Source: Nibricoccus sp.
GTDB taxonomy: Bacteria; Verrucomicrobiota; Verrucomicrobiia; Opitutales; Opitutaceae
Assembly (NCBI GenBank): GCA_047602425.1
Contig: JASGHG010000001.1
Span: 3,136,001 to 3,200,000, forward strand
Direction of reading: 5' to 3'
DNA length: 64,000 nucleotides
Made by a program: the position numbers and the translations under genes
The notes under the pieces: generated by a model
Database searches by the model: none
The model's input: the letters and a program-made list of their open reading frames with translations, nothing else
What the model was told of the DNA's origin: nothing
Shown here: positions 1 through 64,000 of the stretch, one piece after another
Layout of the letters: each line of letters opens with the position of its first letter
Position numbering within the stretch: position 1 is the stretch's first letter

Positions 1-1
1 C

Positions 2-814
2 GGTGCCCTCGTTATGTGCGAATGCTATCAGCACACCGGCGAGCCCAGCCCTTCGAATTCCCGCGCGACCATTCCGGATGATCCAGATACTTGGTTCGGC
101 TTTGAGCAGGAATACTTTTTCTACAAGGACGGCGCTCCTCTCGGTTTCCCGAAGGAAGGCTATCCGTATCCGCAGGGCGGCTACTACACCGGCGTCGGCT
201 ACAAGAACGTCGGCTGCGTCGCTCGCGAAATCGTCGAGAAGCACATCGACATCTGCTTGGATGCCGGAATCAACATTGAAGGCATCAACGCTGAAGTCGC
301 CAAGGGCCAGTGGGAATTCCAGATTTTCGGCAAAGGCTCCAAGAGCGCTGCTGATCAAATGTGGGTTGCCCGTTACATCATGGCTCGCCTTTGCGAAGGC
401 TACGGCATCGACATCGAATGGCGCTGCAAGCCCATCCTCGGGCCCTTCAACGAAGCTCTCGACTGGAACGGTTCCGGCATGCACTCAAACTTCTCGACCA
501 AGCACCTCCGCGAAGTGGGCGGCAAGGAGTACTTCGAAAAACTCATGGCTGCCTTCGCCAAACACATGGACGAACACATCGCCGTTTACGGCCCGGAGAA
601 CCACCTCCGCCTCACCGGCCTGCACGAAACACAGGCTATCGACAAGTTCTCCTACGGTGTCGCCGATCGCGGCGCCTCTGTGCGCATCCCGCACAGCTTT
701 ATCAAGAACGGCTACCGGGGCTACCTCGAAGACCGTCGTCCGAATTCGGCCGCCGACCCATACTTGGTCGCTGGTCGCATCCTCAAGACGATCCAGACCG
801 TTCCGCTCAAATAA
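2..814 (+). CDS. glnII: Glutamine synthetase type II, 5'-truncated by the window edge
   Basis: Motifs WFGFEQEY, GINAEVAKGQWEFQI, DWNGSGMHSNFST, RLTGLHET, DRGASVRIP and GYLEDRRPNS are typical of GS type II. The frame is open from position 2 to TAA at 812-814. Confidence 0.93.
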   Translation, partial: GALVMCECYQHTGEPSPSNSRATIPDDPDTWFGFEQEYFFYKDGAPLGFPKEGYPYPQGGYYTGVGYKNVGCVAREIVEKHIDICLDAGINIEGINAEVAKGQWEFQIFGKGSKSAADQMWVARYIMARLCEGYGIDIEWRCKPILGPFNEALDWNGSGMHSNFSTKHLREVGGKEYFEKLMAAFAKHMDEHIAVYGPENHLRLTGLHETQAIDKFSYGVADRGASVRIPHSFIKNGYRGYLEDRRPNSAADPYLVAGRILKTIQTVPLK

Positions 815-849
815 CCCGCCGCGCGCAAGCGCAGCCTGCTGAAATCTTC

Positions 850-882
850 AAGCGCCACCTTTGCCGGTGGCGCTTTTTATTT
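850..882 (+). terminator. Intrinsic terminator downstream of glutamine synthetase
   Basis: Perfect 10-bp stem AAGCGCCACC-tttgcc-GGTGGCGCTT followed by TTTATTT. Confidence 0.85.
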
Positions 883-966
883 CTGGACGTTGGTTATATG
901 GAGGACTTGGCCGCACGGAAATCGCGATCATTTCTTCATACACGGCGTGGCCGCGCCTCTCTAGCG

Positions 967-2967
967 CTATTTGCCCTTTTTCAGTCGGGCAGATTCGATG
1001 CAGCGATTGATGTTGGTCAGCAACTCCGCCTTGGTGAAAGGCTTTGCCAGATAGGCTGCGCCGGCGGCCTCAATTTGGTCAGCCGGAGGCTCCGGCTCGT
1101 TTTTACCGGTGGCGAGTAGAACCGGAACATTTTTGTTGATCAGGCGAAAAGCCTGTGCGCAGGCGAATCCGTCGAGATTTGGCATTTCGATATCTGCGAT
1201 CACGCACGCGATCTCCTCCCGGTTGAGAGCGAACTGCGAGAGCGCGGTGGCGCCGTCATCGGCGAGAATGGTTCGGTAGCCGGAGGCTTCCAGGATGGAT
1301 TTTACGATCTCACGCACAGTGTGCTCATCGTCGGCGATTAGGATTAGTTCGCCCCGGCCAGTGGGTGGCGGCGCGAACGGCGTTCGCGTTGCGGCTTCGA
1401 CTTCGTCGCAGGCGGGAAGATAAATGTGAAAACACGTGCCAACACCGGGTTCACTTTCGAATTTTAAAAAACCTTCGTGTCCCTTGATGATGGTTAATAC
1501 TGTGGCGAGGCCGAGCCCGGTGCCCTTGCCTGGCGCTTTGGTGGTAAAGAAGGGATCGAACACCTTTTGTTTCACTTCCGGCGTCATGCCCGTGCCAGTG
1601 TCCGCGACGTCCAGCCGGATGTAACGACCGGGTCTGATCCCGTCTGCTGGCGGAGTGGCGGAATCCTCGACCAGAAAGTTCTTCATCGTGATCGAAAGGT
1701 TTCCACCCGTGGGCATGGCGTCTCGGGCGTTGACGCAAAGATTCATCAGAACCTGGTGGAGTCGCGTGGCGTCGCCGATCACCGACCAAAGATCGGGTGT
1801 ATAATTGCTGCGGATACGAATATTTTTAGGGAAGGTATCGCGCAACAGATTGACTGTGTCCTTGACGAGATGCTCCAAGCGGAAGGGAAAGTTTTCTCCT
1901 TCGCCTCCTCGGACGAAGAGGAGAACCTGTTTCACCATGTCGGAACCGTGACGGGCGCTGGTCATGACAATGTCCGCCAGCTGTCGGGCTTTGGGGTCAA
2001 TGGCATCTTCGCTCATCAATTGAGCGGTCATGATCAAGGGCGTGAAGACATTGTTGAGATCGTGCGCAATGCCGCTGGCGAGGGCCCCCACGCTTTCCAA
2101 ACGTTGAACGCGGAGGAATTGGGCTTCGATTTTTTTGCGTTCGCTGACGTCGGTTTCAACAACCAGCACTGCGGCTTTGTCGGGCATAAATGTCCAGCGC
2201 GACTCCACGGGGCGCTCGGCGCCTGACTTGCTGATATTGATAAGTTCGCCCATCCATTCGCCATCGCGTTGAGTGCATTCCAGCGCTTTTGTTTCAATTT
2301 CATGGTTTTGGTTGAGCAAGGCGCTTACCGACTGCCCAACGGCCTCGACTTTAGTAAAGCCATAGAGCCTTTCCGCGCCTGCATTCCAATAGAGGATTTG
2401 TCCGGCAAGATCCCGTACGAAGATGGCGTCACGAGCTTTGTCGAGCAGAGCGGCTTGCTCGCGGACCATGGCCACCGCCTCTTGATGCAGACGGATTTCT
2501 TTGCGAAGGGCATCGTTGGCCTTGAGGAGTTCGGTGGTGCGCGCGATGACATTTCGCTCCATTTCGTCGCGTGCGGTGCGCAATTCCGTTTGCAACGCGT
2601 GGTTGGTTAAAGCCATTTCGATGCAAATATGGAGTTCGCGCTCTTTATACGGTTTGAGGAGGTAGCTGGCAGGATGCGTGATCTCTGCGCGTTGCAGAGT
2701 TCGCTCGTCAGCATTCGCGGTGAGAAAAATGATCGGAATATCATTGTGTATGCGGATGCGTTCGGCAGCAGCGATGCCATCCATATCTCCCTGAAGGCAG
2801 ATATCCATGAGGACTACGTCGGGGCGTTGTGCTGCCGCCACGGCAATGGCTTGTTCGCCGGAAGGAGCGAGGACGCAATCATAACCGAGCTTTTTGAGGC
2901 GACGTTCGAGATCGAGGGCAACGATCATCTCGTCTTCGGTAATGAGGATTTTTGTCGGTTTGTTCAT
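967..2967 (-). CDS. Hybrid sensor kinase, REC-PAS-HisKA-HATPase-REC
   Basis: N-terminal receiver (ILITEDE, LMDI, FLTA, LLKP), PAS (YWNAGAERLYG), H-box GIAHDLNN, N-box MNLCVNARDAM, G-boxes DTGTGM and GTGLGL, C-terminal receiver (ADDE, IADIEMP, AKPF). Confidence 0.92.
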   Translation of the reverse strand: MNKPTKILITEDEMIVALDLERRLKKLGYDCVLAPSGEQAIAVAAAQRPDVVLMDICLQGDMDGIAAAERIRIHNDIPIIFLTANADERTLQRAEITHPASYLLKPYKERELHICIEMALTNHALQTELRTARDEMERNVIARTTELLKANDALRKEIRLHQEAVAMVREQAALLDKARDAIFVRDLAGQILYWNAGAERLYGFTKVEAVGQSVSALLNQNHEIETKALECTQRDGEWMGELINISKSGAERPVESRWTFMPDKAAVLVVETDVSERKKIEAQFLRVQRLESVGALASGIAHDLNNVFTPLIMTAQLMSEDAIDPKARQLADIVMTSARHGSDMVKQVLLFVRGGEGENFPFRLEHLVKDTVNLLRDTFPKNIRIRSNYTPDLWSVIGDATRLHQVLMNLCVNARDAMPTGGNLSITMKNFLVEDSATPPADGIRPGRYIRLDVADTGTGMTPEVKQKVFDPFFTTKAPGKGTGLGLATVLTIIKGHEGFLKFESEPGVGTCFHIYLPACDEVEAATRTPFAPPPTGRGELILIADDEHTVREIVKSILEASGYRTILADDGATALSQFALNREEIACVIADIEMPNLDGFACAQAFRLINKNVPVLLATGKNEPEPPADQIEAAGAAYLAKPFTKAELLTNINRCIESARLKKGK

Positions 2968-5771
2968 GATCTGTGCGGCTCCTTGCGAATGTTTTCCTTA
3001 AGATGGAGAATGAAGCGGGCGCCCGGTGGTCCTTGGATTTCAATGGTGCCATGCAACTGCTTGACCAAGGTGTGCACGAGTTGCATGCCGAGCGATTTCG
3101 TCTGGCGCAGGTCGAAACCGGCGGGAATGCCGCGCCCGTTGTCGGCGACTTCGAGGTAAAGTTGCCCAGTCGGAAGCTGCTCGAAAGTGAGTGTGACCTG
3201 CCCGGGACCGCCCGTTGGATAGCCGTGTTTATAGGCGTTAGTTATAAGTTCGTTGATGATGAGACCGCAGGGAATCGCGGTATCGATGCCCAGATGCATG
3301 TCGGCAATTTTCAGCTGAAAGACGATGTTGCGCGTGCGCGCGCCGAGCATGCTGGCGAGGTTGTCCGTGAGTTCGCGGAGGTAGTCGGTGAAATCGATTT
3401 TGGCGAGGTTGTTGGATTGATAAAGTTTTTCGTGGACGAGAGCCATCGATGCGATTCGGTTTTGAGCTTCGATGAAGAGTGTGCGCGTTTTTTCATCCTG
3501 CAGGCTGTCGAGCTGCAGATTGAGCAGACTGGAGACGATCTGCATGTTGTTCTTCACCCGATGGTGAATTTCCTTAAGCAGAACCTCCTTTTCCTTGAGC
3601 GATCTGAGGGTGAATTGTTCTGCTTCGATGCGGTCGGTGATGTCGCGAAACACGCAGACCATGCCTCCACCTTCGATGCCGGTGAGGGATAGTTCGGCGG
3701 TGAAGCTGGATTTGTCAGCGCGAAGGGCTGAAACTGCGCCACGCCATTTACCGGTGGCTTGAAGTTGTGGGAAAATGTCGTTTTCGAACCGAGTATTTTC
3801 AGAAGCTTGAAAAAGAGCGCACCACGGCTGGCTGAGGAGATCTTCAGTCGTTTCGCGGCCAAACATGCTCGCCAAAGTCGAGTTCAGATAGGTGAAGCGG
3901 CAAGATTCGTCGAGGATGCCGACACCATCGATGGCGGCCTCGATCGCGGCACGTTGTTTCTGCAGGGATTGTTCGGCAAGCTTACGGGCGGTGATGTCGT
4001 TCAGCGTGCCCGCTGTTCCTATAATTTGGTTCTGGTCGTCGAGTACGAGACGGGCAAAAACTTCGACCCACCGGTGCCCTCCATCGTTGGTAAGATAGCG
4101 GACCGAATGGCGGCAGTACTCCTTTTCACGACGAATCAATGGCCCAAATAGCTGGTTATTGCGCTCACGATCGTCGGGATGCACATAGTCCAGGAAGAGC
4201 TGGCCGAGGCTTTGCTCGACTTTGAAACCTGTAATTTCCTCCCAGGCGGGATTGAGGAGAGTCCACAGGCCAGTCGCGTTGGTTTGAAAAACCACTTCCT
4301 TTAGATTGGTGACGACGGAACGAAAACGTTCCTCGCTGATTCGGAGGGCCGTCCCCGTTTCGCGGTCGTGGATTACTGCGCCGAGCACGCGGGTGGCTGA
4401 ACGCAGTGCTTCGATCTCGGCGAACCCCAAGATGACAGAGGCATCGGCGCAGCCCAATGTAAGCGCACCCCAGAGCACACCTTGGTGGGTCAGCACCGGC
4501 AGGAACAGCAGGGTGCGGACATTGTGTTTTTGCAGGAGCGTTTTTTCTTCCGACGTAATGTCCGCCGAACTCGAGTGAATAACCCGTCCGTTGCGAAGCT
4601 GTTCGTGTTTGGGCCAGCCTTGGGCGGGATCCCAATTCATCTCCTGGAGAATGGCTTGTGTGCTAGTGGTGAGGTGAGGTTCGGTCCAGAGCTGGATTTT
4701 GGCCATGCCGGCCGACCTGACCTGCCAGAGGCAAACGTGGTCGCTATTTGTGGCGATGCCGATTCGTTCGAGTACGCCCGGCAGTGCGATTTTGAGATTC
4801 GGTTCGTTGAGGAGAGCTTCTGCCGCGAAACTAACACCTTCCAGAATCACGTCGCGCTGGCGGATGGCGTCCTCAGCTTCCTTGCGAGCTGTAATGTCAG
4901 ATTGGATACCGATAAAATGGGTGGTTTCACCTGCGCTATCGCGAACAGGGGCGATATGCAGCTCATTCCAAAATGCCCGGCCGTCTTTCCTGAAATTTTT
5001 CAAAATCACCCGGCAGCTTTGCTTTCTTCGAATGGCGGCGCGGAGGATGTTCAGCGAGGGTTGGTCGCGTTCATTGTTGAGAAGAAAACGGCAATTGCGG
5101 CCTATGCTGTCGTCAGAGCTATAACCGGTGATCCGCTCGAACGCGGGATTGACCATGATCAACGGGTTGTCGGGCAGGCGAGCGTCCGTGATCACGATAC
5201 TGTCGGTGGAAGCGTTGAGAGCTTGCGCCATCAACGTAAACTGCTCCGTCTCCTTCTGACGAAGGGCGAGGGTGTGTTCGAGCTGAAGCTGATTCATTGC
5301 CTGACGGCTAAGGATGCGAAGCGCCGAAATTTGATCCGAGCTTAGCACGTGGGGTCGGCTGTCGAAGACACAGAGCGTGCCTAGTATGTCCCCATTGGGT
5401 CCATGCAATGGTTCCCCCGCATAAAACTTAATGCCTTCTGTGCCGATGACGCATGAAGCATGTTGGAAGCGAGTATCCTTGCTCGCGTCGGACACGATGA
5501 GTTCACGCCCGCCTTCCATGCATACGTATTCACAGAAAGAACGATCTGTCGGCATCTCTGACGGGGCGATGCCATAAGAGGCTTTGATTCTAGACTGTCC
5601 TGCTTCGATGACGCCAATGAGCGCCTTTGGCGCCCCGACGATTTGGGCAGCCAGTTGCACGATATCGTCGAAGGCTGGGTCCGGTTTACCGCTGGTCAGT
5701 GTCTGGTTCGTAGCCTCCTGACGAACGGAGGTCATCTCGAAAGACGGATTGTTGGGAACGATAGTGTTCAT
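2964..5771 (-). CDS. Multi-sensor histidine kinase, GAF-LOV-GAF-PAS-PAS-HisKA_2/HATPase
   Basis: GAF (FDDIVQLAAQI...FYAGEPL...GTLCVFD), LOV (DNPLIMVNPAFERITGY...GRNCRFLL...NFRKDG..FWNEL...FIGIQ), PAS domains, EIHHRVKNNMQ (HisKA_2), NELITNAYKH, DNGRG. ATG at 5771 is preferred over GTG at 5828. Overlaps the next gene by 4 nt (ATGA). Confidence 0.9.
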   Translation of the reverse strand: MNTIVPNNPSFEMTSVRQEATNQTLTSGKPDPAFDDIVQLAAQIVGAPKALIGVIEAGQSRIKASYGIAPSEMPTDRSFCEYVCMEGGRELIVSDASKDTRFQHASCVIGTEGIKFYAGEPLHGPNGDILGTLCVFDSRPHVLSSDQISALRILSRQAMNQLQLEHTLALRQKETEQFTLMAQALNASTDSIVITDARLPDNPLIMVNPAFERITGYSSDDSIGRNCRFLLNNERDQPSLNILRAAIRRKQSCRVILKNFRKDGRAFWNELHIAPVRDSAGETTHFIGIQSDITARKEAEDAIRQRDVILEGVSFAAEALLNEPNLKIALPGVLERIGIATNSDHVCLWQVRSAGMAKIQLWTEPHLTTSTQAILQEMNWDPAQGWPKHEQLRNGRVIHSSSADITSEEKTLLQKHNVRTLLFLPVLTHQGVLWGALTLGCADASVILGFAEIEALRSATRVLGAVIHDRETGTALRISEERFRSVVTNLKEVVFQTNATGLWTLLNPAWEEITGFKVEQSLGQLFLDYVHPDDRERNNQLFGPLIRREKEYCRHSVRYLTNDGGHRWVEVFARLVLDDQNQIIGTAGTLNDITARKLAEQSLQKQRAAIEAAIDGVGILDESCRFTYLNSTLASMFGRETTEDLLSQPWCALFQASENTRFENDIFPQLQATGKWRGAVSALRADKSSFTAELSLTGIEGGGMVCVFRDITDRIEAEQFTLRSLKEKEVLLKEIHHRVKNNMQIVSSLLNLQLDSLQDEKTRTLFIEAQNRIASMALVHEKLYQSNNLAKIDFTDYLRELTDNLASMLGARTRNIVFQLKIADMHLGIDTAIPCGLIINELITNAYKHGYPTGGPGQVTLTFEQLPTGQLYLEVADNGRGIPAGFDLRQTKSLGMQLVHTLVKQLHGTIEIQGPPGARFILHLKENIRKEPHRS

Positions 5772-5966
5772 TAACTTGATACCCGGCTCGTCCCGATAGC
5801 TTTGAAGTGGATAGCTTCTTCCAGCCACGAACTCTTTGTTCCCGATGGAAGGCAGCCGGGTGCCTGCAATTTAACCAAATGCATATCACTATTATTCGGC
5901 TGTTCTGGCCGTTGCCTTAGCGATATATCTGTAGATGTGACGCCTTAAGTTATTTGAAACTAAAGG

Positions 5967-7274
5967 CTAAAGACAGGATGTGGTCAGGCTGGGGAGTTCG
6001 GGAAGCTCCGCCCATAGTTCAAAACGGAAAATACTGCCTGAGCCAGGCTGGCTTTCCATGTCGATTTTACCCCCTAAGATGTTCACCAAGCGGGAGGCAA
6101 TGGAAAGGCCAAGTCCTACTCCTTCGTGTCGTCGGGAATGAGAACCGTCCGCTTGCACGAAGGGTTCGAAGATGAGCTTTTGTTTGTCCAGTGGCACGCC
6201 GATGCCTGTGTCTTGAATTGAGAAGCGAAGCTGCACCCGGTTGCCTTCCTCGCGGAGTCGACTGACGTTGATTGTGACGCCGCCGCGGTCCGTGAACTTG
6301 ATCGCGTTATCCGCGAGGTTAACGAGGATTTGCCCGATACGATTGGGATCGGTAACGATCACATCAGGTACGTTGTCGTCGATCTGGCATTCTAAAAAAA
6401 GGGATTTTTCTCGGGCGCGGAGGGCCAGAGGGCTGACGTAAGAAGCGATTTGCTCGCGAATGGAAAAAGTGACCGGCATGCACTCGATCGTGCCATTTTG
6501 CATGCGTGAAAAATCGAGGAGGCCTTGAATGAGCTCCAGCAGGTCGTCAGCCGAGGCTTTGACGATGCTGAGTTGTTCGTATTGGGGGCCCGTCTGGTTG
6601 CTTTCGAGCATCAAATTGACCATGCCAAGAATACCATTCATCGGGGTAAGCAACTCGTGGCTGATCGTCGCAAGAAATTCATTTTTGGTCTTGTCGGCTT
6701 GTTGGGCGACGATCTGAGCTGCTTGCAATTGCTCCAGGGTACGCCGATGCAATTCGCACTCATTTTGTAGGGTTGTGTAGCTTTCAACCAGTTCGGCTGT
6801 GCGGGCCCTGACACGTTCCTCGAGCTGCTCTTGGGCTTCACGAAGCAGGCGAGCCGTACGGCTATGCTCAAGCGCCATCTGAATGCTGAATTTGAGCTCT
6901 GACTCCTTGAAGGGCTTTAGTAGATAGCTGAAGGCATAGGTGCTGGTCGCCCGTTCCATGCTGGCGTGATCGGTATTAGCGGTGAGAAAAATGATCGGCA
7001 CATCGCTTGCGGACCGGATTTGTCTCGCTGCTTCTATTCCGTCCATGTCGCCATAGAGCTGAATATCCATCAAGATAAGGTCCGGCCGGGCGGTCTGGTT
7101 TTGTAAAATCGCGTCGTCGCCCGAGGCCGCGATCCCTGCGACTTCGAAGCCCAGTCGGTTGAGTCGCAGCTTCAAGTCCAACGCGACAATATACTCGTCC
7201 TCGGTGATAAGGATTTTTGGCGGTCTTTGACCATTGGCTGGAGGCTGATGGGACGTCTCGGACGCATTTTGCAT
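5967..7274 (-). CDS. Hybrid kinase, REC-coiled coil-HisKA-HATPase
   Basis: Receiver ILITEDE...LMDI...LLKPF; FLATISHELLTPMNGILG; NLADNAIKFT; DTGIG; GVGLGLSI. Start set at ATG 7274 (MQNASE); the longer ORF runs into the divergent gene. Confidence 0.9.
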   Translation of the reverse strand: MQNASETSHQPPANGQRPPKILITEDEYIVALDLKLRLNRLGFEVAGIAASGDDAILQNQTARPDLILMDIQLYGDMDGIEAARQIRSASDVPIIFLTANTDHASMERATSTYAFSYLLKPFKESELKFSIQMALEHSRTARLLREAQEQLEERVRARTAELVESYTTLQNECELHRRTLEQLQAAQIVAQQADKTKNEFLATISHELLTPMNGILGMVNLMLESNQTGPQYEQLSIVKASADDLLELIQGLLDFSRMQNGTIECMPVTFSIREQIASYVSPLALRAREKSLFLECQIDDNVPDVIVTDPNRIGQILVNLADNAIKFTDRGGVTINVSRLREEGNRVQLRFSIQDTGIGVPLDKQKLIFEPFVQADGSHSRRHEGVGLGLSIASRLVNILGGKIDMESQPGSGSIFRFELWAELPELPSLTTSCL

Positions 7275-7306
7275 GGACCTATTATTAGGCTTTTCCCCAT
7301 TTTCCG

Positions 7307-7325
7307 GTGTCACAGCCGTGTCACA
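7307..7325. promoter_or_regulatory. Pho-box-like direct repeat, candidate OmpR/PhoB-family operator
   Basis: GTGTCACA-gcc-GTGTCACA with an 11-bp period, in the divergent intergenic region next to an OmpR-family regulator. Confidence 0.55.
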
Positions 7326-7429
7326 TCGGACGCTTTTTACGTTTTTTAGCTCTTGGAGGTGCGAACTCGACCTGCATGCTGCCTTACACACGCGTGTTTT
7401 AATTTTTACATGATTCGAGAATTTTCTCC

Positions 7430-8131
7430 ATGAAACTCTTACCGCGCATAATCGTCGTTGATGACGAACCGGCAATGAGAGCGAGCGTTTGTGAATGCTT
7501 GCTCGCCGAGGGTTTTCGTGTCCTTGAGGCGACGGATGGTGCGCAAGGGCTTGAAATGATCGCGAAAGAGTCGCCCGCGCTGGTCATTCTCGATGTGATG
7601 ATGCCGAACCTTACGGGATTGGAAGTAGCGGCGGAGTTGCGTCGACTCGGACAAAATACGCCGGTTCTGATGCTGACCACCCGCAGCGAAGTGGCGCAAA
7701 AAGTAGCTGGGCTCGAGGCGGGGGCGGACGACTATCTGGCGAAGCCCTTCGATCGCCGGGAACTGATTGCGCGGGTCAATGCCTTGTTGCGCCGCCAGAA
7801 TATCTCCCAAGAAAAAAAGCGGATCAGCCGCCTGCGTTTTGGCGCAGTAGAAGTGGATCTCGAAAAACGTACGGCCAAGAAAGGACAAACTATTCTGGCG
7901 CTCACTAACACTGAGTATGCCCTACTTGAACTGCTGGCCAAACACATGGGATCTCCAGTTTCACGCGACCTGATTCTTGATGCGGTTTGGGGCTACACCT
8001 ATTTCCCATCGACCCGTACGGTGGACACTCACATCTGGCGTTTAAGAAAAAAAATTGGCGACAATGGCGAAGAGCCACGCTGGCTGAAAAAAGTGCAGGG
8101 CGAAGGCTATTCGTTGAACTGCGACGAGTAA
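7430..8131 (+). CDS. OmpR/PhoB-family DNA-binding response regulator
   Basis: VVDDE, ILDVMMP, GADDYLAKPF, and a winged helix LTNTEYALL...VWG...TRTVDTHIWRLRKKI. Confidence 0.95.
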   Translation: MKLLPRIIVVDDEPAMRASVCECLLAEGFRVLEATDGAQGLEMIAKESPALVILDVMMPNLTGLEVAAELRRLGQNTPVLMLTTRSEVAQKVAGLEAGADDYLAKPFDRRELIARVNALLRRQNISQEKKRISRLRFGAVEVDLEKRTAKKGQTILALTNTEYALLELLAKHMGSPVSRDLILDAVWGYTYFPSTRTVDTHIWRLRKKIGDNGEEPRWLKKVQGEGYSLNCDE

Positions 8132-8450
8132 TTGTCGCTCACCGAAGCTTGGAGCTAGAACAAGGGCGGAGTGGGTCTAACGCATGCGAAAGCGAGCGGT
8201 CTTGCGCTTCATTGTGTCGGATGAGAGATCAAATTTCACGTGCCGGTCGACTACGGGAATGAAGCGTCCACGCAGACGATCACGCCTTTAACGAATATCG
8301 AGTCGGTGCGCTCTTGTACCTGTTTGGAACGTTACGACTGTTGCTAGTTATGGCCCTCCAATCAAGGGCGTGCGCGTGCGATAGGACCGAATTTAGCTAC
8401 TCCCACATGAAAACCGCTTCGCGCTAGGGTACGTCTTCAAAATCGGGAAC

Positions 8451-8633
8451 TAAGCCTGCCCCGATTTGACGGACATCGGGAGAACCCAAAGAAAGAACTC
8501 CTGCATGACAGACGAAAAGGAGAAGAGCGGGGCAATGCCCCGGCAGTACGACCAAGCGTTCAAACAAGAAGCCGTGTGCTTCTGGCGAAGCAGTGGGCAA
8601 GCCGCCGAGCACACCGCCAGACAGCTTGGAATA
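8451..8633 (+). mobile_element. IS3-family remnant: left end plus truncated OrfA
   Basis: TAAGCCTGCCCCGATTTGACGGACA resembles an IS3-family left inverted repeat. The peptide RQYDQAFKQEAV...AEHTARQLGI is an HTH_Tnp_1-like start that stops abruptly. No OrfB or right end is present. Confidence 0.7.
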
Positions 8634-8872
8634 TTTCTCCGCTACTGAGAATGCCAATTGAACCATTTGCAGTCGTGTAATGGAAGAGGGTATCCTTCCG
8701 TGATTCTTCGGAGTACTGTGGTAGTGAATGACCGGGAATCTTCTTCATATACAGCCTCGTACCCGCAGGTCTTCTTGGGCGGGGTAAGTTTTTTTGCGCC
8801 AGGCCATGCGACAAAATTTTCGCTTAATAACCGAACGACGTCCAGCTGTTTAGGCGGCTTTGCCTTGGGCAT
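8631..8872 (-). pseudogene. Truncated, possibly frameshifted DUF2971-like gene fragment
   Basis: An ATG at 8872 sits just after the SNF2 stop. The motif TLFHYTTANGSIGILSSGEI (frame of ORF 8560..8814) resembles the LxHYT..G..GIL start of DUF2971 proteins and is cut at the IS junction. Confidence 0.4.
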
Positions 8873-8876
8873 TCGA

Positions 8877-11519
8877 TCAACTCGTCAGCAGCGACCTCAA
8901 ATCGGCGAGGGAGAGTTTGGCGGAGGCGGCGTCGCTGGCTTCGAAGACGTCGGCTAGGAGGGCGCGTTTGCTTTCCTGGAGTTGCAGGACTTTTTCTTCG
9001 ACGGTGCCGCTGCAAATGAGTTTGTAGCTCGTGACGACGCGGCTTTGGCCGATGCGGTGGGCGCGGTCGGTCGCTTGTGCTTCGACGGCGGGATTCCACC
9101 ACGGATCGAAATGAATCACGGTGTCGGCGCTCGTGAGGTTGAGGCCGGTGCCGCCTGCTTTGAGCGAGATGAGGAAGACGGGGATGTCGTTGGCGGTGTT
9201 GAATTGATCGACCGCGGCCTGGCGGGCGCGGGTGGACATCGAACCGTCGAGGTAGCAGAAGGGAATTTGTTGCGCTTCGAGTTCGGTGCGGAGCAGGGCG
9301 AGGAGCGAAGTGAATTGCGAGAAGACAAGCAGGCGGTGTCCGTCGTCGATCGCTTCGGCGAGCAATTCGCGGAAGGCATCGAGTTTGGCGGATTCGGAGG
9401 AAGGTGACGGGTTATGGGTGATGGGTGATGGGGAGGTGTCGGATTGGGGGTAGGGCGCGACCGCCGGGCGCGCCGGGCTTGCATCCAGCGCGGGCGGAGG
9501 TAACGGACGGCCCGGCGGTCCGTCCCTACCCGGCAGCAAGCGTGGATCGCAGCAGACTTGGCGGAGGCGGAGGAGTTGGGTGAGCGTGGCGAAACGGATG
9601 GCGTTTTCGGAGGCGCCGCTGGCTTCGAGGTCCATCAACGCGCGCTCGGACTCTTCCTGCACCTGGCGGTAGAGAGCGGATTGGGTGGGGGAGAGTTCGC
9701 AATAGAGCACCTGCTCGATCTTCGGCGGGAGCTCGGGGGCGACGGCTTGTTTGGTGCGGCGAAGGATGTAGGTGGCGGTCTTGGCGCGAAGACGTTCGTC
9801 GTACCAAAGGCGATCTTCGCCGCGCGTGCCGGGCGGAACTTTTTCGAGATAGCCGGGCATGAGCACCTCGAAGAGCGAGCGCAGATCGTCGAGACTGTTT
9901 TCGAGCGGCGTGCCGGTGAGGAGGAAGCGGCCGCGGGCGCGGAGGGAGCGGAGCGTCTGGGCGTTTTGGGTGCGGCGGTTTTTGAGATGTTGTGCTTCGT
10001 CGGCGATGAGGACGGCGAATTCGGTTTCGCCAAAGAGTGCGCGGTCGCGGGCGAGCGTGCCGTAGGAAGTGACGATCAGATCGATACCGGCAAAATCGGC
10101 GGCCTTCATGAGACGGCGGTCACCGTGGTGGATGAAGACGCGGAGTTGCGGGGTGAAGCGCGCGGCCTCGCGGCGCCAGTTTTCGACGAGGGTGGCGGGA
10201 CAGATGACGAGGGATGGGTGGTGGGTTATGAGTGATGGGTGATGGGGCGAAGGGCGAGAGGAGGTTATGGGTGATGGGTTATGGGTGATGGGTAGTTGGC
10301 TCTTTGGCGTTTGAGATTTGGAATTTGGGATTTCCTCGCGGAGCGCAGCGAGCACCGCGAGTGCCTGCAGGGTTTTACCGAGGCCCATTTCGTCGGCGAG
10401 AATGCCGCCGAGGTTATGCCGATACAGGTGCCAGAGCCAGGCGGCGCCGAGTTTCTGGTAGGGACGGAGCTGGGTGTCGAACCCGGCGGGGATGGGGGCG
10501 GGCGCGAGTTTGGAAAGGTTGCGCAGGGCTTCGCTACGTTCGCGCCAGGCGGAGGGCGGCTGGAAGTGCGGGGCGATTTCCTCGATGATGGCTTCGGCCT
10601 CGGCAAGGCGCGCGGTGCTGACGCGATGCGTGCGATTCGTGGTGACGCCCGCGCCGGTGTCTCCGGCGAGGGCACGCTGGGCATTGGCTAGTCCTGCGAG
10701 TTGTTTCGGCGAAACAAGGAAGACGCGGCCCTCAGCTTCGACATAACCGCGATTCGAAGCGGCGGCGGAGAGGAGCTGGTCTTCGGGGACCTTGCCGGCG
10801 CGGAGGGCGACCGTGACGTTGAAGCCGTTACCGTTGTCGACCGCATCGCAGACCACCTCGGCAGTGGTGAGGCGCGCGGTGTTTTTCTCGAAGTTGGGCG
10901 TGAACTCGGCATGAAATTCGTTGCGGAGCCGGTCGCCGTGGGTGGCGAGGAAATTGAGCGTTTTGTGCCGGTCGCGCAGCCACCACTTGCGATTGGAGGG
11001 TTCGAGAACGAAACCATTGGACTTCACTAATTCCAAAGCGGCGGAATAGGAAACGCTCTCGCGCGAAGGCAGCGTCACGGCGAGAAAATGTTCGGAACCA
11101 TCGACGGTGAAAGAAGTGGAGATATCACGCGAAGCGAGTGGCTTGGCGCGCGTCGTCGGTGATGGGGTAACTCCTGGGGGAACGTAGGAAGGGACGATGG
11201 TTTTTGGCGCATCGGGTTCGTTGAGGAATTCACTCACGCCGCGCAGAAGCGGGCCGACCCAGAGGACAGGGACTTGCGGAGCGTTGACCCAAAAGAAAAC
11301 AGGTTGGCCCGTAAGCAACGAGACAAGTTGACGAAGTTGGGCGCGTTTGAGTTGGAGGAAGGCGGGTGGTTTTGGCGTGCCGCACCAACTTTGAAGAAGG
11401 GCGAGGGCGGGCAGAATTTCCTGTGAGGGCGGTGCGTCGAGGTTCAGCTCAACCTTCAGCGCGATGGCATCGCGAGGCGCGGCGGCGGCGAGATTGGGCG
11501 GAAGCAGTAAACGCAACAT
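8877..11519 (-). CDS. SNF2-family (DEAD/DEAH-like) helicase
   Basis: LRPYQ, GILADEMGLGKT, LVICPATLVENW, IADEAQHLKN, LTGTPLEN, LLRLRQVC, VFSQF, LKAGGTGLNL, DPWWNPAVEAQATDRAHRIGQ. Confidence 0.95.
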   Translation of the reverse strand: MLRLLLPPNLAAAAPRDAIALKVELNLDAPPSQEILPALALLQSWCGTPKPPAFLQLKRAQLRQLVSLLTGQPVFFWVNAPQVPVLWVGPLLRGVSEFLNEPDAPKTIVPSYVPPGVTPSPTTRAKPLASRDISTSFTVDGSEHFLAVTLPSRESVSYSAALELVKSNGFVLEPSNRKWWLRDRHKTLNFLATHGDRLRNEFHAEFTPNFEKNTARLTTAEVVCDAVDNGNGFNVTVALRAGKVPEDQLLSAAASNRGYVEAEGRVFLVSPKQLAGLANAQRALAGDTGAGVTTNRTHRVSTARLAEAEAIIEEIAPHFQPPSAWRERSEALRNLSKLAPAPIPAGFDTQLRPYQKLGAAWLWHLYRHNLGGILADEMGLGKTLQALAVLAALREEIPNSKSQTPKSQLPITHNPSPITSSRPSPHHPSLITHHPSLVICPATLVENWRREAARFTPQLRVFIHHGDRRLMKAADFAGIDLIVTSYGTLARDRALFGETEFAVLIADEAQHLKNRRTQNAQTLRSLRARGRFLLTGTPLENSLDDLRSLFEVLMPGYLEKVPPGTRGEDRLWYDERLRAKTATYILRRTKQAVAPELPPKIEQVLYCELSPTQSALYRQVQEESERALMDLEASGASENAIRFATLTQLLRLRQVCCDPRLLPGRDGPPGRPLPPPALDASPARPAVAPYPQSDTSPSPITHNPSPSSESAKLDAFRELLAEAIDDGHRLLVFSQFTSLLALLRTELEAQQIPFCYLDGSMSTRARQAAVDQFNTANDIPVFLISLKAGGTGLNLTSADTVIHFDPWWNPAVEAQATDRAHRIGQSRVVTSYKLICSGTVEEKVLQLQESKRALLADVFEASDAASAKLSLADLRSLLTS
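9405..9432. repeat. Heptamer tandem repeat (TGATGGG/TTATGGG x4), in frame in the SNF2 gene
   Basis: TGACGGG TTATGGG TGATGGG TGATGGG, encoding PSPITHNPSP. Confidence 0.8.
9449..9530. repeat. GTAG-type REP doublet (REPIN-like), in frame in the SNF2 gene
   Basis: GGTAGGGCGCGACCGCCGGGCGCGCC ... GGACGGCCCGGCGGTCCGTCCCTACC, 82 bp with inverted GGTAGGG/CCCTACC ends. Translated as GRDGPPGRP...ARPAVAPY. Confidence 0.75.
10212..10333. repeat. Composite heptamer arrays (TGATGGG/TTATGGG and TTTGRRA types), in frame in the SNF2 gene
   Basis: About nine TGATGGG-type units plus TTTGGCG TTTGAGA TTTGGAA TTTGGGA. Encodes IPNSKSQTPKS...PITHNPSPIT...HHPSLITHHPS between helicase motifs I and Ia. Confidence 0.8.
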
Positions 11520-11677
11520 GGTTGTGAAAAGACTGCCCGGACGGTTCGGGGCGAGGCGAGAAAAACTATTTTTCGAACCATCGGGAATATTCCGTGCGCC
11601 GGTTGCTCTGACTCCCGTTGGCGTTTATTTGCGTCCGTGCGGATGCAGCGACCGACATGACTCAAAAGTGTATCACC

Positions 11678-12022
11678 ATGAAACATTCGACTAAGACCCT
11701 GCTCGCCTGTGCCGCGCTTGCCGGCATTTACTCCGGTTCCCTCGCAACGAAAACCTACGCCGCGTCGCACCGTGATGCCGGCACCAAGGTCCTCCTGGCC
11801 GCCGACGGTGACAAAGACAAAGCCTCTTGTTCCGGCAAGGACGGCTGTGGCGGCAAGGACAAGTCCAGCTGCAAGGGCATGCACGACTGCAAAGGCAAAA
11901 ACGATTGCAAGGGACAAGGCGGTTGCAAATCCAGCGACAACGGCTGCAAGGGCAAAAACTCCTGCAAGGGCAAAGGCGGTTGCTCGACGGCCAAGAAGCA
12001 CACCGAAGAAAAGAAAGCCTGA
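11678..12022 (+). CDS. Secreted Cys/Lys/Gly-rich MNIO RiPP precursor (bufferin BufA2-like)
   Basis: Sec-type signal peptide (MKHSTKTLLACAALAG...), then a core with 9 Cys, mostly spaced C-x5-C (CKGMHDCKGKNDCKGQGGC...CKGKNSCKGKGGC), directly upstream of DUF692. Confidence 0.85.
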   Translation: MKHSTKTLLACAALAGIYSGSLATKTYAASHRDAGTKVLLAADGDKDKASCSGKDGCGGKDKSSCKGMHDCKGKNDCKGQGGCKSSDNGCKGKNSCKGKGGCSTAKKHTEEKKA

Positions 12023-12044
12023 GTATCCAAAAAATCACTTCAAC

Positions 12045-12070
12045 GGCGCCGTCGCGAGTTGGGCGGCGCC
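12045..12070 (+). other. Intergenic stem-loop between precursor and DUF692 genes
   Basis: GGCGCCGTC-gcgagttg-GGCGGCGCC stem with no U-tract. Confidence 0.55.
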
Positions 12071-12087
12071 ATCAACCATTTCATCCC

Positions 12088-12951
12088 ATGCCCGCCAATC
12101 GATTCAATGGACACACCGAGTACGGCATTGGACTCGGTCTGCGAGTGCCGCACTACCGGCATATCTTATCGAACAAACCGACTTGCGCGTGGTTTGAGAT
12201 CATTTCGGAAAATTTCATGGTCGATGGCGGGCGGCCGCTGGAGGTGCTCGACAAGATCCTCGAACAATACCAAGTCGTGCAACACGGTGTGTCGATGTAT
12301 TTTGGTTCGGCCGACAAGCCGGATCGGGCGCACTTGCAGAAGTTGAAACGCCTGGTCAAGCGCACCAAGACACCCTGGCTCTCCGATCATCTTTGCTGGG
12401 GCAGTGTCGACGGCACTTATACCCACGATCTGCTGCCAATGCCCTACACGCGCGAAGCGGCCAAACGCACGGCGGAGAAAATCAAACACGTGCGTGATTT
12501 CCTCGAAGTGCCGATTTGCGTGGAGAACGTGAGCTCCTACATGGAATTTCATGCCTCGGAGATGACTGAGTGGGAGTTCCTCACCGAAGTCGTCGAACTC
12601 GCCGACTGCGGAATTCTTCTCGACGTGAATAATATTTACGTCTCCTCAAAAAACCACGGCTTTGATCCAATGAAATACATCGAAGGTATCCCGCATCACC
12701 GGGTCGGCCAGATGCACATCGCGGGTCACACGAAGTTCGAGAAATATATTTTAGACACGCATGACCATCCAGTGCTCGACCCGGTTTGGAAAATGTACCG
12801 GCGGGCGACGGAACTGTGCGGCGTGACGGCGACATTGCTCGAGTGGGACGACAAGATTCCGTCCTTTGACGAAGTCCACGCCGAGGCACTGAAGGCGAAT
12901 CAATATATCGACGAAGCCCGTGAAGCGCTCGTTCAGCATGCCAAAAACTAG
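12088..12951 (+). CDS. DUF692 multinuclear non-heme iron oxidative enzyme (MNIO; MbnB/TglH/BufB family)
   Basis: GIGLGLR, FEIISENF, QHGVS, WLSDHL, DLLPMP, VENVSSY, LLDVNNIYV, MHIAGH, DTHDHPV, LLEWD. Start at ATG 12088. Confidence 0.95.
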   Translation: MPANRFNGHTEYGIGLGLRVPHYRHILSNKPTCAWFEIISENFMVDGGRPLEVLDKILEQYQVVQHGVSMYFGSADKPDRAHLQKLKRLVKRTKTPWLSDHLCWGSVDGTYTHDLLPMPYTREAAKRTAEKIKHVRDFLEVPICVENVSSYMEFHASEMTEWEFLTEVVELADCGILLDVNNIYVSSKNHGFDPMKYIEGIPHHRVGQMHIAGHTKFEKYILDTHDHPVLDPVWKMYRRATELCGVTATLLEWDDKIPSFDEVHAEALKANQYIDEAREALVQHAKN

Positions 12952-13867
12952 ACGCCGCCCTGCCGAAGTTATGCCCGATCTTGAGCCGCGCGATCTGGCC
13001 GCCTGGCAGCGCACGATGCATGCGGCGATCACGCGTCCCCTCGCACCGGGCGATCGGGCGCAACGACGCTGGTTCGATGGCGGCTCGACGGCGCGGGCCA
13101 TGGCGAAACTTGTCAAACCGAGTCGAACCCTCCAACCCGTCGAACGAGTCGAAATCTACAATCGCATGTATTGGTTTCGCATCCTCGACAGCCTTGCGCA
13201 GGATTTCCCTGGGTTGAAGGCGTTATTGGGCGACAAGAAATTCTGGAAGCTGGCGGAGACATATCTGGCGGTGTGCCCCTCGCGTTCGTTCACGTTGCGC
13301 GACCTCGGATCGAGGCTGGAAAAATTTATCGCGAGCGAAGCCGCTTTGGTGGAACCCTATTTGGCGGCCGCGCTCGATATGACACATTTCGAGTGGGCGC
13401 AAATCGTGGCCTTCGACGGACCGTCGAAGCCGAAGTTGCGCAAGGCGCAGTTCGAAGGAACGAACCCGAACCAATTGCAACTCGGCCTGCAGCCCTATTT
13501 GACTATCCTCAACTGTCGGCATCCGGTCGACGAGTTTGTCCTCGCGGTGAAACGCGACGGGGCTTTGCGCACGGAGGCCAGCAACGCGGTGTTGGCGCGG
13601 ATCGAGTCGACGGGCGAGGTGGTGGAATTGCGTCGCGGACCCATTTTATACCTCGCGGTGCATCGCATGGACAACCAACTCTATTATAAACGGCTCGATA
13701 GAGAGGCAGCGGTTTTATTGCGCGCGCTGCGGGCCGGACGAACGTTGGCGGAGGCCTGCGCCGCAGCTTTTGCGCGTTCGAAGCTGGGTGAGGCGGAGCA
13801 GGCGGAAACGCTGAAGCAGTGGTTTTCCCTCTGGATGCGACTCGGTTGGCTCTGCGCGCGGGAATAA
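12938..13867 (+). CDS. DUF2063 (BufC/HvfC-like) MNIO partner protein
   Basis: RVEIYNRMYWFRILDSLAQDFPGLKALLG..F..LA..YL...PSRSFTLRDLG, DMTHFEWA. Overlaps the DUF692 stop. Confidence 0.88.
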   Translation: MPKTRRRPAEVMPDLEPRDLAAWQRTMHAAITRPLAPGDRAQRRWFDGGSTARAMAKLVKPSRTLQPVERVEIYNRMYWFRILDSLAQDFPGLKALLGDKKFWKLAETYLAVCPSRSFTLRDLGSRLEKFIASEAALVEPYLAAALDMTHFEWAQIVAFDGPSKPKLRKAQFEGTNPNQLQLGLQPYLTILNCRHPVDEFVLAVKRDGALRTEASNAVLARIESTGEVVELRRGPILYLAVHRMDNQLYYKRLDREAAVLLRALRAGRTLAEACAAAFARSKLGEAEQAETLKQWFSLWMRLGWLCARE

Positions 13868-13892
13868 AACGGCGGTTCGATGGCTCTAAATT

Positions 13893-14366
13893 ATGACTAT
13901 GCAAATCACATCATTAAGGACTCGATTTGAGGCGATGGCCGATTTTCTTCGCTCGCCGCTGTTGCTGGTGTTGAGGGTTTATTGGGGATGGCAATTTGTT
14001 CAAGCGGGCTGGGGAAAGATCATGAATCTGGAGAAAACCGCCGGATTCTTTCGCGACCTCGGAATTCCCGCACCCCAACTCAATGCGATCCTCGCGGGCG
14101 GCACCGAATGCATCGGGGGACTGCTGTTGCTGCTGGGACTTTGGGCAAGAATGGTGAGTGTGCCTTTGATCGTCACAATGGCCGTGGCTTACGCGACTGC
14201 GGAGCGCGAGGCCCTGCGCTCGATCGCGAGCGATCCGGACAAATTCACCTCGGCGGCGCCGTTTTTGTTTCTGCTCGTGTCCCTCATCGTACTGGCCTTC
14301 GGGCCGGGAACTTTCTCGGTGGATCGGTTGCTGAAACGCGAAACCAACATTAATAACAAGGCCTAA
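13893..14366 (+). CDS. DoxX-family membrane protein
   Basis: LRVYWGWQFVQAGWGKI, F..LGIP.P, E..GGLLLLLGL..R, GPGTFSVD. Confidence 0.92.
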   Translation: MTMQITSLRTRFEAMADFLRSPLLLVLRVYWGWQFVQAGWGKIMNLEKTAGFFRDLGIPAPQLNAILAGGTECIGGLLLLLGLWARMVSVPLIVTMAVAYATAEREALRSIASDPDKFTSAAPFLFLLVSLIVLAFGPGTFSVDRLLKRETNINNKA

Positions 14367-14372
14367 GCGCCC

Positions 14373-14927
14373 ATGTCGGACGACGCCTTCACACAACTCG
14401 TGGATATGTACTATCCATCGCTTTATCGCTTCGCGCTGAGTCTGGCGCGCAGCGAGGCGGACGCGTGTGATCTGGCGCAACAGACCTTCTATGTTTGGGC
14501 AAAAAAAGGCCACGCGTTGCGCGAGGCGGCGAAGGCAAAGTCCTGGTTGTTCACCACGCTATATCGTGAATTTCTGCGAGGGCGGCGCCGCGGCGAACGT
14601 ATGACGGCATTGGATACGGTGCCGGAGAGCCAGTTGGAAGAAGTAACGCTGGAACCGGAAATCGTGGCATCGATGGATGGCGGCGTGGTGATGACCGCGT
14701 TGCAGGAGGTGGAGGAAATTTTTCGCGCACCGCTGACCCTTTTTTATTTGGAGGAACTTTCCTATCAGGAAATCGCCGAGACGTTGGAGGTTCCGGTTGG
14801 TACGGTGATGTCGCGGCTTTCGCGTGGGAAAACGCAACTGCGTGCACGTCTGGCCTCGCGTATTGGGACAAAATCCGGAACAGTCGTGCCGTTCCAGAAT
14901 TCAAACAACAAGGCCTCCCATGGATAA
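14373..14927 (+). CDS. ECF RNA polymerase sigma factor
   Basis: Region 2 LYRFALSL...DACDLAQQTF...KSWLFT; region 4 LSYQEIAETLEVPVGTVMSRLSRG. Confidence 0.95.
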   Translation: MSDDAFTQLVDMYYPSLYRFALSLARSEADACDLAQQTFYVWAKKGHALREAAKAKSWLFTTLYREFLRGRRRGERMTALDTVPESQLEEVTLEPEIVASMDGGVVMTALQEVEEIFRAPLTLFYLEELSYQEIAETLEVPVGTVMSRLSRGKTQLRARLASRIGTKSGTVVPFQNSNNKASHG

Positions 14928-15648
14928 CAACGAGGCAAAATTCATTCTCAAAGCCTACCGACCCGGCGGTGCCGATGCTGGCGACGCGCAGTTTAGCGCG
15001 GCGCTGACCCAGGCGGAGCGCGATCCGGAATTGCGGGTCTGGTTCGAACGCGAACAAGCATGCGACAAAGCCATGGCCGTGAAATTGAAAGCGATTCCGG
15101 TGCCTGCGGGTCTGCGCGAATCCATCCTCGCGGGTGGCAAAGTGACGGCGGCGCGGCGTGCCTGGTGGCGGCAGCCTTTCTGGCTGGCGATGGCGGCCTC
15201 GGTGGCGTTGTTAATCGCCGTGGTTTCAATTTGGCGCTATCAGACGGTTTCGACTGATTGGAGTCAGGTGGTGGCGCAATTGAGTGCCGATGCCGCGCAT
15301 GCGGAGAAACATGGCTCTGCAGGCGAGACCGCGAAGCAATTTACAGCGCTGGTGGCGAATGCGAGCACGCATTTGAGTTCGCCGTTGCCGGTCAACTTGG
15401 GACGACTCAAAGCCGACGGCTGCCGCACGCTGACGGTGGCTGGCCACGAAGTGATGGAAATCTGCTTCGAGCGAAACGGCGGTGAATTTCACCTCTACGT
15501 GATGAAGCGGCCGCCATCGCGGGATGTGCCGTCCGGACCGCAATTTGCCGCTCGTGGCGCGATGCACTCGGTGCTTTGGACCGACGCCAATCATCTTTAT
15601 GTGATGGCGAGCGCCAAAGACGAAGCGGCGCTGAAGGCGCTGTTATAA
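14920..15648 (+). CDS. Membrane-anchored anti-sigma factor (DUF3379-like)
   Basis: Overlaps the sigma stop codon. Cytoplasmic N-terminus (L.AYRPGG.D...P.GLRESIL), one TM helix (WLAMAASVALLIAVVSIW), and a periplasmic domain with GCRTL...EICF...FHLYV. Confidence 0.75.
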   Translation: MDNNEAKFILKAYRPGGADAGDAQFSAALTQAERDPELRVWFEREQACDKAMAVKLKAIPVPAGLRESILAGGKVTAARRAWWRQPFWLAMAASVALLIAVVSIWRYQTVSTDWSQVVAQLSADAAHAEKHGSAGETAKQFTALVANASTHLSSPLPVNLGRLKADGCRTLTVAGHEVMEICFERNGGEFHLYVMKRPPSRDVPSGPQFAARGAMHSVLWTDANHLYVMASAKDEAALKALL

Positions 15649-15704
15649 TTTCAGGTTGTCTTCGACTGTATAAATACCGGTTTTAGCCTTGCCGGTAGTT
15701 TAGT

Positions 15705-15787
15705 GGTAGGGACGGCTCTCCGAGCCGTCCGTCATCGTCGCGGGCGTTTCTACATCGCAGCGGACGTCTCGGAGAGACGTCCCTACC
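15705..15787. repeat. GTAG-type REP doublet (REPIN-like), intergenic between convergent genes
   Basis: GGTAGGGACGGCTCTCCGAGCCGTCC ... GGACGTCTCGGAGAGACGTCCCTACC, 83 bp, same architecture as 9449..9530. Confidence 0.8.
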
Positions 15788-15838
15788 ATCGATCCAATTC
15801 GAATGAATGTAAATCTGCTGCCTGAGCGACGCAGGCTG

Positions 15839-16894
15839 TCAGCTTTTGGCGCTGTTGAGCGGTCCGGCTGCGAGCTGGCTCCAAAGGGCTACGGCTTTTT
15901 CGTTGAGAATTTCGCGGGCGCGTTTCACTTCGGCGGTGCGGGCGGCGAGGTTTTCCTCCGCGATCTTGGCGAGGTCGTCGAGGTTGTAGAGAAACACGTT
16001 TTCATGTCCCGCGGCGGCGGGGTCGACGTCGCGCGGCAGGGCGAGATCGATGAAGAAGAGCGGTCGTGCGCGGCGTTGTTTCATCGCGGCGTGAATGACC
16101 TCGGCGGTAACGACGACTTGAGGCGCTGCAGTGGAGCAAACAACGATATCGAAATCGTGGAGACGCGCGGCCCATTGTTCGAACGGCAGGGCAGTGGCAC
16201 CCAGCGTACTCGCGAGCTCCATGGCACGCTCAAGGCGGCGGCTGGCGACGGTAAGGTCTTTCGCGCCGCGACTTTGAAAAGCCTTGGCGGTCTTGTCGCC
16301 GATCTCGCCGGCGCCGAGGAGAAGAATGCGCGCTTCGCCTAGTTGACCGAAAATTTTTGTGGCGAGATCAACCGCGACGTTGGCCACGCTGATCTGGCCC
16401 TCGGTGATGGCGGTGTGTGTGCGAATGTATTTCGCGTATTGAAAGGTTTTTTGGAAAACGCGATTGAGGACGGGGCCGGTGCTGTGACGGGTCTGGGCGG
16501 CGGCGTACGCGTCCTTTACCTGGCCGAGAATCTCGGTTTCACCGAGCATCTGCGAATCGAGCCCGGAGCAGACCTCGATCAAATGTTCAATGGCTTCGCG
16601 GTTTTGCGCGTGATGGCGGATGGAGGCGAATTCCTCCTCGGAAAAGCCCTGGAAGGCGCAGAAGGCGGCTTGGAGCTTGGCGATGGTTGCGGGATTTTCC
16701 GCGCAGCCGTAAAACTCAACGCGATTGCACGTATTGAGCACGGCATGTTCGCGCAGACCGGGCAACTGGCCGAGCTGGGCGAGAAAGGCGTTCATCTTGT
16801 CCGGGGTGAGCGCAAGTTTTTCGCGCAACTCAATGGGCGTACGATGATGATTCGCGCCAAGGATGAAGAGCGTGGAAGCTGGCTGGTCGCTCAT
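15839..16894 (-). CDS. hemA: Glutamyl-tRNA reductase
   Basis: GANHHRTPIELREKL, LNTCNRVEFY, GLDSQMLGETEILGQVK, LGAGEIG, IDLALPRDVD, YNLDDL. Confidence 0.96.
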   Translation of the reverse strand: MSDQPASTLFILGANHHRTPIELREKLALTPDKMNAFLAQLGQLPGLREHAVLNTCNRVEFYGCAENPATIAKLQAAFCAFQGFSEEEFASIRHHAQNREAIEHLIEVCSGLDSQMLGETEILGQVKDAYAAAQTRHSTGPVLNRVFQKTFQYAKYIRTHTAITEGQISVANVAVDLATKIFGQLGEARILLLGAGEIGDKTAKAFQSRGAKDLTVASRRLERAMELASTLGATALPFEQWAARLHDFDIVVCSTAAPQVVVTAEVIHAAMKQRRARPLFFIDLALPRDVDPAAAGHENVFLYNLDDLAKIAEENLAARTAEVKRAREILNEKAVALWSQLAAGPLNSAKS

Positions 16895-17739
16895 GATTGG
16901 CTGGCGGATTGCGGAGCGGGCAGGGGCTTGCGGCTGGAGTTCACAACGTGCAGGGAGAAAAGCGCGGCGATGAAGAGCGTGATGCAGACCCAGGCGAGCC
17001 GCTTCGTGATAAGGAGTCCGCGCCAGCGAAAGCCGAGGGTGGCGGCGTAGGCGAACCAGATTATACCGGTAACAAGTATCTTGAGCCTGAGGTGCTCGAC
17101 GCTGGCGGGGTCCTGGCGGAAATAAACGTACCCGACGGCGAGCGACGCGCTCAGAATGGTCACGCCGGCCGTAAGCAGGCGAACATTGATATGGTCGAGA
17201 TCGACGACCGATGGCAAAAACGAGAAGAGCCCGCGCAAGCGGTGGCGTTGCAGGCTGAAGACCTGAAGCAGGTACATGATCGAGGTGAGCGCAAGCAGCG
17301 CGAAGACGCCGTAGCTGAAAATCGCAAGCGCGGCATGAAACTCAATCCAGGCATTACCGCCAAAAGCGTTGAAGCGGTGAACTGCGTCCCACGTTGGAAT
17401 GAGCAGCGAAACACAGGAAAGTATGGCGGACAGGCAGGCCGTAAAATAGCCCAGCAGGCTGAGGCGGAAAGTCGGGCCGATGACCAGATAGAGTGAAGTC
17501 GCCGACCAGGCGGTGAACTGGAAAATTTCGAATTGGTTGCCAATCGGGCAGCCATGCACAGCGCGACCGCGAAGGCCGAGGCCGTAGGTTTGCAAGGCGA
17601 AGCCGGCGGCGATCAAGAAATACATCCATGCGCGGGAATGGCGACGCTCGCGCAGCAGCGCGACAGTGCCGAGAGTGAAGCCAGCCAGATAGAGGAGGGC
17701 TGCACCCCAAAGCCAGGATCGGTCGATGAGGAAAGACAT
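16891..17739 (-). CDS. ccsA: Cytochrome c assembly (CcsA/HemX-like) membrane protein
   Basis: About 8 TM segments, W..FHAALA.FSYG, LPS...LD, K.......W..YA. Overlaps hemA by 4 nt. Confidence 0.8.
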   Translation of the reverse strand: MSFLIDRSWLWGAALLYLAGFTLGTVALLRERRHSRAWMYFLIAAGFALQTYGLGLRGRAVHGCPIGNQFEIFQFTAWSATSLYLVIGPTFRLSLLGYFTACLSAILSCVSLLIPTWDAVHRFNAFGGNAWIEFHAALAIFSYGVFALLALTSIMYLLQVFSLQRHRLRGLFSFLPSVVDLDHINVRLLTAGVTILSASLAVGYVYFRQDPASVEHLRLKILVTGIIWFAYAATLGFRWRGLLITKRLAWVCITLFIAALFSLHVVNSSRKPLPAPQSASQS

Positions 17740-17832
17740 GTGGACCGACCAGCGTGTTCACGGCCGGGTAAAGCGCAAGTATTGGTAAAGGGCCACGGAG
17801 ATAGGCGCGACGATTCGATTTCCGCCCGCAAC

Positions 17833-17864
17833 AAAAAATCCGCCCCGGGTAAATCCGAGGCGGG
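17833..17864 (-). terminator. Intrinsic terminator after the GH48 gene
   Basis: On the minus strand: CCGCCTCGG-ATTTAC-CCGGGGCGG then ATTTTTT. Confidence 0.75.
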
Positions 17865-17910
17865 CGAGAAGAGCGGAACAAGTTAAAGAGCCGCTGAGGA
17901 GCGAGCTATT

Positions 17911-18680
17911 TTACTGAGATCCATTGGCCTCGAAGTGAGACCAGGGGAAAGAACCGACGTAATGGATGTAGTACTTGCCGTTGATCTTAGCGGGCATGCT
18001 ATTGGACCAACGGTTGGTGTAATTGACACCGTTGATCTCGAGCAGCTGGAGATTCCAGCTGTTGACATAGTTGATGGTGCCCGACGTTTCCCAACAGAAC
18101 TCTCCAGCGCCATCCTTGGCAAAACTGAGCGTGATCGCGACCGGATTGGCGCAGGGCGTGGTTGCAACCGGAGTGACAGTGATGGCCGAAGACGCGGTGA
18201 AGCCGCCGCTTTGCGTAGTGGCGGTGATGGTGGCCGAACCAGCCGCTACACCCGTAACGACGCCCGAACTGTTGACAGTGGCGACGCTGGTGTTGCTGGA
18301 AGACCAGGTGACCGTCTTGTTCGTGGCATTGCTTGGCGAAACCGTGGCGGTCAGCGTGGTGGTGGCACCGACGTTCACCGAAGCGGAAGTCGGGGCAACG
18401 GTCACGCCGGTGACGGGCACGACGACATTGGTGACGGTGATGGCCGAGGAAGCGGTGAAGCCGCCGTCCTGCGTCGTGACGGTGACCATGGTGGAACCGG
18501 CCATGGAACCGGTGACCACGCCGGAATTGCTGACGGATGCAACCGCGGGATTATTCGAAGTCCAAGTGACCGCCTTGTTGGTGGCGTTGCTCGGTGAAAC
18601 CGTTGCGACCAACGTCGTCGTGCTGCCCAGATTCACTGTCGCCGAGGTCGGCGCGACGGTTACGCCGGTGACCGGCACAT
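17911..18680 (-). repeat. Duplicated Ig-Ig-CBM64 tail, copy 1 (copy 2 at about 20877..21650)
   Basis: About 255 C-terminal residues are nearly identical between the GH48 and GH9 proteins; DNA differences are mostly at third codon positions. Confidence 0.9.
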
Positions 18681-20670
18681 TCGTGACAGGAGTGCCGAAG
18701 AAGCGTCCATATTCCGCGTTGGCAATGGCGATGGAAGCCTGCGCCCAGAAACGATGGTACGCTTTTTTGTAATCCGTGCCGCTGTTGTAGGCGGTGACGA
18801 GCGCGGCCCAGTCCGGATCGCTGCGATACTTGGAACGGATGTCGATGAACTTTACGCCAGGTACAATCACATCGCCGTTCGCCATTTTGCCGGACCAGCC
18901 GGTGGGAATATAAACGGTCTGGTCGAAGAAGCGGCGGAAGTCCGCGCGACTCTCCGTCACGGCGACGCCTTTGCCGTTGGGCTCATAATATTTTGTCCAC
19001 ATGCGATCGAGGATCTGTTGAGCGAGATCGCGGGAAGCCGTGTCGAGCGTGCCCCAGCGCTGGGTCGCGGCGGCATAGTAGGTGAAAGTCTGGGCGAGCG
19101 CCGCGGCGATACCCAGGTCGGTGCCATAGCTAGCAACATTGACGTGCAGGCCGGTGTTGGCGGTGGGACTGGCGGGAACCCACGTGTTGGGCGCGCCGCT
19201 CCAGCCGATTTCACTGGGAATCTGAAAACCACCGTCGGACGTGAGCTGAACCACGGATTTGGCCCAAGCGATCCATTTGTCGAGAACGGCCTTGGCGCGG
19301 GCATTGTTCGAGACGTAGTAGTATTCGGCGACGCGTTCCATCGACCAGGCTTGCATGCCGAACCAAGTGTTACTACCCGGGTCGTGATAGACGGGATTTT
19401 CCTGGTAGGCCATGCCATAGAAAGTCGGCGTGCCGGAGGGATACGGATCGTAGTTGCCATTCAAGCTGTTGGTGGCGCCGCCCGCGATCGCGCCTTCTGC
19501 GGACTGCAGCCATTGATAAAACTCGAGCTGGCGGGTCAGGCTTTGACCCCAGTCGCGAGCGCCGTTGGTGGAAGCCGGACGCAGATCCGTCGTGGCACTG
19601 AGCGCGTACGCGGCGAGCGGATTTTGGTAACCGAAATGGTTGTGGCTGCAACCAATTCGCCAGGCCCAACCCTGTGAAGTGAGCGGACCGCCCCAGGCGT
19701 AATACCAGGACAGAAGGTAGTGGGCGCTATTGTAGCCGGTGCCACCGGGGCCGGTCTTGCTCTGCGAACCGATCGGCTTGAAATATTTGTCGAACATGGC
19801 GAGGCGGATGAAGTCGCCCATCTTCGCGGCTTTGGCCACCGGCAGCGTCGTCGCGGGATTCAGGCCCTGATTGCGGGCGAATTGCACACCCCAATAAATC
19901 GCCTGCACCGCGCGGGCGTCGGCGTCCGGCGCGTTGGTGTAACGCCACTGGGCTGCGGGAGCGGAAGTTTCGCTGATAAAGAGCCGGAGAAAGCCCGTGC
20001 CATCGTTGGAACCCCATTTGAAATTTTCCCAACTGGGATGAGGAACCGTTTCCCAGACGGACTCCTGCTCGCCGCGTTGAAACGTATTGATGTAGGAAGG
20101 CGTGCTGACGCCATCGCCCTTTTTGCCATAACCGTAGAAGTTATCGCAATCGAAGAGCCAGTGCATGCCATAGATATTCGATCCATAGGCGGCGGTGAGA
20201 TCGGGCGAGACCGGATCGACGCCGACAGGCACCGTGCTTTCCAATGGCGATGGGTAGTTGTTCGGTAGCGGGAATTCCCGCGCGAACGTCGCTGGGGCAT
20301 TCGGATTGTAGCTGCCGGTGGTTGGCTGGAGATCGGAGGTGGGAATCGCATACGCCTCCATCTTGGTCCAGGCATTGTTGAGCGGGGTCCAGTTGCCGGT
20401 GATTCTTCCGTTCATAACCTCAAGCCAGAGCCAATACGAATAGGCCTCGCTGGTGGTTTCATGGCCGTGGTCGGGCGCTTCGCAAATCAACGTCTCCACG
20501 CTATGATAGGGGACGCCATCCTTGCTGAAATAACCATTGGCGGGGTTTACGATTTTTGCGCGCAAATCGAGAAAGCGCTGTTCATAGGTGTTTTGTTGCG
20601 AGAAGGCTGTGGAGCCGACGATGCAGGCGAGGCCCAGCGTGGCCGCCAGGGTGCGCAGATATTTTTTCAT
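17911..20670 (-). CDS. Secreted GH48 cellobiohydrolase with two Ig-like (Big_2) domains and a C-terminal CBM64-like module
   Basis: Signal peptide; [68 protein letters not shown] (GH48); two [19 protein letters not shown] repeats; tail DGAGEFCW...[21 protein letters not shown]...YYIHY...WSHFE. Confidence 0.95.
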
Positions 20671-20803
20671 AACAGCTATCAGTTGATGGTTAGTGATAAG
20701 GTGTGGTTGCACCGCGTATATGAGGCGGCCCGCAGCACCCGTTGTCGCCAGAGGGAAGGCCGAACGAGTCGGCACGGAAAATTTTCAAAACGGGAACCCC
20801 AAT

Positions 20804-20831
20804 GCCCGCCCCGGGAAAATCCGAGGCGGGC
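20804..20831 (-). other. Stem-loop between GH9 and GH48, paralogous to the 17833 terminator but lacking a U-tract
   Basis: Minus strand GCCCGCCTCGG-ATTTTC-CCGGGGCGGGC followed by ATTGGGG. Confidence 0.65.
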
Positions 20832-20876
20832 GGGAACGGGAAACGTTTTTATAACTCGCGCAGGAGCGAGGCGTTT

Positions 20877-21650
20877 TTACTGAGAGCCATTGGCCTCGAA
20901 GTGAGACCAGGGGAAAGAACCGACATAGTGGATGTAGTACTTGCCGTTGATCTTCGCGGGCATGCTATTGGACCAACGATTGGTGTAATTGACGCCGTTG
21001 ATCTCGAGCAGCTGGAGATTCCAGCTGTTGACGTAGTTGATGGTGCCCGACGTTTCCCAACAGAACTCTCCAGCGCCATCCTTGGCAAAACTGAGCGTGA
21101 TCGCGACCGGATTGGAGCAAGGCGTGGTTGCAACCGGAGTCACGGTGATGGCCGAAGAGGCGGTGAAGCCGCCGCTTTGCGTGGTGGCGGTGATGGTAGC
21201 CGAACCAGCCGCTACACTTGTAACGACGCCCGAACTGTTGACAGTGGCGACACTGGTGTTGCTGGAAGACCAGGTGACGGTCTTGTTGGTGGCATTGCTC
21301 GGCGAAACGGTCGCGGTCAACGTGGTGGTGGCGCCAACGTTTACCGAAGCGGAAGTCGGGGAAACGGTCACACCGGTGACGGGCACGACAACATTGGTGA
21401 CGGTGATCGCTGAGGAAGCGGTGAAGCCGCCATCCTGCGTCGTGACGGTGACCATGGTGGAGCCGGCCATGGAACCGGTGACCACGCCGGAATTGCTGAC
21501 GGACGCGACGGCAGGATTATTCGAAGTCCAAGTGACGGCCTTGTTCGTGGCAGTGCTCGGTGAAACGGTTGCGACCAACGTCGTCGTGTTGCCCAGATTC
21601 ACGGTCGCCGACGTCGGCGCGACGCTGACTCCTGTCACAGGAACGTTGAC
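20877..21650 (-). repeat. Duplicated Ig-Ig-CBM64 tail, copy 2
   Basis: Near-identical to 17911..18680. Confidence 0.9.
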
Positions 21651-23573
21651 GACGGGCGAGGGTGTCTGGCCCCAGACCAACGTACCGTTCACATAAAGCG
21701 GAATATTATTCGTATTCTTTAAAGTGCCATCAAGACCCTGATACGACCAGTCGTTGGTTGGGCTCCACGCAGCGGCCGGAGCTTCGTAGGGCAACCTGAC
21801 GCGGATTTGGGCCTCCTTGGTGGATTCGCCCTGGCCGCCCGGCCAGATGTCGACGCTCGATTGGAAAATTACCTCTGTGTAATAGATGTTGTTGGCTGCA
21901 TCCCACGGTTGCAATTGGGTGAACGTCACGTAGGCATTGTTGGCTGAAACGACATAGCTGCTCGCCGTATAGCCTGCGGCGAGGCCTTCGCTAATGTTCA
22001 CGAATATACGGAATTTATATTGGCTTGCCGTCCGGGCCGGCCACGCCGTGTGGTTGTTCACCCAGACAGAATATTCGGTGTAGGTGGTTCCCGAACCATT
22101 AAGCCGAGCCTGAACGGTGAATTCTTCGCTCGGCGTTTCCGCGACCGGGAAGTTCGCGAGAGGAGTCCCACCAAAATCCTGGACAAGTTTTGCCAAGGCT
22201 CCGGAAAACAGAGCGTTATAATCGCAGGCGACTTCGTTTTTAGTATAGTCGCCCCGTGAATCGGCGTAGGAATCGTCCGAGCCCGGTCCGCCGACAAGCG
22301 CGCCGTAGAGGATATGGCGGGTGTTGGATGGAGGGCCGTTCAAATTGTTGGCCCAAGCGCCATGCGCCGTCCGGTGGTGAGGGTTGACGGGTGGATTGGT
22401 GCCGAAGCCGCAGACATAGCTGCGGTTTTGCGGATTGCTGCCGAGAATATACTTAATCTGATTGACGGCGAAATTGTAGTATTTTGTCGCCTTGGCGGTG
22501 GTTGTTGCAACGGGTTGATAGTACAAAGCGACAAAGGCCGTATTCGCCGCGTAACGCAGCGAGCCCCATTGATCCAGCCACGCCAGCCCGCCCGGTGTGT
22601 AGGTGATGCGGGAGCCATTGTAGCCGTCGGTCCAATAGTCGAGGTTCCGCTCCGCATCGGTTTTGTACTGCGCCTTGCCAGTCAAGCGGGCGAGCAGGGC
22701 ATAGCAGCCGTAGGACTTGTCATCCCAGCCAAGTCCCCAGCGATAGGACTTAGTCGTGGATTGTGGTTCGGTTCCGAGATTGGCATAGTAGGACTCGGCC
22801 TTGGCGAGATAGGTGGCATCGCCAGTGGCGCGATAGAGCCAGATCGCGCCCCAGACCAACTCGTCGTTGTAACCGCTGTAGGAATTATAGTAACCGGCCG
22901 CGTCAGTAATGGCGCCGGTGTATACGCCGCGATAGGTATCGGCGAAACTATATAGTTGTTTTGCGTGGTTCAGGAGGGTGGCGCTATAGGTCGGATCGTC
23001 GGAAGCGAAGACCATGCTTGCGGCGGCCATGGCGGCGGCGGTCTCCGCAGCCAGGTCCGAGCCGGGATGGGCCGCATCGATTTTATAGGCGGGACGGGTC
23101 ATTCGCATCACCTCACAAGATCCCCACCAAGCATGATCCGTCCCGCCATTGCCGACCTGCCCCCATAGTTCGTTGGGCGCAGTGTGACAGCGTATAAAAT
23201 AATCGTTCACGAAACGCAGATTGTTTTTCAAATACTGCAATTGCCCTGAGGAAGTGTAGCCCGATGAGAAATCGATCGCGCCCCACGCCAGACAGGTGGC
23301 GGAAAATGCCATGGGGAAACCGAACTTCACATGGTCGCCCGCATCGTACCAGCCGCCCGTGAGGTTGAGGCCGACGTCGGAACCATCGGCGAGCGCGGAA
23401 TTCGCGCGCCAAGTGACACGATGGGTGGACGGCAAGGTGCCCGAACGCTGGGCCTCGTAAAAGAACATCGATTTCTGAAGCGCCTCGGCATAATTGTAAC
23501 TTTGCGCGGTGACTTGTACAAATGTGGCCACGAACAAGCAAAAGGCCACCAGCCTCTTAGTATATGTCTTCAT
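20877..23573 (-). CDS. Secreted GH9 endoglucanase with CBM3c, two Ig-like (Big_2) domains and a CBM64-like module
   Basis: Signal peptide; YNYAEALQKSMFFYEAQRSG, GGWYDAGDHVKFGFPMA, WGSLRYAAN, PHHRTAH, GALVGGP, NEVACDYNA (GH9); CBM3-like EEFTVQAR...NHTAWPAR...WPGGQ...EAQIR...W.PTNDWSY; same tail as the GH48. Confidence 0.95.
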   Translation of the reverse strand: MKTYTKRLVAFCLFVATFVQVTAQSYNYAEALQKSMFFYEAQRSGTLPSTHRVTWRANSALADGSDVGLNLTGGWYDAGDHVKFGFPMAFSATCLAWGAIDFSSGYTSSGQLQYLKNNLRFVNDYFIRCHTAPNELWGQVGNGGTDHAWWGSCEVMRMTRPAYKIDAAHPGSDLAAETAAAMAAASMVFASDDPTYSATLLNHAKQLYSFADTYRGVYTGAITDAAGYYNSYSGYNDELVWGAIWLYRATGDATYLAKAESYYANLGTEPQSTTKSYRWGLGWDDKSYGCYALLARLTGKAQYKTDAERNLDYWTDGYNGSRITYTPGGLAWLDQWGSLRYAANTAFVALYYQPVATTTAKATKYYNFAVNQIKYILGSNPQNRSYVCGFGTNPPVNPHHRTAHGAWANNLNGPPSNTRHILYGALVGGPGSDDSYADSRGDYTKNEVACDYNALFSGALAKLVQDFGGTPLANFPVAETPSEEFTVQARLNGSGTTYTEYSVWVNNHTAWPARTASQYKFRIFVNISEGLAAGYTASSYVVSANNAYVTFTQLQPWDAANNIYYTEVIFQSSVDIWPGGQGESTKEAQIRVRLPYEAPAAAWSPTNDWSYQGLDGTLKNTNNIPLYVNGTLVWGQTPSPVVNVPVTGVSVAPTSATVNLGNTTTLVATVSPSTATNKAVTWTSNNPAVASVSNSGVVTGSMAGSTMVTVTTQDGGFTASSAITVTNVVVPVTGVTVSPTSASVNVGATTTLTATVSPSNATNKTVTWSSSNTSVATVNSSGVVTSVAAGSATITATTQSGGFTASSAITVTPVATTPCSNPVAITLSFAKDGAGEFCWETSGTINYVNSWNLQLLEINGVNYTNRWSNSMPAKINGKYYIHYVGSFPWSHFEANGSQ

Positions 23574-23868
23574 GACTAACGGGGGTTGAGGGTTGTATAA
23601 TCCGCAGACGGTTTGTTGGGAAACCCACAACAGGAACGGCCAAAGCAAAATGGTCACTCCCCCGCCATGCTAGATCATGAACGTGTCCTCTTTGAGCAAT
23701 CCGTCAAAAGGCATTCCAGTCTGTCGTTAGAGCAAAGTGTTTTATTACCTGACAATAAAATTATATAACGCACCGCACACTCGTACGATGGCGCTGCGTT
23801 TCAGACAATATACAACCGGCGCTTTCCATCGCTGCGCGCTGCCGGCGCCGAGAAAGGCGCATCCCGAT

Positions 23869-24753
23869 TCAGGGTTTGTTCGCGGCGGTCGGGCCGAGGC
23901 GCTTCAACGCTTCACGCGCGCGATCGAACGCGGGATTAAGCCGAAGGGTTTCCTCGTAGTGTGAGCAGGCTTCGGCGTTGACGCCTTTTTTTTCCAGAAT
24001 TTGTGCCAGGCGCCAGTGAGCGGCCCAGAGCGGCGGTTCGCCGGACTTGGGGGTGTAGGCGACGTACTCTTTCAACGCGTTTTCTCCCTCGTCGAGATGC
24101 AGATCAGTCATGGCTGCGAGCCGTCCGTATTGGTAGAGCACGACTTGATTGCTGGGAAATTTCTTTCGCAAGTCGTCTAGAATCGCGAAGGCTTCATCCG
24201 GTTTCTTTTCCTTGAGCTTGATGTCCGTGCGAAGGCCCGCGCCCTGGACGGGATCGCGTTTTTCGATTTCGGCAATCTCTGCGACTGCCTTGTCCATGCC
24301 TCCACCGACTATCGAGGGAGCCGCGCGATAGAATTCGTATCGGGATTTTCGATACTCGACGTTGTCGGGCGCAAGCGCGACCGCGCGGTCGTAGGCGGCA
24401 AGACACTTCTTGGCGAGGCCCATCTGGGAAAAGATCGACGCTTTCTGCGCGGAAACGCCATAGGCATCGCCGAGCTGGTGGAAATAGCGTGGCTGGTTCG
24501 CATCGCCGGCGGTTGCTTTTTCAAGATAGCGCACGGCGGCCTCGTGGTCTTTCAAGTTCAGAGCCGTGAGGCCGAGCCAGTAGTTGAGTTCCGCATCATT
24601 GGGCTCGGCGACGGCGAGTTTTTCGAAAAGGGCCTTAGCCTCGGTCAACTGGCGTTTCTGAAAAAGCTGTTTGCCATTGTCCAGCGCGGCCGGGTCGTAG
24701 GCGAACACGGAGGTTGTCAGGACGAAGAAAAGCAGTGTCGGTCTGAGAGGCAT
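23869..24753 (-). CDS. Exported tetratricopeptide repeat protein
   Basis: Signal peptide MPLRPTLLFFVLTTSVFA, then TPR-like helices (P.DAELNYWLG, AP.IVGGG.DKA, AHWRLAQILEKKG). Confidence 0.85.
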   Translation of the reverse strand: MPLRPTLLFFVLTTSVFAYDPAALDNGKQLFQKRQLTEAKALFEKLAVAEPNDAELNYWLGLTALNLKDHEAAVRYLEKATAGDANQPRYFHQLGDAYGVSAQKASIFSQMGLAKKCLAAYDRAVALAPDNVEYRKSRYEFYRAAPSIVGGGMDKAVAEIAEIEKRDPVQGAGLRTDIKLKEKKPDEAFAILDDLRKKFPSNQVVLYQYGRLAAMTDLHLDEGENALKEYVAYTPKSGEPPLWAAHWRLAQILEKKGVNAEACSHYEETLRLNPAFDRAREALKRLGPTAANKP

Positions 24754-24811
24754 GGAGGTGAGGGCGGAAAAGGAGCGGCGAGTTTGTCGACAGTGAGGCG
24801 CAGACTTTTGT

Positions 24812-25312
24812 TCAAAACAAAAGCTCCATATAAACGACATCCAGCCAGCGATCGCACTTGAAGCCGACTTGTTTCAAATGGGCGACTTTCTGAAAACCGA
24901 ATTTCGAATGCAGCGCGATGCTGCCAGCCTGTTCGCTGTCGATGCCGGCGATGATCGTGTGATGACCCAAGGCCTTCGCGCGTGCGACGAGATCACCGAG
25001 GATTGCGGTGCCGATGCCTTGAGCCTGATGCTGGTGGTGGACATAGACAGAGTTTTCGACCGTGAAGCGATAAGCCGAGCGGGCATGGAATTTCGAGAGC
25101 GATCCCCAACCGACGATCCGTCCGTCTATGCACGCGACCGTAACAGGATAGTTTCCCCCGTGTTGCTCGAACCATTTTCGGCGGTCGTCCAGCGATTCGG
25201 GAACCTCCTGATAGGTGCAAACGGAATTTAAAACGTAGTGGTTGTAAATATCGTTGATCACACCGAGGTCGGCGGCGGTCGCTTCGCGTATCGCACAGGG
25301 TGACTTATTCAT
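24812..25312 (-). CDS. GNAT N-acetyltransferase (phosphinothricin/methionine sulfoximine acetyltransferase family)
   Basis: IYNHYV, RSAYRFTVENSVYV, QGIG, SIALHSKFGF, VGFK..RWLDV. Confidence 0.92.
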   Translation of the reverse strand: MNKSPCAIREATAADLGVINDIYNHYVLNSVCTYQEVPESLDDRRKWFEQHGGNYPVTVACIDGRIVGWGSLSKFHARSAYRFTVENSVYVHHQHQAQGIGTAILGDLVARAKALGHHTIIAGIDSEQAGSIALHSKFGFQKVAHLKQVGFKCDRWLDVVYMELLF

Positions 25313-25374
25313 GCAATCATCGTTGGGAGTTTACCGGCGGGACGAAAGTCCGAAGCGAACAAAATGCCGAGAAG

Positions 25375-27744
25375 CTATTCCGCGCGCAGGGCTTCGATGG
25401 GATTGACCTTGGTGGCGCGATGCGCGGGGAGAAAGGCGGCGATGGCGGCCGCCGAGGCAAGGACCGCGGTCGCGACCGCGTAGCTCAAGAGATCGTGAGT
25501 TCCCGTCTCATAAAGCATCGCAGCGAGCAATCGGCTGCCGAGGAGAGCCATGGCGATCCCTATGATCGTTCCGAGCGCAACAAGTCGCAGGCCTTGGCCG
25601 ACGACGAGACGGAGAATGTCACCAGCCTGTGCACCGATTGCGACGCGAATGCCAAATTCACGCGTGCGCTGCTGCACGGTGAAAGCAACCACGCCGTAGA
25701 TCCCAAGGGTTGCGAGGACCAGCGACGTGATCGCGAAGCCGCCTAGCAAGGCGGTGACGAAACGCTCGCGATCCACGCTTTCGGCGCGAACTTCGTTCAT
25801 CGTTCTGATCCAGAACACCGGCACGGAGGAATCGACGTTTTTAACGATGCTACGAATAGTGGGAATTAACGGTTCGGTTGATTTCGAGGAACGAACCACC
25901 ATCGCCATCGGGCCATAGATGAATCGATGCATCGACCAATAGAATGTGGGGGGTGGTTCGGTACCCAGACTTTTGCTGCGCACGTCGCCGACGACACCGA
26001 TCACCGTCAGTTGGTTTGTTCCGGAGCGAGGTGTCTCGATATGGCGACCCACCGGGTCTTCGTCACCGAAAAGCGCTCGTGCAAGCGAGGCTGATAACAC
26101 GACCGACTGCCGGGCTTGCTCGGGTGATAGGCCCGCAAAGGAACGACCTCGGAGCAGGGGAATCTGCATGGCGTCGAAATAGCCCCCGTCCACCAAGCGC
26201 CAATTCGATTGGATCGATTGCCCGGTGGCGAGCAGTGTAGGACCGACCGGGAAGACGGGGTTACTGGTATTTCCTTCGCCAAGCGGAAGGCTGCTGACCA
26301 AACCAACTCCGGCTACGTCAGGCAGAGCAGCGACACGCGCAGTGACTTGTTCGTAGAAAGCAACGGCATTCGCTCGGTCTCGCGGCCGCACGGCAACGGA
26401 TACGACGCCTTCGGTCGCAAAACCCGGGTTTACCTTTATCAATCGCCAGAAACTGAGAACGAGCATGGAGGCGCCGATGAGCAGCGAAAGCGAAAGGGCC
26501 AACTGGGACACCACCATCGTGTCGCGCAATCGTGAACCGTGTCCTGAGCGAGGCCCGCGCCCCTTCAACGCAGCTTGTGGGCGTGTCAGGGAGGCCTTGA
26601 GCGCGGGTCCGATTCCGGCCAGGCAACCCGCGATCAAGGTAGTGCCACAAGTCGCAACCAGAACGCGAGCATCGATGGAAATTTCTGTCGCGCGAGGGAG
26701 ATTTGCCGATTGTAATAGGTTCACGGCCCAACGCGCGAGAAACACGCCGAGGAGGCCACCAGCCGCCGTGAGCGTGAGACTTTCGACGATGAGTTGACGA
26801 ACTATTTGCCAGCGGGTAGCGCCCAATGCTGTGCGAATGGCGATTTCGTGGGCTCGGTTGGAAGCTCGCACGAGCAAAAGATTGGAGAGATTTGCGCAGG
26901 CGATGAGCAGCAGGAGAATGACTGCTCCGAGCAGGACGAAGAGATTGGTGCGCAATCCCGAGCCCACGACCTCACTTGAAAGCGGGATCGTTTCAATGCT
27001 CCAACTGCGATCTGCCTCGGGAAAACCCGCATACAACTGAGTCATGATAGTCTTTAGTTCGGCATTGGCTTGTTGAAGGCTGACGCCGGGCTTGAGCCGC
27101 CCATAGACATCGAAGTCGTGGTCATAGCGACGATCGGCTCGGGGGGCGGCGCCAAGCGGAATAGCGATTTCAAGATCGCCGGGGAAAAACGCTTTTGCCG
27201 GCATTACTCCCACCACCGTGTAACTTGCCCCATCGAGATTGAACGACTGTCCGATGATATCCGGCCTGCCACCGAAGTGCCGTTGCCAGAAACCGTGACT
27301 GAGGATCGCGACCTGATTGTGGCCGGGCCGATCTTCTTCATCGAGAAAACCCCGACCGAGAAAGGGAGGAATGCCGAGCGTCGGCAGCAGATTGGCCGTC
27401 ATAGCGTGGACGTGCACGAACTTTGGTTCGGTGCCTCCGGTGAGATTCATTGCGCGCCAAGTCACGGTGCCGAGCGACTCCCAGCTATGACTTTGGTCGC
27501 GCCAATCGCAATAGTCGCGATAGGACGCGGCGAATCTCGAAACTTTTCTTGGCAGATTGGTTTCATAGACCACCGCCAAGCGGTCTGATGCTGGCAGTGG
27601 CACCGGGAGTAATACGAGAGCGTTGACGGCGCTGAACATCGCGGTCGTGGCGCCGATACCGATGGCAACGATCAGGATCGCGACCGCGGTGAAGCCGGGC
27701 GTTTTCGCGAGTGATCGCAGCGCGAAGCGTAGGTCGGAGAGCAT
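25375..27744 (-). CDS. ABC transporter permease, ADOP/MacB-like (duplicated MacB_PCD + FtsX), copy 8
   Basis: MLSDLRFALRSL.KTPGFT, LIACANLSNLLL.RA, EIAIRTALGA, RTREFGIRVAIGA, ends NPIEALRAE. Confidence 0.93.
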   Translation of the reverse strand: MLSDLRFALRSLAKTPGFTAVAILIVAIGIGATTAMFSAVNALVLLPVPLPASDRLAVVYETNLPRKVSRFAASYRDYCDWRDQSHSWESLGTVTWRAMNLTGGTEPKFVHVHAMTANLLPTLGIPPFLGRGFLDEEDRPGHNQVAILSHGFWQRHFGGRPDIIGQSFNLDGASYTVVGVMPAKAFFPGDLEIAIPLGAAPRADRRYDHDFDVYGRLKPGVSLQQANAELKTIMTQLYAGFPEADRSWSIETIPLSSEVVGSGLRTNLFVLLGAVILLLLIACANLSNLLLVRASNRAHEIAIRTALGATRWQIVRQLIVESLTLTAAGGLLGVFLARWAVNLLQSANLPRATEISIDARVLVATCGTTLIAGCLAGIGPALKASLTRPQAALKGRGPRSGHGSRLRDTMVVSQLALSLSLLIGASMLVLSFWRLIKVNPGFATEGVVSVAVRPRDRANAVAFYEQVTARVAALPDVAGVGLVSSLPLGEGNTSNPVFPVGPTLLATGQSIQSNWRLVDGGYFDAMQIPLLRGRSFAGLSPEQARQSVVLSASLARALFGDEDPVGRHIETPRSGTNQLTVIGVVGDVRSKSLGTEPPPTFYWSMHRFIYGPMAMVVRSSKSTEPLIPTIRSIVKNVDSSVPVFWIRTMNEVRAESVDRERFVTALLGGFAITSLVLATLGIYGVVAFTVQQRTREFGIRVAIGAQAGDILRLVVGQGLRLVALGTIIGIAMALLGSRLLAAMLYETGTHDLLSYAVATAVLASAAAIAAFLPAHRATKVNPIEALRAE

Positions 27745-27840
27745 TTTAAGTTGAAGTTGAAAGATTAGGTTTAGGAACTGATGGTGGTTTCGGTTTGGAT
27801 GCTTAAACCTCAACTTTTCGCTTCAACTGCGCCGAAGGCG

Positions 27841-30267
27841 CTATTCAGCCCGGAGGGCATCGACGGGGTTGGTGCGGGCGGCGCGGAGGGAGGGGAGCAG
27901 GAGCGCGAGAAACACGACGGCGAGGATGACGCTCGCGGTGGCAAGCAAGACGAACAGGTTCATTGGACCAATTCCGAAAAGCAGGCTGCGCATGGCGAAG
28001 CCTGCCGCCCACGTTCCGACGACGCCGAGCAGCAGGCCGGCGAGGAGCAAACCAACGCCAAGAGCCATGAATTGGGAAAGCACCTGGCGTGGTTGTGCGC
28101 TGAGGGCCATGCGCACTCCGATCTCGCGTTTGCGTTGATCGACCGCGTAGGCGAGCACGCCGTAAGTGCCGAGCGCGGCGAGGAGAAGGGCGACCATTGA
28201 AAACAACGCCGCGAGAACGGCGGGCGAGCGACGTGCGACGAGGCTGTCATCGATGCGGGAACGCAGCGGGCGCAGATCGTCGACGGGTTGGCCCGGGTCG
28301 ATTTCCAGGACAGCTTTGCGCACGGCCGAGGCCAGGGCCTCGGGCGGGAGAGCGGTGCGGACAAGCACGGAATAGGAAAAGGCGCCATCGATCGGGAAGT
28401 AGACGGCGCCGTGGCCGCCTTCCTCGGTGAGCGCGCCCTGTTTCACTTCACCCACCACGCCGACTATGGTGATGGCGTTTTGTTCGGTCAAGCTGGTGCC
28501 CGTCGTGAGCTTGCGTCCGATTGGATCGGCTTCCGGCCAATAGCGTTGAGCAAAGGCTTGGTCGATCACGCAGACCCGGGCGGTCCGACGTACGTCGCTG
28601 TCCTCCAGATAGCGGCCACGCAGGAGGGGGATCTGCATGGCCTGCCAATAGCCGGGCGAGACTTGGGATAGATAGTGCGCTTGGAGGGGTTTGCCGGTTT
28701 CTGGAAGATTCCCCTCGACGGCTACGGCGCTGTTATTCGTGCTTTGGGTGAAGGGAAGACCATTGGAAACGGCGGCATCGGTCACGCCGGGGACAGAGCG
28801 AAGTTTGAGCAAAAGGCGCTCGCAGAAAGCGAGACGGGCTTCGTTCGTCTGATAGTATTTCCACGGAAAGGTAATTTGTCCGCAGAGAACATTGTCGGCG
28901 GAAAAGCCCGAGGAGGTGGCGAGGATACGTTCGAGGCTCCGGCTGAGCAGGCCCGCGCTGGACAGCAGCACGAAAGAGAGCGCGATCTGCGCGACGATAA
29001 ACGTGTGACGCAGGCGCAGGGCGGCACGGGTGGTGGTGCCGCCGCGGGTTTCCGCCTGAAGCGCCACAGCGAGACGCGCGCGGAAGTTGTACCAAACAAT
29101 TGGTATACCGAGAACGATTCCAAGTACGAGCGAAGCCGCGACGCCAACAGCGGCGAGTTGAGGATCGAAAACAATTTGTGTTCCGAGAGGAAGTTTATCG
29201 GTGCCGAGAAACCGGAGAAGATCGATGCCGACGGAACCCACCAGAAGCCCAGCCAGGCCGCCGGCGGTGGTGAGCAGGCAGGTCTCAAGCAGAACCTCGA
29301 TGGCCACGTGGCGTCGACGAGCACCGAGCGCCTGACGCACGGCCAGATCCTTGAGGCGGCCACTGGCGCGGATGAGCAGAAGGTTGGTCAGATTAACAAC
29401 GGCTATAACCAGGAGAAAGAGACCACCGGCTTGAAGAAGCACGAGTGTCGGCTTGATCGATTGCACGTGATCTCCATGGAGAGAAACGACCTTGGTATTG
29501 TACCCGGCGCCCTTGACGATTTGCGCCAACGGATCGTCGGCCAGCTGGCGGACATTAAAGGCGTCGATTTGGGCTTGGGCGTTTTCAATGGTTGAGCCTG
29601 GAGCCAACCGCGCGATCATCTGCCAGTTATTACTGTGGCGGTTTTGAATCTCGCGCTGAGAGGGTTCGTGGGAGGCGGGACGGAAGAATTTCGGCTGATG
29701 CGAAAGGTATCGGAAACCCGGCGGCAGGACGCCGATCACCGTCACGGAGAGTCCATCATTGAGAAAAGTGCGACCCAGGATGTGAGGATCGCCGTTGAAC
29801 TGACTGCGCCAGAAATCGTCGGTGAGAATTGCGACGAGATCCGTCTGGTAGGTGAGTTCGGCGTCGGTAAAAGTCCGGCCCAAAGCCAGCGGCACGCCAA
29901 GGGTTCGGAAAAATTCAGGCGAAACGCGGGCGGAGTCGATGCGGTTAGGCGAATGACCGTCTCCGACGATAAAGCTGGCATCCTGATAAATCGCGACTGA
30001 CGTGAGTGAGGAGAGTGCGCCCCGACGTTCGAAATAGTTCGGTATCGATGCTTCGGAGCGGGTCACGCCGGCGCCGGGATAGGCGTTGTAGAGCGTGACC
30101 AGGCGATTTGGTTCGGGAAATGGCAGCGACCGAACGAGAATCGCGTCCACAACGGCGAAAATGGCGAGATTGGTCCCGAGACAGAGGGCCAGGGTGGCGA
30201 TTGCCGTGCCAGTAAATCCGGGGGTCTTGGCAAGCTGCCGGAAGGCCTGACGAATGGCGATGAACAT
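27841..30267 (-). CDS. ABC transporter permease, ADOP/MacB-like, copy 7
   Basis: KTPGFT..AIATLALCLG, NLTNLLLIRA, VRQALGA, REIGVRMAL, ends NPVDALRAE. Confidence 0.93.
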   Translation of the reverse strand: MFIAIRQAFRQLAKTPGFTGTAIATLALCLGTNLAIFAVVDAILVRSLPFPEPNRLVTLYNAYPGAGVTRSEASIPNYFERRGALSSLTSVAIYQDASFIVGDGHSPNRIDSARVSPEFFRTLGVPLALGRTFTDAELTYQTDLVAILTDDFWRSQFNGDPHILGRTFLNDGLSVTVIGVLPPGFRYLSHQPKFFRPASHEPSQREIQNRHSNNWQMIARLAPGSTIENAQAQIDAFNVRQLADDPLAQIVKGAGYNTKVVSLHGDHVQSIKPTLVLLQAGGLFLLVIAVVNLTNLLLIRASGRLKDLAVRQALGARRRHVAIEVLLETCLLTTAGGLAGLLVGSVGIDLLRFLGTDKLPLGTQIVFDPQLAAVGVAASLVLGIVLGIPIVWYNFRARLAVALQAETRGGTTTRAALRLRHTFIVAQIALSFVLLSSAGLLSRSLERILATSSGFSADNVLCGQITFPWKYYQTNEARLAFCERLLLKLRSVPGVTDAAVSNGLPFTQSTNNSAVAVEGNLPETGKPLQAHYLSQVSPGYWQAMQIPLLRGRYLEDSDVRRTARVCVIDQAFAQRYWPEADPIGRKLTTGTSLTEQNAITIVGVVGEVKQGALTEEGGHGAVYFPIDGAFSYSVLVRTALPPEALASAVRKAVLEIDPGQPVDDLRPLRSRIDDSLVARRSPAVLAALFSMVALLLAALGTYGVLAYAVDQRKREIGVRMALSAQPRQVLSQFMALGVGLLLAGLLLGVVGTWAAGFAMRSLLFGIGPMNLFVLLATASVILAVVFLALLLPSLRAARTNPVDALRAE

Positions 30268-30288
30268 AGTGGTGGTGAATGGTTTTTG

Positions 30289-32718
30289 TTATTCCGACCG
30301 CAATGCCACGCACGGGTCGGCGAGCATGGCGCGGCGGGCGGGAACGAGGGCAGCGACGATGGCGATGGCGGCGAGCAGGAATGGCACGGCGACAAACGTC
30401 ACGAAATCGAATGGACTGACGCCGTAGAGAAAACCGGCGAGCAAGCGGCTGACGGCGACGGCCAATGCCAGTCCGAGGGCAATGCCCCAACCGGCGAGCG
30501 CGAGACCGGTTTTGAGCACAAGCGACAACAGACTGCGCGGCGTGGCGCCGAGGGCGAGGCGCAGGCCAAACTCGCGCATGCGTTCGCCGACAGCGAACGC
30601 CATTACCGCGTAGACACCCAGCGCGGCGAGGACGAGCGCGAGAATTCCCATCGCCGTGAGCAGACGTGAGGCGAGCATGGGGGCTGTGAACGCCGCCTTC
30701 ATGTAGTCGCGCATTGGCAGTGTGACCCAGATTTCCACTTCAGGATCGACCCTGCGCATCTCATTTCTCAGCGCCTGTACGAAAGCGGCGGGATCGCCTT
30801 CTGTGCGGATAGCAAGCCCGAGGTCGAGGTCGCGGATGCCCTGCAGATAGGGCGTGAAAAACATTGGCTGCGCAGGTTCGTTGATGGAGTAGTATTTCCC
30901 GGTTTTCGCGATCCCTACGACGGTGAGCCACCGGTTTCCATCTTTGAAACGGCGGCCGAGTGCATTTTGTCCGGCCCAGAAACGCTGCGCCATCGCTTCA
31001 TTGATGATGGCGACAGGTTCGGCGTTACCGTTGTCATGATTTGTAAGCTCGCGGCCCTGCAGCAGGGGGCTTTTCATCGTGGCAAAGTAGTCCGGCGAAA
31101 TCCGGACGATGGGCACGGAAAGATCCTCGCCGGGTTTGGGTTGATAGCCCTCTGGAAGTGGGGCGTGACTGCCGCCGCGTTCGAAACCGAGGGGGAACCA
31201 GTTGGCAAGAGCAACTGAAGTCACGCCTGGTACGGTCGCAAGATGCTGCTGTAATTTTTGGTAGTAGATCTTGCCAGTTTCCTCGGTGTAGCCGCTCATA
31301 CCGATCCGCAGACCAACGATCAGCATGTGATCCGGGTTGAAACCAACATCGGCGTGCTGCGCCTGTTTGGCGCTGCTTATACACAGGCCTGCTCCCACAA
31401 GCAGGGTGAGCGACAACGCGATCTCGGAAACGACAAAGATGTCACGCAACCTCCGATGGCTGCGTCCGCTGCCCGCGCCGCGTCCACCTTCTTTGAGCGT
31501 GCCATTGAGGTCTGGACGCGAACATTGCCAGGCGGGCACAAGGCCAAAAATGAAACCAGTTGCCAGTGCTAAACACGCAGCAAACGCGAAGGTGCGCCCA
31601 TTGATGGCCATGTCGAGCCCGACCGGCAGATTGGTGGGAGGCATCATGGCCTTTAGCAGGTCGACCATCCAGAACGTGGCAACCATGCCGAGCGCGCCGC
31701 CGATGAGGGAAAGTACGATGCTTTCAACGAGCAGTTGTCGTAGGAGTTGCAGACGGCTGGCTCCGACGGCGAGGCGGATGGCAATCTCTTTTTGTCGTTC
31801 GCTGCCACGGGCCAGCAGAAGATTTGCGACATTGGCGGCCACAATCAGCAGCACGCCGAAGCTTACTACTAAAAGGATGCGCAAGGCGGGCAGCATGATG
31901 GGCTGAATTCCGTAAGGCGCTTGCGCAAATGTCCGGAGCTGGTGCGTCATATCCGTATTGGTGCGCGGATATGTTTTCTCGAGTTGTCCGGATAAAACGC
32001 CAAGAGCGGCCTGGGCTTGGGCACGAGTCACGTGGGGCTGAAGACGAACCTGTGTATGCAGCCAACGATCGTACCGCGCATCCAACGACCCGAAGTTTGC
32101 GACTTGTTTATGCATGCTGACCGGCGCCCAAAAATCACATTTCAGTCCGCTCATCGTTCCGTAAAACACGGCGGGTGTGACGCCGATTACGGTGAAGGGC
32201 TGGCGGTTGATTTCGACGGTGCGACCGACGATCGCTGGATCGGCCGAGAACTCGCGCCGCCAGCAGGTCTCGCTGATGACGAGCACGGGGTTTCCTCCAG
32301 GTTGTTTGTCTTCGTCGGGCAGGAAGGTGCGGCCGAGAATTGGGAGGACGCCGAGCACGTCGAAGAAATTGGCGGTGGCGATTTGACCGTAAATCCACGC
32401 GCGCCGTTCACCGACCTTCAAATAAGCAGGCGTCACTTGTGAAGCGATGACACCGGCGAAAACTTCCTTTTGTGTTTCGAAGTCGCGAATGTCGGGCAGC
32501 GAGCACGTGTGCCAGGTGTTGGTGCCATGGACAGGCGTGACGACAAAAATGCGATCCTGATTCGTGACGCCCGGCAACGGATTCAACCAGACGCTCTGCA
32601 GCCAGCAAAAGGTGGTGGTTGCGCCACCGATGCCAAGGGCGAGGGTCAAAACCACGGCGGCCGTGAACCCAGGCTTTTTGACTAGCTGGCGAAAAGCGAA
32701 TTTTAAATCGGCGATCAT
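30289..32718 (-). CDS. ABC transporter permease, ADOP/MacB-like, copy 6
   Basis: MIADLKFAFRQL.KKPGFT, ANVANLLLARG, EIAIRLAVGA, REFGLRLALGA, ends ALRSE. Confidence 0.93.
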   Translation of the reverse strand: MIADLKFAFRQLVKKPGFTAAVVLTLALGIGGATTTFCWLQSVWLNPLPGVTNQDRIFVVTPVHGTNTWHTCSLPDIRDFETQKEVFAGVIASQVTPAYLKVGERRAWIYGQIATANFFDVLGVLPILGRTFLPDEDKQPGGNPVLVISETCWRREFSADPAIVGRTVEINRQPFTVIGVTPAVFYGTMSGLKCDFWAPVSMHKQVANFGSLDARYDRWLHTQVRLQPHVTRAQAQAALGVLSGQLEKTYPRTNTDMTHQLRTFAQAPYGIQPIMLPALRILLVVSFGVLLIVAANVANLLLARGSERQKEIAIRLAVGASRLQLLRQLLVESIVLSLIGGALGMVATFWMVDLLKAMMPPTNLPVGLDMAINGRTFAFAACLALATGFIFGLVPAWQCSRPDLNGTLKEGGRGAGSGRSHRRLRDIFVVSEIALSLTLLVGAGLCISSAKQAQHADVGFNPDHMLIVGLRIGMSGYTEETGKIYYQKLQQHLATVPGVTSVALANWFPLGFERGGSHAPLPEGYQPKPGEDLSVPIVRISPDYFATMKSPLLQGRELTNHDNGNAEPVAIINEAMAQRFWAGQNALGRRFKDGNRWLTVVGIAKTGKYYSINEPAQPMFFTPYLQGIRDLDLGLAIRTEGDPAAFVQALRNEMRRVDPEVEIWVTLPMRDYMKAAFTAPMLASRLLTAMGILALVLAALGVYAVMAFAVGERMREFGLRLALGATPRSLLSLVLKTGLALAGWGIALGLALAVAVSRLLAGFLYGVSPFDFVTFVAVPFLLAAIAIVAALVPARRAMLADPCVALRSE

Positions 32719-32737
32719 GGCAGTTTGAAACGTTAGT

Positions 32738-35206
32738 TTATTCGGCACGAAGAGCCTCGATGGGGTTGATGCGGATGGCCCGGCGCGCGGGCAGCCAGCA
32801 GGCGAGGGCGGCGGCGGAAAAGAGCAACAACGCCACACCGCCAAAAATGACGATTTCGAATTTTCCTGCGCCATAGAGCAGGTCGGAAAGCAGATGAGCG
32901 ATAGCTGCTGAACAAGCCAGGCCCACGATCACGCCAGACAGGGTGAGCATGAGGCTTTCCCTGGTGACAGCGCGAATGACCTGCATGCGCGACGCGCCGA
33001 GCGCCATGCGGACACCGATTTCCCGCGTGCGTTTTGTCACGGAAAACGCGATCAGACCAAAAATGCCCGCACCGGCCAGCAGGAGTGCGATGAGGCCTTG
33101 CGAGCTAGCCAGAATGGCGCCGAGGCGATACGGCATCAGGCCGGCCGGACTTTCGTTAATGCGCTGCCGGAGTGTTTTCACATCGTAGAGCGGCAGTGCG
33201 GGATCGATTTGGTGAATGGCCTTGGTTAGGGCGTCAGCCACGGATGCGGCGGACTCGCCCGATCGCACCACCAAGCTGACATTGCCTTGGTAGTTTTGCG
33301 CAAGAAGATCGATCACGAGCGGACGCGAATCGTCGGCCAGGTTGTAGTAGCGGGATTTGGCAAGGACGCCAATGACCTCGACTCCGTGGTCGCCTTGGAT
33401 GGAAATCTTCCGACTGATCGGATCTTTATCGCCAAAAAGCCGCCGGCTCAGCGCCTGGTTGATCAATACGACCCGTTGCGATCCGCGCTGATCGCGAGAA
33501 TCGAAGGATCGGCCTTTTTCCACCGGAAGAGAAATTGTCGAGGGATAACTATTTTCCGCGACGACATAGGAGACCATTGCTCGCTCGTTGGCGGAGGAAG
33601 AAGGTTCCCCTTCTGCGGTGACATTTCCGATCTGGTTTATACGCACATCCACGGGCGTCCCGGTGGTAATGCTGGCGGCTTCCACGCCGGGTAGTGCGCG
33701 TACTTTTTCGAGTAAAAGCTCGTGGAACCGCCGGCCCTGCTCTGAGGAATAATTTTGCAGATTCAGATCGTAGTTGGCCACGACCAGATTGTCGGTGCGA
33801 AACCCAGTCGGGATTTTTGTCAGCAGCACAAGGCTTCGCAACGCCAGGGATGCGCAGATCAAAACCACACAGGACAGGGCCACTTGTCCCACCACCAATA
33901 AGCGTCTCAGCGGATGCCGTTGGAGAGCTGAGGTATTTGACGTCTCCTTGAGAAAAACCAGAGGTGCCATGCCGCTGGCTTTTAGCGCCGGCAATAAACC
34001 GGCGACAAAGCCGACTAGCAACGCCGTGAGTCCGCACACGACAAAAGGCCTCCAATCCACGGCGATTTCAGCCGGTGGCGCCCCATTGCTGGGGGCGAAA
34101 GCGTCGAATAGCGGCGCAAGCCAAAGCGAGGTAACCAAACCGATAAAACCAGCCGCAAGGGCCAAGAGCGTGGACTCTGCGAGCAAGCCGCGCACAATTC
34201 GGAAACGGCTTGCGCCCAATGCGGCGCGAATAGCGAGTTCGCGTTCTCGGCTTGCAGCGCGGGCGTAGAGGAGCCCGGCGACGTTGGCGACGGCCACGGC
34301 GAGCACCAGCAAGGCCAGAATGTTAAGTGCCAGTACGATCTTTGGCGCATGATGGGCGACGTACGGCGAGGGTCGACTGTTGCTCTCCTTCATGACCACG
34401 GCACGCGCAGCAGGCGGATAGTAGCCTGGATTTGCCTCGACCATGCGTGAAAAAGCCAGTTCCGCCGCCGCTTGGGCTTGCTTGAGATCGACGCCGGGTC
34501 GTAGTCGACCCATTAGAAAGGTACAAGTGTTGCCTCGATTGAGCATGCCGCCGTGCACGAGCTTTGTAATCGTGGTCACGGGCACGAAACCGCTCAGGGA
34601 GGTTCCCCATAACGCGCCGAAAAAGCCGCGCGGAGCCACCCCGATGACGGTGAATGGAATTCCATTGAGCTTTACGGACTGTCCCACGACCGAATCGTCC
34701 TCGTGGAAGCGGGTGCGCCAGTAGTCATAAGTCAGAACGATGACCGGCTCGCTGCCGGGCGTGGTGGCCTCGCTCGGTAGAAAGAAACGGCCCCGGTGGG
34801 GCTGCACTCCAAGGAGTGAAAAATAATTGTCGCTGCCGAAATGAATCCAGCTGCGCTCGGCCTGGCGTCCGTTGATGGCGAAACTCACCACCTCTTCCCT
34901 GAACGCCATCACGTCGACAAAAGCGCGCCCCAGATCCGGAGAGGTGGCTGAGCCCAGCATGCTTCGGAAGTCCTGGGCGTCCGGATATGAAAGTGGGACC
35001 TGATAGTCGAAGGCGGAGGATCTTTTGGCGATAATGACAAGTTCATCCGGATCTTTGGCTGGCAGAGGCCGGAAGAACAGGTCGTTGGTGATCGAGAAAA
35101 ACACCGCATTCACCGCTAGTCCGAGGGCGAGGGTGAACACCGCAACGGCGGAAAACCCTGGGGCCTTGGCGAGTTGGCGAAACGCAAACTTTAAGTCGGA
35201 AAACAT
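32738..35206 (-). CDS. ABC transporter permease, ADOP/MacB-like, copy 5
   Basis: MFSDLKFAFRQLAKAPGF, ANVAGLLYARA, RTREIGVRMALGA, ends NPIEALRAE. Confidence 0.93.
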   Translation of the reverse strand: MFSDLKFAFRQLAKAPGFSAVAVFTLALGLAVNAVFFSITNDLFFRPLPAKDPDELVIIAKRSSAFDYQVPLSYPDAQDFRSMLGSATSPDLGRAFVDVMAFREEVVSFAINGRQAERSWIHFGSDNYFSLLGVQPHRGRFFLPSEATTPGSEPVIVLTYDYWRTRFHEDDSVVGQSVKLNGIPFTVIGVAPRGFFGALWGTSLSGFVPVTTITKLVHGGMLNRGNTCTFLMGRLRPGVDLKQAQAAAELAFSRMVEANPGYYPPAARAVVMKESNSRPSPYVAHHAPKIVLALNILALLVLAVAVANVAGLLYARAASRERELAIRAALGASRFRIVRGLLAESTLLALAAGFIGLVTSLWLAPLFDAFAPSNGAPPAEIAVDWRPFVVCGLTALLVGFVAGLLPALKASGMAPLVFLKETSNTSALQRHPLRRLLVVGQVALSCVVLICASLALRSLVLLTKIPTGFRTDNLVVANYDLNLQNYSSEQGRRFHELLLEKVRALPGVEAASITTGTPVDVRINQIGNVTAEGEPSSSANERAMVSYVVAENSYPSTISLPVEKGRSFDSRDQRGSQRVVLINQALSRRLFGDKDPISRKISIQGDHGVEVIGVLAKSRYYNLADDSRPLVIDLLAQNYQGNVSLVVRSGESAASVADALTKAIHQIDPALPLYDVKTLRQRINESPAGLMPYRLGAILASSQGLIALLLAGAGIFGLIAFSVTKRTREIGVRMALGASRMQVIRAVTRESLMLTLSGVIVGLACSAAIAHLLSDLLYGAGKFEIVIFGGVALLLFSAAALACWLPARRAIRINPIEALRAE

Positions 35207-35233
35207 CGGGGTAAGATGGAGGTTTAAGTTGGT

Positions 35234-36214
35234 TTAGTTTTTCCGAAGATTGATGCTGCCGCCACTGGTGCGGAGGTGAACGAGGGGGCCGCCGTTGTTG
35301 ACCGTGCCCTTTACCCGGCTGCGTCCAATGTTTCCCTGCACCGTGACGGGCAGATCGCAATGCACGCCGCCGCCCGAAGTCTCGGCGTCGAGGGTGAAGG
35401 CCGCAGTAGCCGCGGTGGTAACGGAAATGCTGCCGCCGGAAGTTCCCAGTTTGACGTCGCCTGGGATTTGATCCGGAAGGAGAGCGTGGACGGAACCGCC
35501 CGAAGTGCCGCCGTGGATGGAGCCTTGGATATTTTCAACGGTTATGCTTCCGCCGCTGGTTCCAATGTGGATGGGGCCGTTGAAGGTTTTTACCGCTATC
35601 CCTCCTCCGGAGGTTCCGGCGTTCAACGAACCGCCACCTCCCGTGACGTGGATTCCACCGCCGCTGGTGCCGATGTGCAGTTCGCCCTCGCAATCCTGGA
35701 GATTGATGCTGCCGCCCGAGGTGTTGCCGTCGAGCGGACCTTTGACGCGAGTGAACTTGAGCGAGCCGCCGCTGGTGTTGGCCTTGACCGAACCATTCAC
35801 ACCGGTAACGGAAATCGAGCCGCCGGCCGTCTTGAGATTGACGATAGATTCGGCGGGAAGGGCGATGGTGTAGCGGGCTTCATTGCGATTGCGCCAACTG
35901 CTGAACCAAGACCAGGAAAAGTTTGTTTTGCCTCGGGCGCGGATGGTCAGGGTATTGCCGTCCTGGATGAACTCGACCGGATTTTCCTTGAGATAACTTT
36001 CTTCATCGGAGGCATTCCAGCGCGTGACTTTGCGCCAGACGTCGACGGTGGCTTCGGTGCGACCGGGGCCGGCGACAACTTCAATCGAGCCAAAATTGAC
36101 TTCCAGCACGAGCGTGCCACCTGGCAACGCGCCAAAAGATTTGTTGATTTTCTCCTCAGTGGCCGCGGTGGCCAGGCAAGCGGAGAGGGCCAGGAGTGCG
36201 AGATATGTTTTCAT
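35234..36214 (-). CDS. Exported DUF4097 beta-strand repeat protein
   Basis: Signal peptide, then about eight T(S/A)GG(S/G)I-type repeats. Confidence 0.88.
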   Translation of the reverse strand: MKTYLALLALSACLATAATEEKINKSFGALPGGTLVLEVNFGSIEVVAGPGRTEATVDVWRKVTRWNASDEESYLKENPVEFIQDGNTLTIRARGKTNFSWSWFSSWRNRNEARYTIALPAESIVNLKTAGGSISVTGVNGSVKANTSGGSLKFTRVKGPLDGNTSGGSINLQDCEGELHIGTSGGGIHVTGGGGSLNAGTSGGGIAVKTFNGPIHIGTSGGSITVENIQGSIHGGTSGGSVHALLPDQIPGDVKLGTSGGSISVTTAATAAFTLDAETSGGGVHCDLPVTVQGNIGRSRVKGTVNNGGPLVHLRTSGGSINLRKN

Positions 36215-36255
36215 TAGGATAGTAATTGTAGTTTTAAAGATGGCAAAAGGTTGGG

Positions 36256-38646
36256 TTACTCCGCCCGCAGGGCCTCGATTGGATCAACCTTCGTGGCGCG
36301 GCGGGCGGGCGCAAGGCAGGCGACGATGGCCACAGCAATCAAGAGGGCGGGGACGCTTAAAAACGTGAGGGCGTCGTATGGCCTTACGTCGTAGAGGAGG
36401 GTGGAAACAGGCCGGGCGACGAGTGTTGCGATCGCAAGTCCGACGGCGGCGCCGATACCAGCCAGTTTCAGACCTTGACGAAGGACTTGCCACAAAACGT
36501 CGCTTGCCTGTGCGCCGAGAGCGATTCGTATGCCGAGTTCACGGGTACGTTGCGCGACGGAGTAGGCAGTGACACCGTAGATCCCGATGCTGGCAAGCAG
36601 GAGCGCGATGAGCGCAAAAATTCCCAGCATCGTGAGCACAATTTTGCGGCCCCGCAGAGAGTCAGTCACCGATTGTGAGAGTGTTTGCAGTCCGTCGATG
36701 GGCTGTTCGGGATCGACGGACTGGACAGCCCGGCGAATTTCGTCGGAGAGCGTGAGCGGTGGCACCTGTGCCCGAACGACGTAAGTGGTGGCCCAAGGGA
36801 AATGCACCTCCGGAAAATAGACCTGTGGCTGGGGTGGTATATCCAGTTGATAACGGCGGGTGTCGGCCACGATGCCGATGACTTCCCATACTTCATTCCT
36901 AAAATGCAGAAGTCGGCCAATAGGGTTTTCATCGGCGAAGAGCAGGCGGGCGAGGGCGTTGTTGATGATGATGGTTCGCGAAGCTTTTTCTGAATGGTCA
37001 GCCTCGGTGAAGAACCGGCCGCGCAGCAGGGGAATGCCGACGGCTTGGAAAAAATCGCCGTTAACACCATCAAAACCTGCGGTGAGATTATTACGTGTTT
37101 CAGGCCGATCTTCGCGGCTCACAAAATCACCCATGTACATTGTGCCATTCATCGGCGTGGTGGAGGCTTCGCCGACTTTTAATACGCCGGGAATCTGCGC
37201 GAGCCGGTCCAGGATTTCACGGGTGAAGCGTACCCGGTGGTCGTTGGTTGGAGCTTTTGTGCCGGGCTGGCTCAGCGAGAAGAGAACAACGTTGTCGCTG
37301 TTGAATCCGGTGTCGGCGTTTAACGCTTTCTGAAGGCTGCGCACGAGCAAGCCGACGACAATCAGGAGCACGATGGTGAGGGCGATCTCTGAGATGATGA
37401 ATGCTGATTGGAGTCGCCGAGCCGAACCCCCGGTGGAACCGCGGGTACCTTCCTTGAGAGACGTCTGAAGATCGGGCCGTGAGGCGCTGAGCGAGGGAAG
37501 GAGTCCGAACAGCAGGCAGGTTACCAAGGTCGCACCGACGGTGAAAATGAGCACGCGATGATCAATGCTGACGGTGAGTCCGGGGATGCTGTTGATACCG
37601 CCGAACTCCCCCATCGGCGTGATCGTCAGAGCTGCCAGCCACACACCGACGATACCGCCGGCCGTCGCGAGCAGCAGGCTTTCCACGAGCAATTGACGAA
37701 CTATGCGCCAGCGACTCGCACCTAGGGACAAACGAATGGCGATCTCGCCCTGGCGACTAGTTCCTCTGGCGAGGAGAAGGTTGGCAACGTTTGCGCAAGC
37801 GATCAGCAGGATCAGGGCGGCTGCTGCAAAAAGCATGATGTTGACCGGTTGCGAGTCGCCGAAGAGTGCTATTTGCAATGGGCGAACACTGACACCCCAG
37901 AGCTGTTTAAATGTGGGATACGATGGGTTGAGGGCTTGTTTGGCCGCGTTGAGCTCCGCCTCCGCCTGTGTGGCGGTGGCGCCTGGTTTTAAACGGCCAA
38001 TGACCCCGCAGTTGTAGCCATTGTCGCGACCCTGTTTCCACGCATCGACTCGGATCGCCGCAGGAATTAATAATTCTGCATTTGTAGCGAAAAGTGCATT
38101 CGCGGGCAAAATGCCGATCACAGTATAATTTTCCGCATCAATGCGGATGGCTTTCCCGAGGATGTCAGGATCGCCATGGAACCGTGTTTGCCAGAGATGG
38201 TGCGAGAGAATCGTGACATGGCGGTTGCCGCCGGGCGCATCCTCGGCCGGCGTGAAGTTGCGGCCAAGTTGCAGAGAAACCCCGAGCACATTTAGGTATT
38301 GGGCACTCACCTCAAGACTGGGCAGGCGAACGGGTTCTCCTGCGCCGGTGAGATTTTTCATGGGCGCGGCAAAGGCAGCGATTGATTCGAGCTGGGTCGA
38401 GTGGTCCTCCCAATCCATGAATACGCCGCCGCAAGAAAGGCCCTCTCCGCCGGTGTTGATTTTTTCGTCGATTTGGACGATGCGATCTGGTTCGTTATAA
38501 GGCAATGGCTTCAGGTAGAGCGCGCTGATTCCGCTGAAGATCGTGGTATTGGCGCCGATGCCGAGGGCCAGGGTGAGCACCACGGTAATAGTGAACCCGG
38601 GAGATTTGGTCAGCTGGCGGACGGCGAAACGAAGGTCTGTGAGCAT
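36256..38646 (-). CDS. ABC transporter permease, ADOP/MacB-like, copy 4
   Basis: MLTDLRFAVRQLTKSPGFT, LIACANVANLLLARG, RTRELGIRIALGA, ends DPIEALRAE. Confidence 0.93.
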   Translation of the reverse strand: MLTDLRFAVRQLTKSPGFTITVVLTLALGIGANTTIFSGISALYLKPLPYNEPDRIVQIDEKINTGGEGLSCGGVFMDWEDHSTQLESIAAFAAPMKNLTGAGEPVRLPSLEVSAQYLNVLGVSLQLGRNFTPAEDAPGGNRHVTILSHHLWQTRFHGDPDILGKAIRIDAENYTVIGILPANALFATNAELLIPAAIRVDAWKQGRDNGYNCGVIGRLKPGATATQAEAELNAAKQALNPSYPTFKQLWGVSVRPLQIALFGDSQPVNIMLFAAAALILLIACANVANLLLARGTSRQGEIAIRLSLGASRWRIVRQLLVESLLLATAGGIVGVWLAALTITPMGEFGGINSIPGLTVSIDHRVLIFTVGATLVTCLLFGLLPSLSASRPDLQTSLKEGTRGSTGGSARRLQSAFIISEIALTIVLLIVVGLLVRSLQKALNADTGFNSDNVVLFSLSQPGTKAPTNDHRVRFTREILDRLAQIPGVLKVGEASTTPMNGTMYMGDFVSREDRPETRNNLTAGFDGVNGDFFQAVGIPLLRGRFFTEADHSEKASRTIIINNALARLLFADENPIGRLLHFRNEVWEVIGIVADTRRYQLDIPPQPQVYFPEVHFPWATTYVVRAQVPPLTLSDEIRRAVQSVDPEQPIDGLQTLSQSVTDSLRGRKIVLTMLGIFALIALLLASIGIYGVTAYSVAQRTRELGIRIALGAQASDVLWQVLRQGLKLAGIGAAVGLAIATLVARPVSTLLYDVRPYDALTFLSVPALLIAVAIVACLAPARRATKVDPIEALRAE

Positions 38647-38662
38647 GGGATAATATGATTTA

Positions 38663-41071
38663 CTATTCGGTCCTCAGCGCTTCGATCGGATTGACCCGCA
38701 TGGCGCGGAGGGCAGGCAGCCAGCAGGCGACCGCAAAGACGACTGCGAGGACGGCCGCTCCGGCGAAGAAATATAGCGGATTCAGCAGGCCGACGTCGGA
38801 AAAGGCCTTGCGCAGAAGCATTCCCACGGCGAGGGAAAGAAGAAGACCCACGGTGAAGCCTCCGACCACCCAAGGTGTTGTCTGGCGCAGGACGAGTGCG
38901 ACGATGTCGCGATCCACCGCGCCGAGCGCCGCTCGCACACCGATTTCACGCGTGCGTTGTTGCGTTTGAAAAGCCAGCGTACCGTAAATTCCGATCGCCG
39001 CCATAACCAATGTGGCCACCATAAAAAATCCCAGGATCGAGAGAATGCTTTTGAAGGGGGTGCCCGCTCGTTCGACCAATTCGGACATTGTTTGCGGCTC
39101 AAGGAGGGCAAGATCGGAATCGACGAGTGCCAATTCGCGGCGGATCATTGGTACCATCTGATGTGCATCGAAAGCCGAACGAACGACGAGATGCTCGACG
39201 TTACGTGTATCGAAACCGTACGGAAAGTAGACTTCGCACAGGGCGGGGCGGCTGATCTGCCATTGACGCACATCTTCCACGACACCGACGACGGTGGCGG
39301 TGAACCACGGTGTGGGAGAATCGCCGCGAATACGTTGTCCAATCGGATCTTTGCCCGGCCAATAGGTGTTGGCGAGGGTTCGGTTGATCACCACACCCAG
39401 CGATTCCCGCATCGCATCGGTGGCCATGTCGAAGGTGCGACCTTGCAAGAGGGCAATTCCCATCGCTTGGAAATAACCGGGGGAAACATTTGAAGTCTCC
39501 ACAATGGGCCGGCGGATTTTTGGATCGAAGGTTTCTCCATCGACGAGAATGCTGGAATTGTAGCCGCCATGCAGCGGAAGTTTGGTCGTCATTCCGACCG
39601 CGGTAACACTTGGAAGGGTTTTGATCCGCTCGATGAGTCGATTCCAGAGGGCGACACGCTTTTCAGGGTCTTGATATCGGGAAGGATTCAAGATGATGCC
39701 GGCCGTCAGCACGGATTCCGAGGAGAGTTCATGGTTCGCCACGATGGCCGAACGGTAACTCACCAGAAGCAGCAAGGTGGTATTGGCAAGGAGCAGGGCC
39801 ACCGCAATCTGTGACGACACGAGATGCTGAAGGAAACGATGGCGCAGGCGCGACGTCGTTTGGGCAAGTCCACCCTGTTTTATTGTATCCACAACTTGGG
39901 TGCGAGCGGCAGTGAACGCCGGAGGCAAACCAGCGACCAGCGACGTCACCAGCGCGAGCAGCATCGAAAAACCGAGCACGGTCGGATCGACTTGGATGGC
40001 CGCCGCGTGCGTGGTTTCTGGGGGAAACAGGACGGTGAGCAAACTGCAGAAATTCCATGCGAGGCCTACGCCGACTACGCTGCCCAACAGGGCATACACG
40101 AGGCTCTCCGTAAGTGCCAGGCGGACGAGTTGCACGCGAGTCGCACCCAAGGCCAGCCGTACTGCATATTCGACCTGCCGACCGGCGCCGCGGGCCAGAA
40201 ACATGATGGCGACATTGGCAGAAGCAACGATCAGGACCAAAACGACCGCTGTGATGACAAACGAGTAGAAGATCATCGAACGTGCGGCGAGTTCAACCCG
40301 TAGAGGACGGCCGAAGAACCACTTCTTGTAGTTGGTATCAGGATGCTGGGCGCCCAGACGGTCCGAAATAACCTTCATCTCCGCATTGGCCTCCTCAAGT
40401 GCCACGCCCGATTTGAGCCGGCCGACGGCAAGATACATATGATCGCCGCGGGAGCCGGAATGCTTCTTTAAAGGCGTCCAGAGATCGATCGGCGTACTCC
40501 CCGTCCAAGGGCAGTAAAATTCAAAGGCCGCGGGCATCACCCCGGCGACGGTGTAGTTTTCGGCGTTGAGACGAATGCTGCGACCGACAATGGCGGGATC
40601 GCCGCCGAAATTTTTAATCCAACAGGCGTGGCTGAGCACGGCGATGGATGGTTTTCCTGGTTCGTCATCTTCTTCGGCGAACCAGCGTCCGAGCGCCGGT
40701 TGCATTCCGAGCGCACGCAAAACACCTGGAGTGCAATTGACACCTTGCAAGACTTGGGAGTGTTCGCCGCCCAAGTTAAACCGGTTGGGCATATACAACC
40801 CGATTTCCGCGAAGGAAGTGGACTGTGCGCGCACATCGAGGAAGTCCGGAAGAGCCCAAGGATTCGATTCGAGTTGCGTTGAGTTGGTTCGCCAAAGCTG
40901 TACGACGCGATCCACTTCCGGATAGGGGAACAGGGACATGACCTGGGCCTTGAACACGCTGAAGAAGGCGGTATTCGCGCCTATGCCGAGCGCGAGCAGG
41001 ATGATGGCGACGGCGGAAAATCCCGGCGATTTGGTGATCTGACGCAGAGCGAAACGTAGGTCAGAAAGCAT
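38663..41071 (-). CDS. ABC transporter permease, ADOP/MacB-like, copy 3
   Basis: MLSDLRFALRQITKSPGF, ANVAIMFLARG, RTREIGVRAALGA, ends NPIEALRTE. Confidence 0.93.
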   Translation of the reverse strand: MLSDLRFALRQITKSPGFSAVAIILLALGIGANTAFFSVFKAQVMSLFPYPEVDRVVQLWRTNSTQLESNPWALPDFLDVRAQSTSFAEIGLYMPNRFNLGGEHSQVLQGVNCTPGVLRALGMQPALGRWFAEEDDEPGKPSIAVLSHACWIKNFGGDPAIVGRSIRLNAENYTVAGVMPAAFEFYCPWTGSTPIDLWTPLKKHSGSRGDHMYLAVGRLKSGVALEEANAEMKVISDRLGAQHPDTNYKKWFFGRPLRVELAARSMIFYSFVITAVVLVLIVASANVAIMFLARGAGRQVEYAVRLALGATRVQLVRLALTESLVYALLGSVVGVGLAWNFCSLLTVLFPPETTHAAAIQVDPTVLGFSMLLALVTSLVAGLPPAFTAARTQVVDTIKQGGLAQTTSRLRHRFLQHLVSSQIAVALLLANTTLLLLVSYRSAIVANHELSSESVLTAGIILNPSRYQDPEKRVALWNRLIERIKTLPSVTAVGMTTKLPLHGGYNSSILVDGETFDPKIRRPIVETSNVSPGYFQAMGIALLQGRTFDMATDAMRESLGVVINRTLANTYWPGKDPIGQRIRGDSPTPWFTATVVGVVEDVRQWQISRPALCEVYFPYGFDTRNVEHLVVRSAFDAHQMVPMIRRELALVDSDLALLEPQTMSELVERAGTPFKSILSILGFFMVATLVMAAIGIYGTLAFQTQQRTREIGVRAALGAVDRDIVALVLRQTTPWVVGGFTVGLLLSLAVGMLLRKAFSDVGLLNPLYFFAGAAVLAVVFAVACWLPALRAMRVNPIEALRTE

Positions 41072-41146
41072 TTGAGGTAAGTTAGAAGTTTAAATGGAGG
41101 CGGAATTGAGGCTGTGGTCTCGAAGGATGTCTGGATTTTGAAGAGG

Positions 41147-43630
41147 CTATTCTGCGCGCAACGCCACGACGGGGTTGACGCGGGTGGCCCGGCGGGCAGG
41201 AAGAAGGCAGGCCAAGATGGCTGCGAGTGTGAGAAGGCCGGCGCTGATCGCGTAGGAAGTGGCGTCGTTGCGAGTGATGGAATAAAGCTGATTTTGCAGA
41301 AATTGACTCGCCGCCCAGGCGCCGATGGACCCAAACAAGAGACCAGGGACAACAAGGAATAAGCCGCGCCTCAAAATGTCGCGCAGCACGTCGCTCTGGC
41401 GCGCGCCGAGCGCCATGCGGATGCCGATTTCGCGGGTGCGCTGGCCGACGACGAACGCAAGGACGCCATACAGGCCGATCAGAGCCAACAACAATGCCGT
41501 ACCGGCAAAAAATACGAAGAGACGCAGGTTGAACTTCCGGCCCGAAATGCGTTCCTCCATCCGGTCATTCATGACGCGCACGTCATAGATGGGTTGATCG
41601 GGGAAGGCCTTGGCCAACGCATTGCGAACAGAATGAGTCATGCCGGCGGGGTCCGTTTTTGTTTTAAGCACCAAGTGCGAAAAGCCGGGATTCACGAACT
41701 GACGATAAGAGACATAAAATTCCGGCGTAGGACCCCGTTCGAGGCCGTTGCGGGTGACATCGCCTACGATTCCGATCACTTCCGCAGCCGGCAGACCCAT
41801 GCCGGGAAAACCGAGCGTGAAGCGTTTGCCGACGGCATTTTCTCCCGGCCAATATTTGTCGGCCATGCTCCGGCTGACGACAGCTTGGAGCACCACGCCC
41901 TTGAAAATGACACCAAGGTTTTCCGGGGTAACGGTGATGCCGGGAGGAAACTGGGTCGTGGGTTCGCTGCCGTCGAAAATTTTGCCTTGCAGTAAGGGAA
42001 TGCCAAGAGTCTGGAAAAAGTCCTTACTGACGGATCGGTAGCTGGCGGAGGGAAACTTGCTGGATTCTGGAACGGGCTGTCCGTCCAGATAGAACATAAT
42101 GGACGAGTTGCCCCACGTGAAAGGTAGATTGCTGCCGATGGCGCAGCTTTCAACGCCGGGAAGACTGCTCACCGAATCGATCGCCTGCTCATAGAACGTC
42201 ACGAAGATATTGGGCTCCTTCTGAAATTTTTCCATGGGTGGCGCGGTGACTTGGAGACTGAGAACATGGTCGGGCCGGATGCCGGGATTCACGTCCAACA
42301 CGTGCTGGAAACTGCGAATCAGGAGGCTCGCTCCGACAAGCAGAACGAGCGCGAGGGCGACCTGCACGCCGACCAATAAATCACGCAGACGCCAGCTGCC
42401 CCAGCGAGTATGCACAACCGCCACGGTTTGCTTGAGCGCATCGTTGGGATTGGCTTGGGAGAGGTGGCAGGCTGGAGCGAGGCCGAAGCCCACGCCGGTC
42501 AAAAGGGTGACGCCTATAGTAAAAGCAAGCACGCGCAAATCGATGCCGTCGGACGCATCGAGTAGTGGCTGCACCTGCCAGGGCACGAGGCGCTCAACTA
42601 ACCCGTATCCCCAAAGGCCGACCACGGTTCCCAGCAAGCCGCCGGCGAAGGCGAGCATGAGGCTTTCGGTCAGCAATTGACGGATGAGCTGGCCGCGGGT
42701 CGCGCCGAGAGCTGTGCGAATGGCCATTTCTTTCGTCCGGGTAAACGAACGTGCAAGGAGCATATTGGCGATGTTGACGCAGGCAATGAGCAGCACCGTG
42801 CCGACGGCACCACAGAGCAGCAATAGGTTGGTTCGGGAGCCTGACGCGATATGTTCGCGGAAAAGCGCGAGGCGGATATCGATCCCGCCATTTTCGGTTG
42901 GGTACTCCCGCTGCAGGCGTTGCGCGATCACCGACATTTGACCTTGTGCAGTCGCGAGCGAGACACCCGGTTTAAGCAGACCAATGGCAAAGGAGTTGCT
43001 GTGGCTGGCGCGCATCGTCAGCAAATTTTCCGAGGCAAAGGGTCCGACGGGCATGTAGATGTCAGCGCGTGTCACGAACCGGAATTTTGCGGGCAAAATT
43101 CCCGCGACCACGACGTCGCGTCCATCGATCTGGACAGCCTGTCCCACGATACCCTTGGCGCTGGCAAAATATCTTTGCCACGCGCCATCGGTCAGCCAGA
43201 CCGACGGTGCAGTGCCAGGATTATCGTCGTGGCTATTGGGCAGGCGTCCGAGTGCTGGTTGTACTCCGAGGGCGGAAAAAAATTCGCTCGTGATCAACAT
43301 GCAAGAAACGCGTTCCGAGCGTTCGGTCGTTTTGAGTTTCACGCCTTGGGTGCCAAAATGAAATGCGAGCGCGGCAAAGGTGTCCTGCTGCCGCTGCCAG
43401 TCCTGAAAATTTGGATACGATACGGACATTTCGCCGCCATTGCTGTATTCGTTGATGTAGACGATCCGTTCCTGATTGGGATACGGCAGGGGCCGCAGCA
43501 ACGCGTTGTTGATGACACTGAAAAAAGCGGTGTTGGCGCCGATGCCGAGGGCGAGCGTGAGCACGGCGATCACGGTGAAGCCGGGTGTTTTGGCAAACTG
43601 GCGGAAGGCGAGGCGAAGAGCGGAGAACAT
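41147..43630 (-). CDS. ABC transporter permease, ADOP/MacB-like, copy 2
   Basis: RQFAKTPGFT, LIACVNIANMLLAR, RTREIGIRMALGA, ends NPVVALRAE. Confidence 0.93.
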   Translation of the reverse strand: MFSALRLAFRQFAKTPGFTVIAVLTLALGIGANTAFFSVINNALLRPLPYPNQERIVYINEYSNGGEMSVSYPNFQDWQRQQDTFAALAFHFGTQGVKLKTTERSERVSCMLITSEFFSALGVQPALGRLPNSHDDNPGTAPSVWLTDGAWQRYFASAKGIVGQAVQIDGRDVVVAGILPAKFRFVTRADIYMPVGPFASENLLTMRASHSNSFAIGLLKPGVSLATAQGQMSVIAQRLQREYPTENGGIDIRLALFREHIASGSRTNLLLLCGAVGTVLLIACVNIANMLLARSFTRTKEMAIRTALGATRGQLIRQLLTESLMLAFAGGLLGTVVGLWGYGLVERLVPWQVQPLLDASDGIDLRVLAFTIGVTLLTGVGFGLAPACHLSQANPNDALKQTVAVVHTRWGSWRLRDLLVGVQVALALVLLVGASLLIRSFQHVLDVNPGIRPDHVLSLQVTAPPMEKFQKEPNIFVTFYEQAIDSVSSLPGVESCAIGSNLPFTWGNSSIMFYLDGQPVPESSKFPSASYRSVSKDFFQTLGIPLLQGKIFDGSEPTTQFPPGITVTPENLGVIFKGVVLQAVVSRSMADKYWPGENAVGKRFTLGFPGMGLPAAEVIGIVGDVTRNGLERGPTPEFYVSYRQFVNPGFSHLVLKTKTDPAGMTHSVRNALAKAFPDQPIYDVRVMNDRMEERISGRKFNLRLFVFFAGTALLLALIGLYGVLAFVVGQRTREIGIRMALGARQSDVLRDILRRGLFLVVPGLLFGSIGAWAASQFLQNQLYSITRNDATSYAISAGLLTLAAILACLLPARRATRVNPVVALRAE

Positions 43631-43718
43631 TTGAGTTGAAGTTTGAAGTTTAAGTTGAGGTGGGTGCAGGTGCCGGTTGCTTGAACTTTAACTTTCCACT
43701 TCGACTGCGCCGAAGGCG

Positions 43719-46148
43719 CTATTCGGAACGAAGGGCTACGACGGGATTAACGCGGGTGGCGCGCCAGGCGGGGAGCCAGCAGGCGAGGAGAGCGATCCCG
43801 GCGAGAAGGAGCGAAACCGAACCAAAGACAAGAGGGTCAAACGGATGCACGCCGTGCAGGAAGCCGGAGACGAGGCGGGTGGTCACGGCCGAGAGCGCGA
43901 GGCCGGCCACAAGTCCGAGCGCTGCAATTTTGAACCCCTGGCCGAGCACAAGACGCAATACTTGCACGGGCGCAGCTCCGAGCGCCATGCGCACGCCGAA
44001 TTCCTGCGTGCGCTGACTGACGGTGTAGGCCATCACCGCGTAAACGCCCATCGCCGCGAGCAGCAGCGCGATACCGCCGAGCAGGAGCAACAAGTTGGCC
44101 GCCATTAGGTGCGGGAACAGCGCCATGCTCGAATGGGCGGTGAGCGTGAGTGTATCCAAAAGTTCAACACCGGGATCGAGCTGACGGACAGTTTCGCGCA
44201 TCGTGGCGGCGAAGGCGACGGGATCTCCTTTGGTCCGCACGCAAAGAGCGAGGTCGAGATCCGGCACGCCTTGCTGGTAGGGGAGGTAGAAGAAACAGCG
44301 GGCGGCTTCGTCGACGCGGTTGTATTTGCCGGCCTTAGCCACGCCTACGATGGTGCGCCACTGGCCGCCGGAGCGGAACTTACGTCCGAGTGGGTCCTGA
44401 CCGGGCCAGAAGCGTTGGGCAAAATGTTCGTTGACGATGGCGACCAGTGGGGTGGCCGAATCGTCGGCATCGGTGAAATCGCGTCCGCTCACGAGCGGAA
44501 TGCGCATAGCGGCAAAATACCGCGGGGAAATGATGGCGAGTTCATAGTTGGAATCTTCTCCACGCGGGCGGACGTAACCCTCAACGGCGACGCCCGAACC
44601 TTTGCAACCGCCTAGTCCGAGAGGGAACCAGCTCGCGAACGCGGCTTCCTCGACTTCGGGGCGCTCAGCCAGTCGCTGGCGGAGATTGCGATAAAAAGTT
44701 TTCCCGGTTTCCCGGTTGTAGCCGTTCATACCGACCTGCAATTGGCCGATAAGGACATGGTCGGGTTTGAAACCGATATCGACCTGCCGCGCCTGGCGCA
44801 GGCCTTTGATGCAAAGACCCGCGCCGATCAGGAGCAGAAGCGCGAGGGCGATTTCGACCGCGACGAGCGTGTTGCGCAGGCGATTGTGAGTGGCACCGCC
44901 AGAGGCGGAGCGGCCACCCTCTTTGAGGGCTTCAACGAGATTCGGCCGTGTCGATTGGAGCGCCGGCGCGATGCCGAAGAGCAGGCCGGTGACCAGCGTG
45001 AGCAGCAAAGTCAGTCCCAGCGACCAGCCATCGAGGGCAAATTCCAATTGCGCGCGCGCCGCGAGCTCTTTGGGCAAAAATAAGACCAGCGCGTCGACCA
45101 CCTGCCACGCGAAGAAGACGCCGAGCGCGCCGCCGGCTAACGCGTAGAGCAGGCTTTCGGTGATGAATTGGCGGATCAACCGAGCGCGCGACGCTCCGGC
45201 GGAGAGGCGCACGGCGATTTCTTTGCGCCGACTCGTGGCGCGGGCGAGCATGAGATTGGCGACGTTGGCGGTGACGATCAGTTGTACCCCGAGGCAAACG
45301 GCCAGCAACAGGCTGAGCGCCGGCCCCATGACGGTTTGCGCTCCCCAAGGGCATTGGCTGAGGGGAACGACGCGATGTTGGGCGTCGCGGTTGGTTTTGG
45401 GATATTCGGTGGCGAGCCGGGCATTGGCGGTCGAGACGGCGGCGTGAGCTTGTTCGACGGAGATGCCGGATTGCAGCCGGGCGAGATTGTGCCAACCGCG
45501 GGCGTCGCGCTGGGTGAGAAAACCACGGCCTTGATTGCGCACTTCCGAAATCATCGAGGCTGGAGCCCAGGCGTCGCAACGGACAGGATTGATCGTGCCG
45601 CGAAAAGCCGAGGGCACGACGCCAATGATAGTGAAATTCTGGCGGTTGAGGTCGACGTTCTTACCGATAATGGAAGGATCGGCCGAGAACTGGCTCCTCC
45701 AGAGACGCTCGCTGATGACGAGCAACGGATTGCCGCCGGGTTGCTGGTCTTCACCGGGTTGGAACGTGCGGCCAAGGATGGATTTTACGCCGAGCAGATC
45801 GAAGAAGTTGGCGGTGACGACCTGGGCTTCAATCCAGCGTGTCTGCCGGTCGATCGTGAGGTAGGCATTGGTCGACATCGTGGCGAGAGTTCCCGCGAAG
45901 ACATCGTTCATTTTCCCGAAGTCCTCCAGATCGGGGAGCGAGGCATTGCCACCGCCCGAATTCGAGACAATCACAACAATGCGACCGGTCTCCGTCACTC
46001 CGGGCAGTGGGCTCATGACGAACTTCTGCAGCCAGCAGAGCACCGTGGTATTCGCACCGATACCAAGCGCCAGCGACAACACGACGACGGCCGTGAAGCC
46101 GGGTGATTTGCAGAACTGGCGGAAAGCGTAACGTAGATCGGCGAGCAC
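43719..46148 (-). CDS. ABC transporter permease, ADOP/MacB-like, copy 1
   Basis: GTG start; LADLRYAFRQFCKSPGFT, ANVANLMLARA, RTQEFGVRMALGA, ends NPVVALRSE. Confidence 0.93.
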   Translation of the reverse strand: MLADLRYAFRQFCKSPGFTAVVVLSLALGIGANTTVLCWLQKFVMSPLPGVTETGRIVVIVSNSGGGNASLPDLEDFGKMNDVFAGTLATMSTNAYLTIDRQTRWIEAQVVTANFFDLLGVKSILGRTFQPGEDQQPGGNPLLVISERLWRSQFSADPSIIGKNVDLNRQNFTIIGVVPSAFRGTINPVRCDAWAPASMISEVRNQGRGFLTQRDARGWHNLARLQSGISVEQAHAAVSTANARLATEYPKTNRDAQHRVVPLSQCPWGAQTVMGPALSLLLAVCLGVQLIVTANVANLMLARATSRRKEIAVRLSAGASRARLIRQFITESLLYALAGGALGVFFAWQVVDALVLFLPKELAARAQLEFALDGWSLGLTLLLTLVTGLLFGIAPALQSTRPNLVEALKEGGRSASGGATHNRLRNTLVAVEIALALLLLIGAGLCIKGLRQARQVDIGFKPDHVLIGQLQVGMNGYNRETGKTFYRNLRQRLAERPEVEEAAFASWFPLGLGGCKGSGVAVEGYVRPRGEDSNYELAIISPRYFAAMRIPLVSGRDFTDADDSATPLVAIVNEHFAQRFWPGQDPLGRKFRSGGQWRTIVGVAKAGKYNRVDEAARCFFYLPYQQGVPDLDLALCVRTKGDPVAFAATMRETVRQLDPGVELLDTLTLTAHSSMALFPHLMAANLLLLLGGIALLLAAMGVYAVMAYTVSQRTQEFGVRMALGAAPVQVLRLVLGQGFKIAALGLVAGLALSAVTTRLVSGFLHGVHPFDPLVFGSVSLLLAGIALLACWLPAWRATRVNPVVALRSE

Positions 46149-46160
46149 GAGAGGGACGGT

Positions 46161-46322
46161 TTAATTGCTTTTCTTGGAAATTTTCGCCGACATCTTTTCC
46201 CGGAGGAGACCGAACAAGTAACCGGCGGGAATTGCGATGACGGCGGTAAAGGCGATGGCGACGACAGCGAACCCGTTGGCATGCGTGGGCAACACGAGGG
46301 CAATGAGAGGTTCGCAGGACAT
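46161..46322 (-). CDS. Small hypothetical membrane protein, 53 aa (absent from the ORF track)
   Basis: Hand translation: MSCEPLIALVLPTHANGFAVVAIAFTAVIAIPAGYLFGLLREKMSAKISKKSN*. One hydrophobic helix plus a basic tail; fills the gap between the ATPase (7 nt) and the first permease (12 nt). Confidence 0.6.
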   Translation of the reverse strand: MSCEPLIALVLPTHANGFAVVAIAFTAVIAIPAGYLFGLLREKMSAKISKKSN

Positions 46323-46329
46323 GGGGAAA

Positions 46330-47001
46330 TTATTTTTGGTCCACGATCATGCCATCGGAGAGCCGCACAATGCGCGAACCGTAGGTGGCATTCTCATTGG
46401 AGTGTGTGACTTGGACGATGGTTATGCCTTGTTCGGCATTGAGCTTTTTGAACAGCGTCATGATCTCGCGGCCCTGGTCTGAATGGAGATTGCCGGTGGG
46501 CTCGTCGGCGAGGATGAGCGAAGGTTTGGCCACGAGTGCGCGGGCCACGCCAACGAGCTGCTGTTGTCCACCAGAGAGCTGGTTCGGATAAAGGTCTTTT
46601 TTGCCGACGATGGCGAAACGATCGAGCGTCTCGCAGACGATGCTCTCGCGCTCCTTCTTGGAATAGTTTCGGTACGAAAGAGGGATTTCCAGGTTCTCGT
46701 AGACGGTAAGTTCATCGAGCAGATGATACTGTTGGAAGATGAAGCCGATGTTTTCTTTTTGCAGGGCGGCGCGTTGGGCGCGGTTGAGCGAGTGGACGGC
46801 AACGTTGCGGAACTGATATTCGCCGTCCCAACTGGCATCGTGAAGGCCGAGGATATGAAGCAGGGTAGATTTACCCGAGCCAGACGGGCCCATGATGGAA
46901 ACGAATTCCCCTTCGTTGATCTGAAAATTGATGCCGCGCACGGCATAGAAAGGGCCGCCTTTTAGCGGGAATATGCGGTTGATGTTGCGAAGTGTAATCA
47001 T
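46330..47001 (-). CDS. ABC transporter ATP-binding protein (LolD/MacB-ATPase type)
   Basis: [34 protein letters not shown]. Confidence 0.95.
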
Positions 47002-48641
47002 GGTGAAAATGACGATTTTCGGTTGTTCGTGGGGGAGAAGAGCCGTCCTTGGTCTTTGTCACGTATTACGTGACAATTGGCATTAGCGGTTGACGATTGT
47101 TGTCCATGGGGAGCGAAGGCGATGTGGTAGGTGGCAAGGGTGCGACCGGTTTGGCGGTCGTAGTCGGCAAGGGCTTTGCGGTGATCGGCACGGGCCTGGG
47201 CGGCGGCGATCTCGGCGCTGGAAAGTTGTTCCTGTTGGTAGAGGACGTTGAAGGTTGAGCCCGTTCCGGCGCGCAGGCGCTTGAGTTCGGCCTCGAGCAT
47301 TTCCTCGTTAAGCTTTTGGGCAATTTCGGTGGTGGCCACGCGATTGCGCGTGGACTCGACCTGTTGAGCGGCGTTACTGACGTCGATGAGGATATCCTGT
47401 TCGAGGCGCTCAAGATTAACTTCGGCCTGGCGCAGACGAAGCTTGGCAGCGCGGGCGCGACCGCGCTCGGCGGCGGAAGTCAGAGGAACGCTGACGGAAA
47501 TACCGGCGGAGCTGGCGACATAGGTTTGGCGGCGGGCGTCAGTTCGGCTCGCTGCGAAGTCCGGTCCGATGCCATTGTAGCCATAGCTTCCATTGAGATC
47601 GACGCGCGGTAGCAGTTGATTGCGATAGTAACGCCGGTCGAGGCCGCTTTTATCGACGCCGAGCTTGGCGCTGCGGTAGTCTGGCCGTTGTTTGAGGGCA
47701 TCGCGAAAGCCCGAAGCGGCATCGACGTCGACCGCCGGCGCGACCGGCAGCGGCTCAATGCGCAAATTCCAATGGAGAAAATCGGGGTTGTGTTCGTCAC
47801 CGATAAGTTGCTTGAGAAAATTTTCAGACAAACGAACGCCGCGCTCTGCGCGGAGGACATAGTCTTCGCGGTTGGCGACGCGGGCTTTTGCGGAAAGGAC
47901 ATCATATTCGGATGTCGCTCCTCGCTGACGCCGACCCTCGTTTTCGTTGTGAAGTTGCACGGCCATGTCACGGGAACGGATCGCGCTTCTGAGATAGGCG
48001 TGGGCGAGGTGCAGGTCACTGTAGGCGTAAATGACCTGGGTAATGAGGTTGGTTATGGTCTCGGCATATTCCCACTCGGAGATGGCGAGGTTGGTTCGGG
48101 CGATTCGGATTTCGTACAGACTGGGTGTAAGGCCGAAGTCGCGAAGCAAAGGTTGGGTCAACGAGACTCCGCCATAGGTCGCATAGCTGTCGGCGAAATT
48201 GTTAAACGTGCCCCGCTGATTGCTCGTCGTTGCCCCAAACTGATAGATTGTGCCAAGCGGGAGAAGGCCGGTTAAGGCGAGGCTGGCATCGTTGGTTTTG
48301 GAAACGTCCGCAGCCGGGCGGACGCCGCTGACCGGGTCGATTGGGTTGGGAGCTTCATCTTTCGCTTCCTGATAGGAACCGGTTATTTTAGGATCATACT
48401 TACCCCAGGCTTCGGTGAGCCTGGCGCGTGCGATCTGTGGATTGAACGCATTGACCTTGAGCACGAAGTTTTTTTCAAGGGCGAGACGGATGGCCTGTTC
48501 GAGATTGATGACCTTTTCGGTTTGCGCGGTGTCGGTCGCACCGTTGGCGCGTGGGGCCAGCGGTGACAGCGCGAGCAGAACAAAACCGAACAGACAACTT
48601 TGGAGAAAAAACGACATGATGGAACAGGCGCGGATTGTCAC
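46998..48641 (-). CDS. TolC-family outer membrane efflux protein
   Basis: Signal peptide, LEQAIRLALEKN, LTQPLLRDFG, AL.QRPDY, NQLLPRVDL. The start may be ATG 48617. Confidence 0.9.
   Translation of the reverse strand: MTIRACSIMSFFLQSCLFGFVLLALSPLAPRANGATDTAQTEKVINLEQAIRLALEKNFVLKVNAFNPQIARARLTEAWGKYDPKITGSYQEAKDEAPNPIDPVSGVRPAADVSKTNDASLALTGLLPLGTIYQFGATTSNQRGTFNNFADSYATYGGVSLTQPLLRDFGLTPSLYEIRIARTNLAISEWEYAETITNLITQVIYAYSDLHLAHAYLRSAIRSRDMAVQLHNENEGRRQRGATSEYDVLSAKARVANREDYVLRAERGVRLSENFLKQLIGDEHNPDFLHWNLRIEPLPVAPAVDVDAASGFRDALKQRPDYRSAKLGVDKSGLDRRYYRNQLLPRVDLNGSYGYNGIGPDFAASRTDARRQTYVASSAGISVSVPLTSAAERGRARAAKLRLRQAEVNLERLEQDILIDVSNAAQQVESTRNRVATTEIAQKLNEEMLEAELKRLRAGTGSTFNVLYQQEQLSSAEIAAAQARADHRKALADYDRQTGRTLATYHIAFAPHGQQSSTANANCHVIRDKDQGRLFSPTNNRKSSFSP
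47056..47076. repeat. 21-bp palindrome, in frame in the TolC C-terminal tail
   Basis: TTGTCACGTA-T-TACGTGACAA, a perfect palindrome encoding CHVIRDK. Confidence 0.75.
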
Positions 48642-48644
48642 AGC

Positions 48645-49364
48645 TTAGGCTTTGGCCTGAATGGGATTGGTCGATTCGGTCTGTTCCTGGACGATGCGGC
48701 CGTCGAAGAGATGCACGGTTCGGTCGGCCCGGCTGGCGAAGCGATTATCGTGAGTCACCATGACGATGGTGGCACCTTCACGATGGAGAGCGGAGAGTAG
48801 GTCCATGACCGCTTCACCGTTTTTCGAGTCGAGGTTACCGGTTGGTTCGTCCGCGAGGAGGACGGCGGGATCGCCGGCGAGGGCGCGGGCGACGGCGACA
48901 CGCTGTTGCTGACCGCCGGAGAGTTGCGAAGGCAGGTGTTTTGCACGATGGCTCATGCCGACTTTTTCGAGAGCACCGAGGACGCGTTGTTTGCGTTCGG
49001 CCGGGGCCATGCCGCGGTAGCTGAGCGGAAGCTCGACGTTTTCGAACACGTTGAGATCGCCGATCAAGTTGAATGATTGAAAAATGAAACCGATCTCGCG
49101 GTTGCGGATGCGGGCGCGGTCCGCGAGCGTGAGGCTTTGGACCGGCTGATTATTCAGCATGTAGGTGCCGTCGGACGGTGTGTCGAGCAGTCCAAGGATG
49201 GACAGCAGGGTGGATTTTCCGCAACCGGAAGGGCCGGCGATCGAGAGATATTCGCCCTTGTTGATTTCGAGGTGGATGCCGGAGAGGGCATGTGTTTCGA
49301 CCTCGTCGGCGAGGAAAACCTTGGTGACGGCGTTGAGCTGGATGAGAGGTGTTTTTTGTGACAT
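48645..49364 (-). CDS. ABC transporter ATP-binding protein (LolD/MacB-ATPase type)
   Basis: [48 protein letters not shown]. Confidence 0.95.
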
Positions 49365-49391
49365 GGAGGTTGGATAGGGTTCGTGTTGAAA

Positions 49392-50645
49392 TCAGTTGAG
49401 TTTGATGCGGTCGGTGGAATCCCACTGGGACATATCGGAAAGGATCACGCGGTCGCCGGGGTGCAGGCCGTTGACGATTTCGATGGTGTTGACCGAACTA
49501 CGGCCGAGTTGGACGGTGGCGCGCTGGGCATGCACTCCATCGGCCGCGAGGAGGAAGAGGCCGATGTTGCTGCGTTCCTGGCCGGAAGCGGGGCGGCCAA
49601 CGTAGATGATGTCATTGAGCCGCTCGAGTTCAATGGTGCCATCGACGGAGAGAGACGGACGGGCGCCTCTGGGCAGCTCGCTGGTGAGGCGGATGTCGAC
49701 CGTCACAGTGCCATTTTGCACGGAAGGATCGATGCGGGAAACACGGCCTTCGATCAGGCCATTGCGCGTGTCGATGGAGGCTGGTTGGTCAAGTTGGATG
49801 TCGCGGGCCTGGGTTTCAGCAATGCGCACCTCGGCCTTGAGATGACTGGGATCGACGACGCGGGCGACGTTGGCGCCGGGCTGGACTTGGGCGCCCACTT
49901 CGACCGGCAACTCTTGAAGGACGCCATTCATGCCCGCGCGGACGTTGAGCGCTTCGGCATCGTCGCGGCGGAGTTTGGCCTGGGCTGTGGCGCGGTCGAC
50001 CGCTGCCTGTTTTACGGCGAGTTGCGGTTCGAGCGAGTCCTTTGTGAAGGCGTAGCGTTTCTTTTCGATTTCATAGCGGGAAGAGGCGTCCTCGGCGGCG
50101 ACTTTCGAGCGACGTAGTTCAAGAGCGGATACAAGACCGTCCTTGAACAAATCCTCGTTGACCTCGGCTTGAAGGCGGGTGGTCTCAAACGAGGATTTTG
50201 CCGCGGCGAGGCTGGCCTCGGCGTCGAGCACACCGCGTTGAAGCTGAACGTTGAAGGTGACGAATTCCGCTTCGGCGGACTTGAGGTCGGCCTCGGCGTC
50301 GACCGCGGCTTGTTGCACAGTCGGATTGGCCAGCACCAGGATCACGCTCTCGGGTTCGACGGCAGCGCCGGGACGCAGCACGATGCGTTCGACGCGGCCT
50401 TGTGTGCGAGCGGCGATCCAGCGGATTTCCTCGGGAATCAGCGTGCCGAGACCGCGAACTTGCCGAACCATTGAGCCCCGCTTAACGGTGTCGATCCAGA
50501 CAAGATTTTTGTCGACGGTCGGCGCCGCGGGTTTGAGGCGCGCAACGAGCACACTGACGACGATCAAAACTAAAGCGCCAGCGACGGCGTAGGTGAGACG
50601 ACGTTTCTTTTTGGCGCGGGCCAGATCGGGACGGGCGATATCCAT
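49392..50645 (-). CDS. Efflux periplasmic adaptor (HlyD/MacA family membrane fusion protein)
   Basis: MDIARP, N-terminal TM, VKRG.MVRQVRG.GTLIP, coiled hairpin, GRVSRIDPSV.NGTVTVD, GL.PGDRVILSD. Confidence 0.92.
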   Translation of the reverse strand: MDIARPDLARAKKKRRLTYAVAGALVLIVVSVLVARLKPAAPTVDKNLVWIDTVKRGSMVRQVRGLGTLIPEEIRWIAARTQGRVERIVLRPGAAVEPESVILVLANPTVQQAAVDAEADLKSAEAEFVTFNVQLQRGVLDAEASLAAAKSSFETTRLQAEVNEDLFKDGLVSALELRRSKVAAEDASSRYEIEKKRYAFTKDSLEPQLAVKQAAVDRATAQAKLRRDDAEALNVRAGMNGVLQELPVEVGAQVQPGANVARVVDPSHLKAEVRIAETQARDIQLDQPASIDTRNGLIEGRVSRIDPSVQNGTVTVDIRLTSELPRGARPSLSVDGTIELERLNDIIYVGRPASGQERSNIGLFLLAADGVHAQRATVQLGRSSVNTIEIVNGLHPGDRVILSDMSQWDSTDRIKLN

Positions 50646-50656
50646 ATCCCTCTAAT

Positions 50657-50673
50657 TGCAGTCACCATGCCAA
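50657..50673 (-). promoter_or_regulatory. Sigma-54 (-24/-12) promoter of the transporter operon
   Basis: Minus strand TTGGCATGGTGACTGCA (GG-N10-GC), 11 nt upstream of the adaptor ATG, next to an NtrC-family activator gene. Confidence 0.8.
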
Positions 50674-50747
50674 GCATATTTAGATTTTATAAGATGCGAA
50701 GCAATAAATAGATAAAAATTACTGCAACCAATCGGATAATCCAAACT

Positions 50748-50785
50748 GACCGATGTTGGGAATACGCCGTCCCAAAAATGGGACG
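50748..50785. promoter_or_regulatory. Candidate enhancer (UAS) for the sigma-54 activator
   Basis: Perfect palindrome CGTCCCA-AAAA-TGGGACG (50768-50785) plus a weaker GACC-N6-GGGA site 22 bp away; starts 95 bp from the -24 end. Confidence 0.7.
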
Positions 50786-50799
50786 ATTTTCGAGGGTTG

Positions 50800-52131
50800 C
50801 TAAACCGGCAATTTCAAGGTGGCGATGCAGCCCGGTTCTGGCGCGCGGTTTTCCAACACGAGAGTACCGCCGTGATTTTCGGCAATTTGGCGGCTCAGCA
50901 CGAGGCCGATGCCTGTGCCTTCAGCCTTGGTGGTGAAAAAGGGAACGAAAAGATTGGCCGGATTGGCGATGCCGGGGCCGTCGTCTTCGACCATGATTTC
51001 GACGGTGCGCCCGGTGTGTATCCATTTTAGTCTTACGTTTGCTTCAGTGTGGCCGGCCGCACGTTGTTCGAGTGCGGCTTCGGTGGCGTTTTTCAAAAGG
51101 TTGATCAGGGTCTGTTCGATTTGTGCGGCATCGCACGAAATCGTAATATCGGGACCTCCGAGTATTTTTGCCGGCTGGCGGAGTTCGATCGCGCTCACGC
51201 GGTCGACGAGGAGCTTTACGGAGCAAGGAGCGCGCACCGGCTGTGGCAGACGCGCGAGCCGGGCGTAAGCCTGCATGAAACGAGTGAGGCTCTCGGCGCG
51301 CGATGAGATGATGTCGAGGCCGCCCAGCATGTCGGCTTCCCAATCGGAAGCGCGTCTCGGGCTTTTGAAAATCTGTGCGAGACTGCCGGCGATGGATTTG
51401 ATGGGCGTGAGCGAATTATTGAGTTCGTGTCCGATCACGCGCACGAGCCGCTGCCATGCCTGGAGCTCCTCGGCGCGCAGAGCCTGGCTCAGATCGGCGA
51501 TGACAACCAGTTCGTGGGGAAGGCCCTTTTCGCGAAACGAAGTCCGTCGCAGACCCCAGCGTCCGGTTCCACCCGGGAAAGTTGTGTCACCAAGCAAACG
51601 GTTCGGTTCGCCCCTCAGGCATTCGGCCAGACCGAGTTCGGCGGCGGGCCGGTGCAGCAGCTTTTCGGCGGGTGCGGCCAGAAGTTTTTCGCCGGCGCGA
51701 TTGGTGAGTTTGAGCTGGCCGGAGCTGTCGAAGGCGAACACGGCGACCTCGATTGTTTCCATCACGGTATGAAGCAAGGCGGTGGCTTCATGGGCGCTGA
51801 GCCGTTGCTCATGCAGCACGCGGCTCAGCTGGTTTATCTCCATGAACAGCTCGCCGAGCGGATCGTCGTGGCGGGCGGCATGGGCGCGAACCGAAAAATC
51901 GCCTTCGCGCAAGGCGGCGAGAAGATTGGCCGCGGTCTGGAGCGGGCGAATGACGCGGTTGTGAAGCGCCGCCGAAAAACCGAACCAACAACCTAAGATA
52001 AGAAACGTCAGCGTGAGCTGAAGATTGAACGAGTGATCGCCTGTCCAGAGAAGCCACAGACCCAGCGCCGCGGCCGGTGCGCCGGCGAAAATGGCGTAGA
52101 GAAAAATATGGCGATCGTGCGAAAGTCGCAT
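50800..52131 (-). CDS. Membrane sensor histidine kinase (HAMP-PAS-HisKA-HATPase)
   Basis: Two TMs, VIGHELNNSLTPI, INLLKNATEA, DDGPG, FVPFFTTK, GTGIGL. Confidence 0.93.
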   Translation of the reverse strand: MRLSHDRHIFLYAIFAGAPAAALGLWLLWTGDHSFNLQLTLTFLILGCWFGFSAALHNRVIRPLQTAANLLAALREGDFSVRAHAARHDDPLGELFMEINQLSRVLHEQRLSAHEATALLHTVMETIEVAVFAFDSSGQLKLTNRAGEKLLAAPAEKLLHRPAAELGLAECLRGEPNRLLGDTTFPGGTGRWGLRRTSFREKGLPHELVVIADLSQALRAEELQAWQRLVRVIGHELNNSLTPIKSIAGSLAQIFKSPRRASDWEADMLGGLDIISSRAESLTRFMQAYARLARLPQPVRAPCSVKLLVDRVSAIELRQPAKILGGPDITISCDAAQIEQTLINLLKNATEAALEQRAAGHTEANVRLKWIHTGRTVEIMVEDDGPGIANPANLFVPFFTTKAEGTGIGLVLSRQIAENHGGTLVLENRAPEPGCIATLKLPV

Positions 52132-52161
52132 GAAGAGGGTTTTGTTGCCTCTTCGGTATGG

Positions 52162-53529
52162 CTAAAGTCCGTATTTTTCCAGCCTTCTGTAGAAGGCGCT
52201 GCGGCTCAGGCCAAGTTCCTCGGCGGCTTCGCGGGCGTTGCCATTGCAGCGGGCGAGGGTGCGTTTGATGAGATAACCTTCAACTTCCTCCAAACTCATT
52301 TCGTCGAGACTCTGTGAGGTTTGACTGGCATTGAGGCCGAGATCGACCGCGCGGATCGCCTTGTTCGTGGCCATGAGGACGCCGCGCTCGACGGCATGGT
52401 CGAGTTCGCGGACGTTGCCCGGCCAGGGATAGCGGTTGAGCAAATTGAGGGCGTCTTCATCGAACCCGGTGACGGCCTTGCGGTAACGGCCGACGTGTTG
52501 CTTGAGGAAATGTTGGGCGAGAAGCGGTATGTCTTCGCGACGTTCGCGCAACGGCGGCAGGTGGATATGGATGGTGTTGAGGCGGAACAGGAGATCCTGG
52601 CGGAATTTCCCGGCGGCCACCTCGCCTGGCAGATCGGAATTGGTTGCGGAAACAAGGCGGACATTGACCCGATGCGTTTTCGAAGAGCCCACACGTTCGA
52701 ATTCGCCGCGCTCCAGCGTGCGGAGCAATTTGGCCTGCTGGGTGAGCGGAATATTGCCGATCTCGTCTAGGAAAAGAGTCCCTCCATCGGCCAGTTCGAA
52801 GCGTCCGGCGCGGTCGGCCTTGGCATCGGTGAAAGCACCTTTGACGTGGCCGAACAATTCGCTCTCAAACAATCCCTCGGGCAGCCCGCCCATGTTGACG
52901 GAAATCAGCGGCTTGACCGCGCGGGACGAGGTCGCGTGAAGGGCTTGAGCGATAACGCCTTTGCCCGTGCCATTTTCACCGGTGATGAGGATATTGGCGT
53001 CCGATGGACCGACGCGGGCAATGACTTCGAGGACGGGGCGCATGGCGGGCGACTGCGCGATGAGCACGGGCCCGGCGGAACCGCGGAGAAGTTTATTTTC
53101 TTCTTCAAGCCGCCGGTAAGTGCGCATGGCGCTGCCGAGTTCCACCTGAGTGCGCACAGTGGCGATAAGGCGGGGATTGTCCCACGGTTTGGTAATGAAA
53201 TCCTTGGCACCCCGTCGCATGGCTTCGACGGCGAGTTCGACCGTGGCCCACGCGGTCATGACGACAATGGGCAGGCCTGAGTCGAGGGTTTGAATGCGAC
53301 TGAGCAACTCGAACCCTTCCTGTCCGGACGTTGTATCTCGCGCATAGTTTAGGTCCATGATCACCAGCGAGAACTCGCGGGCCTCGATGGCGCGCAGGAC
53401 GGTGGCAGGCGATTTGGCGGTTTCGATTTGATATCCTTCGGCCTTGAGAAGCAGGCGGAGTGCTTCGAGCACGTCGGCTTGGTCGTCGGCAACGAGAATC
53501 CGGTGGGCGGTGGGGTCCGAAAGGGCCAT
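52162..53529 (-). CDS. Sigma-54-dependent response regulator (NtrC family)
   Basis: REC (VADD, MDLNY, KPW), AAA+ GENGTGK, ESELFGH.KGAFTDA, LFLDEIG, FRQDL.FRLN, WPGNVREL, Fis-type HTH. Confidence 0.95.
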   Translation of the reverse strand: MALSDPTAHRILVADDQADVLEALRLLLKAEGYQIETAKSPATVLRAIEAREFSLVIMDLNYARDTTSGQEGFELLSRIQTLDSGLPIVVMTAWATVELAVEAMRRGAKDFITKPWDNPRLIATVRTQVELGSAMRTYRRLEEENKLLRGSAGPVLIAQSPAMRPVLEVIARVGPSDANILITGENGTGKGVIAQALHATSSRAVKPLISVNMGGLPEGLFESELFGHVKGAFTDAKADRAGRFELADGGTLFLDEIGNIPLTQQAKLLRTLERGEFERVGSSKTHRVNVRLVSATNSDLPGEVAAGKFRQDLLFRLNTIHIHLPPLRERREDIPLLAQHFLKQHVGRYRKAVTGFDEDALNLLNRYPWPGNVRELDHAVERGVLMATNKAIRAVDLGLNASQTSQSLDEMSLEEVEGYLIKRTLARCNGNAREAAEELGLSRSAFYRRLEKYGL

Positions 53530-53598
53530 GGGAAACAAGCGGGCAGGTTAGGTGATATCTCCGGGATCGGGCAAGGGCGGAAGAGTGCGCGCGAATTT

Positions 53599-53880
53599 TT
53601 ATGCGATCATCTTTTCCGCCCGGTGACCGCCGTGGGTATGAGCATGGCGAATGAGCGAAACGCGAATCCAATGACGGCTGGGCCTTGCGGACAGCTTCAG
53701 ACCGAACCGCGCATAACGGGGGGCGTAGTCCGCCGCAGTCAGGAAGAAAAGACCTGCGAGCGTGTAGGCACCGAAGAGAAGGTCGGCGGAAAATTCGCGA
53801 CCGGCGAGAAGCCAAGCGCAAATGGTGGGAGCGGAGAGGCTCAAGGCGAGCATGATGATGAGGCGATTTGAGTTTTTCAT
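53599..53880 (-). CDS. Hypothetical small membrane protein (93 aa)
   Basis: Two hydrophobic segments followed by ADYAPR and a basic tail; preceded by a sigma-54 promoter. Confidence 0.6.
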   Translation of the reverse strand: MKNSNRLIIMLALSLSAPTICAWLLAGREFSADLLFGAYTLAGLFFLTAADYAPRYARFGLKLSARPSRHWIRVSLIRHAHTHGGHRAEKMIA

Positions 53881-53907
53881 GATGTCTTTTGGTTGCGCTT
53901 TATTATT

Positions 53908-53924
53908 CGCAACAAGCATGCCAA
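53908..53924 (-). promoter_or_regulatory. Sigma-54 (-24/-12) promoter
   Basis: Minus strand TTGGCATGCTTGTTGCG (GG-N10-GC), a very close match to TGGCAC-N5-TTGC. Confidence 0.82.
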
Positions 53925-53999
53925 GTGGTTGTATGAAGTATAAATACCGTAGCACCAAGACATAGCAGATTAACGCAATTGATCTTCGCTGCGCAAAAA

Positions 54000-54037
54000 C
54001 ACCGTGCGCGGGAAAATTTATTCCCGAAAATGGGACG
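54000..54037. promoter_or_regulatory. Second copy of the candidate enhancer (UAS)
   Basis: ATTCCCG-AAAA-TGGGACG (54020-54037) plus CACC-N6-GGGA 22 bp away; starts 96 bp from the -24 end. Confidence 0.7.
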
Positions 54038-54099
54038 CCCGGCGCAAGAGACGAAGCGGGTGGTATTATATCTGGATTATGGTTAGGCCAATTGCAGTA

Positions 54100-54939
54100 T
54101 CAATGGCGTACGGCCGACCAGAAACGGCATTCGTCGGAGAAGTCAGTTACGGCTTTCGACTCACGGGCGATATCACGGCGCAAGGCGTCGAAAGTGTGAT
54201 GCCAGCCGGTGGCGGCGAGATCGTCGAGAATTTCATTGCGGTCTGGCAGATGCATGAAGGTTCGGCCTGTCTCGTCTTCGAAATAGCGATCGCCGAATTC
54301 GAGGAGGCGCGGATCCTGTTTGCCTTCCGACCAACGAAGTTTTTCGAGTCGCCACAGAGCCTGCTCGGTCGCGCTGGAATCGCGATCGTGGGTGGTAAAA
54401 AGCAGCGGCGCGCCCGGGCGACAGACAGCGTGCAGTTCGCGGAGTGCGGCTCGCCGGTTGTCGCGACCAGGAATCTGCATCACCCCGTTAAACATGAAGA
54501 GAGCGCCGGCAAACGAACCATTGTCATCCATTAGATGACAAGTGCTGCTGGATGGTGGCCGGGGCGAAAAGGCAGTTTTGTCATCTAATAGATGACAAAG
54601 GTTTGGTGCGGATTGGCGGAGGTGGGTGGCGTCGGCGTGGTGGAAACGGATGGCGGTGGCGCCTCGTTCGGCGGCGAGGCTGCGGGCTTGTTCGACGAGT
54701 TCCTCGGCGAAATCGAAGGCGGTGAGATTGTGATAGCCTTCGTGCCAGAGTCCGAGCGTGACACGGCCGGAGCCGCAGCCAGCTTCGAGGAGAGGAGCGG
54801 TTTTGTCGGTGAAGAAACGTTCGATCAAGAGCTGTTCGGATTTCCAGAGGCCGAGGAAGTGTGCGGCGCGCGTATAGTGAACGACGGCAATGGGATCGTT
54901 GAAATCGGCGCGGACGGTTTCTGAAGATATTTTTTTCAC
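54100..54939 (-). CDS. Class I SAM-dependent methyltransferase
   Basis: LLEAGCGSGR, AFDFAEELV, HADAT, ALRELHAVCRPGA. GTG start at 54939 is inferred. Confidence 0.88.
   Translation of the reverse strand: MKKISSETVRADFNDPIAVVHYTRAAHFLGLWKSEQLLIERFFTDKTAPLLEAGCGSGRVTLGLWHEGYHNLTAFDFAEELVEQARSLAAERGATAIRFHHADATHLRQSAPNLCHLLDDKTAFSPRPPSSSTCHLMDDNGSFAGALFMFNGVMQIPGRDNRRAALRELHAVCRPGAPLLFTTHDRDSSATEQALWRLEKLRWSEGKQDPRLLEFGDRYFEDETGRTFMHLPDRNEILDDLAATGWHHTFDALRRDIARESKAVTDFSDECRFWSAVRH
54521..54598. repeat. Two 21-bp palindromes, in frame in the methyltransferase
   Basis: TTGTCATCCA-T-TAGATGACAA (54521-54541) and TTGTCATCTA-A-TAGATGACAA (54578-54598), encoding CHLMDDN and CHLLDDK. Confidence 0.8.
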
Positions 54940-55021
54940 GTGAAGGCCGCAAAGAAGGCGAAAAGAGGCAGAGCGGAGGGTTTGGCGGGAACGGAGCGAA
55001 TTGAGAGACGTGGCTGGTGGG

Positions 55022-55059
55022 CAACGCTCAACTTTCAACGTTTAACGCTCAACGCTCAA
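55022..55059. repeat. Intergenic heptamer tandem repeat (CAACGCT type)
   Basis: CAACGCT CAACTTT CAACGTT TAACGCT CAACGCT CAA. Confidence 0.75.
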
Positions 55060-55165
55060 GTGACGGAGTGCGGGCGCCGTCAGTGCCAATTTTGATGGGC
55101 AGAAGTGGAAATGAGCCAATTGGTGTCTGGGATGAGCTCCGTTTGCTCCATTTCCCCTGTGAAAT

Positions 55166-56341
55166 TTAAGTACGCTTTTTCCACGCGGCGATAAACATGC
55201 CGTTGGCATTCAGGGCGTGAGGCCAAAGCGTGACGCTGGTGTCGGTAAAGAGGTCGGTTTCGGCGAGGGAGCAGGCGGGGCTGCTGAATTGGTTTGCCGG
55301 AGCGGTGGGTTTCGGAAAAACGGGCGCCGGCTCCAACTCTGGATGTGCAGTGCCAAAGGCGTTGGCGATGGCGGTTGTTTCGGAGCGGGTGAGCGTGCAA
55401 ACGGCGTAGATCAGGCGGCCATTGGGCTTGAGAGAACTGGCGACATTTTCAAGGAGCTGGCGCTGGATCGCGGCGAGTTCGGAGACGTCGGTTTCGGTGG
55501 TGGTCCAGCGAGCGTGCGGATTGCGCTGCCAGGTGCCGAGGCCGCTGCAGGGGGCGTCGACGAGAATGCCGTCGAATTTGGCCTTGGTGGGTAGTTTGGC
55601 TGAACCATCCCACGAGGCGACGCGAAAATTGAAGAGTTTAGCGCGGGCCGCGCGCTGTTTCAGTGTGTGAAGGCGACGTTCAGAGCGATCACTGGCCCAG
55701 ATGAGGCCTTTGTTTCGCATGAGATCCGCGAGATGGAGCATTTTGCCTCCTTCACCGGAGCAGGCGTCCCACCAAGTTTCTCCGGGCTTGGGAGCGCAGG
55801 CGAGGCCCACCATTTGGGAGGCGAGATCTTGAATTTCGAAAAGACCGTTGTGGAAGGCCGGGGTGAGAAAGAGATCCTGCTGACCGCGATAACGAAGGGC
55901 GTCGGGCGAATGCGGAGTGGTTTCGCAGTCACCCAGGGTCGCGGCGAGTTTTTCGGCGGTATCGGGGCGGGCGCGTAGCCAGAGGGCGGGTTCGGTTTGG
56001 AGCAGGCGAAGGGTTTCGGTAGGGTAGTCGACCTCGTTGCGAGCCCAGGCCGGAACGGCGCGGGCGGCGAGGGCTTCGGCTTTGATGCTGGCGGGATTTT
56101 TTTCGAAGCGTTCCTGCAACTTGAGGGCTTCCTCGATTTTCTTTTGAGCGGAGGCTTTTTCGTCGAGCCACTGAAACCAGCGAAAGTAGGTAAAAACCGC
56201 CCGGCTGATGGCGCGTTTTTCGCGAGGGCCGGGGCGGCGGGCACTGACGAAATATTTGCGGAGCGCGACATCGGCACGCACTTCAGGCGTGATCGTGGCG
56301 AGCACGCGGGCTGCGTGATTGAGCGTGAGAGAATCGATCAT
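55166..56341 (-). CDS. RsmB/NOP family RNA m5C methyltransferase
   Basis: FEIQDLASQ, WDACSGEGGK, ILVDAPCSGLG, IYAVCTL (both catalytic Cys present). Confidence 0.92.
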   Translation of the reverse strand: MIDSLTLNHAARVLATITPEVRADVALRKYFVSARRPGPREKRAISRAVFTYFRWFQWLDEKASAQKKIEEALKLQERFEKNPASIKAEALAARAVPAWARNEVDYPTETLRLLQTEPALWLRARPDTAEKLAATLGDCETTPHSPDALRYRGQQDLFLTPAFHNGLFEIQDLASQMVGLACAPKPGETWWDACSGEGGKMLHLADLMRNKGLIWASDRSERRLHTLKQRAARAKLFNFRVASWDGSAKLPTKAKFDGILVDAPCSGLGTWQRNPHARWTTTETDVSELAAIQRQLLENVASSLKPNGRLIYAVCTLTRSETTAIANAFGTAHPELEPAPVFPKPTAPANQFSSPACSLAETDLFTDTSVTLWPHALNANGMFIAAWKKRT

Positions 56342-56398
56342 GTTCGGGAAGACGGAACGCGACCGGGGCGGGGAATGCGAATAGTTTTTGAGCCGGCG

Positions 56399-56415
56399 CT
56401 GGCACTTCGGCTGCT
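56399..56415 (+). promoter_or_regulatory. Sigma-54 (-24/-12) promoter upstream of cynS
   Basis: CTGGCACTTCGGCTGCT (GG-N10-GC), 13 nt before the cynS ATG. Confidence 0.65.
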
Positions 56416-56428
56416 GTGCGATGCGCAT

Positions 56429-56872
56429 ATGACGAAATCATCGATGGTTGAGGCAATAGTCGCGGCAAAGTTGGCGAAGAAGGTAACGTGGGCCTCGATT
56501 GCGAAGGCGGCGGGACTTTCTGAGGTATTTGCGACGTCGGCTTGTTTGGGTGAAAACGCTCTGGAGGCGTCGGAGGCGCAGAAGGTCGCGAGTTTCCTTG
56601 GGTTGGGGCCGGACATTGCGGAGGCACTGACACAATTTGCCAACAAGGGCGAAGCGTCGCCGACCATCCCGAAAGAGCCGCTGCAATATCGGTTTCAGGA
56701 AATCATCTATGTTTACGGATCAACGATGAAGGCGTTGATCGAAGAAAAATTTGGCCCCGGTATTATGAGCGCGATCGATTTCACAATGGAGATAGATCGT
56801 GTGCCCGATCCGAAGGGTGATCGCGTCAAGATCACGATGAACGGAAAGTTCCTTGGCTATAAAAAGTGGTGA
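56429..56872 (+). CDS. cynS: Cyanate hydratase (cyanase)
   Basis: N-terminal HTH-like TWASIA, P.EPLQYRFQEI..VYG..MKALIEEKFGPGIMSAIDF, GDRVKITMNGKFL.YKKW. Confidence 0.95.
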   Translation: MTKSSMVEAIVAAKLAKKVTWASIAKAAGLSEVFATSACLGENALEASEAQKVASFLGLGPDIAEALTQFANKGEASPTIPKEPLQYRFQEIIYVYGSTMKALIEEKFGPGIMSAIDFTMEIDRVPDPKGDRVKITMNGKFLGYKKW

Positions 56873-56921
56873 CCGCTCAAGCGGATGGCCTTGGTCGGCC
56901 GGCATTTCCTCTTGCAGTGGT

Positions 56922-59900
56922 TTAGCTTCGTTTGGCCCAGCGTTTGTCTTGCTTGAGTTCGAGGCGTTTGGTTTCGAGTTCGACGCCCACGACGGCAGGG
57001 TGATTGCGAAGCTGCTGGAATTTGGCCGGAAGAAGTTTCCACCCGAGGGCACTACTCGCATCGGATACGACGGAGGCGCGTTGCTCGAAGACAAAGGCGA
57101 TGGAAATTTTGGTATCGCCAGTGTTTTTGTTAAGCGTTTCGCGAAGCACCTGGAGAAAATCGTTCAGTTTTTCGTGTTGCGGGTCGAGGAGCCAGGTGAC
57201 GCGGCGAACGCTGCCGCTGACAAAATTTTCCAACGGGTAGCATTCCTTCACGTTGATGCGGGCGCCGTCCTGACCGACGATGATATTGCCCTGTACGAGA
57301 ACCGGGGCGTTTTCGGCGAGGTTCATCGAGTAGGCGGCGTAGGCGTCGGCAAACATATTGAGCGCGACGGAAGCTTTGCGCGTGGCGAGCGTGAAAGCGG
57401 CCCAGGGGCGGTTGTCCTTTTTAGAAAGTTTTTTGGCGATGTTGCCCACGATGCCACAAAGGCGAAATTCGGTACGGTCGGGTTGGTTGAGCAATTGATC
57501 GACCGGAAAAGTATCGATCGCTTCGGCGAGCCCGGCGTAGGCATTGAGCGGGTGGCCGGAGACATAGAACCCGAGGAGTTCCTTTTCGAAGGTTAGGCGT
57601 TCGGTGGAGGTGAAGTCATCCGACGCGGCATCGGGTGACAATTTGAGATTTGAAATTTGGGCTTTGAGATTGCGCGCCTTGGGCGCGGGTTCATCCAGCA
57701 TGTCGAGCATGTTGAACTGACCGGCGGCGCGGTCACGCGCCTGCGAGGCGGCGCCGGCAAGGGCGGCGTCGATGCTGTCGAAAAGTTTTTTGCGCGAGGC
57801 ACCGCTGTAATCGAAAGCTCCCGTCTTCGTGAGGTGTTCGAGCACGCGTTTGTTGATGGCGCGGCCATCGACACGCTTCACGAGATCCTCGAAGCTGGCG
57901 TAGGGGCCGTTTTTCTCGCGTTCCTCGATGATCTTTTGCGCGGCCTGCTCGCCAACGCCCTTGATGCCGGCGAGGCCGAAACGGATCTTATCTCCAACCG
58001 GCGTGAAGTTTTCACGCGACTCGTTGGCGTCGGGCCCGAGCACGGTGAGGCCCATGGCTTCGCACTCGGCGATGAAATGGGCGACTTTTTCGGAGTTGCC
58101 GAGTTCGGCGGTGAGAACGGCGGCCATGAACTGCACCGGGTAGTTGGCTTTCAAATACGCCGTTTGATAGGCGACCATCGCATAGGCGGCGGAGTGCGAT
58201 TTATTGAAGCCGTATTGGGCGAACTTATTCAGCAAATCGAAAATTTCGTTGGCCTTCTTTTCGTCGATATTGTGGTGCTGTTTCGCGCCGGCGACGAATT
58301 TCACACGCTCCTTCGCCATGCCCTCGACATCCTTTTTGCCCATGGCGCGCCGGAGCATGTCGGCGCCGCCGAGCGTGTAACCTGCAATGACGCGGGCGCA
58401 CTCCATAACCTGTTCTTGATAGACAATGATGCCGTAGGTTTCCTTGAGAACGGGTTCCAGCAGCGGGTGCGGATACTCGATGGTCGTTGGATCTTTTTTG
58501 CCGCGCGCGTAGTCGGGGATGAACTGCATCGGACCCGGGCGATAGAGCGCGGAAATGGCGTTGATGTCGTCTATATTGGAGATACCGACGAGTTTTGAGG
58601 CGTTTTGCATGCCGCCGGATTCGAGCTGGAAAACGCCGACGGTCTTGCCGGAGTTGAGCAGCTTGTAGGTGACCGGATCTTCGAGAGAAATTGTTTCTAT
58701 GTCGAAGTTTAGGTTGACGGTGCGGCGAACATTTTCGACGGCGTCGGAGATGACAGTGAGCGTCTTAAGACCAAGGAAGTCCATCTTGAGCAAGCCTAGC
58801 TTGCCCACGGCGTTCATGTCGTACTGGACGGTAACGTCGCCTTCTTGCAGCGTGAGCGGGACAAATTCGTCGAGCGGCTTGTCGGTGATGATGATGCCGG
58901 CGGCGTGCTTGCCGGTGTTGCGGACCATGCCTTCGAGGACGCGGGCCTGGCCGACGATTTTTTTGGCGACGGGATTGCGCTCGATCTCGTTGCGAAGATC
59001 GGCGGACTTGGTGATAGCATCCTCCAGAGAGATGTTGATCTCGTCGGGGATCATTTTGGCGATACGGTCCGCTTCGGCATAAGGCAGGTCGTTGACGCGC
59101 GAGACGTCGCGGATGACCATCTTGGCACCGAGCGTGCCATAGGTGATGATGTTTGAGACGCAGTCCTTGCCGTATTTTTCGCGGACGTAGTTGATGACCT
59201 CCTCGCGGCGGCGCATGCAGAAGTCGATATCGAAATCGGGCGGGGAGACGCGTTCGGGATTCAGGAAGCGCTCGAACAGCAGGCCGAAACGAATCGGATC
59301 GATGTTGGTGATGGCGAGTAGGTAGGCAACGAGACAGCCTGCGCCGGAGCCGCGACCCGGGCCGACGGGAATATTGTGCGCCTTGGCCCAGTTGATGAAA
59401 TCCCACACCACCAGGAAGTAATCGACAAAGCCTGTGACGTTGATGATCGAGAGCTCGTAGCCCATGCGCAGCACGAGCAATTCCTCGGGAGCGAGGCCGG
59501 AATAATCGGGAGCCTTGGGTTTTTCGCCGGGTGGGAGGTTCGTGAATTTGGCGAGGCGCTCGGCGACAATCGGGTGCGTCGCGATGGAAGGCTGGTCGAC
59601 GTTGTAACGTTTTTTCAGGCCTTCGACGCAGAGATCGAAGAGATACGTGGCGCGATCGACCTTGATTTCTGGCGGTAGTGGATATCTCGGGTAGCGCTCG
59701 CTGCCTTTTGGAAACGGAATGGCGAGATCGCACATCTCGGCCACAAGCTGCGTATTGGTCAGCGACTCGGGGATTTCGCCGAAAATCTTGGCCATTTCGT
59801 CGCGCGATTTCAGGAAAAATTCGTTCGTGCTGAAACGCATCCGGTTCTCGTCGGCGATTTTTGCACCGGTCTGGATGCAGAGCATGGCGTCGTGCGGACC

Positions 59901-60563
59901 AGCGTCGGCGGCGTTGACGTAGTGAACGTCATTCGTGCAGATGACCTTGAGACTGAATTCTTCGGCGAGCTTGAGCAGGCCGGGAATAATTTTGCGCTGC
60001 TCGGGCAACCCGTGGTCTTGGATTTCGACAAAAAAGTTTTCGCGGCCAAAAACGTCGACGAAACGTGCCGTGGCTTTGCGGGCGTCTTCTTCTCGATCAT
60101 GCAGAAGATGTTGCGGGACAATTGCCGCCAGGCACCCACTGAAAGCGATGAGCCCGCCGGAGTATTTCGTCAGGGTTTCCCAGTCGGCGCGGGGCTTGTA
60201 ATAGAAGCCCTTAAGATGCGCATCGGAAACGAGTTTGAGGAGGTTCTGGTAGCCTTGGAGATTTTTGGCGAGGAGGCCCAAATGGTAGTAACTTTTACCG
60301 TCTTCCGCGCGGCCATTTTTCTCCAACCGGGAGTTTTCAACCAGGTAAATTTCGCAGCCGATAAGCGGCTTTATGTTTTTGTCCTTCGCGGCCTTATAAA
60401 ATTCAATCGCACCAAACATATTGCCGTGGTCGGTGAGCGCGAGGGCCGTCATCCCGAGACTCGCGGTGCGGTCCATCAGGCGGTCGATCCGGCAGGCTCC
60501 ATCGAGCAGGCTATAGTCAGTATGGACGTGGAGATGGACGAAGTTTTTGTCGGCGGAGGACAC
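56922..60563 (-). CDS. dnaE: DNA polymerase III subunit alpha
   Basis: PHP FVHLHVHTDYSLLDG, TDHGNMFG, GPGRGSGAG, FERFLNPERVSPPDFDIDF, KMDFLGL, YGFNKSHSAAY, EKELLGFYVSGHPL. No intein seen. Confidence 0.98.
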   Translation of the reverse strand: MSSADKNFVHLHVHTDYSLLDGACRIDRLMDRTASLGMTALALTDHGNMFGAIEFYKAAKDKNIKPLIGCEIYLVENSRLEKNGRAEDGKSYYHLGLLAKNLQGYQNLLKLVSDAHLKGFYYKPRADWETLTKYSGGLIAFSGCLAAIVPQHLLHDREEDARKATARFVDVFGRENFFVEIQDHGLPEQRKIIPGLLKLAEEFSLKVICTNDVHYVNAADAGPHDAMLCIQTGAKIADENRMRFSTNEFFLKSRDEMAKIFGEIPESLTNTQLVAEMCDLAIPFPKGSERYPRYPLPPEIKVDRATYLFDLCVEGLKKRYNVDQPSIATHPIVAERLAKFTNLPPGEKPKAPDYSGLAPEELLVLRMGYELSIINVTGFVDYFLVVWDFINWAKAHNIPVGPGRGSGAGCLVAYLLAITNIDPIRFGLLFERFLNPERVSPPDFDIDFCMRRREEVINYVREKYGKDCVSNIITYGTLGAKMVIRDVSRVNDLPYAEADRIAKMIPDEINISLEDAITKSADLRNEIERNPVAKKIVGQARVLEGMVRNTGKHAAGIIITDKPLDEFVPLTLQEGDVTVQYDMNAVGKLGLLKMDFLGLKTLTVISDAVENVRRTVNLNFDIETISLEDPVTYKLLNSGKTVGVFQLESGGMQNASKLVGISNIDDINAISALYRPGPMQFIPDYARGKKDPTTIEYPHPLLEPVLKETYGIIVYQEQVMECARVIAGYTLGGADMLRRAMGKKDVEGMAKERVKFVAGAKQHHNIDEKKANEIFDLLNKFAQYGFNKSHSAAYAMVAYQTAYLKANYPVQFMAAVLTAELGNSEKVAHFIAECEAMGLTVLGPDANESRENFTPVGDKIRFGLAGIKGVGEQAAQKIIEEREKNGPYASFEDLVKRVDGRAINKRVLEHLTKTGAFDYSGASRKKLFDSIDAALAGAASQARDRAAGQFNMLDMLDEPAPKARNLKAQISNLKLSPDAASDDFTSTERLTFEKELLGFYVSGHPLNAYAGLAEAIDTFPVDQLLNQPDRTEFRLCGIVGNIAKKLSKKDNRPWAAFTLATRKASVALNMFADAYAAYSMNLAENAPVLVQGNIIVGQDGARINVKECYPLENFVSGSVRRVTWLLDPQHEKLNDFLQVLRETLNKNTGDTKISIAFVFEQRASVVSDASSALGWKLLPAKFQQLRNHPAVVGVELETKRLELKQDKRWAKRS
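57642..57669. repeat. Heptamer tandem repeat (TTTGRRA type), in frame in dnaE
   Basis: TTTGAGA TTTGAAA TTTGGGC TTTGAGA, encoding NLKAQISNLK just after the clamp-binding-like QFNML motif. Confidence 0.7.
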
Positions 60564-60679
60564 AGCTTCAGAGGGAACGACGGTTGATGGGTTTTTTCAA
60601 AGGGGAAAATGGGGTTGACGATGGAAAATTTATTCTGCCTATTCGTCGTCTTTTTCCGTTCACCAACCCGTCTGACAAC

Positions 60680-60877
60680 ATGCCCATCGAAATCAAAATC
60701 CGCAAAAACGAGCCCGTTGATCGTGCGCTCCGTCGCATGAAGAAGAAGCTCGATCGCGAGAACATCATCAAGGGTGTTCGTGCGAAGCGCTACCATGAGA
60801 AGCCGTGCGAAAAACGCCGTCGCAAAGAAAAGGTCATGGCCTTCACCGCGATGCTGCGCCGCCGTCACGCGGAATAA
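60680..60877 (+). CDS. rpsU: 30S ribosomal protein S21
   Basis: MPIEIKIRKNEPVDRALRRMKKKLDRENII...RYHEKP.EKRRRK. Confidence 0.95.
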   Translation: MPIEIKIRKNEPVDRALRRMKKKLDRENIIKGVRAKRYHEKPCEKRRRKEKVMAFTAMLRRRHAE

Positions 60878-60906
60878 GCGACTATTTGCGTTTTGCTCCT
60901 TTTTCA

Positions 60907-60947
60907 CGACCGCACTCCCGCACACGGAGCGCGGTCGTTTTCTTTTT
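60907..60947 (+). terminator. Intrinsic terminator after rpsU
   Basis: CGACCGCACTCC...GGAGCGCGGTCG followed by TTTTCTTTTT. Confidence 0.8.
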
Positions 60948-61011
60948 GGCGTTGCGACCCGGCGCTGGAACCGTGTTTTAGGCGGGTAGGTCCTAGGAAA
61001 CGGTTGTTCCA

Positions 61012-61953
61012 TTGAAGCCAACGCTTTCACTTTCCACCAGTTGGTGTTCCCCGCGTCACAACGACGGTTACACGATGCTTCGCGAGATCGCGGACCTCGG
61101 GTTCACGCACGTGGAACTCAGCCATGGCATCCGCATCACGCTTGTGCCGGGTATTCTGAAGGCGGTTGAAGAAGGCGTGATCAAAGTCGGATCGACGCAT
61201 AATTTTTGCCCGCTTCCAACAGGCATCACGCGGGCGGCCCCCAATCTTTTCGAACCATCTTCCAGCGACAGCCGGGAGCGCGACCAATGGCTTCGCCAAA
61301 CTCAGCGTTCGATCGAATTCGCCGCGCAACTTAATGCCCGCGTGCTGGTCGTGCACCTTGGCAGCGTGCGATTTGGTCTGGTCGATCCAGTGAGGAAACT
61401 CGACGCCTACGCCGCACAACATCCCGGCGTCGATCTTGCGACCGACGTCGAGTATCAGGAACTTCTTTCGACCTCGCTCGCGAAAATGCGAAAACGCATG
61501 CGGCCTTATTGGGAGCGAGTCTTGCATTGCATCGAAGGCGTGCGCGCCTTCGCCGCCGAACGTGGCGTTGCGCTTGGCTTCGAAAACCGGGAAGGCTTCG
61601 AGGAACTCCCGCTCGACGCCGATTTTGAAAAGCTGATTTATGGCGTGGCGCAGCCCAACACGGTCGGCTACTGGCACGACACCGGCCACGCCGAGCTCAA
61701 GCAACGCATGGGTTTGCTCAAACACCGCGCGCATCTCGAAACCCACGCCGCCCGTCTGATCGGTTTTCACCTGCACGACGTCGACATCGAGGGCAACGAC
61801 CATCAACCAGTCGGCGAAGGCACCATCGATTTTTCCATGATCAGTTCGTTTTGGAAACCGCATCATTTGCTCGTGCTCGAGTTCAGTCCCCGTCTCGAAG
61901 TTGAAGACGTGAAAATTTCAAAACAACGCATCGAGGCGTTGATGAAAAAGTAA
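61012..61953 (+). CDS. Sugar phosphate isomerase/epimerase family TIM-barrel protein (AP endonuclease 2/xylose isomerase-like)
   Basis: LGF..VELSH, STHNFCP, VVHLG, GFENRE, WHDTGHA, FHLHD, DHQPVGEG.IDF, VLE. TTG start. Confidence 0.88.
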   Translation: MKPTLSLSTSWCSPRHNDGYTMLREIADLGFTHVELSHGIRITLVPGILKAVEEGVIKVGSTHNFCPLPTGITRAAPNLFEPSSSDSRERDQWLRQTQRSIEFAAQLNARVLVVHLGSVRFGLVDPVRKLDAYAAQHPGVDLATDVEYQELLSTSLAKMRKRMRPYWERVLHCIEGVRAFAAERGVALGFENREGFEELPLDADFEKLIYGVAQPNTVGYWHDTGHAELKQRMGLLKHRAHLETHAARLIGFHLHDVDIEGNDHQPVGEGTIDFSMISSFWKPHHLLVLEFSPRLEVEDVKISKQRIEALMKK

Positions 61954-61976
61954 ACCTGAGCTCATTGCTCTTTCTT

Positions 61977-62876
61977 ATGAAAACCCACCTCCGTCAGATT
62001 TGTGTGACGTTAACCGCCCTGGTCGCAGCGCTCTCGCTCCGAGCCGCCGGCGAAAATCCCGCTCCGGCGTCAGCTGCTCCAGCCGCTGCAACTCCCGCTG
62101 TGGCGCCAGCCGAGCCTGCTCCGAGCGCTGTGCAGACGGAGCTCAAACAATTGGTCGATAAAATCAAAACCAAGCTCCGCGCCGGTTCCCGGACCGAGGC
62201 GATGCTGGCCGAGGAGCTGAAAGGTTTCGATGCCATCCTTGCCGCGCACAAAGGCGAACAAAGCGAGGATCTCGCGCAAGTTCTGATGATGAAAGCCGGG
62301 CTCTACATCGAAGTATTTCAGAACGCCGAAAAGGGCGAAGCGCTGGTCAAACAAATCAAAACGGATTACCCCAATACCGAACTGGCCAAACAGACTGATA
62401 ACATCCTGGCCATGCTGGCCCAAAGAAAAGAGTCCGAAAAGATGAAGGCGGCCTTCGCCGTCGGTGCGATTTTTCCCGGATTTGAGGAAAAAGATCTGAA
62501 TGGACAACCGCTCTCCATCGCCAAATTCAAGGGCAAGATCGTCTTGGTCGACTTTTGGGCCACCTGGTGCGGACCGTGCGTCAACGAACTGCCCAACGTG
62601 ATCGCCGCCTACAATAAATACCACGCCAAGGGCTTCGAAATCGTCGGCATCAGCCTCGACAAGGATGAAGCCGCGTTGAAGAAGTTCATTGAGGATAAAA
62701 AAATGCCCTGGCCGCAGTATTTCGATGGCAAAGGCTGGCAGAGCAAACTGGGCCAGAAATACAGTATCGACAGCATTCCCGCCACTTTCCTGCTCGATGG
62801 CGACGGCAAGATCATCGCCAAAAACCTGCGCGGCTCTGCGCTCGAAGCCGAGTTGGAAAAACACCTCGGTAAATAA
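61977..62876 (+). CDS. Exported TlpA-family thiol-disulfide oxidoreductase (redoxin)
   Basis: Signal peptide, Ala/Pro linker, KGKIVLVDFWATWCGPC, GISLD, IPATFLLD..GKI. Confidence 0.92.
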   Translation: MKTHLRQICVTLTALVAALSLRAAGENPAPASAAPAAATPAVAPAEPAPSAVQTELKQLVDKIKTKLRAGSRTEAMLAEELKGFDAILAAHKGEQSEDLAQVLMMKAGLYIEVFQNAEKGEALVKQIKTDYPNTELAKQTDNILAMLAQRKESEKMKAAFAVGAIFPGFEEKDLNGQPLSIAKFKGKIVLVDFWATWCGPCVNELPNVIAAYNKYHAKGFEIVGISLDKDEAALKKFIEDKKMPWPQYFDGKGWQSKLGQKYSIDSIPATFLLDGDGKIIAKNLRGSALEAELEKHLGK

Positions 62877-62967
62877 TCGAGCATTTTTTCCGACCGTGCA
62901 GACGGTCTAGCGAGCCGTCCGCATACGTTGGTTTTTTGCCGCGGGGACATCCGCGAAATCTCTTTCC

Positions 62968-62998
62968 AAGCCCGTCTCACCCGAGACGGGCTTTTTTT
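62968..62998 (+). terminator. Intrinsic terminator
   Basis: AAGCCCGTCTC-ACCC-GAGACGGGCTT-TTTTT. Confidence 0.88.
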
Positions 62999-63051
62999 AT
63001 CGCTGACGAAAAACTGTTGATCACGTCTTCCCTGGACGAAATCTCCCAGAG

Positions 63052-63078
63052 AGTTTGTAACTTAATAGATTACAAACT
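63052..63078. repeat. Intergenic copy of the 21-bp palindrome family
   Basis: AGT-TTGTAACTTA-A-TAGATTACAA-ACT. Confidence 0.6.
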
Positions 63079-63180
63079 ATCCGGTAGATCTAAAAAAGAG
63101 GATGGTCGTACATTCCACAACTGCGCAGTGCTTTTCTGAAAAATTCCAAGCTTTGCTTCCGACGTGGCTTGCGGTGGCGT

Positions 63181-64000
63181 TTAGCGTTTGCTGCTGGCGA
63201 GGAGTTCGGCGATCCACCGGCGATGCGGGCCGGAGAGAGTGATTGCGTCGAGCTTCGTCAGGGGCGTCCAGACCAACTCGGGATTTTTGTTGGCGGAGGC
63301 GAATTGTTTGGCAGCGAGATCCGAGCGAAAAATCGTCTCGGTGATCGCATAGCGCGTGATGCTTCGGCGGCGCACGGCTAGCGGCTCCTGGCCATGGAAA
63401 TCGGTTTCATCCAGCCCGAGATCGGTCGCGCGAGGTAGTTCGTGTTGGTTGGCCAAGCGCTTCGACGCGGCATGAGCGCGATGGAGGAGGAGCGCGCCGT
63501 CGCGTTCGCACCAGAGGCGCGTGATGGCGACTTGTTCAATTTTTTTCGCGGCCAGGGCCGGATAGTCTTCAGGCGAACCTTCGCGGGCCGCGGCGCAAAA
63601 CTCCAGCACCGGGCAAACCGTGCACAAAGGGCTCTGTCGATGACAAATGGTTGCGCCAAGTTCCATCATGGCCTGGTTGTGGTCGCCGGGCGAGTTGGGT
63701 GCAATCAGCGAGTCGGCGAGCGGTTTGAAGGCCTTGGCCGCGCTCGCGGAATCGCGAAACTCCGTGGCATTCGCGGTCAAGCGCGAGAGAATGCGCACTA
63801 CGTTGCCGTCGACGCAAGCCGCCGGCTCGCCAAACGCGATGCTTGTGATCGCCGCCGCGGTATAGGGTCCGACTCCGGGTAATTCCTGCCATGCTTGGGG
63901 TGTGCGTGGTGGTTCGGAAAGCGCGGCAACGGCTTTGGCGAGCTTGTGCAAGTTTCGGGCGCGTGAATAGTAGCCGAGGCCCTCCCAGAGTTTGAGCACG
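63181..64000 (-). CDS. mutY: A/G-specific adenine glycosylase, 5'-truncated by the window edge
   Basis: WEGLGYYSRARNL, HhH LPGVGPYTAAAI, VDGNVVR, NQAMMELGATIC...P.C..CP....C (4Fe-4S). Confidence 0.96.
   Translation of the reverse strand, partial: VLKLWEGLGYYSRARNLHKLAKAVAALSEPPRTPQAWQELPGVGPYTAAAITSIAFGEPAACVDGNVVRILSRLTANATEFRDSASAAKAFKPLADSLIAPNSPGDHNQAMMELGATICHRQSPLCTVCPVLEFCAAAREGSPEDYPALAAKKIEQVAITRLWCERDGALLLHRAHAASKRLANQHELPRATDLGLDETDFHGQEPLAVRRRSITRYAITETIFRSDLAAKQFASANKNPELVWTPLTKLDAITLSGPHRRWIAELLASSKR

Follow-up and report, generated by a model that had tools for sequence, protein, structure and literature searches.

A putative ECF sigma-driven Cys-Lys captophorin operon of Nibricoccus sp. 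with predicted promoters shared by msrA and msrB

The locus at 11678–15648 of a 64,000-nt stretch of Nibricoccus sp. DNA (the window; GCA_047602425.1, JASGHG010000001.1, positions 3,136,001–3,200,000) is probably a Cys-Lys captophorin (Buf2-like) operon for a thiooxazole copper-binding peptide, driven by an ECF sigma factor that would also control msrA and msrB in a small regulon. The biosynthetic core (precursor, BufB-type MNIO, DUF2063 protein and DoxX) belongs to a published class and is itself uncharacterised. Since peptide class and cluster type are known, the cluster alone adds little, and what is new here is the regulatory wiring. The gene set, enzyme family, motif positions and conservation, and co-occurrence come from sequence and computation; the remainder we infer.

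As listed in Table 1, the locus comprised six intact co-oriented ORFs, with 65 nt between precursor and MNIO, 25 nt between DUF2063 and DoxX and 6 nt between DoxX and sigma; the MNIO and DUF2063 genes overlap, and so, by 8 nt, do those of sigma and anti-sigma. These positions and the Pfam matches bear out the six tightly spaced genes of the initial annotation, and its reading of a BufA2-like MNIO-DUF2063-DoxX cluster, complete and of the Cys-Lys kind, was also upheld. The DUF2063 start is uncertain (GTG 12920, ATG 12938 or ATG 12971). The gene order matches bufABCD (PMC12452194). The locus is flanked by SNF2 and hemA, and in this lineage the precursor-MNIO-DUF2063-DoxX cassette likely entered a pre-existing SNF2/sigma junction. 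The hairpin behind the precursor gene is likely a transcript stabiliser or partial terminator yielding surplus precursor mRNA; corresponding regions of relatives folded below -15 kcal/mol in 25 of 25 tested (without shuffle control), many with a T run.

Table 1. Genes and predicted elements of the locus (window coordinates)
Feature	Position	Strand	Details
Predicted ECF promoter P1, GGAATA-N16-CTCTGA	11584..11611	+	matrix score 23.5; 94 nt 5′ of precursor start
Precursor	11678..12022	+	114 aa; NF050166 33.5 bits vs cut-off 60
9-bp GC hairpin, precursor/MNIO gap	12045..12070	+	fold -20.6 kcal/mol
MNIO (DUF692), BufB type, LLEWDD motif	12088..12951	+	PF05114 355 bits; NF050167 347.3 > 310
DUF2063 partner protein (PME type 1)	12938..13867	+	PF09836 55.5 > 27.2; HvfC model 44 < 142
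Predicted internal ECF promoter P2, GGAATA-N17-CTCTAA	13861..13889	+	matrix score 23.0; before doxX-sigma-anti-sigma
DoxX membrane protein (BufD/HvfX-like)	13893..14366	+	PF07681 82 bits; NF050144 79.5 vs cut-off 80
ECF sigma factor	14373..14927	+	Sigma70_r2/r4_2 above Pfam cut-offs
One-TM anti-sigma, DUF3379-like	14920..15648	+	242 aa; DUF3379 35.1 > 33.2, residues 27-118

The ECF sigma factor and the DUF3379-like anti-sigma are cognate. Their complex model scored 0.79 (best control, 0.13); among reference pairs, 116 of 157 solved and 2 of 215 mismatched ones reached the mark. Runs shared at least 95% of contacts with a partner pLDDT of 87, and the model may pass through likeness to solved anti-sigma complexes. 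The anti-sigma (pLDDT 90.5) consisted of an N-terminal helical sigma-binding domain, a TM segment at about residues 86–108 and a predicted periplasmic domain. Residues C168, C182, H191 and W220 were invariant in 93 of 93 homologs, 67 of which matched DUF3379 at E ≤ 0.001; the only other Cys, Cys48, was not conserved. A fold search gave no match at E ≤ 0.001 (best RseB, 6e-3), and a wide fold search gave middling Z scores (MucB 5.9, RskA 5.0, RsiW 4.9, MucA 4.9 and RslA 4.6), those with the RskA, RsiW, MucA and RslA domains fitting an anti-sigma role without proving it.

The genome held 23 matches to the sigma factor, the next closest paralogs being at most 35% identical. PRK12517, which we take to be linked to ECF28, gave 72.5 with it, below 197. 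ECF28 resembles the pair in its one-TM, DUF3379-matching anti-sigma at +1 (PMC7826278 supplement). That group is 99% gammaproteobacterial and lies beside thiolase/FadL genes, with no conserved promoter motif reported (PMC7826278), whereas this pair, compared by group description, had neither that range nor that context, and its DUF3379 match was only partial. Membership of ECF16 (SigF/NrsF) was not indicated (one TM, no DUF1109 match, a different promoter motif). The promoter listed for ECF207, GAATAA/GGTCT, resembles the motif found here; that group was rejected because its anti-sigma HX3CX2C zinc finger is absent. In the literature searched, no description of this sigma/DUF3379-like anti-sigma pair, nothing on DUF3379 in regulation, and nothing joining Opitutaceae, an ECF sigma and methionine sulfoxide was found.

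The motif GGAATA-N16/17-CTC preceded the precursor gene, doxX-sigma-anti-sigma and stand-alone sigma orthologs, lying 33–43 nt 5′ of 20 of 24 such orthologs in Opitutaceae and 28–40 nt 5′ of 9 of 16 outside the family. The four best genome-wide matches of a matrix built from 29 other loci lay before the precursor (top), doxX (second), msrA and msrB, the last two being the genome's two methionine-repair genes, both signal-peptide-bearing; matches before precursors are partly circular, because precursor promoters were in the training set. At scores of at least 22 there were four matches in the real genome, none in the reversed genome, none with 6 spacer shifts and a mean of 0.4 in 10 shuffles. 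Matches below about 20 were near chance level in this genome, and further regulon members drawn from them were rejected. The motif was absent from the genome's thioredoxin-fold homologs, and no sigma-70-type site was found in 11400–16000.

Among relatives, the site before doxX recurred in 26 of 46 Opitutaceae MNIO loci. The msrA site was present in 8 of 11 Opitutaceae genomes with a strong anti-sigma ortholog (missing in three) versus 0 of 7 without, and the msrB site in only 3 of the 9 genomes that bear the anti-sigma versus 1 of 6 without, the latter (G022) having no detectable sigma ortholog. Exact-pattern matches in other MNIO-bearing genomes preceded msrA (5/5), msrB (4/5) and exported thioredoxin-fold genes (3/5); G027, with the anti-sigma and no MNIO, had two, neither before an msr gene. 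The predicted regulon is mainly methionine/thiol repair. Since the precursor, doxX, msrA and msrB share the motif and the copper ATPases lack it, the GGAATA/CTC set is likely a periplasmic oxidation-repair regulon; and because the predicted promoter also precedes msrA and msrB, the peptide is likely made in response to extracytoplasmic oxidative damage. P2 likely forms an autoregulatory loop.

In the mechanism we propose, the modelled one-TM anti-sigma would hold sigma at the membrane, and oxidation or metal attack at periplasmic C168/C182/H191 would release it. Freed sigma would transcribe from the motif at P1, P2, msrA and msrB, with positive feedback through P2. Metal stress is only one of two inducer candidates, because the predicted regulon is mainly methionine/thiol repair; nor can regulon content identify the inducer, because Caulobacter SigF also controls yedY, yet buf1 and buf2 answer to copper.

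A rather unlikely alternative, in line with the metal-stress view of the initial annotation, keeps the same chemistry and makes the switch a dedicated copper sensor, with C168, C182 and H191 binding Cu, the peptide acting as copper buffer and msrA/msrB co-induced for copper damage. The invariant two Cys and His could be metal ligands, NrsF senses metal with two periplasmic Cys (PMC3511200), and C. vibrioides buf1 and buf2 are induced by Cu, not by Fe, Zn or Mn. However, the three CPC-type P1B ATPases and the one multicopper-oxidase-domain match had no motif within 4 kb upstream (best matrix score 8.7; random 4-kb windows reach 11.7), many switch-bearing genomes have no MNIO (see below), and the targets found in common are Msr and thioredoxin-fold proteins.

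The precursor comprised a predicted 28-aa signal and an 86-aa Lys/Gly-rich core. By eye, the signal region had a basic N-region, a weak hydrophobic stretch (no 19-residue window with hydropathy above 1.6) and a T-Y-A site at 26–28; it was conserved among relatives, and export by Sec is likely. There were ten Cys, one in the signal region (Cys11) and nine in the core (51, 57, 65, 71, 77, 83, 90, 96 and 102), arranged as three repeat-type Cys and then a six-Cys module with spacing 6-6-7-6-6. The residues following them were S, G, K, K, K, K, K, K and S, so that six precede Lys and three Ser or Gly; these multiple Cys-Lys motifs characterise Cys-Lys captophorins, and no Lys-Cys motif (EGKCG/oxazolin type) was present. 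A lipoprotein reading of Cys11 was rejected, because the hydrophobic stretch begins only four residues before it and 12 of 43 relatives alone have a Cys there. Three exact three-Cys repeats were likewise rejected (spacings 6-8-6-6-6-7-6-6; relatives gain or lose single hexamers), and a beta-solenoid had no support, the AlphaFold model of the core having a pLDDT of 47 and no fold or structural elements. In that low-confidence model, no small domain closed by a CysI-CysVI disulfide, as expected of Buf2/BufA2, was seen either. No second precursor was found elsewhere in the genome.

Nine core Cys are ordinary in Opitutaceae, since 18 of 43 family precursors have 8–11 through expandable CK(G/A)xx repeats; together with fontiphorin, which already carries seven thiooxazoles (PMC13097082), this makes the initial emphasis on site number an overstatement. 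The BufA2-like assignment held for the Cys-Lys kind but not beyond, as the precursor fell below the NCBIfam NF050166 (BufA2) cut-off, lacked the distal sixth Cys and had nine rather than the six or twelve conserved Cys of Buf2/BufA2.

The MNIO, the only one in the genome, passed NCBIfam MNIO_BufB (NF050167) and no other MNIO cut-off (HvfB-type NF003818, 248 < 360). H66, H101, E146, D179, N182, H210, D223, H225 and E252, presumably the iron ligands, matched 3BWW and 8HCI on alignment, in agreement with the intact metal-ligand motifs first noted. LLEWDD occurred in 51 of 52 extracted relatives, and LEWDD (D254, D255) aligned with ERDF of 3BWW. An Asp following the catalytic Asp stands at the presumed FonB Phe250 place, a mark of the Cys-Lys group (numbering taken from published text). 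Identity of 76–93% over the ten closest Opitutaceae members implies strong selection; a quick-method tree left most forks open. The DUF2063 neighbour, the partner expected in a captophorin cluster, scored above the PF09836 cut-off, and the pair likely oxidises precursor cysteines to 5-thiooxazoles. Buf2 of C. vibrioides shows a 4-Da loss at its four central Cys and helps growth in copper (PMC11626156), and characterised MNIO-PME1 products all carry 5-thiooxazole and generally bind Cu (PMC13097082); by analogy, the modified peptide likely binds copper in the periplasm.

Each modified Cys would lose 4 H to the enzymes. The six Cys-Lys sites are the likeliest targets, which would change the 8,662-Da core by about -24 Da, or up to -36 Da if all nine Cys reacted. 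The probably unfolded poly-thiooxazole peptide would mop up Cu, perhaps oxidants, and Msr enzymes would repair oxidised proteins. It is improbable that the precursor lacks thiooxazoles, or is otherwise modified, and serves simply as a periplasmic scavenger rich in thiols/disulfides: no characterised product of this subtype was found in the literature searched, and the departures from BufA2 and the missing fold would suit it, but the BufB-type enzyme is intact with its Cys-Lys-group Asp and under strong selection, and disulfides could not account for all nine core Cys.

The anti-sigma was found in 47 of 47 MNIO-bearing Opitutaceae genomes versus 38 of 104 without MNIO (151 genomes), counts that overstate the association because the genomes are related. 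The switch thus occurred in 85 of the 151 genomes, of which 38 lack MNIO; the pair initially called the cluster's own does belong with it, but its sigma is a regulator of the family at large. It adjoined the MNIO in only 11 of 46 Opitutaceae loci within the stretch fetched, upstream or downstream and in differing orders, and also did so in other Verrucomicrobiota families. In a phylum sample, 3 of 15 BufB-bearing genomes had no anti-sigma match; the two checked had a divergent sigma, no adjoining anti-sigma and no precursor match at the MNIO. That the pair is an unrelated neighbour and another sigma factor drives the cluster is the least probable reading, since the rarity of adjacency, the 23 sigma matches and a published survey that saw no sigma genes in Buf2 clusters (PMC12452194) are set against the motif common to precursor and stand-alone sigma orthologs, the recurrent adjacency and the failure to find a sigma-70-type site in 11400–16000.

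Bufferin 2 (BufA2B2C2) of Caulobacter vibrioides, in the Buf2/BUF_6/12Cys family (PMC11626156, PMC12452194), shares with this locus a BufB-type MNIO, DUF2063, gene order, Cys-Lys motifs, the first five Cys spacings (6-6-7-6) and, as predictions here, a signal-bearing precursor and ECF-sigma control. It differs in spacing (6-6-7-6-13 in BufA2) and in a C-terminal segment missing here, where nine core Cys, extra N-terminal hexapeptide repeats and DoxX are found. Its regulator is SigF/NrsF (six TM; promoter GTAACC-N16-CGAA), whereas here it is adjacent and has one TM. Captophorins share the MNIO-PME1 pair, a Cys-rich precursor (its export predicted here) and expandable short Cys repeats; fontiphorin, oxazolin and gonophorin form their Lys-Cys group, with the repeat EGKCG in place of the CK(G/A)xx hexamer (PMC13097082). 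The available text of that paper characterises no Verrucomicrobiota product and gives no analysis of regulation; in its Data Set S2, Opitutaceae precursors appear with core Cys counts of 6, 9, 10 and 11. A published dataset includes an Opitutaceae precursor with an identical nine-Cys layout, and the table of the Buf_6/12Cys authors scores Lacunisphaera limnophila negative for Buf2 and two Opitutaceae genomes positive. Cluster type and lineage were thus already catalogued, and the initial annotation overstated its case here.

In Haemophilus influenzae (RpoE2/HrsE, induced by HOCl) and Neisseria (SigE/MseR), one ECF controls msrAB and a DoxX-precursor-DUF692-DUF2063 cluster (PMC7907618), as predicted here. 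In those species a 67-aa cytoplasmic ZAS protein serves as anti-sigma, whereas the 242-aa one-TM protein of this locus has a predicted periplasmic domain with the Cys/Cys/His site, and this precursor is of the Cys-Lys type. The regulon is likely convergent with those of RpoE2 and SigE and run by a different, undescribed switch.

We tentatively suggest, though with less than even confidence, that the pair represents an undescribed Verrucomicrobiota ECF group sensing periplasmic oxidation via C168/C182/H191, that captophorins were recruited to an Msr regulon independently of Haemophilus/Neisseria and Caulobacter, and that Opitutaceae precursors form a series. The series would run from a six-Cys module through module plus repeats (this gene) to CK repeats alone, with the same highly conserved enzyme alongside throughout; with 6 to 11 Cys, it is a ready substrate panel for site choice by Cys-Lys MNIOs. 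The regulatory result qualifies the published statement that Buf2 clusters have no sigma genes. For a pair present in over half of the Opitutaceae sampled, it supplies a promoter, a list of targets and a candidate sensor site, and it makes it testable in one small heterologous system whether captophorins act against copper, oxidants or both. If the joint reading is true, the main job of captophorins would be periplasmic oxidant defence, with copper binding as one facet.

All six genes of the initial annotation, a cluster for an MNIO (DUF692)-modified RiPP, were found intact and correctly positioned by ORF check and profile searches (see table). The MNIO, the only one in a genome-wide search, passed the NCBIfam BufB model (347, cut-off 310) and fell below the NCBIfam cut-offs for HvfB, ApyH, ChrH and MbnB. 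Of 601 candidate stretches, 500 were confirmed and the best 80 retained as named loci; among these 80 the closest were mainly from Opitutaceae and other Verrucomicrobiota, followed by Acidobacteriota. LLEWDD, with an Asp after the predicted catalytic Asp, occurred in 51 of 52 extracted MNIO sequences, including that of the window (two loci lay outside the extraction); this Asp is a signature of the Cys-Lys group (PMC13097082). Antoine et al. (PMC12452194) defined precursor-MNIO-DUF2063-DoxX clusters as Buf2, with 6 Cys in 90% and 12 in the remainder, and counted two Opitutaceae genomes, one of them Opitutus terrae, as Buf2-positive. Such clusters were united under the name captophorins by Gadgil et al. 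(PMC13097082), and the biosynthetic genes of the window form an ordinary example of this published class.

Features of the window and predicted promoter matches elsewhere in its genome (G000)
Feature	Position	Strand	Description	Matrix score
SNF2 helicase gene	8877-11519	-	divergent from P1	
P1	11584-11611		GGAATA-N16-CTCTGA, predicted promoter upstream of precursor	
Precursor	11678-12022	+	site upstream	23.5
MNIO	12088-12951	+		
DUF2063	12938-13867	+		
P2	13861-13889		matrix match before doxX-sigma-anti-sigma	
DoxX	13893-14366	+	site upstream	23.0
ECF sigma	14373-14927	+		
Anti-sigma	14920-15648	+		
Intergenic repeat	15701-15795		palindromic, 3′ of anti-sigma gene	
Secreted glycoside-hydrolase-like gene	17911-20775	-	GH48-like (by eye)	
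Secreted glycoside-hydrolase-like gene	20877-23657	-	GH9-like (by eye)	
msrB site	G000:C1:2882781			22.5
msrA site	G000:C1:1108867			22.4

The nine core Cys originally noted in the precursor were confirmed, plus one in the signal region. Cleavage after residue 28 would leave a mature core of calculated mass 8,662.0 Da, predicted to be lighter by about 24 Da with modification of its six Cys-Lys sites and by about 36 Da with that of every core Cys. In Data Set S2 of PMC13097082, a Nibricoccus aquaticus precursor shares this nine-Cys layout, one from Opitutus has 11 Cys and others consist of repeats alone. Whole precursors from 43 of the 46 fetched family MNIO loci (omitting G033, one G095 copy ending at a contig edge, and G173, which yielded none) had 6 (25 precursors), 8 (7), 9 (7), 10 (3) or 11 (1) core Cys. 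A six-Cys module with spacing 6-6-7-6-6 was present in 36 of the 43, and 14 of these 36 carried added Cys, mostly as CK(G/A)xx hexamers in front of the module. Because 57 of 61 precursors from other named loci had six Cys, the gain of extra Cys is, within this sample, characteristic of Opitutaceae. The remaining seven consisted of CK hexamer repeats only, the module being lost (loci L017, L200, L210, L219, L223, L230 and L233 of genomes G020, G089, G129, G118, G120, G152 and G167), and the adjacent MNIOs were 76–83% identical to that of the window. Two complete six-gene copies were seen in G095 (G095:C73 and G095:C120; L201, L203), and in L071 the sigma/anti-sigma pair was flanked by two precursor genes.

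BufA2 differs from this module in its spacing, 6-6-7-6-13 as counted from the listed sequence, and its disulfide-closing distal Cys therefore has no direct equivalent in the window precursor. The precursor fell below the NF050166 (BufA2) cut-off, and AlphaFold gave no fold for it. The proposed BufA2-like assignment thus holds in a broad sense and not in the strict one: the precursor is filed as a Cys-Lys captophorin predicted to work like Buf2. For Buf2, Leprevost et al. (PMC11626156) interpreted a change of −18 Da as four 4-Da losses and one disulfide. Their text names the unmodified CysI “Cys24”, but numbering along the 61-residue core puts CysI at position 12 and CysIII at position 24. The label is probably a slip, which bears on the identity of the modified sites.

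Of the 87 precursor genes scanned, 32 had a loose version of the P1 motif in front; all 32 were from Verrucomicrobiota, and no precursor gene from Acidobacteriota had it. The promoter matrix was trained on 29 such sites, excluding the window and the relative from the same genus. A site upstream of doxX was found in 26 of the 46 MNIO loci from the family. The motif also lay 33–43 nt before the start of 20 of 24 stand-alone sigma orthologs in the family (the other four being three near-variants and one truncated by a contig end) and before 9 of 16 outside it. This predicted autoregulation is the strongest evidence that the switch is cognate to the cluster.

The link between the sigma/anti-sigma pair and the cluster, made in the initial annotation, was also supported by co-occurrence with MNIO and recurrent adjacency. 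An anti-sigma ortholog (E ≤ 1e-30) was present in 47 of 47 family genomes with an MNIO match above the Pfam cut-off, against 38 of 104 without (151 genomes, kin not being independent). The pair adjoined the MNIO cluster, upstream or downstream, in 11 of 46 family loci, in 5 clear cases among the best 80 named loci, and in G289 and G318, both from other families. Of 36 anti-sigma loci, 17 had an SNF2 gene divergent from sigma, whereas in G000, G004 and G007 the divergent neighbour of SNF2 is the precursor, which suggests insertion of a four-gene cassette at the SNF2/sigma junction there. Among 251 sampled genomes of the phylum, 3 of 15 bearing BufB had no anti-sigma match. In G262 and G298, a BufB-type MNIO and DUF2063 had no precursor match alongside (L295, L296, L297, L298), and the sigma ortholog was divergent in sequence and had no anti-sigma beside it. 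Outside the family, the pair was repeatedly followed, by eye, by a secreted YceI-like gene (L244, L249, L250, L252, L254, L258).

The anti-sigma was predicted to comprise a helical N-terminal domain, with middling fold matches to RskA, RsiW, MucA and RslA (Z 4.6–5.0), one TM and a periplasmic domain in which C168, C182 and H191 were invariant in 93 of 93 homologs. The modelled sigma/anti-sigma complex scored 0.79, against 0.13 for the best control, with contact agreement of at least 95% and partner pLDDT of 87; the score mark was reached by 116 of 157 solved pairs and 2 of 215 mismatched pairs, and the score may reflect likeness to solved complexes.

Only four matches in the genome scored at least 22, those before precursor, doxX, msrB and msrA; MsrA and MsrB both have signal-like N-termini. 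At this score, none was found in the reversed genome or in six spacer shifts, and ten shuffles gave a mean of 0.4 (range 0–2). Among family genomes, the msrA site occurred in 8 of the 11 that carry a strong anti-sigma ortholog, in 0 of 7 without any and in 0 of 2 whose matches were weak; it was absent from G001, a genome left out of this grouping. For msrB the counts were 3 of 9, 1 of 6 and 0 of 2. G022 has the msrB site, yet no sigma ortholog was found in this 96% complete genome. The exact pattern gave 6, 7, 4, 6 and 8 matches in five further genomes with an MNIO, where its backward control gave 1, 0, 0, 0 and 1. It gave 2 matches in G027, and 1 and 0 in two genomes that had no anti-sigma among the matches listed. 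Genes downstream in the five, identified by N-terminal sequence, included msrA (5/5), msrB (4/5) and exported AhpC-TSA/thioredoxin-fold genes (3/5); several matches preceded nothing recognisable. No motif site lay within 4 kb of heavy-metal ATPase genes in G000.

The froABCD genes of P. aeruginosa form a bufferin-type cluster. In the same species FroR induces msrB/P/Q upon HOCl (10.1101/2022.02.01.478687). H. influenzae RpoE2, to which Neisseria SigE is similar, controls msrAB and a DoxX/DUF692/DUF2063 cluster with HOCl as inducer (PMC7907618), and in Caulobacter the genes under SigF/NrsF control include yedY and the two buf operons (PMC3511200). The logic of one ECF governing Msr plus captophorin is therefore known, and the parts differ here: the anti-sigma of RpoE2 is of the ZAS type, small and cytoplasmic (PMC7907618), and NrsF has six TMs and two periplasmic Cys (PMC3511200), whereas the present anti-sigma has one TM and a predicted periplasmic domain. 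The ECF207 promoter as listed in PMC13492112 is similar to our motif, but its anti-sigma is a zinc-finger protein, unlike this one. In the 2021 ECF classification (PMC7826278), DUF3379 anti-sigmas are mainly in ECF28, for which no promoter is conserved and a function in aromatic degradation has been proposed. None of its supplementary passages searched describes the Verrucomicrobiota sigma/DUF3379-like group, although a mention could exist in the supplements to PMC7826278, PMC12452194 or PMC11626156.

In Acidobacteriota clusters a different ECF, 27–30% identical to the window sigma, adjoined the operon (downstream in L046, L056, L059, L061 and L076, divergent in L074 and L095), and a TGTTAC/TGTAAC element (a loose pattern, with no control) lay upstream of several precursors; together these are possibly another independent regulator. 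In the window, the palindromic repeat recurs elsewhere in the genome as several diverged copies (a BLAST search gave 19 rows, counting both strands and self-matches), and the tandem glycoside-hydrolase-like genes have near-identical C-terminal Ig-like repeats.

Antoine et al. (PMC12452194) described sigma genes as present in Buf1 clusters and absent from Buf2 clusters, a claim qualified by the loci with an adjacent sigma found here. What is added to the known class would be a predicted promoter, a predicted regulon and a candidate sensor, well supported by comparative evidence.

Follow-up and report, generated by a model that had tools for sequence, protein, structure and literature searches.

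A split GH9 and GH48 cellulase gene pair of probable Bacteroidota descent in an Opitutaceae genome

Free, non-cellulosomal pairs of a GH9-CBM3c enzyme and a GH48 enzyme are known from Bacillota, as in CelZ and CelY of Thermoclostridium stercorarium and Cel9 and Cel48 of Lachnoclostridium phytofermentans, and the principle of combining the two families is already well established. Endo/exo synergy of Cel9A and Cel48A of T. fusca is described in passages of PMC3377646, and excerpts of PMC5831590 and PMC4928363 give CelA of Caldicellulosiruptor bescii as a single protein, GH9-CBM3c-CBM3b-CBM3b-GH48. Here, we analysed a 64,000-nucleotide stretch of a Nibricoccus genome (hereafter the window) that carries such a pair on its minus strand. 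The Bacillota free pairs and the T. fusca pair likewise combine a processive GH9-CBM3c enzyme with a reducing-end GH48, spacers and a crystalline-cellulose CBM, and one Bacillota locus (L064) also has adjacent GH48 and GH9-CBM3 genes; however, their tails are X2-CBM3b or fn3-CBM2 rather than Big2-Big2-CBM64, and the present pair belongs to a Gram-negative verrucomicrobial host with an outer membrane to cross. CelA agrees with the window's pair in its two catalytic modules and their order, but the pair is split into two genes. The closest layouts, with the same module order and adjacent genes, occur in Labilibaculum (L017), Saccharicrinis (L015), Geofilum (L018) and Bacteroidales MAGs, from which the pair differs in the missing T9SS sorting domain, the lack of sprA in its host, its two Big_2 domains and its much higher GC3. 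Our literature search found no characterisation of Bacteroidota GH9 or GH48 enzymes with Big2-CBM64-T9SS tails.

The original prediction, made from the sequence, was of adjacent secreted GH9-CBM3c and GH48 enzymes, both with CBM64 and with intact catalytic motifs, in a host of the Verrucomicrobiota/Opitutales; Pfam scans, an alignment with T. fusca E4, a structural model and the placement of the genome in the Opitutaceae bear this out. The GH48 gene runs as a single open frame, with no internal stop, from the ATG at 20670 to the TAA at 17911, and its 919-aa product comprises a signal peptide (about residues 1-24), the GH48 domain (29-658), two Big_2 domains and CBM64 (844-914). The catalytic domain is full-length (PF02011 positions 1-619 of 619) and scores 978 bits, where the curated cut-off is 25, and the PDB matches of the protein are bacterial GH48s, at up to 910 bits. 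The motifs TTSEAY and APDAD contain E75 and D249, which we take to be the catalytic glutamate and the proposed base; both residues are invariant in 12 aligned proteins, and the protein is predicted to be a reducing-end cellobiohydrolase.

The GH9 gene, likewise a single frame with no internal stop, extends on the same strand from the ATG at 23573 to the TAA at 20877 and encodes 898 aa, arranged as a signal peptide (about 1-23), GH9 (28-460, 520 bits in the Pfam scan), CBM3c (about 470-640), two Big_2 domains, which the first reading had missed, and CBM64 (823-893). Its motifs DAGD (D77/D80) and NEVA (E447) align to D55, D58 and E424 of E4 (numbers counted from the alignment), whose equivalents are presumably catalytic. 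The CBM3c gave no match in the Pfam scan at E 0.001 and is recognised from an unbroken 25-638 match to T. fusca E4/Cel9A (1js4, 774 bits) and from a precomputed PF00942 assignment on P0134, a relative 92% identical to the GH9 protein. An AlphaFold model (pLDDT 86) superposes with TM 0.88-0.92 on five GH9-CBM3c enzymes (BlCel9A, E4, Cel9G, CelQ and CelR), and E4 and other enzymes of this kind are the closest solved structures. Relative to E4, the equivalents of E559, Q561 and R563 are retained, F476 is changed to Tyr, and R557 and Y520 are replaced. Two features of GH9 theme B, the catalytic residues and a CBM3c directly behind the catalytic domain, were found, and the protein is predicted to be a processive endoglucanase like Cel9A of T. 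fusca.

The two genes are separated by a 206-bp spacer, and the stop codon and separate signal peptides indicate two genes rather than one fusion. Sequence comparison revealed that their Big2-Big2-CBM64 tails (20877..21653 in GH9 and 17911..18687 in GH48, both minus strand) are near-copies: 251 of 258 aa are identical, nucleotide identity is 93%, and of the differences across the 259 codons 46 are synonymous and 7 non-synonymous. Such homogenisation was absent in one of seven pairs. CBM64 scored 122 bits with PF18666 in both proteins and matched the Spirochaeta thermophila structures 5lu3 and 5e9p (E 1.5e-19). Three tryptophans are conserved; however, the longer S. thermophila loop with the first surface tryptophan is replaced by a shorter loop without it, and the five Bacteroidota CBM64s compared likewise lack this residue. 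By our own numbering, the missing residue would be W36 of a preprint that describes CBM64 as a type A module with affinity for cellulose I and the W36 mutation as causing the largest loss of binding (10.1101/2020.07.02.183293); because this loop is missing, CBM64 of the pair may bind more weakly than the S. thermophila module.

GH48 is rare around the host, as had been anticipated. It was found in 3 of 400 other Opitutaceae genomes (4 of 401 with the host), in 3 of 15 genomes of one genus (g79), and in none of four congeners, 350 genomes sampled from the order or 400 from the phylum; our literature search found no report of GH48 from Verrucomicrobiota. The three other GH48s of the family are all fusions, two of them CelA-like GH9-GH48 proteins (G126 and G357). 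This form, shared by two proteins beyond those of the two Opitutaceae genomes, has about 2000 aa arranged as GH9-CBM3-Big2x3-GH48-Big2x2-CBM2, and differs from CelA in its Big_2 spacers and CBM2 and in its position, within the clade that lacks the T9SS tail and far from the Caldicellulosiruptor rows of the tree. Aquimarina and Flammeovirga commonly have similar fusions too (16 of the 28 Bacteroidota loci among the best 80 of 601 stretches).

Outside the family, the nearest named relatives are Bacteroidota, with GH48 domains 65-76% identical among the best 80 of 601 stretches. Within that set, Bacteroidota account for 28 of the 78 nearest named loci, and the others include myxobacteria, Burkholderiales and Chloroflexota, so that the initial view of GH48 as mainly a Bacillota and Actinomycetota family is too restrictive where close relatives are concerned; in 21 of these 28 Bacteroidota loci a GH9 lies next to GH48 or is fused with it. 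L015 and L017 share the gene order and Big2-CBM64 tails of the pair, and a metagenome pattern scan gave three loci. The architecture, at first thought unusual, is in fact that of many Bacteroidota relatives, GH48-Big2-CBM64 and GH9-CBM3-Big2-CBM64, plus a T9SS tail: the window's GH48 protein ends a few residues past CBM64, where these relatives run on into the sorting domain. Because the relatives share layout and tail, and the host lacks sprA, the architecture of the pair can be read as a trimmed Bacteroidota one. In the GH48 trees, all proteins of the family fall in one clade without the T9SS tail (16 rows, SH-aLRT 99; 13 rows and 99 under a mixture model), nested among tailed Bacteroidota GH48s, and keeping the tailed rows together was rejected, if modestly, at p-AU 0.031 in a quick tree of 40 selected rows. 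The mixture-model tree does not fix which Bacteroidota subgroup is sister to this clade, and the GH9 tree did not recover the forms without the tail as one clade. A Bacillota donor was rejected, since both trees place the Bacillota rows outside the group of Bacteroidota, as was a Spirochaeta donor, there being no spirochaete among the 78 loci from the best 80 of 601 stretches. A Bacteroidota origin with tail loss is what we regard as likely. The pair would have been acquired once from a lineage in which GH9 and GH48 genes lie side by side and end in Big2-CBM64-T9SS; the tail, useless in a host without SprA, would then have been lost, and the genes would have diversified in a few Opitutaceae lineages into split pairs, often with homogenised tails, or CelA-like fusions.

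The absence of a dockerin, SLH domain or T9SS tail had also been noted, and it held. Neither protein matched dockerin or SLH families in Pfam or has a hydrophobic C-terminal anchor, and a home-made T9SS-tail HMM, which detects 19 of 19 held-out tailed proteins, matched none of 25 tail-less proteins and no open reading frame of the host genome. No sprA was found in the host (G000) or in G126, and it was found in both of two Bacteroidota controls. The signal peptides, called by eye, would take both proteins to the periplasm by Sec, and a type II secretion-like apparatus could then release them. The host genome contains a GspD/E/F-like cluster; its genes, the secretins among them, score below curated cut-offs, and the clusters may instead be pilus systems. 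On balance, we lean towards export of the pair by type II secretion. Taken as a whole, the account that best explains the locus, and one we consider fairly probable, is a free GH9 and GH48 pair derived from Bacteroidota, with its tail lost and a type II-like release.

In the congener G004, whose genome is syntenic with both flanks of the pair, about 50-70 bp separate the TPR gene from the ccsA-like gene, with no pair between them, so that a segment of about 6.1 kb (approximately 17780..23870) has no counterpart there; this empty site, the GH48 trees and the AU test support the horizontal acquisition originally proposed. The empty site could also be a deletion, if the family acquired the pair long ago and mostly lost it, a possibility that differs only in timing, is compatible with our best explanation and to which we give appreciable but minority weight. 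It would fit the fully host-like codon usage (GC3 is 0.72 and 0.69 in the pair, 0.66 on average in the genome and 0.16-0.52 in six Bacteroidota relatives), the identity of only 71-81% between members of the clade across at least two genera, and the lack of any transposase or integrase match (Pfam) among the flanking proteins scanned and of repeats within the three border stretches searched. However, the sparse distribution among congeners, the family and g79 means that an old acquisition would require very many losses, and other genes stand upstream of the ccsA-like gene in G002, G003 and G007, as at a variable site.

We consider it most likely that the two proteins form a free, non-cellulosomal endo/exo cellulase pair. 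CBM64 of each protein would bind cellulose, with the two Ig-like spacers keeping it off the catalytic part; GH9-CBM3c would cut within chains and move processively, while GH48 would free cellobiose from reducing ends in synergy with it, and the products could be used through cellobiose phosphorylase and GH3 enzymes, whose genes lie elsewhere in the genome. Activity and synergy of the pair on crystalline cellulose are, in our judgement, likely. The pair is not the minimal two-gene system it was first taken for, since other genes of the host code for a GH5_4-like endoglucanase, GH44, a second GH9 (Ig-GH9), two further CBM64 enzymes (GH5 mannanase-like and GH30 xylanase-like) and cellobiose phosphorylase (a match of 1026 bits), together with two GH74-like and five GH3 proteins. 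Nevertheless, an accessory role is conceivable, in which the pair loosens plant walls or breaks down amorphous cellulose, mixed-linkage glucan or xyloglucan for an organism that lives mainly on hemicellulose, or is poorly exported, and the host is no primary degrader of crystalline cellulose. The host genome is rich in hemicellulases, its other two CBM64 enzymes resemble a mannanase and a xylanase, one CBM64 surface tryptophan is missing, no AA10 LPMO, GH6 or GH12 was found in the genome (the latter two checked by BLAST), and a cellulose SIP study classes Verrucomicrobia as non-cellulolytic secondary consumers (PMC8545098). We nevertheless hold this role to be unlikely, because the pair is intact and under purifying selection, as the differences between the tails indicate, GH9 and GH48 are presumed to occur together on six other contigs and in some relatives are even fused, cellobiose phosphorylase is present, and another SIP study lists Opitutaceae among putatively cellulolytic taxa (PMC5386986).

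Still less probable, in our view, is a different route or direction of transfer, in which the clade resides mainly in another, unsampled lineage and reached the Opitutaceae repeatedly, or the form without a tail came first and the tail was gained in Bacteroidota. Just 4 of the 16 rows in the clade belong to genomes assigned to the Opitutaceae, the neighbours of one of the other clade loci, L092, are only 30-50% identical to host proteins, and a Victivallales GH48 sits right outside the Bacteroidota group. Yet all named clade members among the best 80 of 601 stretches are Opitutaceae or Verrucomicrobia, P0018, a clade member, has a GH9 partner that shares 81% identity along its full length with a GH9 of the family genome G360, a neighbour in L091 has a poly-Ser/Gly-rich tail common in the host and a 60% match to a host protein, and the clade is nested beneath several successive tailed branches. 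An assembly artefact, whether the chimeric contig that had been raised as a concern or Bacteroidota contamination, was rejected as extremely improbable: two near-identical 0.78-kb tails might mislead an assembler, but the genome is closed in a single contig of 5.16 Mb (99.97% complete, 0.42% contaminated), the G004 flanks are adjacent without the pair, GC content and codon usage are native, the independent metagenomic P0134 has equal length and layout, and three other Opitutaceae genomes have GH48s of the same clade. We are all but certain that these are real, intact genes of an Opitutaceae.

Opitutaceae are generally regarded as consumers of sugars set free by other organisms. It is possible, though we put it forward tentatively, that a small, undescribed guild within the family consists of true primary degraders of crystalline cellulose, which took over a T9SS-secreted GH9 and GH48 pair from Bacteroidota, dropped the tail and re-routed export to type II secretion. 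In this scenario, CBM64 would also have been put to use as a common tag on a mannanase and a xylanase of the host, and CelA-like as well as three-enzyme (GH5-GH48-GH124) fusions would have been assembled independently from the acquired system. If so, this would be a documented secretion-system swap across phyla, and the pair would be a marker by which degraders in soil and freshwater Verrucomicrobiota could be told from cross-feeders. The two SIP studies conflict on whether cellulose-labelled Opitutaceae are degraders or cross-feeders (PMC5386986 versus PMC8545098), and a closed genome with intact GH48 and GH9-CBM3c makes that question testable; at most a small minority of the family, as sampled, has this machinery. 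The locus also offers a clean test of how an acquired secreted enzyme changes its export route in a recipient that does not have the secretion system of the donor, and the split pair and natural fusions are material for comparing split with CelA-like cellulases.

Around the genes, terminator-like sites (6 observed against 6.3 in shuffles) and promoter matches (4 against 2.5 expected) were at chance level in our scans. A terminator-like hairpin with a T-run 3' of the GH48 stop (17833..17867, minus strand) is accepted on its position alone, since such sites are no more frequent than in shuffles. A G+C-rich hairpin with no U-tract 3' of the GH9 stop (20800..20830, minus strand; region fold z = -2.7) is a near-copy of the hairpin behind GH48. 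Comparison with other loci revealed an 18-nt intergenic motif upstream of GH48 (20737..20754, minus strand), which among the loci compared outside the host genome occurs in a single one, the metagenomic L091, at the same position.

The principle of a free GH9-CBM3c enzyme acting with a GH48 is known; what is new here is the phylum of the host. The two adjacent genes of the original prediction are real: a GH9 gene (23573-20877; 898 aa) and a GH48 gene (20670-17911; 919 aa) both lie intact on the window's minus strand, with 206 bp between them. By Pfam, both proteins consist of the catalytic domain, two Big_2 domains and a CBM64, and the stretch between the GH9 domain and the Ig domains is the CBM3c that had been claimed for the GH9 protein: residues 25-638 align without a break to T. 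fusca E4, and a model built from an alignment (pLDDT 86) was superposed on five GH9-CBM3c enzymes at TM 0.88-0.92. The catalytic motifs of both proteins were likewise found in place, with roles of the motif residues that we assume. Signal peptides were identified by eye, and because neither protein has a C-terminal hydrophobic anchor, the pair looks like a set of released enzymes.

The window sits in a single 5.16-Mb contig (completeness 99.97%, contamination 0.42%), and the DnaE is closest to a cluster in which Verrucomicrobiota is the commonest phylum; the assignment of the host to this phylum stands, the family being Opitutaceae. The pair is flanked by a TPR gene and by ccsA-like/hemA genes; in a congener whose genome is closed (G004), these flanks are only about 50-70 bp apart, and thus about 6.1 kb found in the host is missing there. 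The composition of the pair (GC 0.57-0.59, GC3 0.69-0.72) is native to the host, in which GC3 has a mean of 0.66 and an s.d. of 0.07 over 2229 crude ORFs. Given this flank comparison and the native GC and GC3, a chimeric contig is very unlikely. Since GC3 is 0.16-0.52 in six Bacteroidota relatives, the transfer from Bacteroidota was not recent. The pair may have been gained from another member of Opitutaceae or lost by the relatives. GH48 was found in none of 60 relatives, in 3 of 400 other genomes of the family (each from the genus g79, where they make up 3 of 15 genomes), in none of 350 order-wide genomes and in none of 400 phylum-wide genomes; these samples overlap, and some of their genomes are incomplete. 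For CBM64 the count was 2 of 400 other family genomes.

No assignment of GH48 to Verrucomicrobiota was found in the open-access full texts searched; the keyword-matched passages of PMC8545098, PMC13386854, PMC11653725, 10.1101/2020.09.18.304485, PMC5386986, PMC13235733, PMC4928363, 10.1101/2020.07.02.183293, PMC3377646, PMC5831590, 10.1101/2025.03.13.642948, PMC12093494, PMC12961874 and PMC10469889 contain none. In PMC13386854, an Opitutaceae MAG expresses GH9s and GH94, and the sources of the GH48s are MAGs of Polyangiaceae and Cellulomonas and two CMAGs; PMC4928363 lists two Opitutaceae genomes with GH5, GH8, GH10 and GH18. Bacteroidetes genomes are said to be without GH48 in PMC5831590, a statement that the Bacteroidota GH48 loci found here show not to be general, and GH48 is mentioned for Flavobacteriaceae in PMC12961874.

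We infer from the sequence comparisons that the pair derives from a Bacteroidota system through loss of its secretion tag. A GH48 tree was built from 99 of the 191 available domains (the closest proteins and named representatives). In it the window GH48, three Opitutaceae fusions and 12 metagenomic proteins, all without a type IX secretion (T9SS) tail, form a clade (SH-aLRT 99) next to Bacteroidales proteins and within Bacteroidota rows that bear the T9SS tail. A quick search under a mixture model, on 60 rows, recovered both the clade (99) and its nesting (95, 97) but no firm sister group, and forcing 23 Bacteroidota/T9SS rows together was rejected, modestly, in a 40-row set (p-AU 0.031); gammaproteobacterial rows, which also nest among Bacteroidota, are absent from the 60-row tree and the 40-row test. 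In the tree for GH9, built on 88 of 163 rows, the tail-less forms lie among T9SS-tailed rows and do not make up one resolved clade. Of 28 Bacteroidota loci among the matches listed, 21 have a GH9 that adjoins GH48 or is fused to it, and the loci of Saccharicrinis (L015) and Labilibaculum (L017) have the gene order of the pair as well as Big2-CBM64 tails. In eight tailed relatives the CBM64 is followed by the sorting domain, and the window proteins stop at that boundary; the ten best GH48 homologues (71-80% identity) share the layout of the window GH48 and lack the T9SS tail. The host genome contains no sprA (present in 2 of 2 controls) and no ORF matching the T9SS-tail HMM (controls 19 of 19). 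As separate observations, L015 also encodes a protein with two tandem GH48 domains (5703-10895) within five successive genes that encode Big2 domains, of which four also encode CBM64. In Aquimarina and Flammeovirga, fusions with the layout GH9-CBM3-GH48 (1900-2350 aa) are common, at no fewer than 16 loci among the matches listed (L026-L034, L045-L049, L052, L053), and the matching proteins bear T9SS tails; no paper on these fusions was found in the literature searched.

Relatives carry natural fusions of this probably Bacteroidota-derived GH9/GH48 system, and all three GH48 proteins of g79 are fusions. Two of them (L010:5118-11279 in genome G126 and L011:7895-13939 in G357) are CelA-like proteins of about 2000 aa with the layout GH9-CBM3-Big2x3-GH48-Big2x2-CBM2, which recurs at L090:552-6503; P0255 and P0256 are two more GH9-GH48 fusions of this kind. 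In L010, L011 and L090, GH48 is followed by a module of about 130 aa that has no annotation. The third, of 2347 aa (L009:7970-15013, G288), joins GH5, GH48 and GH124 and also carries CBM6/35, CBM2 and Big_2 domains. A fusion from Victivallales, which we take to be an order within Verrucomicrobiota under GTDB, has the reverse domain order GH48-GH9-CBM3 (L025:7326-13256) and branches apart from the Opitutaceae clade in the GH48 tree. A family member with no GH48 match (G360) encodes GH9-CBM3-BACON repeats-CBM64 with a GH74-like gene after it (L106:3375-7278) and, on another contig (L107), a GH74-like C-terminal part that ends in CBM64.

The Big2-Big2-CBM64 tails of the two window proteins are nearly identical, with 251 of 258 residues the same and 93% nucleotide identity (46 synonymous and 7 non-synonymous differences), and the similarity extends past the coding end into the downstream hairpin. 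Six GH48 clusters are inferred to have a GH9 partner, as a matching GH9 was found on a contig of identical length, and an adjacent pair was seen directly in the metagenomic locus L091. Within the six inferred pairs, tail identity is 98, 98, 94, 80, 76 and 76%, against 42-79% between pairs; a seventh has no within-pair excess (74 versus 74-75%). Repeated copying between the GH9 and GH48 genes is likely to have occurred in some lineages. The hairpin 3' of GH9 has no U-run and that 3' of GH48 has one, an arrangement that would fit a single transcript of both genes, stabilised by an internal stem after GH9. An 18-nt motif upstream of GH48 is shared between the window (20737-20754) and L091 (1109-1126), where the remaining spacer aligns poorly, and may serve in regulation or RNA processing.

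The pair would most likely work like T. fusca Cel9A and Cel48A, the former described in PMC3377646 as a processive endocellulase in synergy with the reducing-end exocellulase Cel48A. Each enzyme is predicted to be targeted to cellulose by its CBM64, a type A module according to 10.1101/2020.07.02.183293; the CBM64s of the pair lack the loop bearing the first surface tryptophan, which calls for caution over this targeting. The idea of a minimal two-gene system had to be abandoned, as the genome encodes further GH5, GH44, GH9, GH74-like, CBM64, GH3 and GH94 proteins: a GH5_4-like enzyme that also has BACON and CBM35-like domains, a second, unclassified GH5, a GH44, an Ig-GH9, two GH74-like proteins (presumably of that family), five GH3 and three GH94, among them a clear cellobiose phosphorylase. 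A mannanase-like GH5 (L099:4611-6047; host contig C1, 664.6-666.0 kb) and a xylanase-like GH30 (L100:17843-20000; C1, 2287.8-2290.3 kb), both with poly-Ser linkers, bear CBM64s 53-61% identical to those of the pair. The host genome has no AA10 and gave no BLAST match to GH6 or GH12 domains. The likeliest export route would be a GspD/E/F-like cluster, with the gspD-like gene at about 2846.5-2848.7 kb of C1, whose scores are below curated cut-offs. By eye, about 25-30 other secreted host proteins (for example, C1:1067724-1069445 and L104:4868-10556) have a C-terminus in which poly-Ser is followed by a run of Gly, a hydrophobic segment and Arg-Arg, an ending that to us resembles a GlyGly-CTERM anchor; two such proteins tested matched none of the NCBIfam sorting models.

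Elsewhere in the window, 11618-15648 holds a bufferin-type RiPP cluster, a known kind, with genes for a Cys/Lys-rich precursor, an MNIO BufB (over cut-off), HvfC-like and DoxX/HvfX-like proteins, an ECF sigma and an anti-sigma factor. Eight ORFs, each of about 800 aa, follow one another across 25375-46148, the two tested being ADOP-family duplicated permeases; a DUF4097 gene interrupts the series, and genes for ABC ATPase, outer-membrane efflux and HlyD proteins come after it. Two similar dense tRNA arrays lie about 36 kb apart on the host contig, at about 2390-2392 kb and 2425-2431 kb, among the matches listed.
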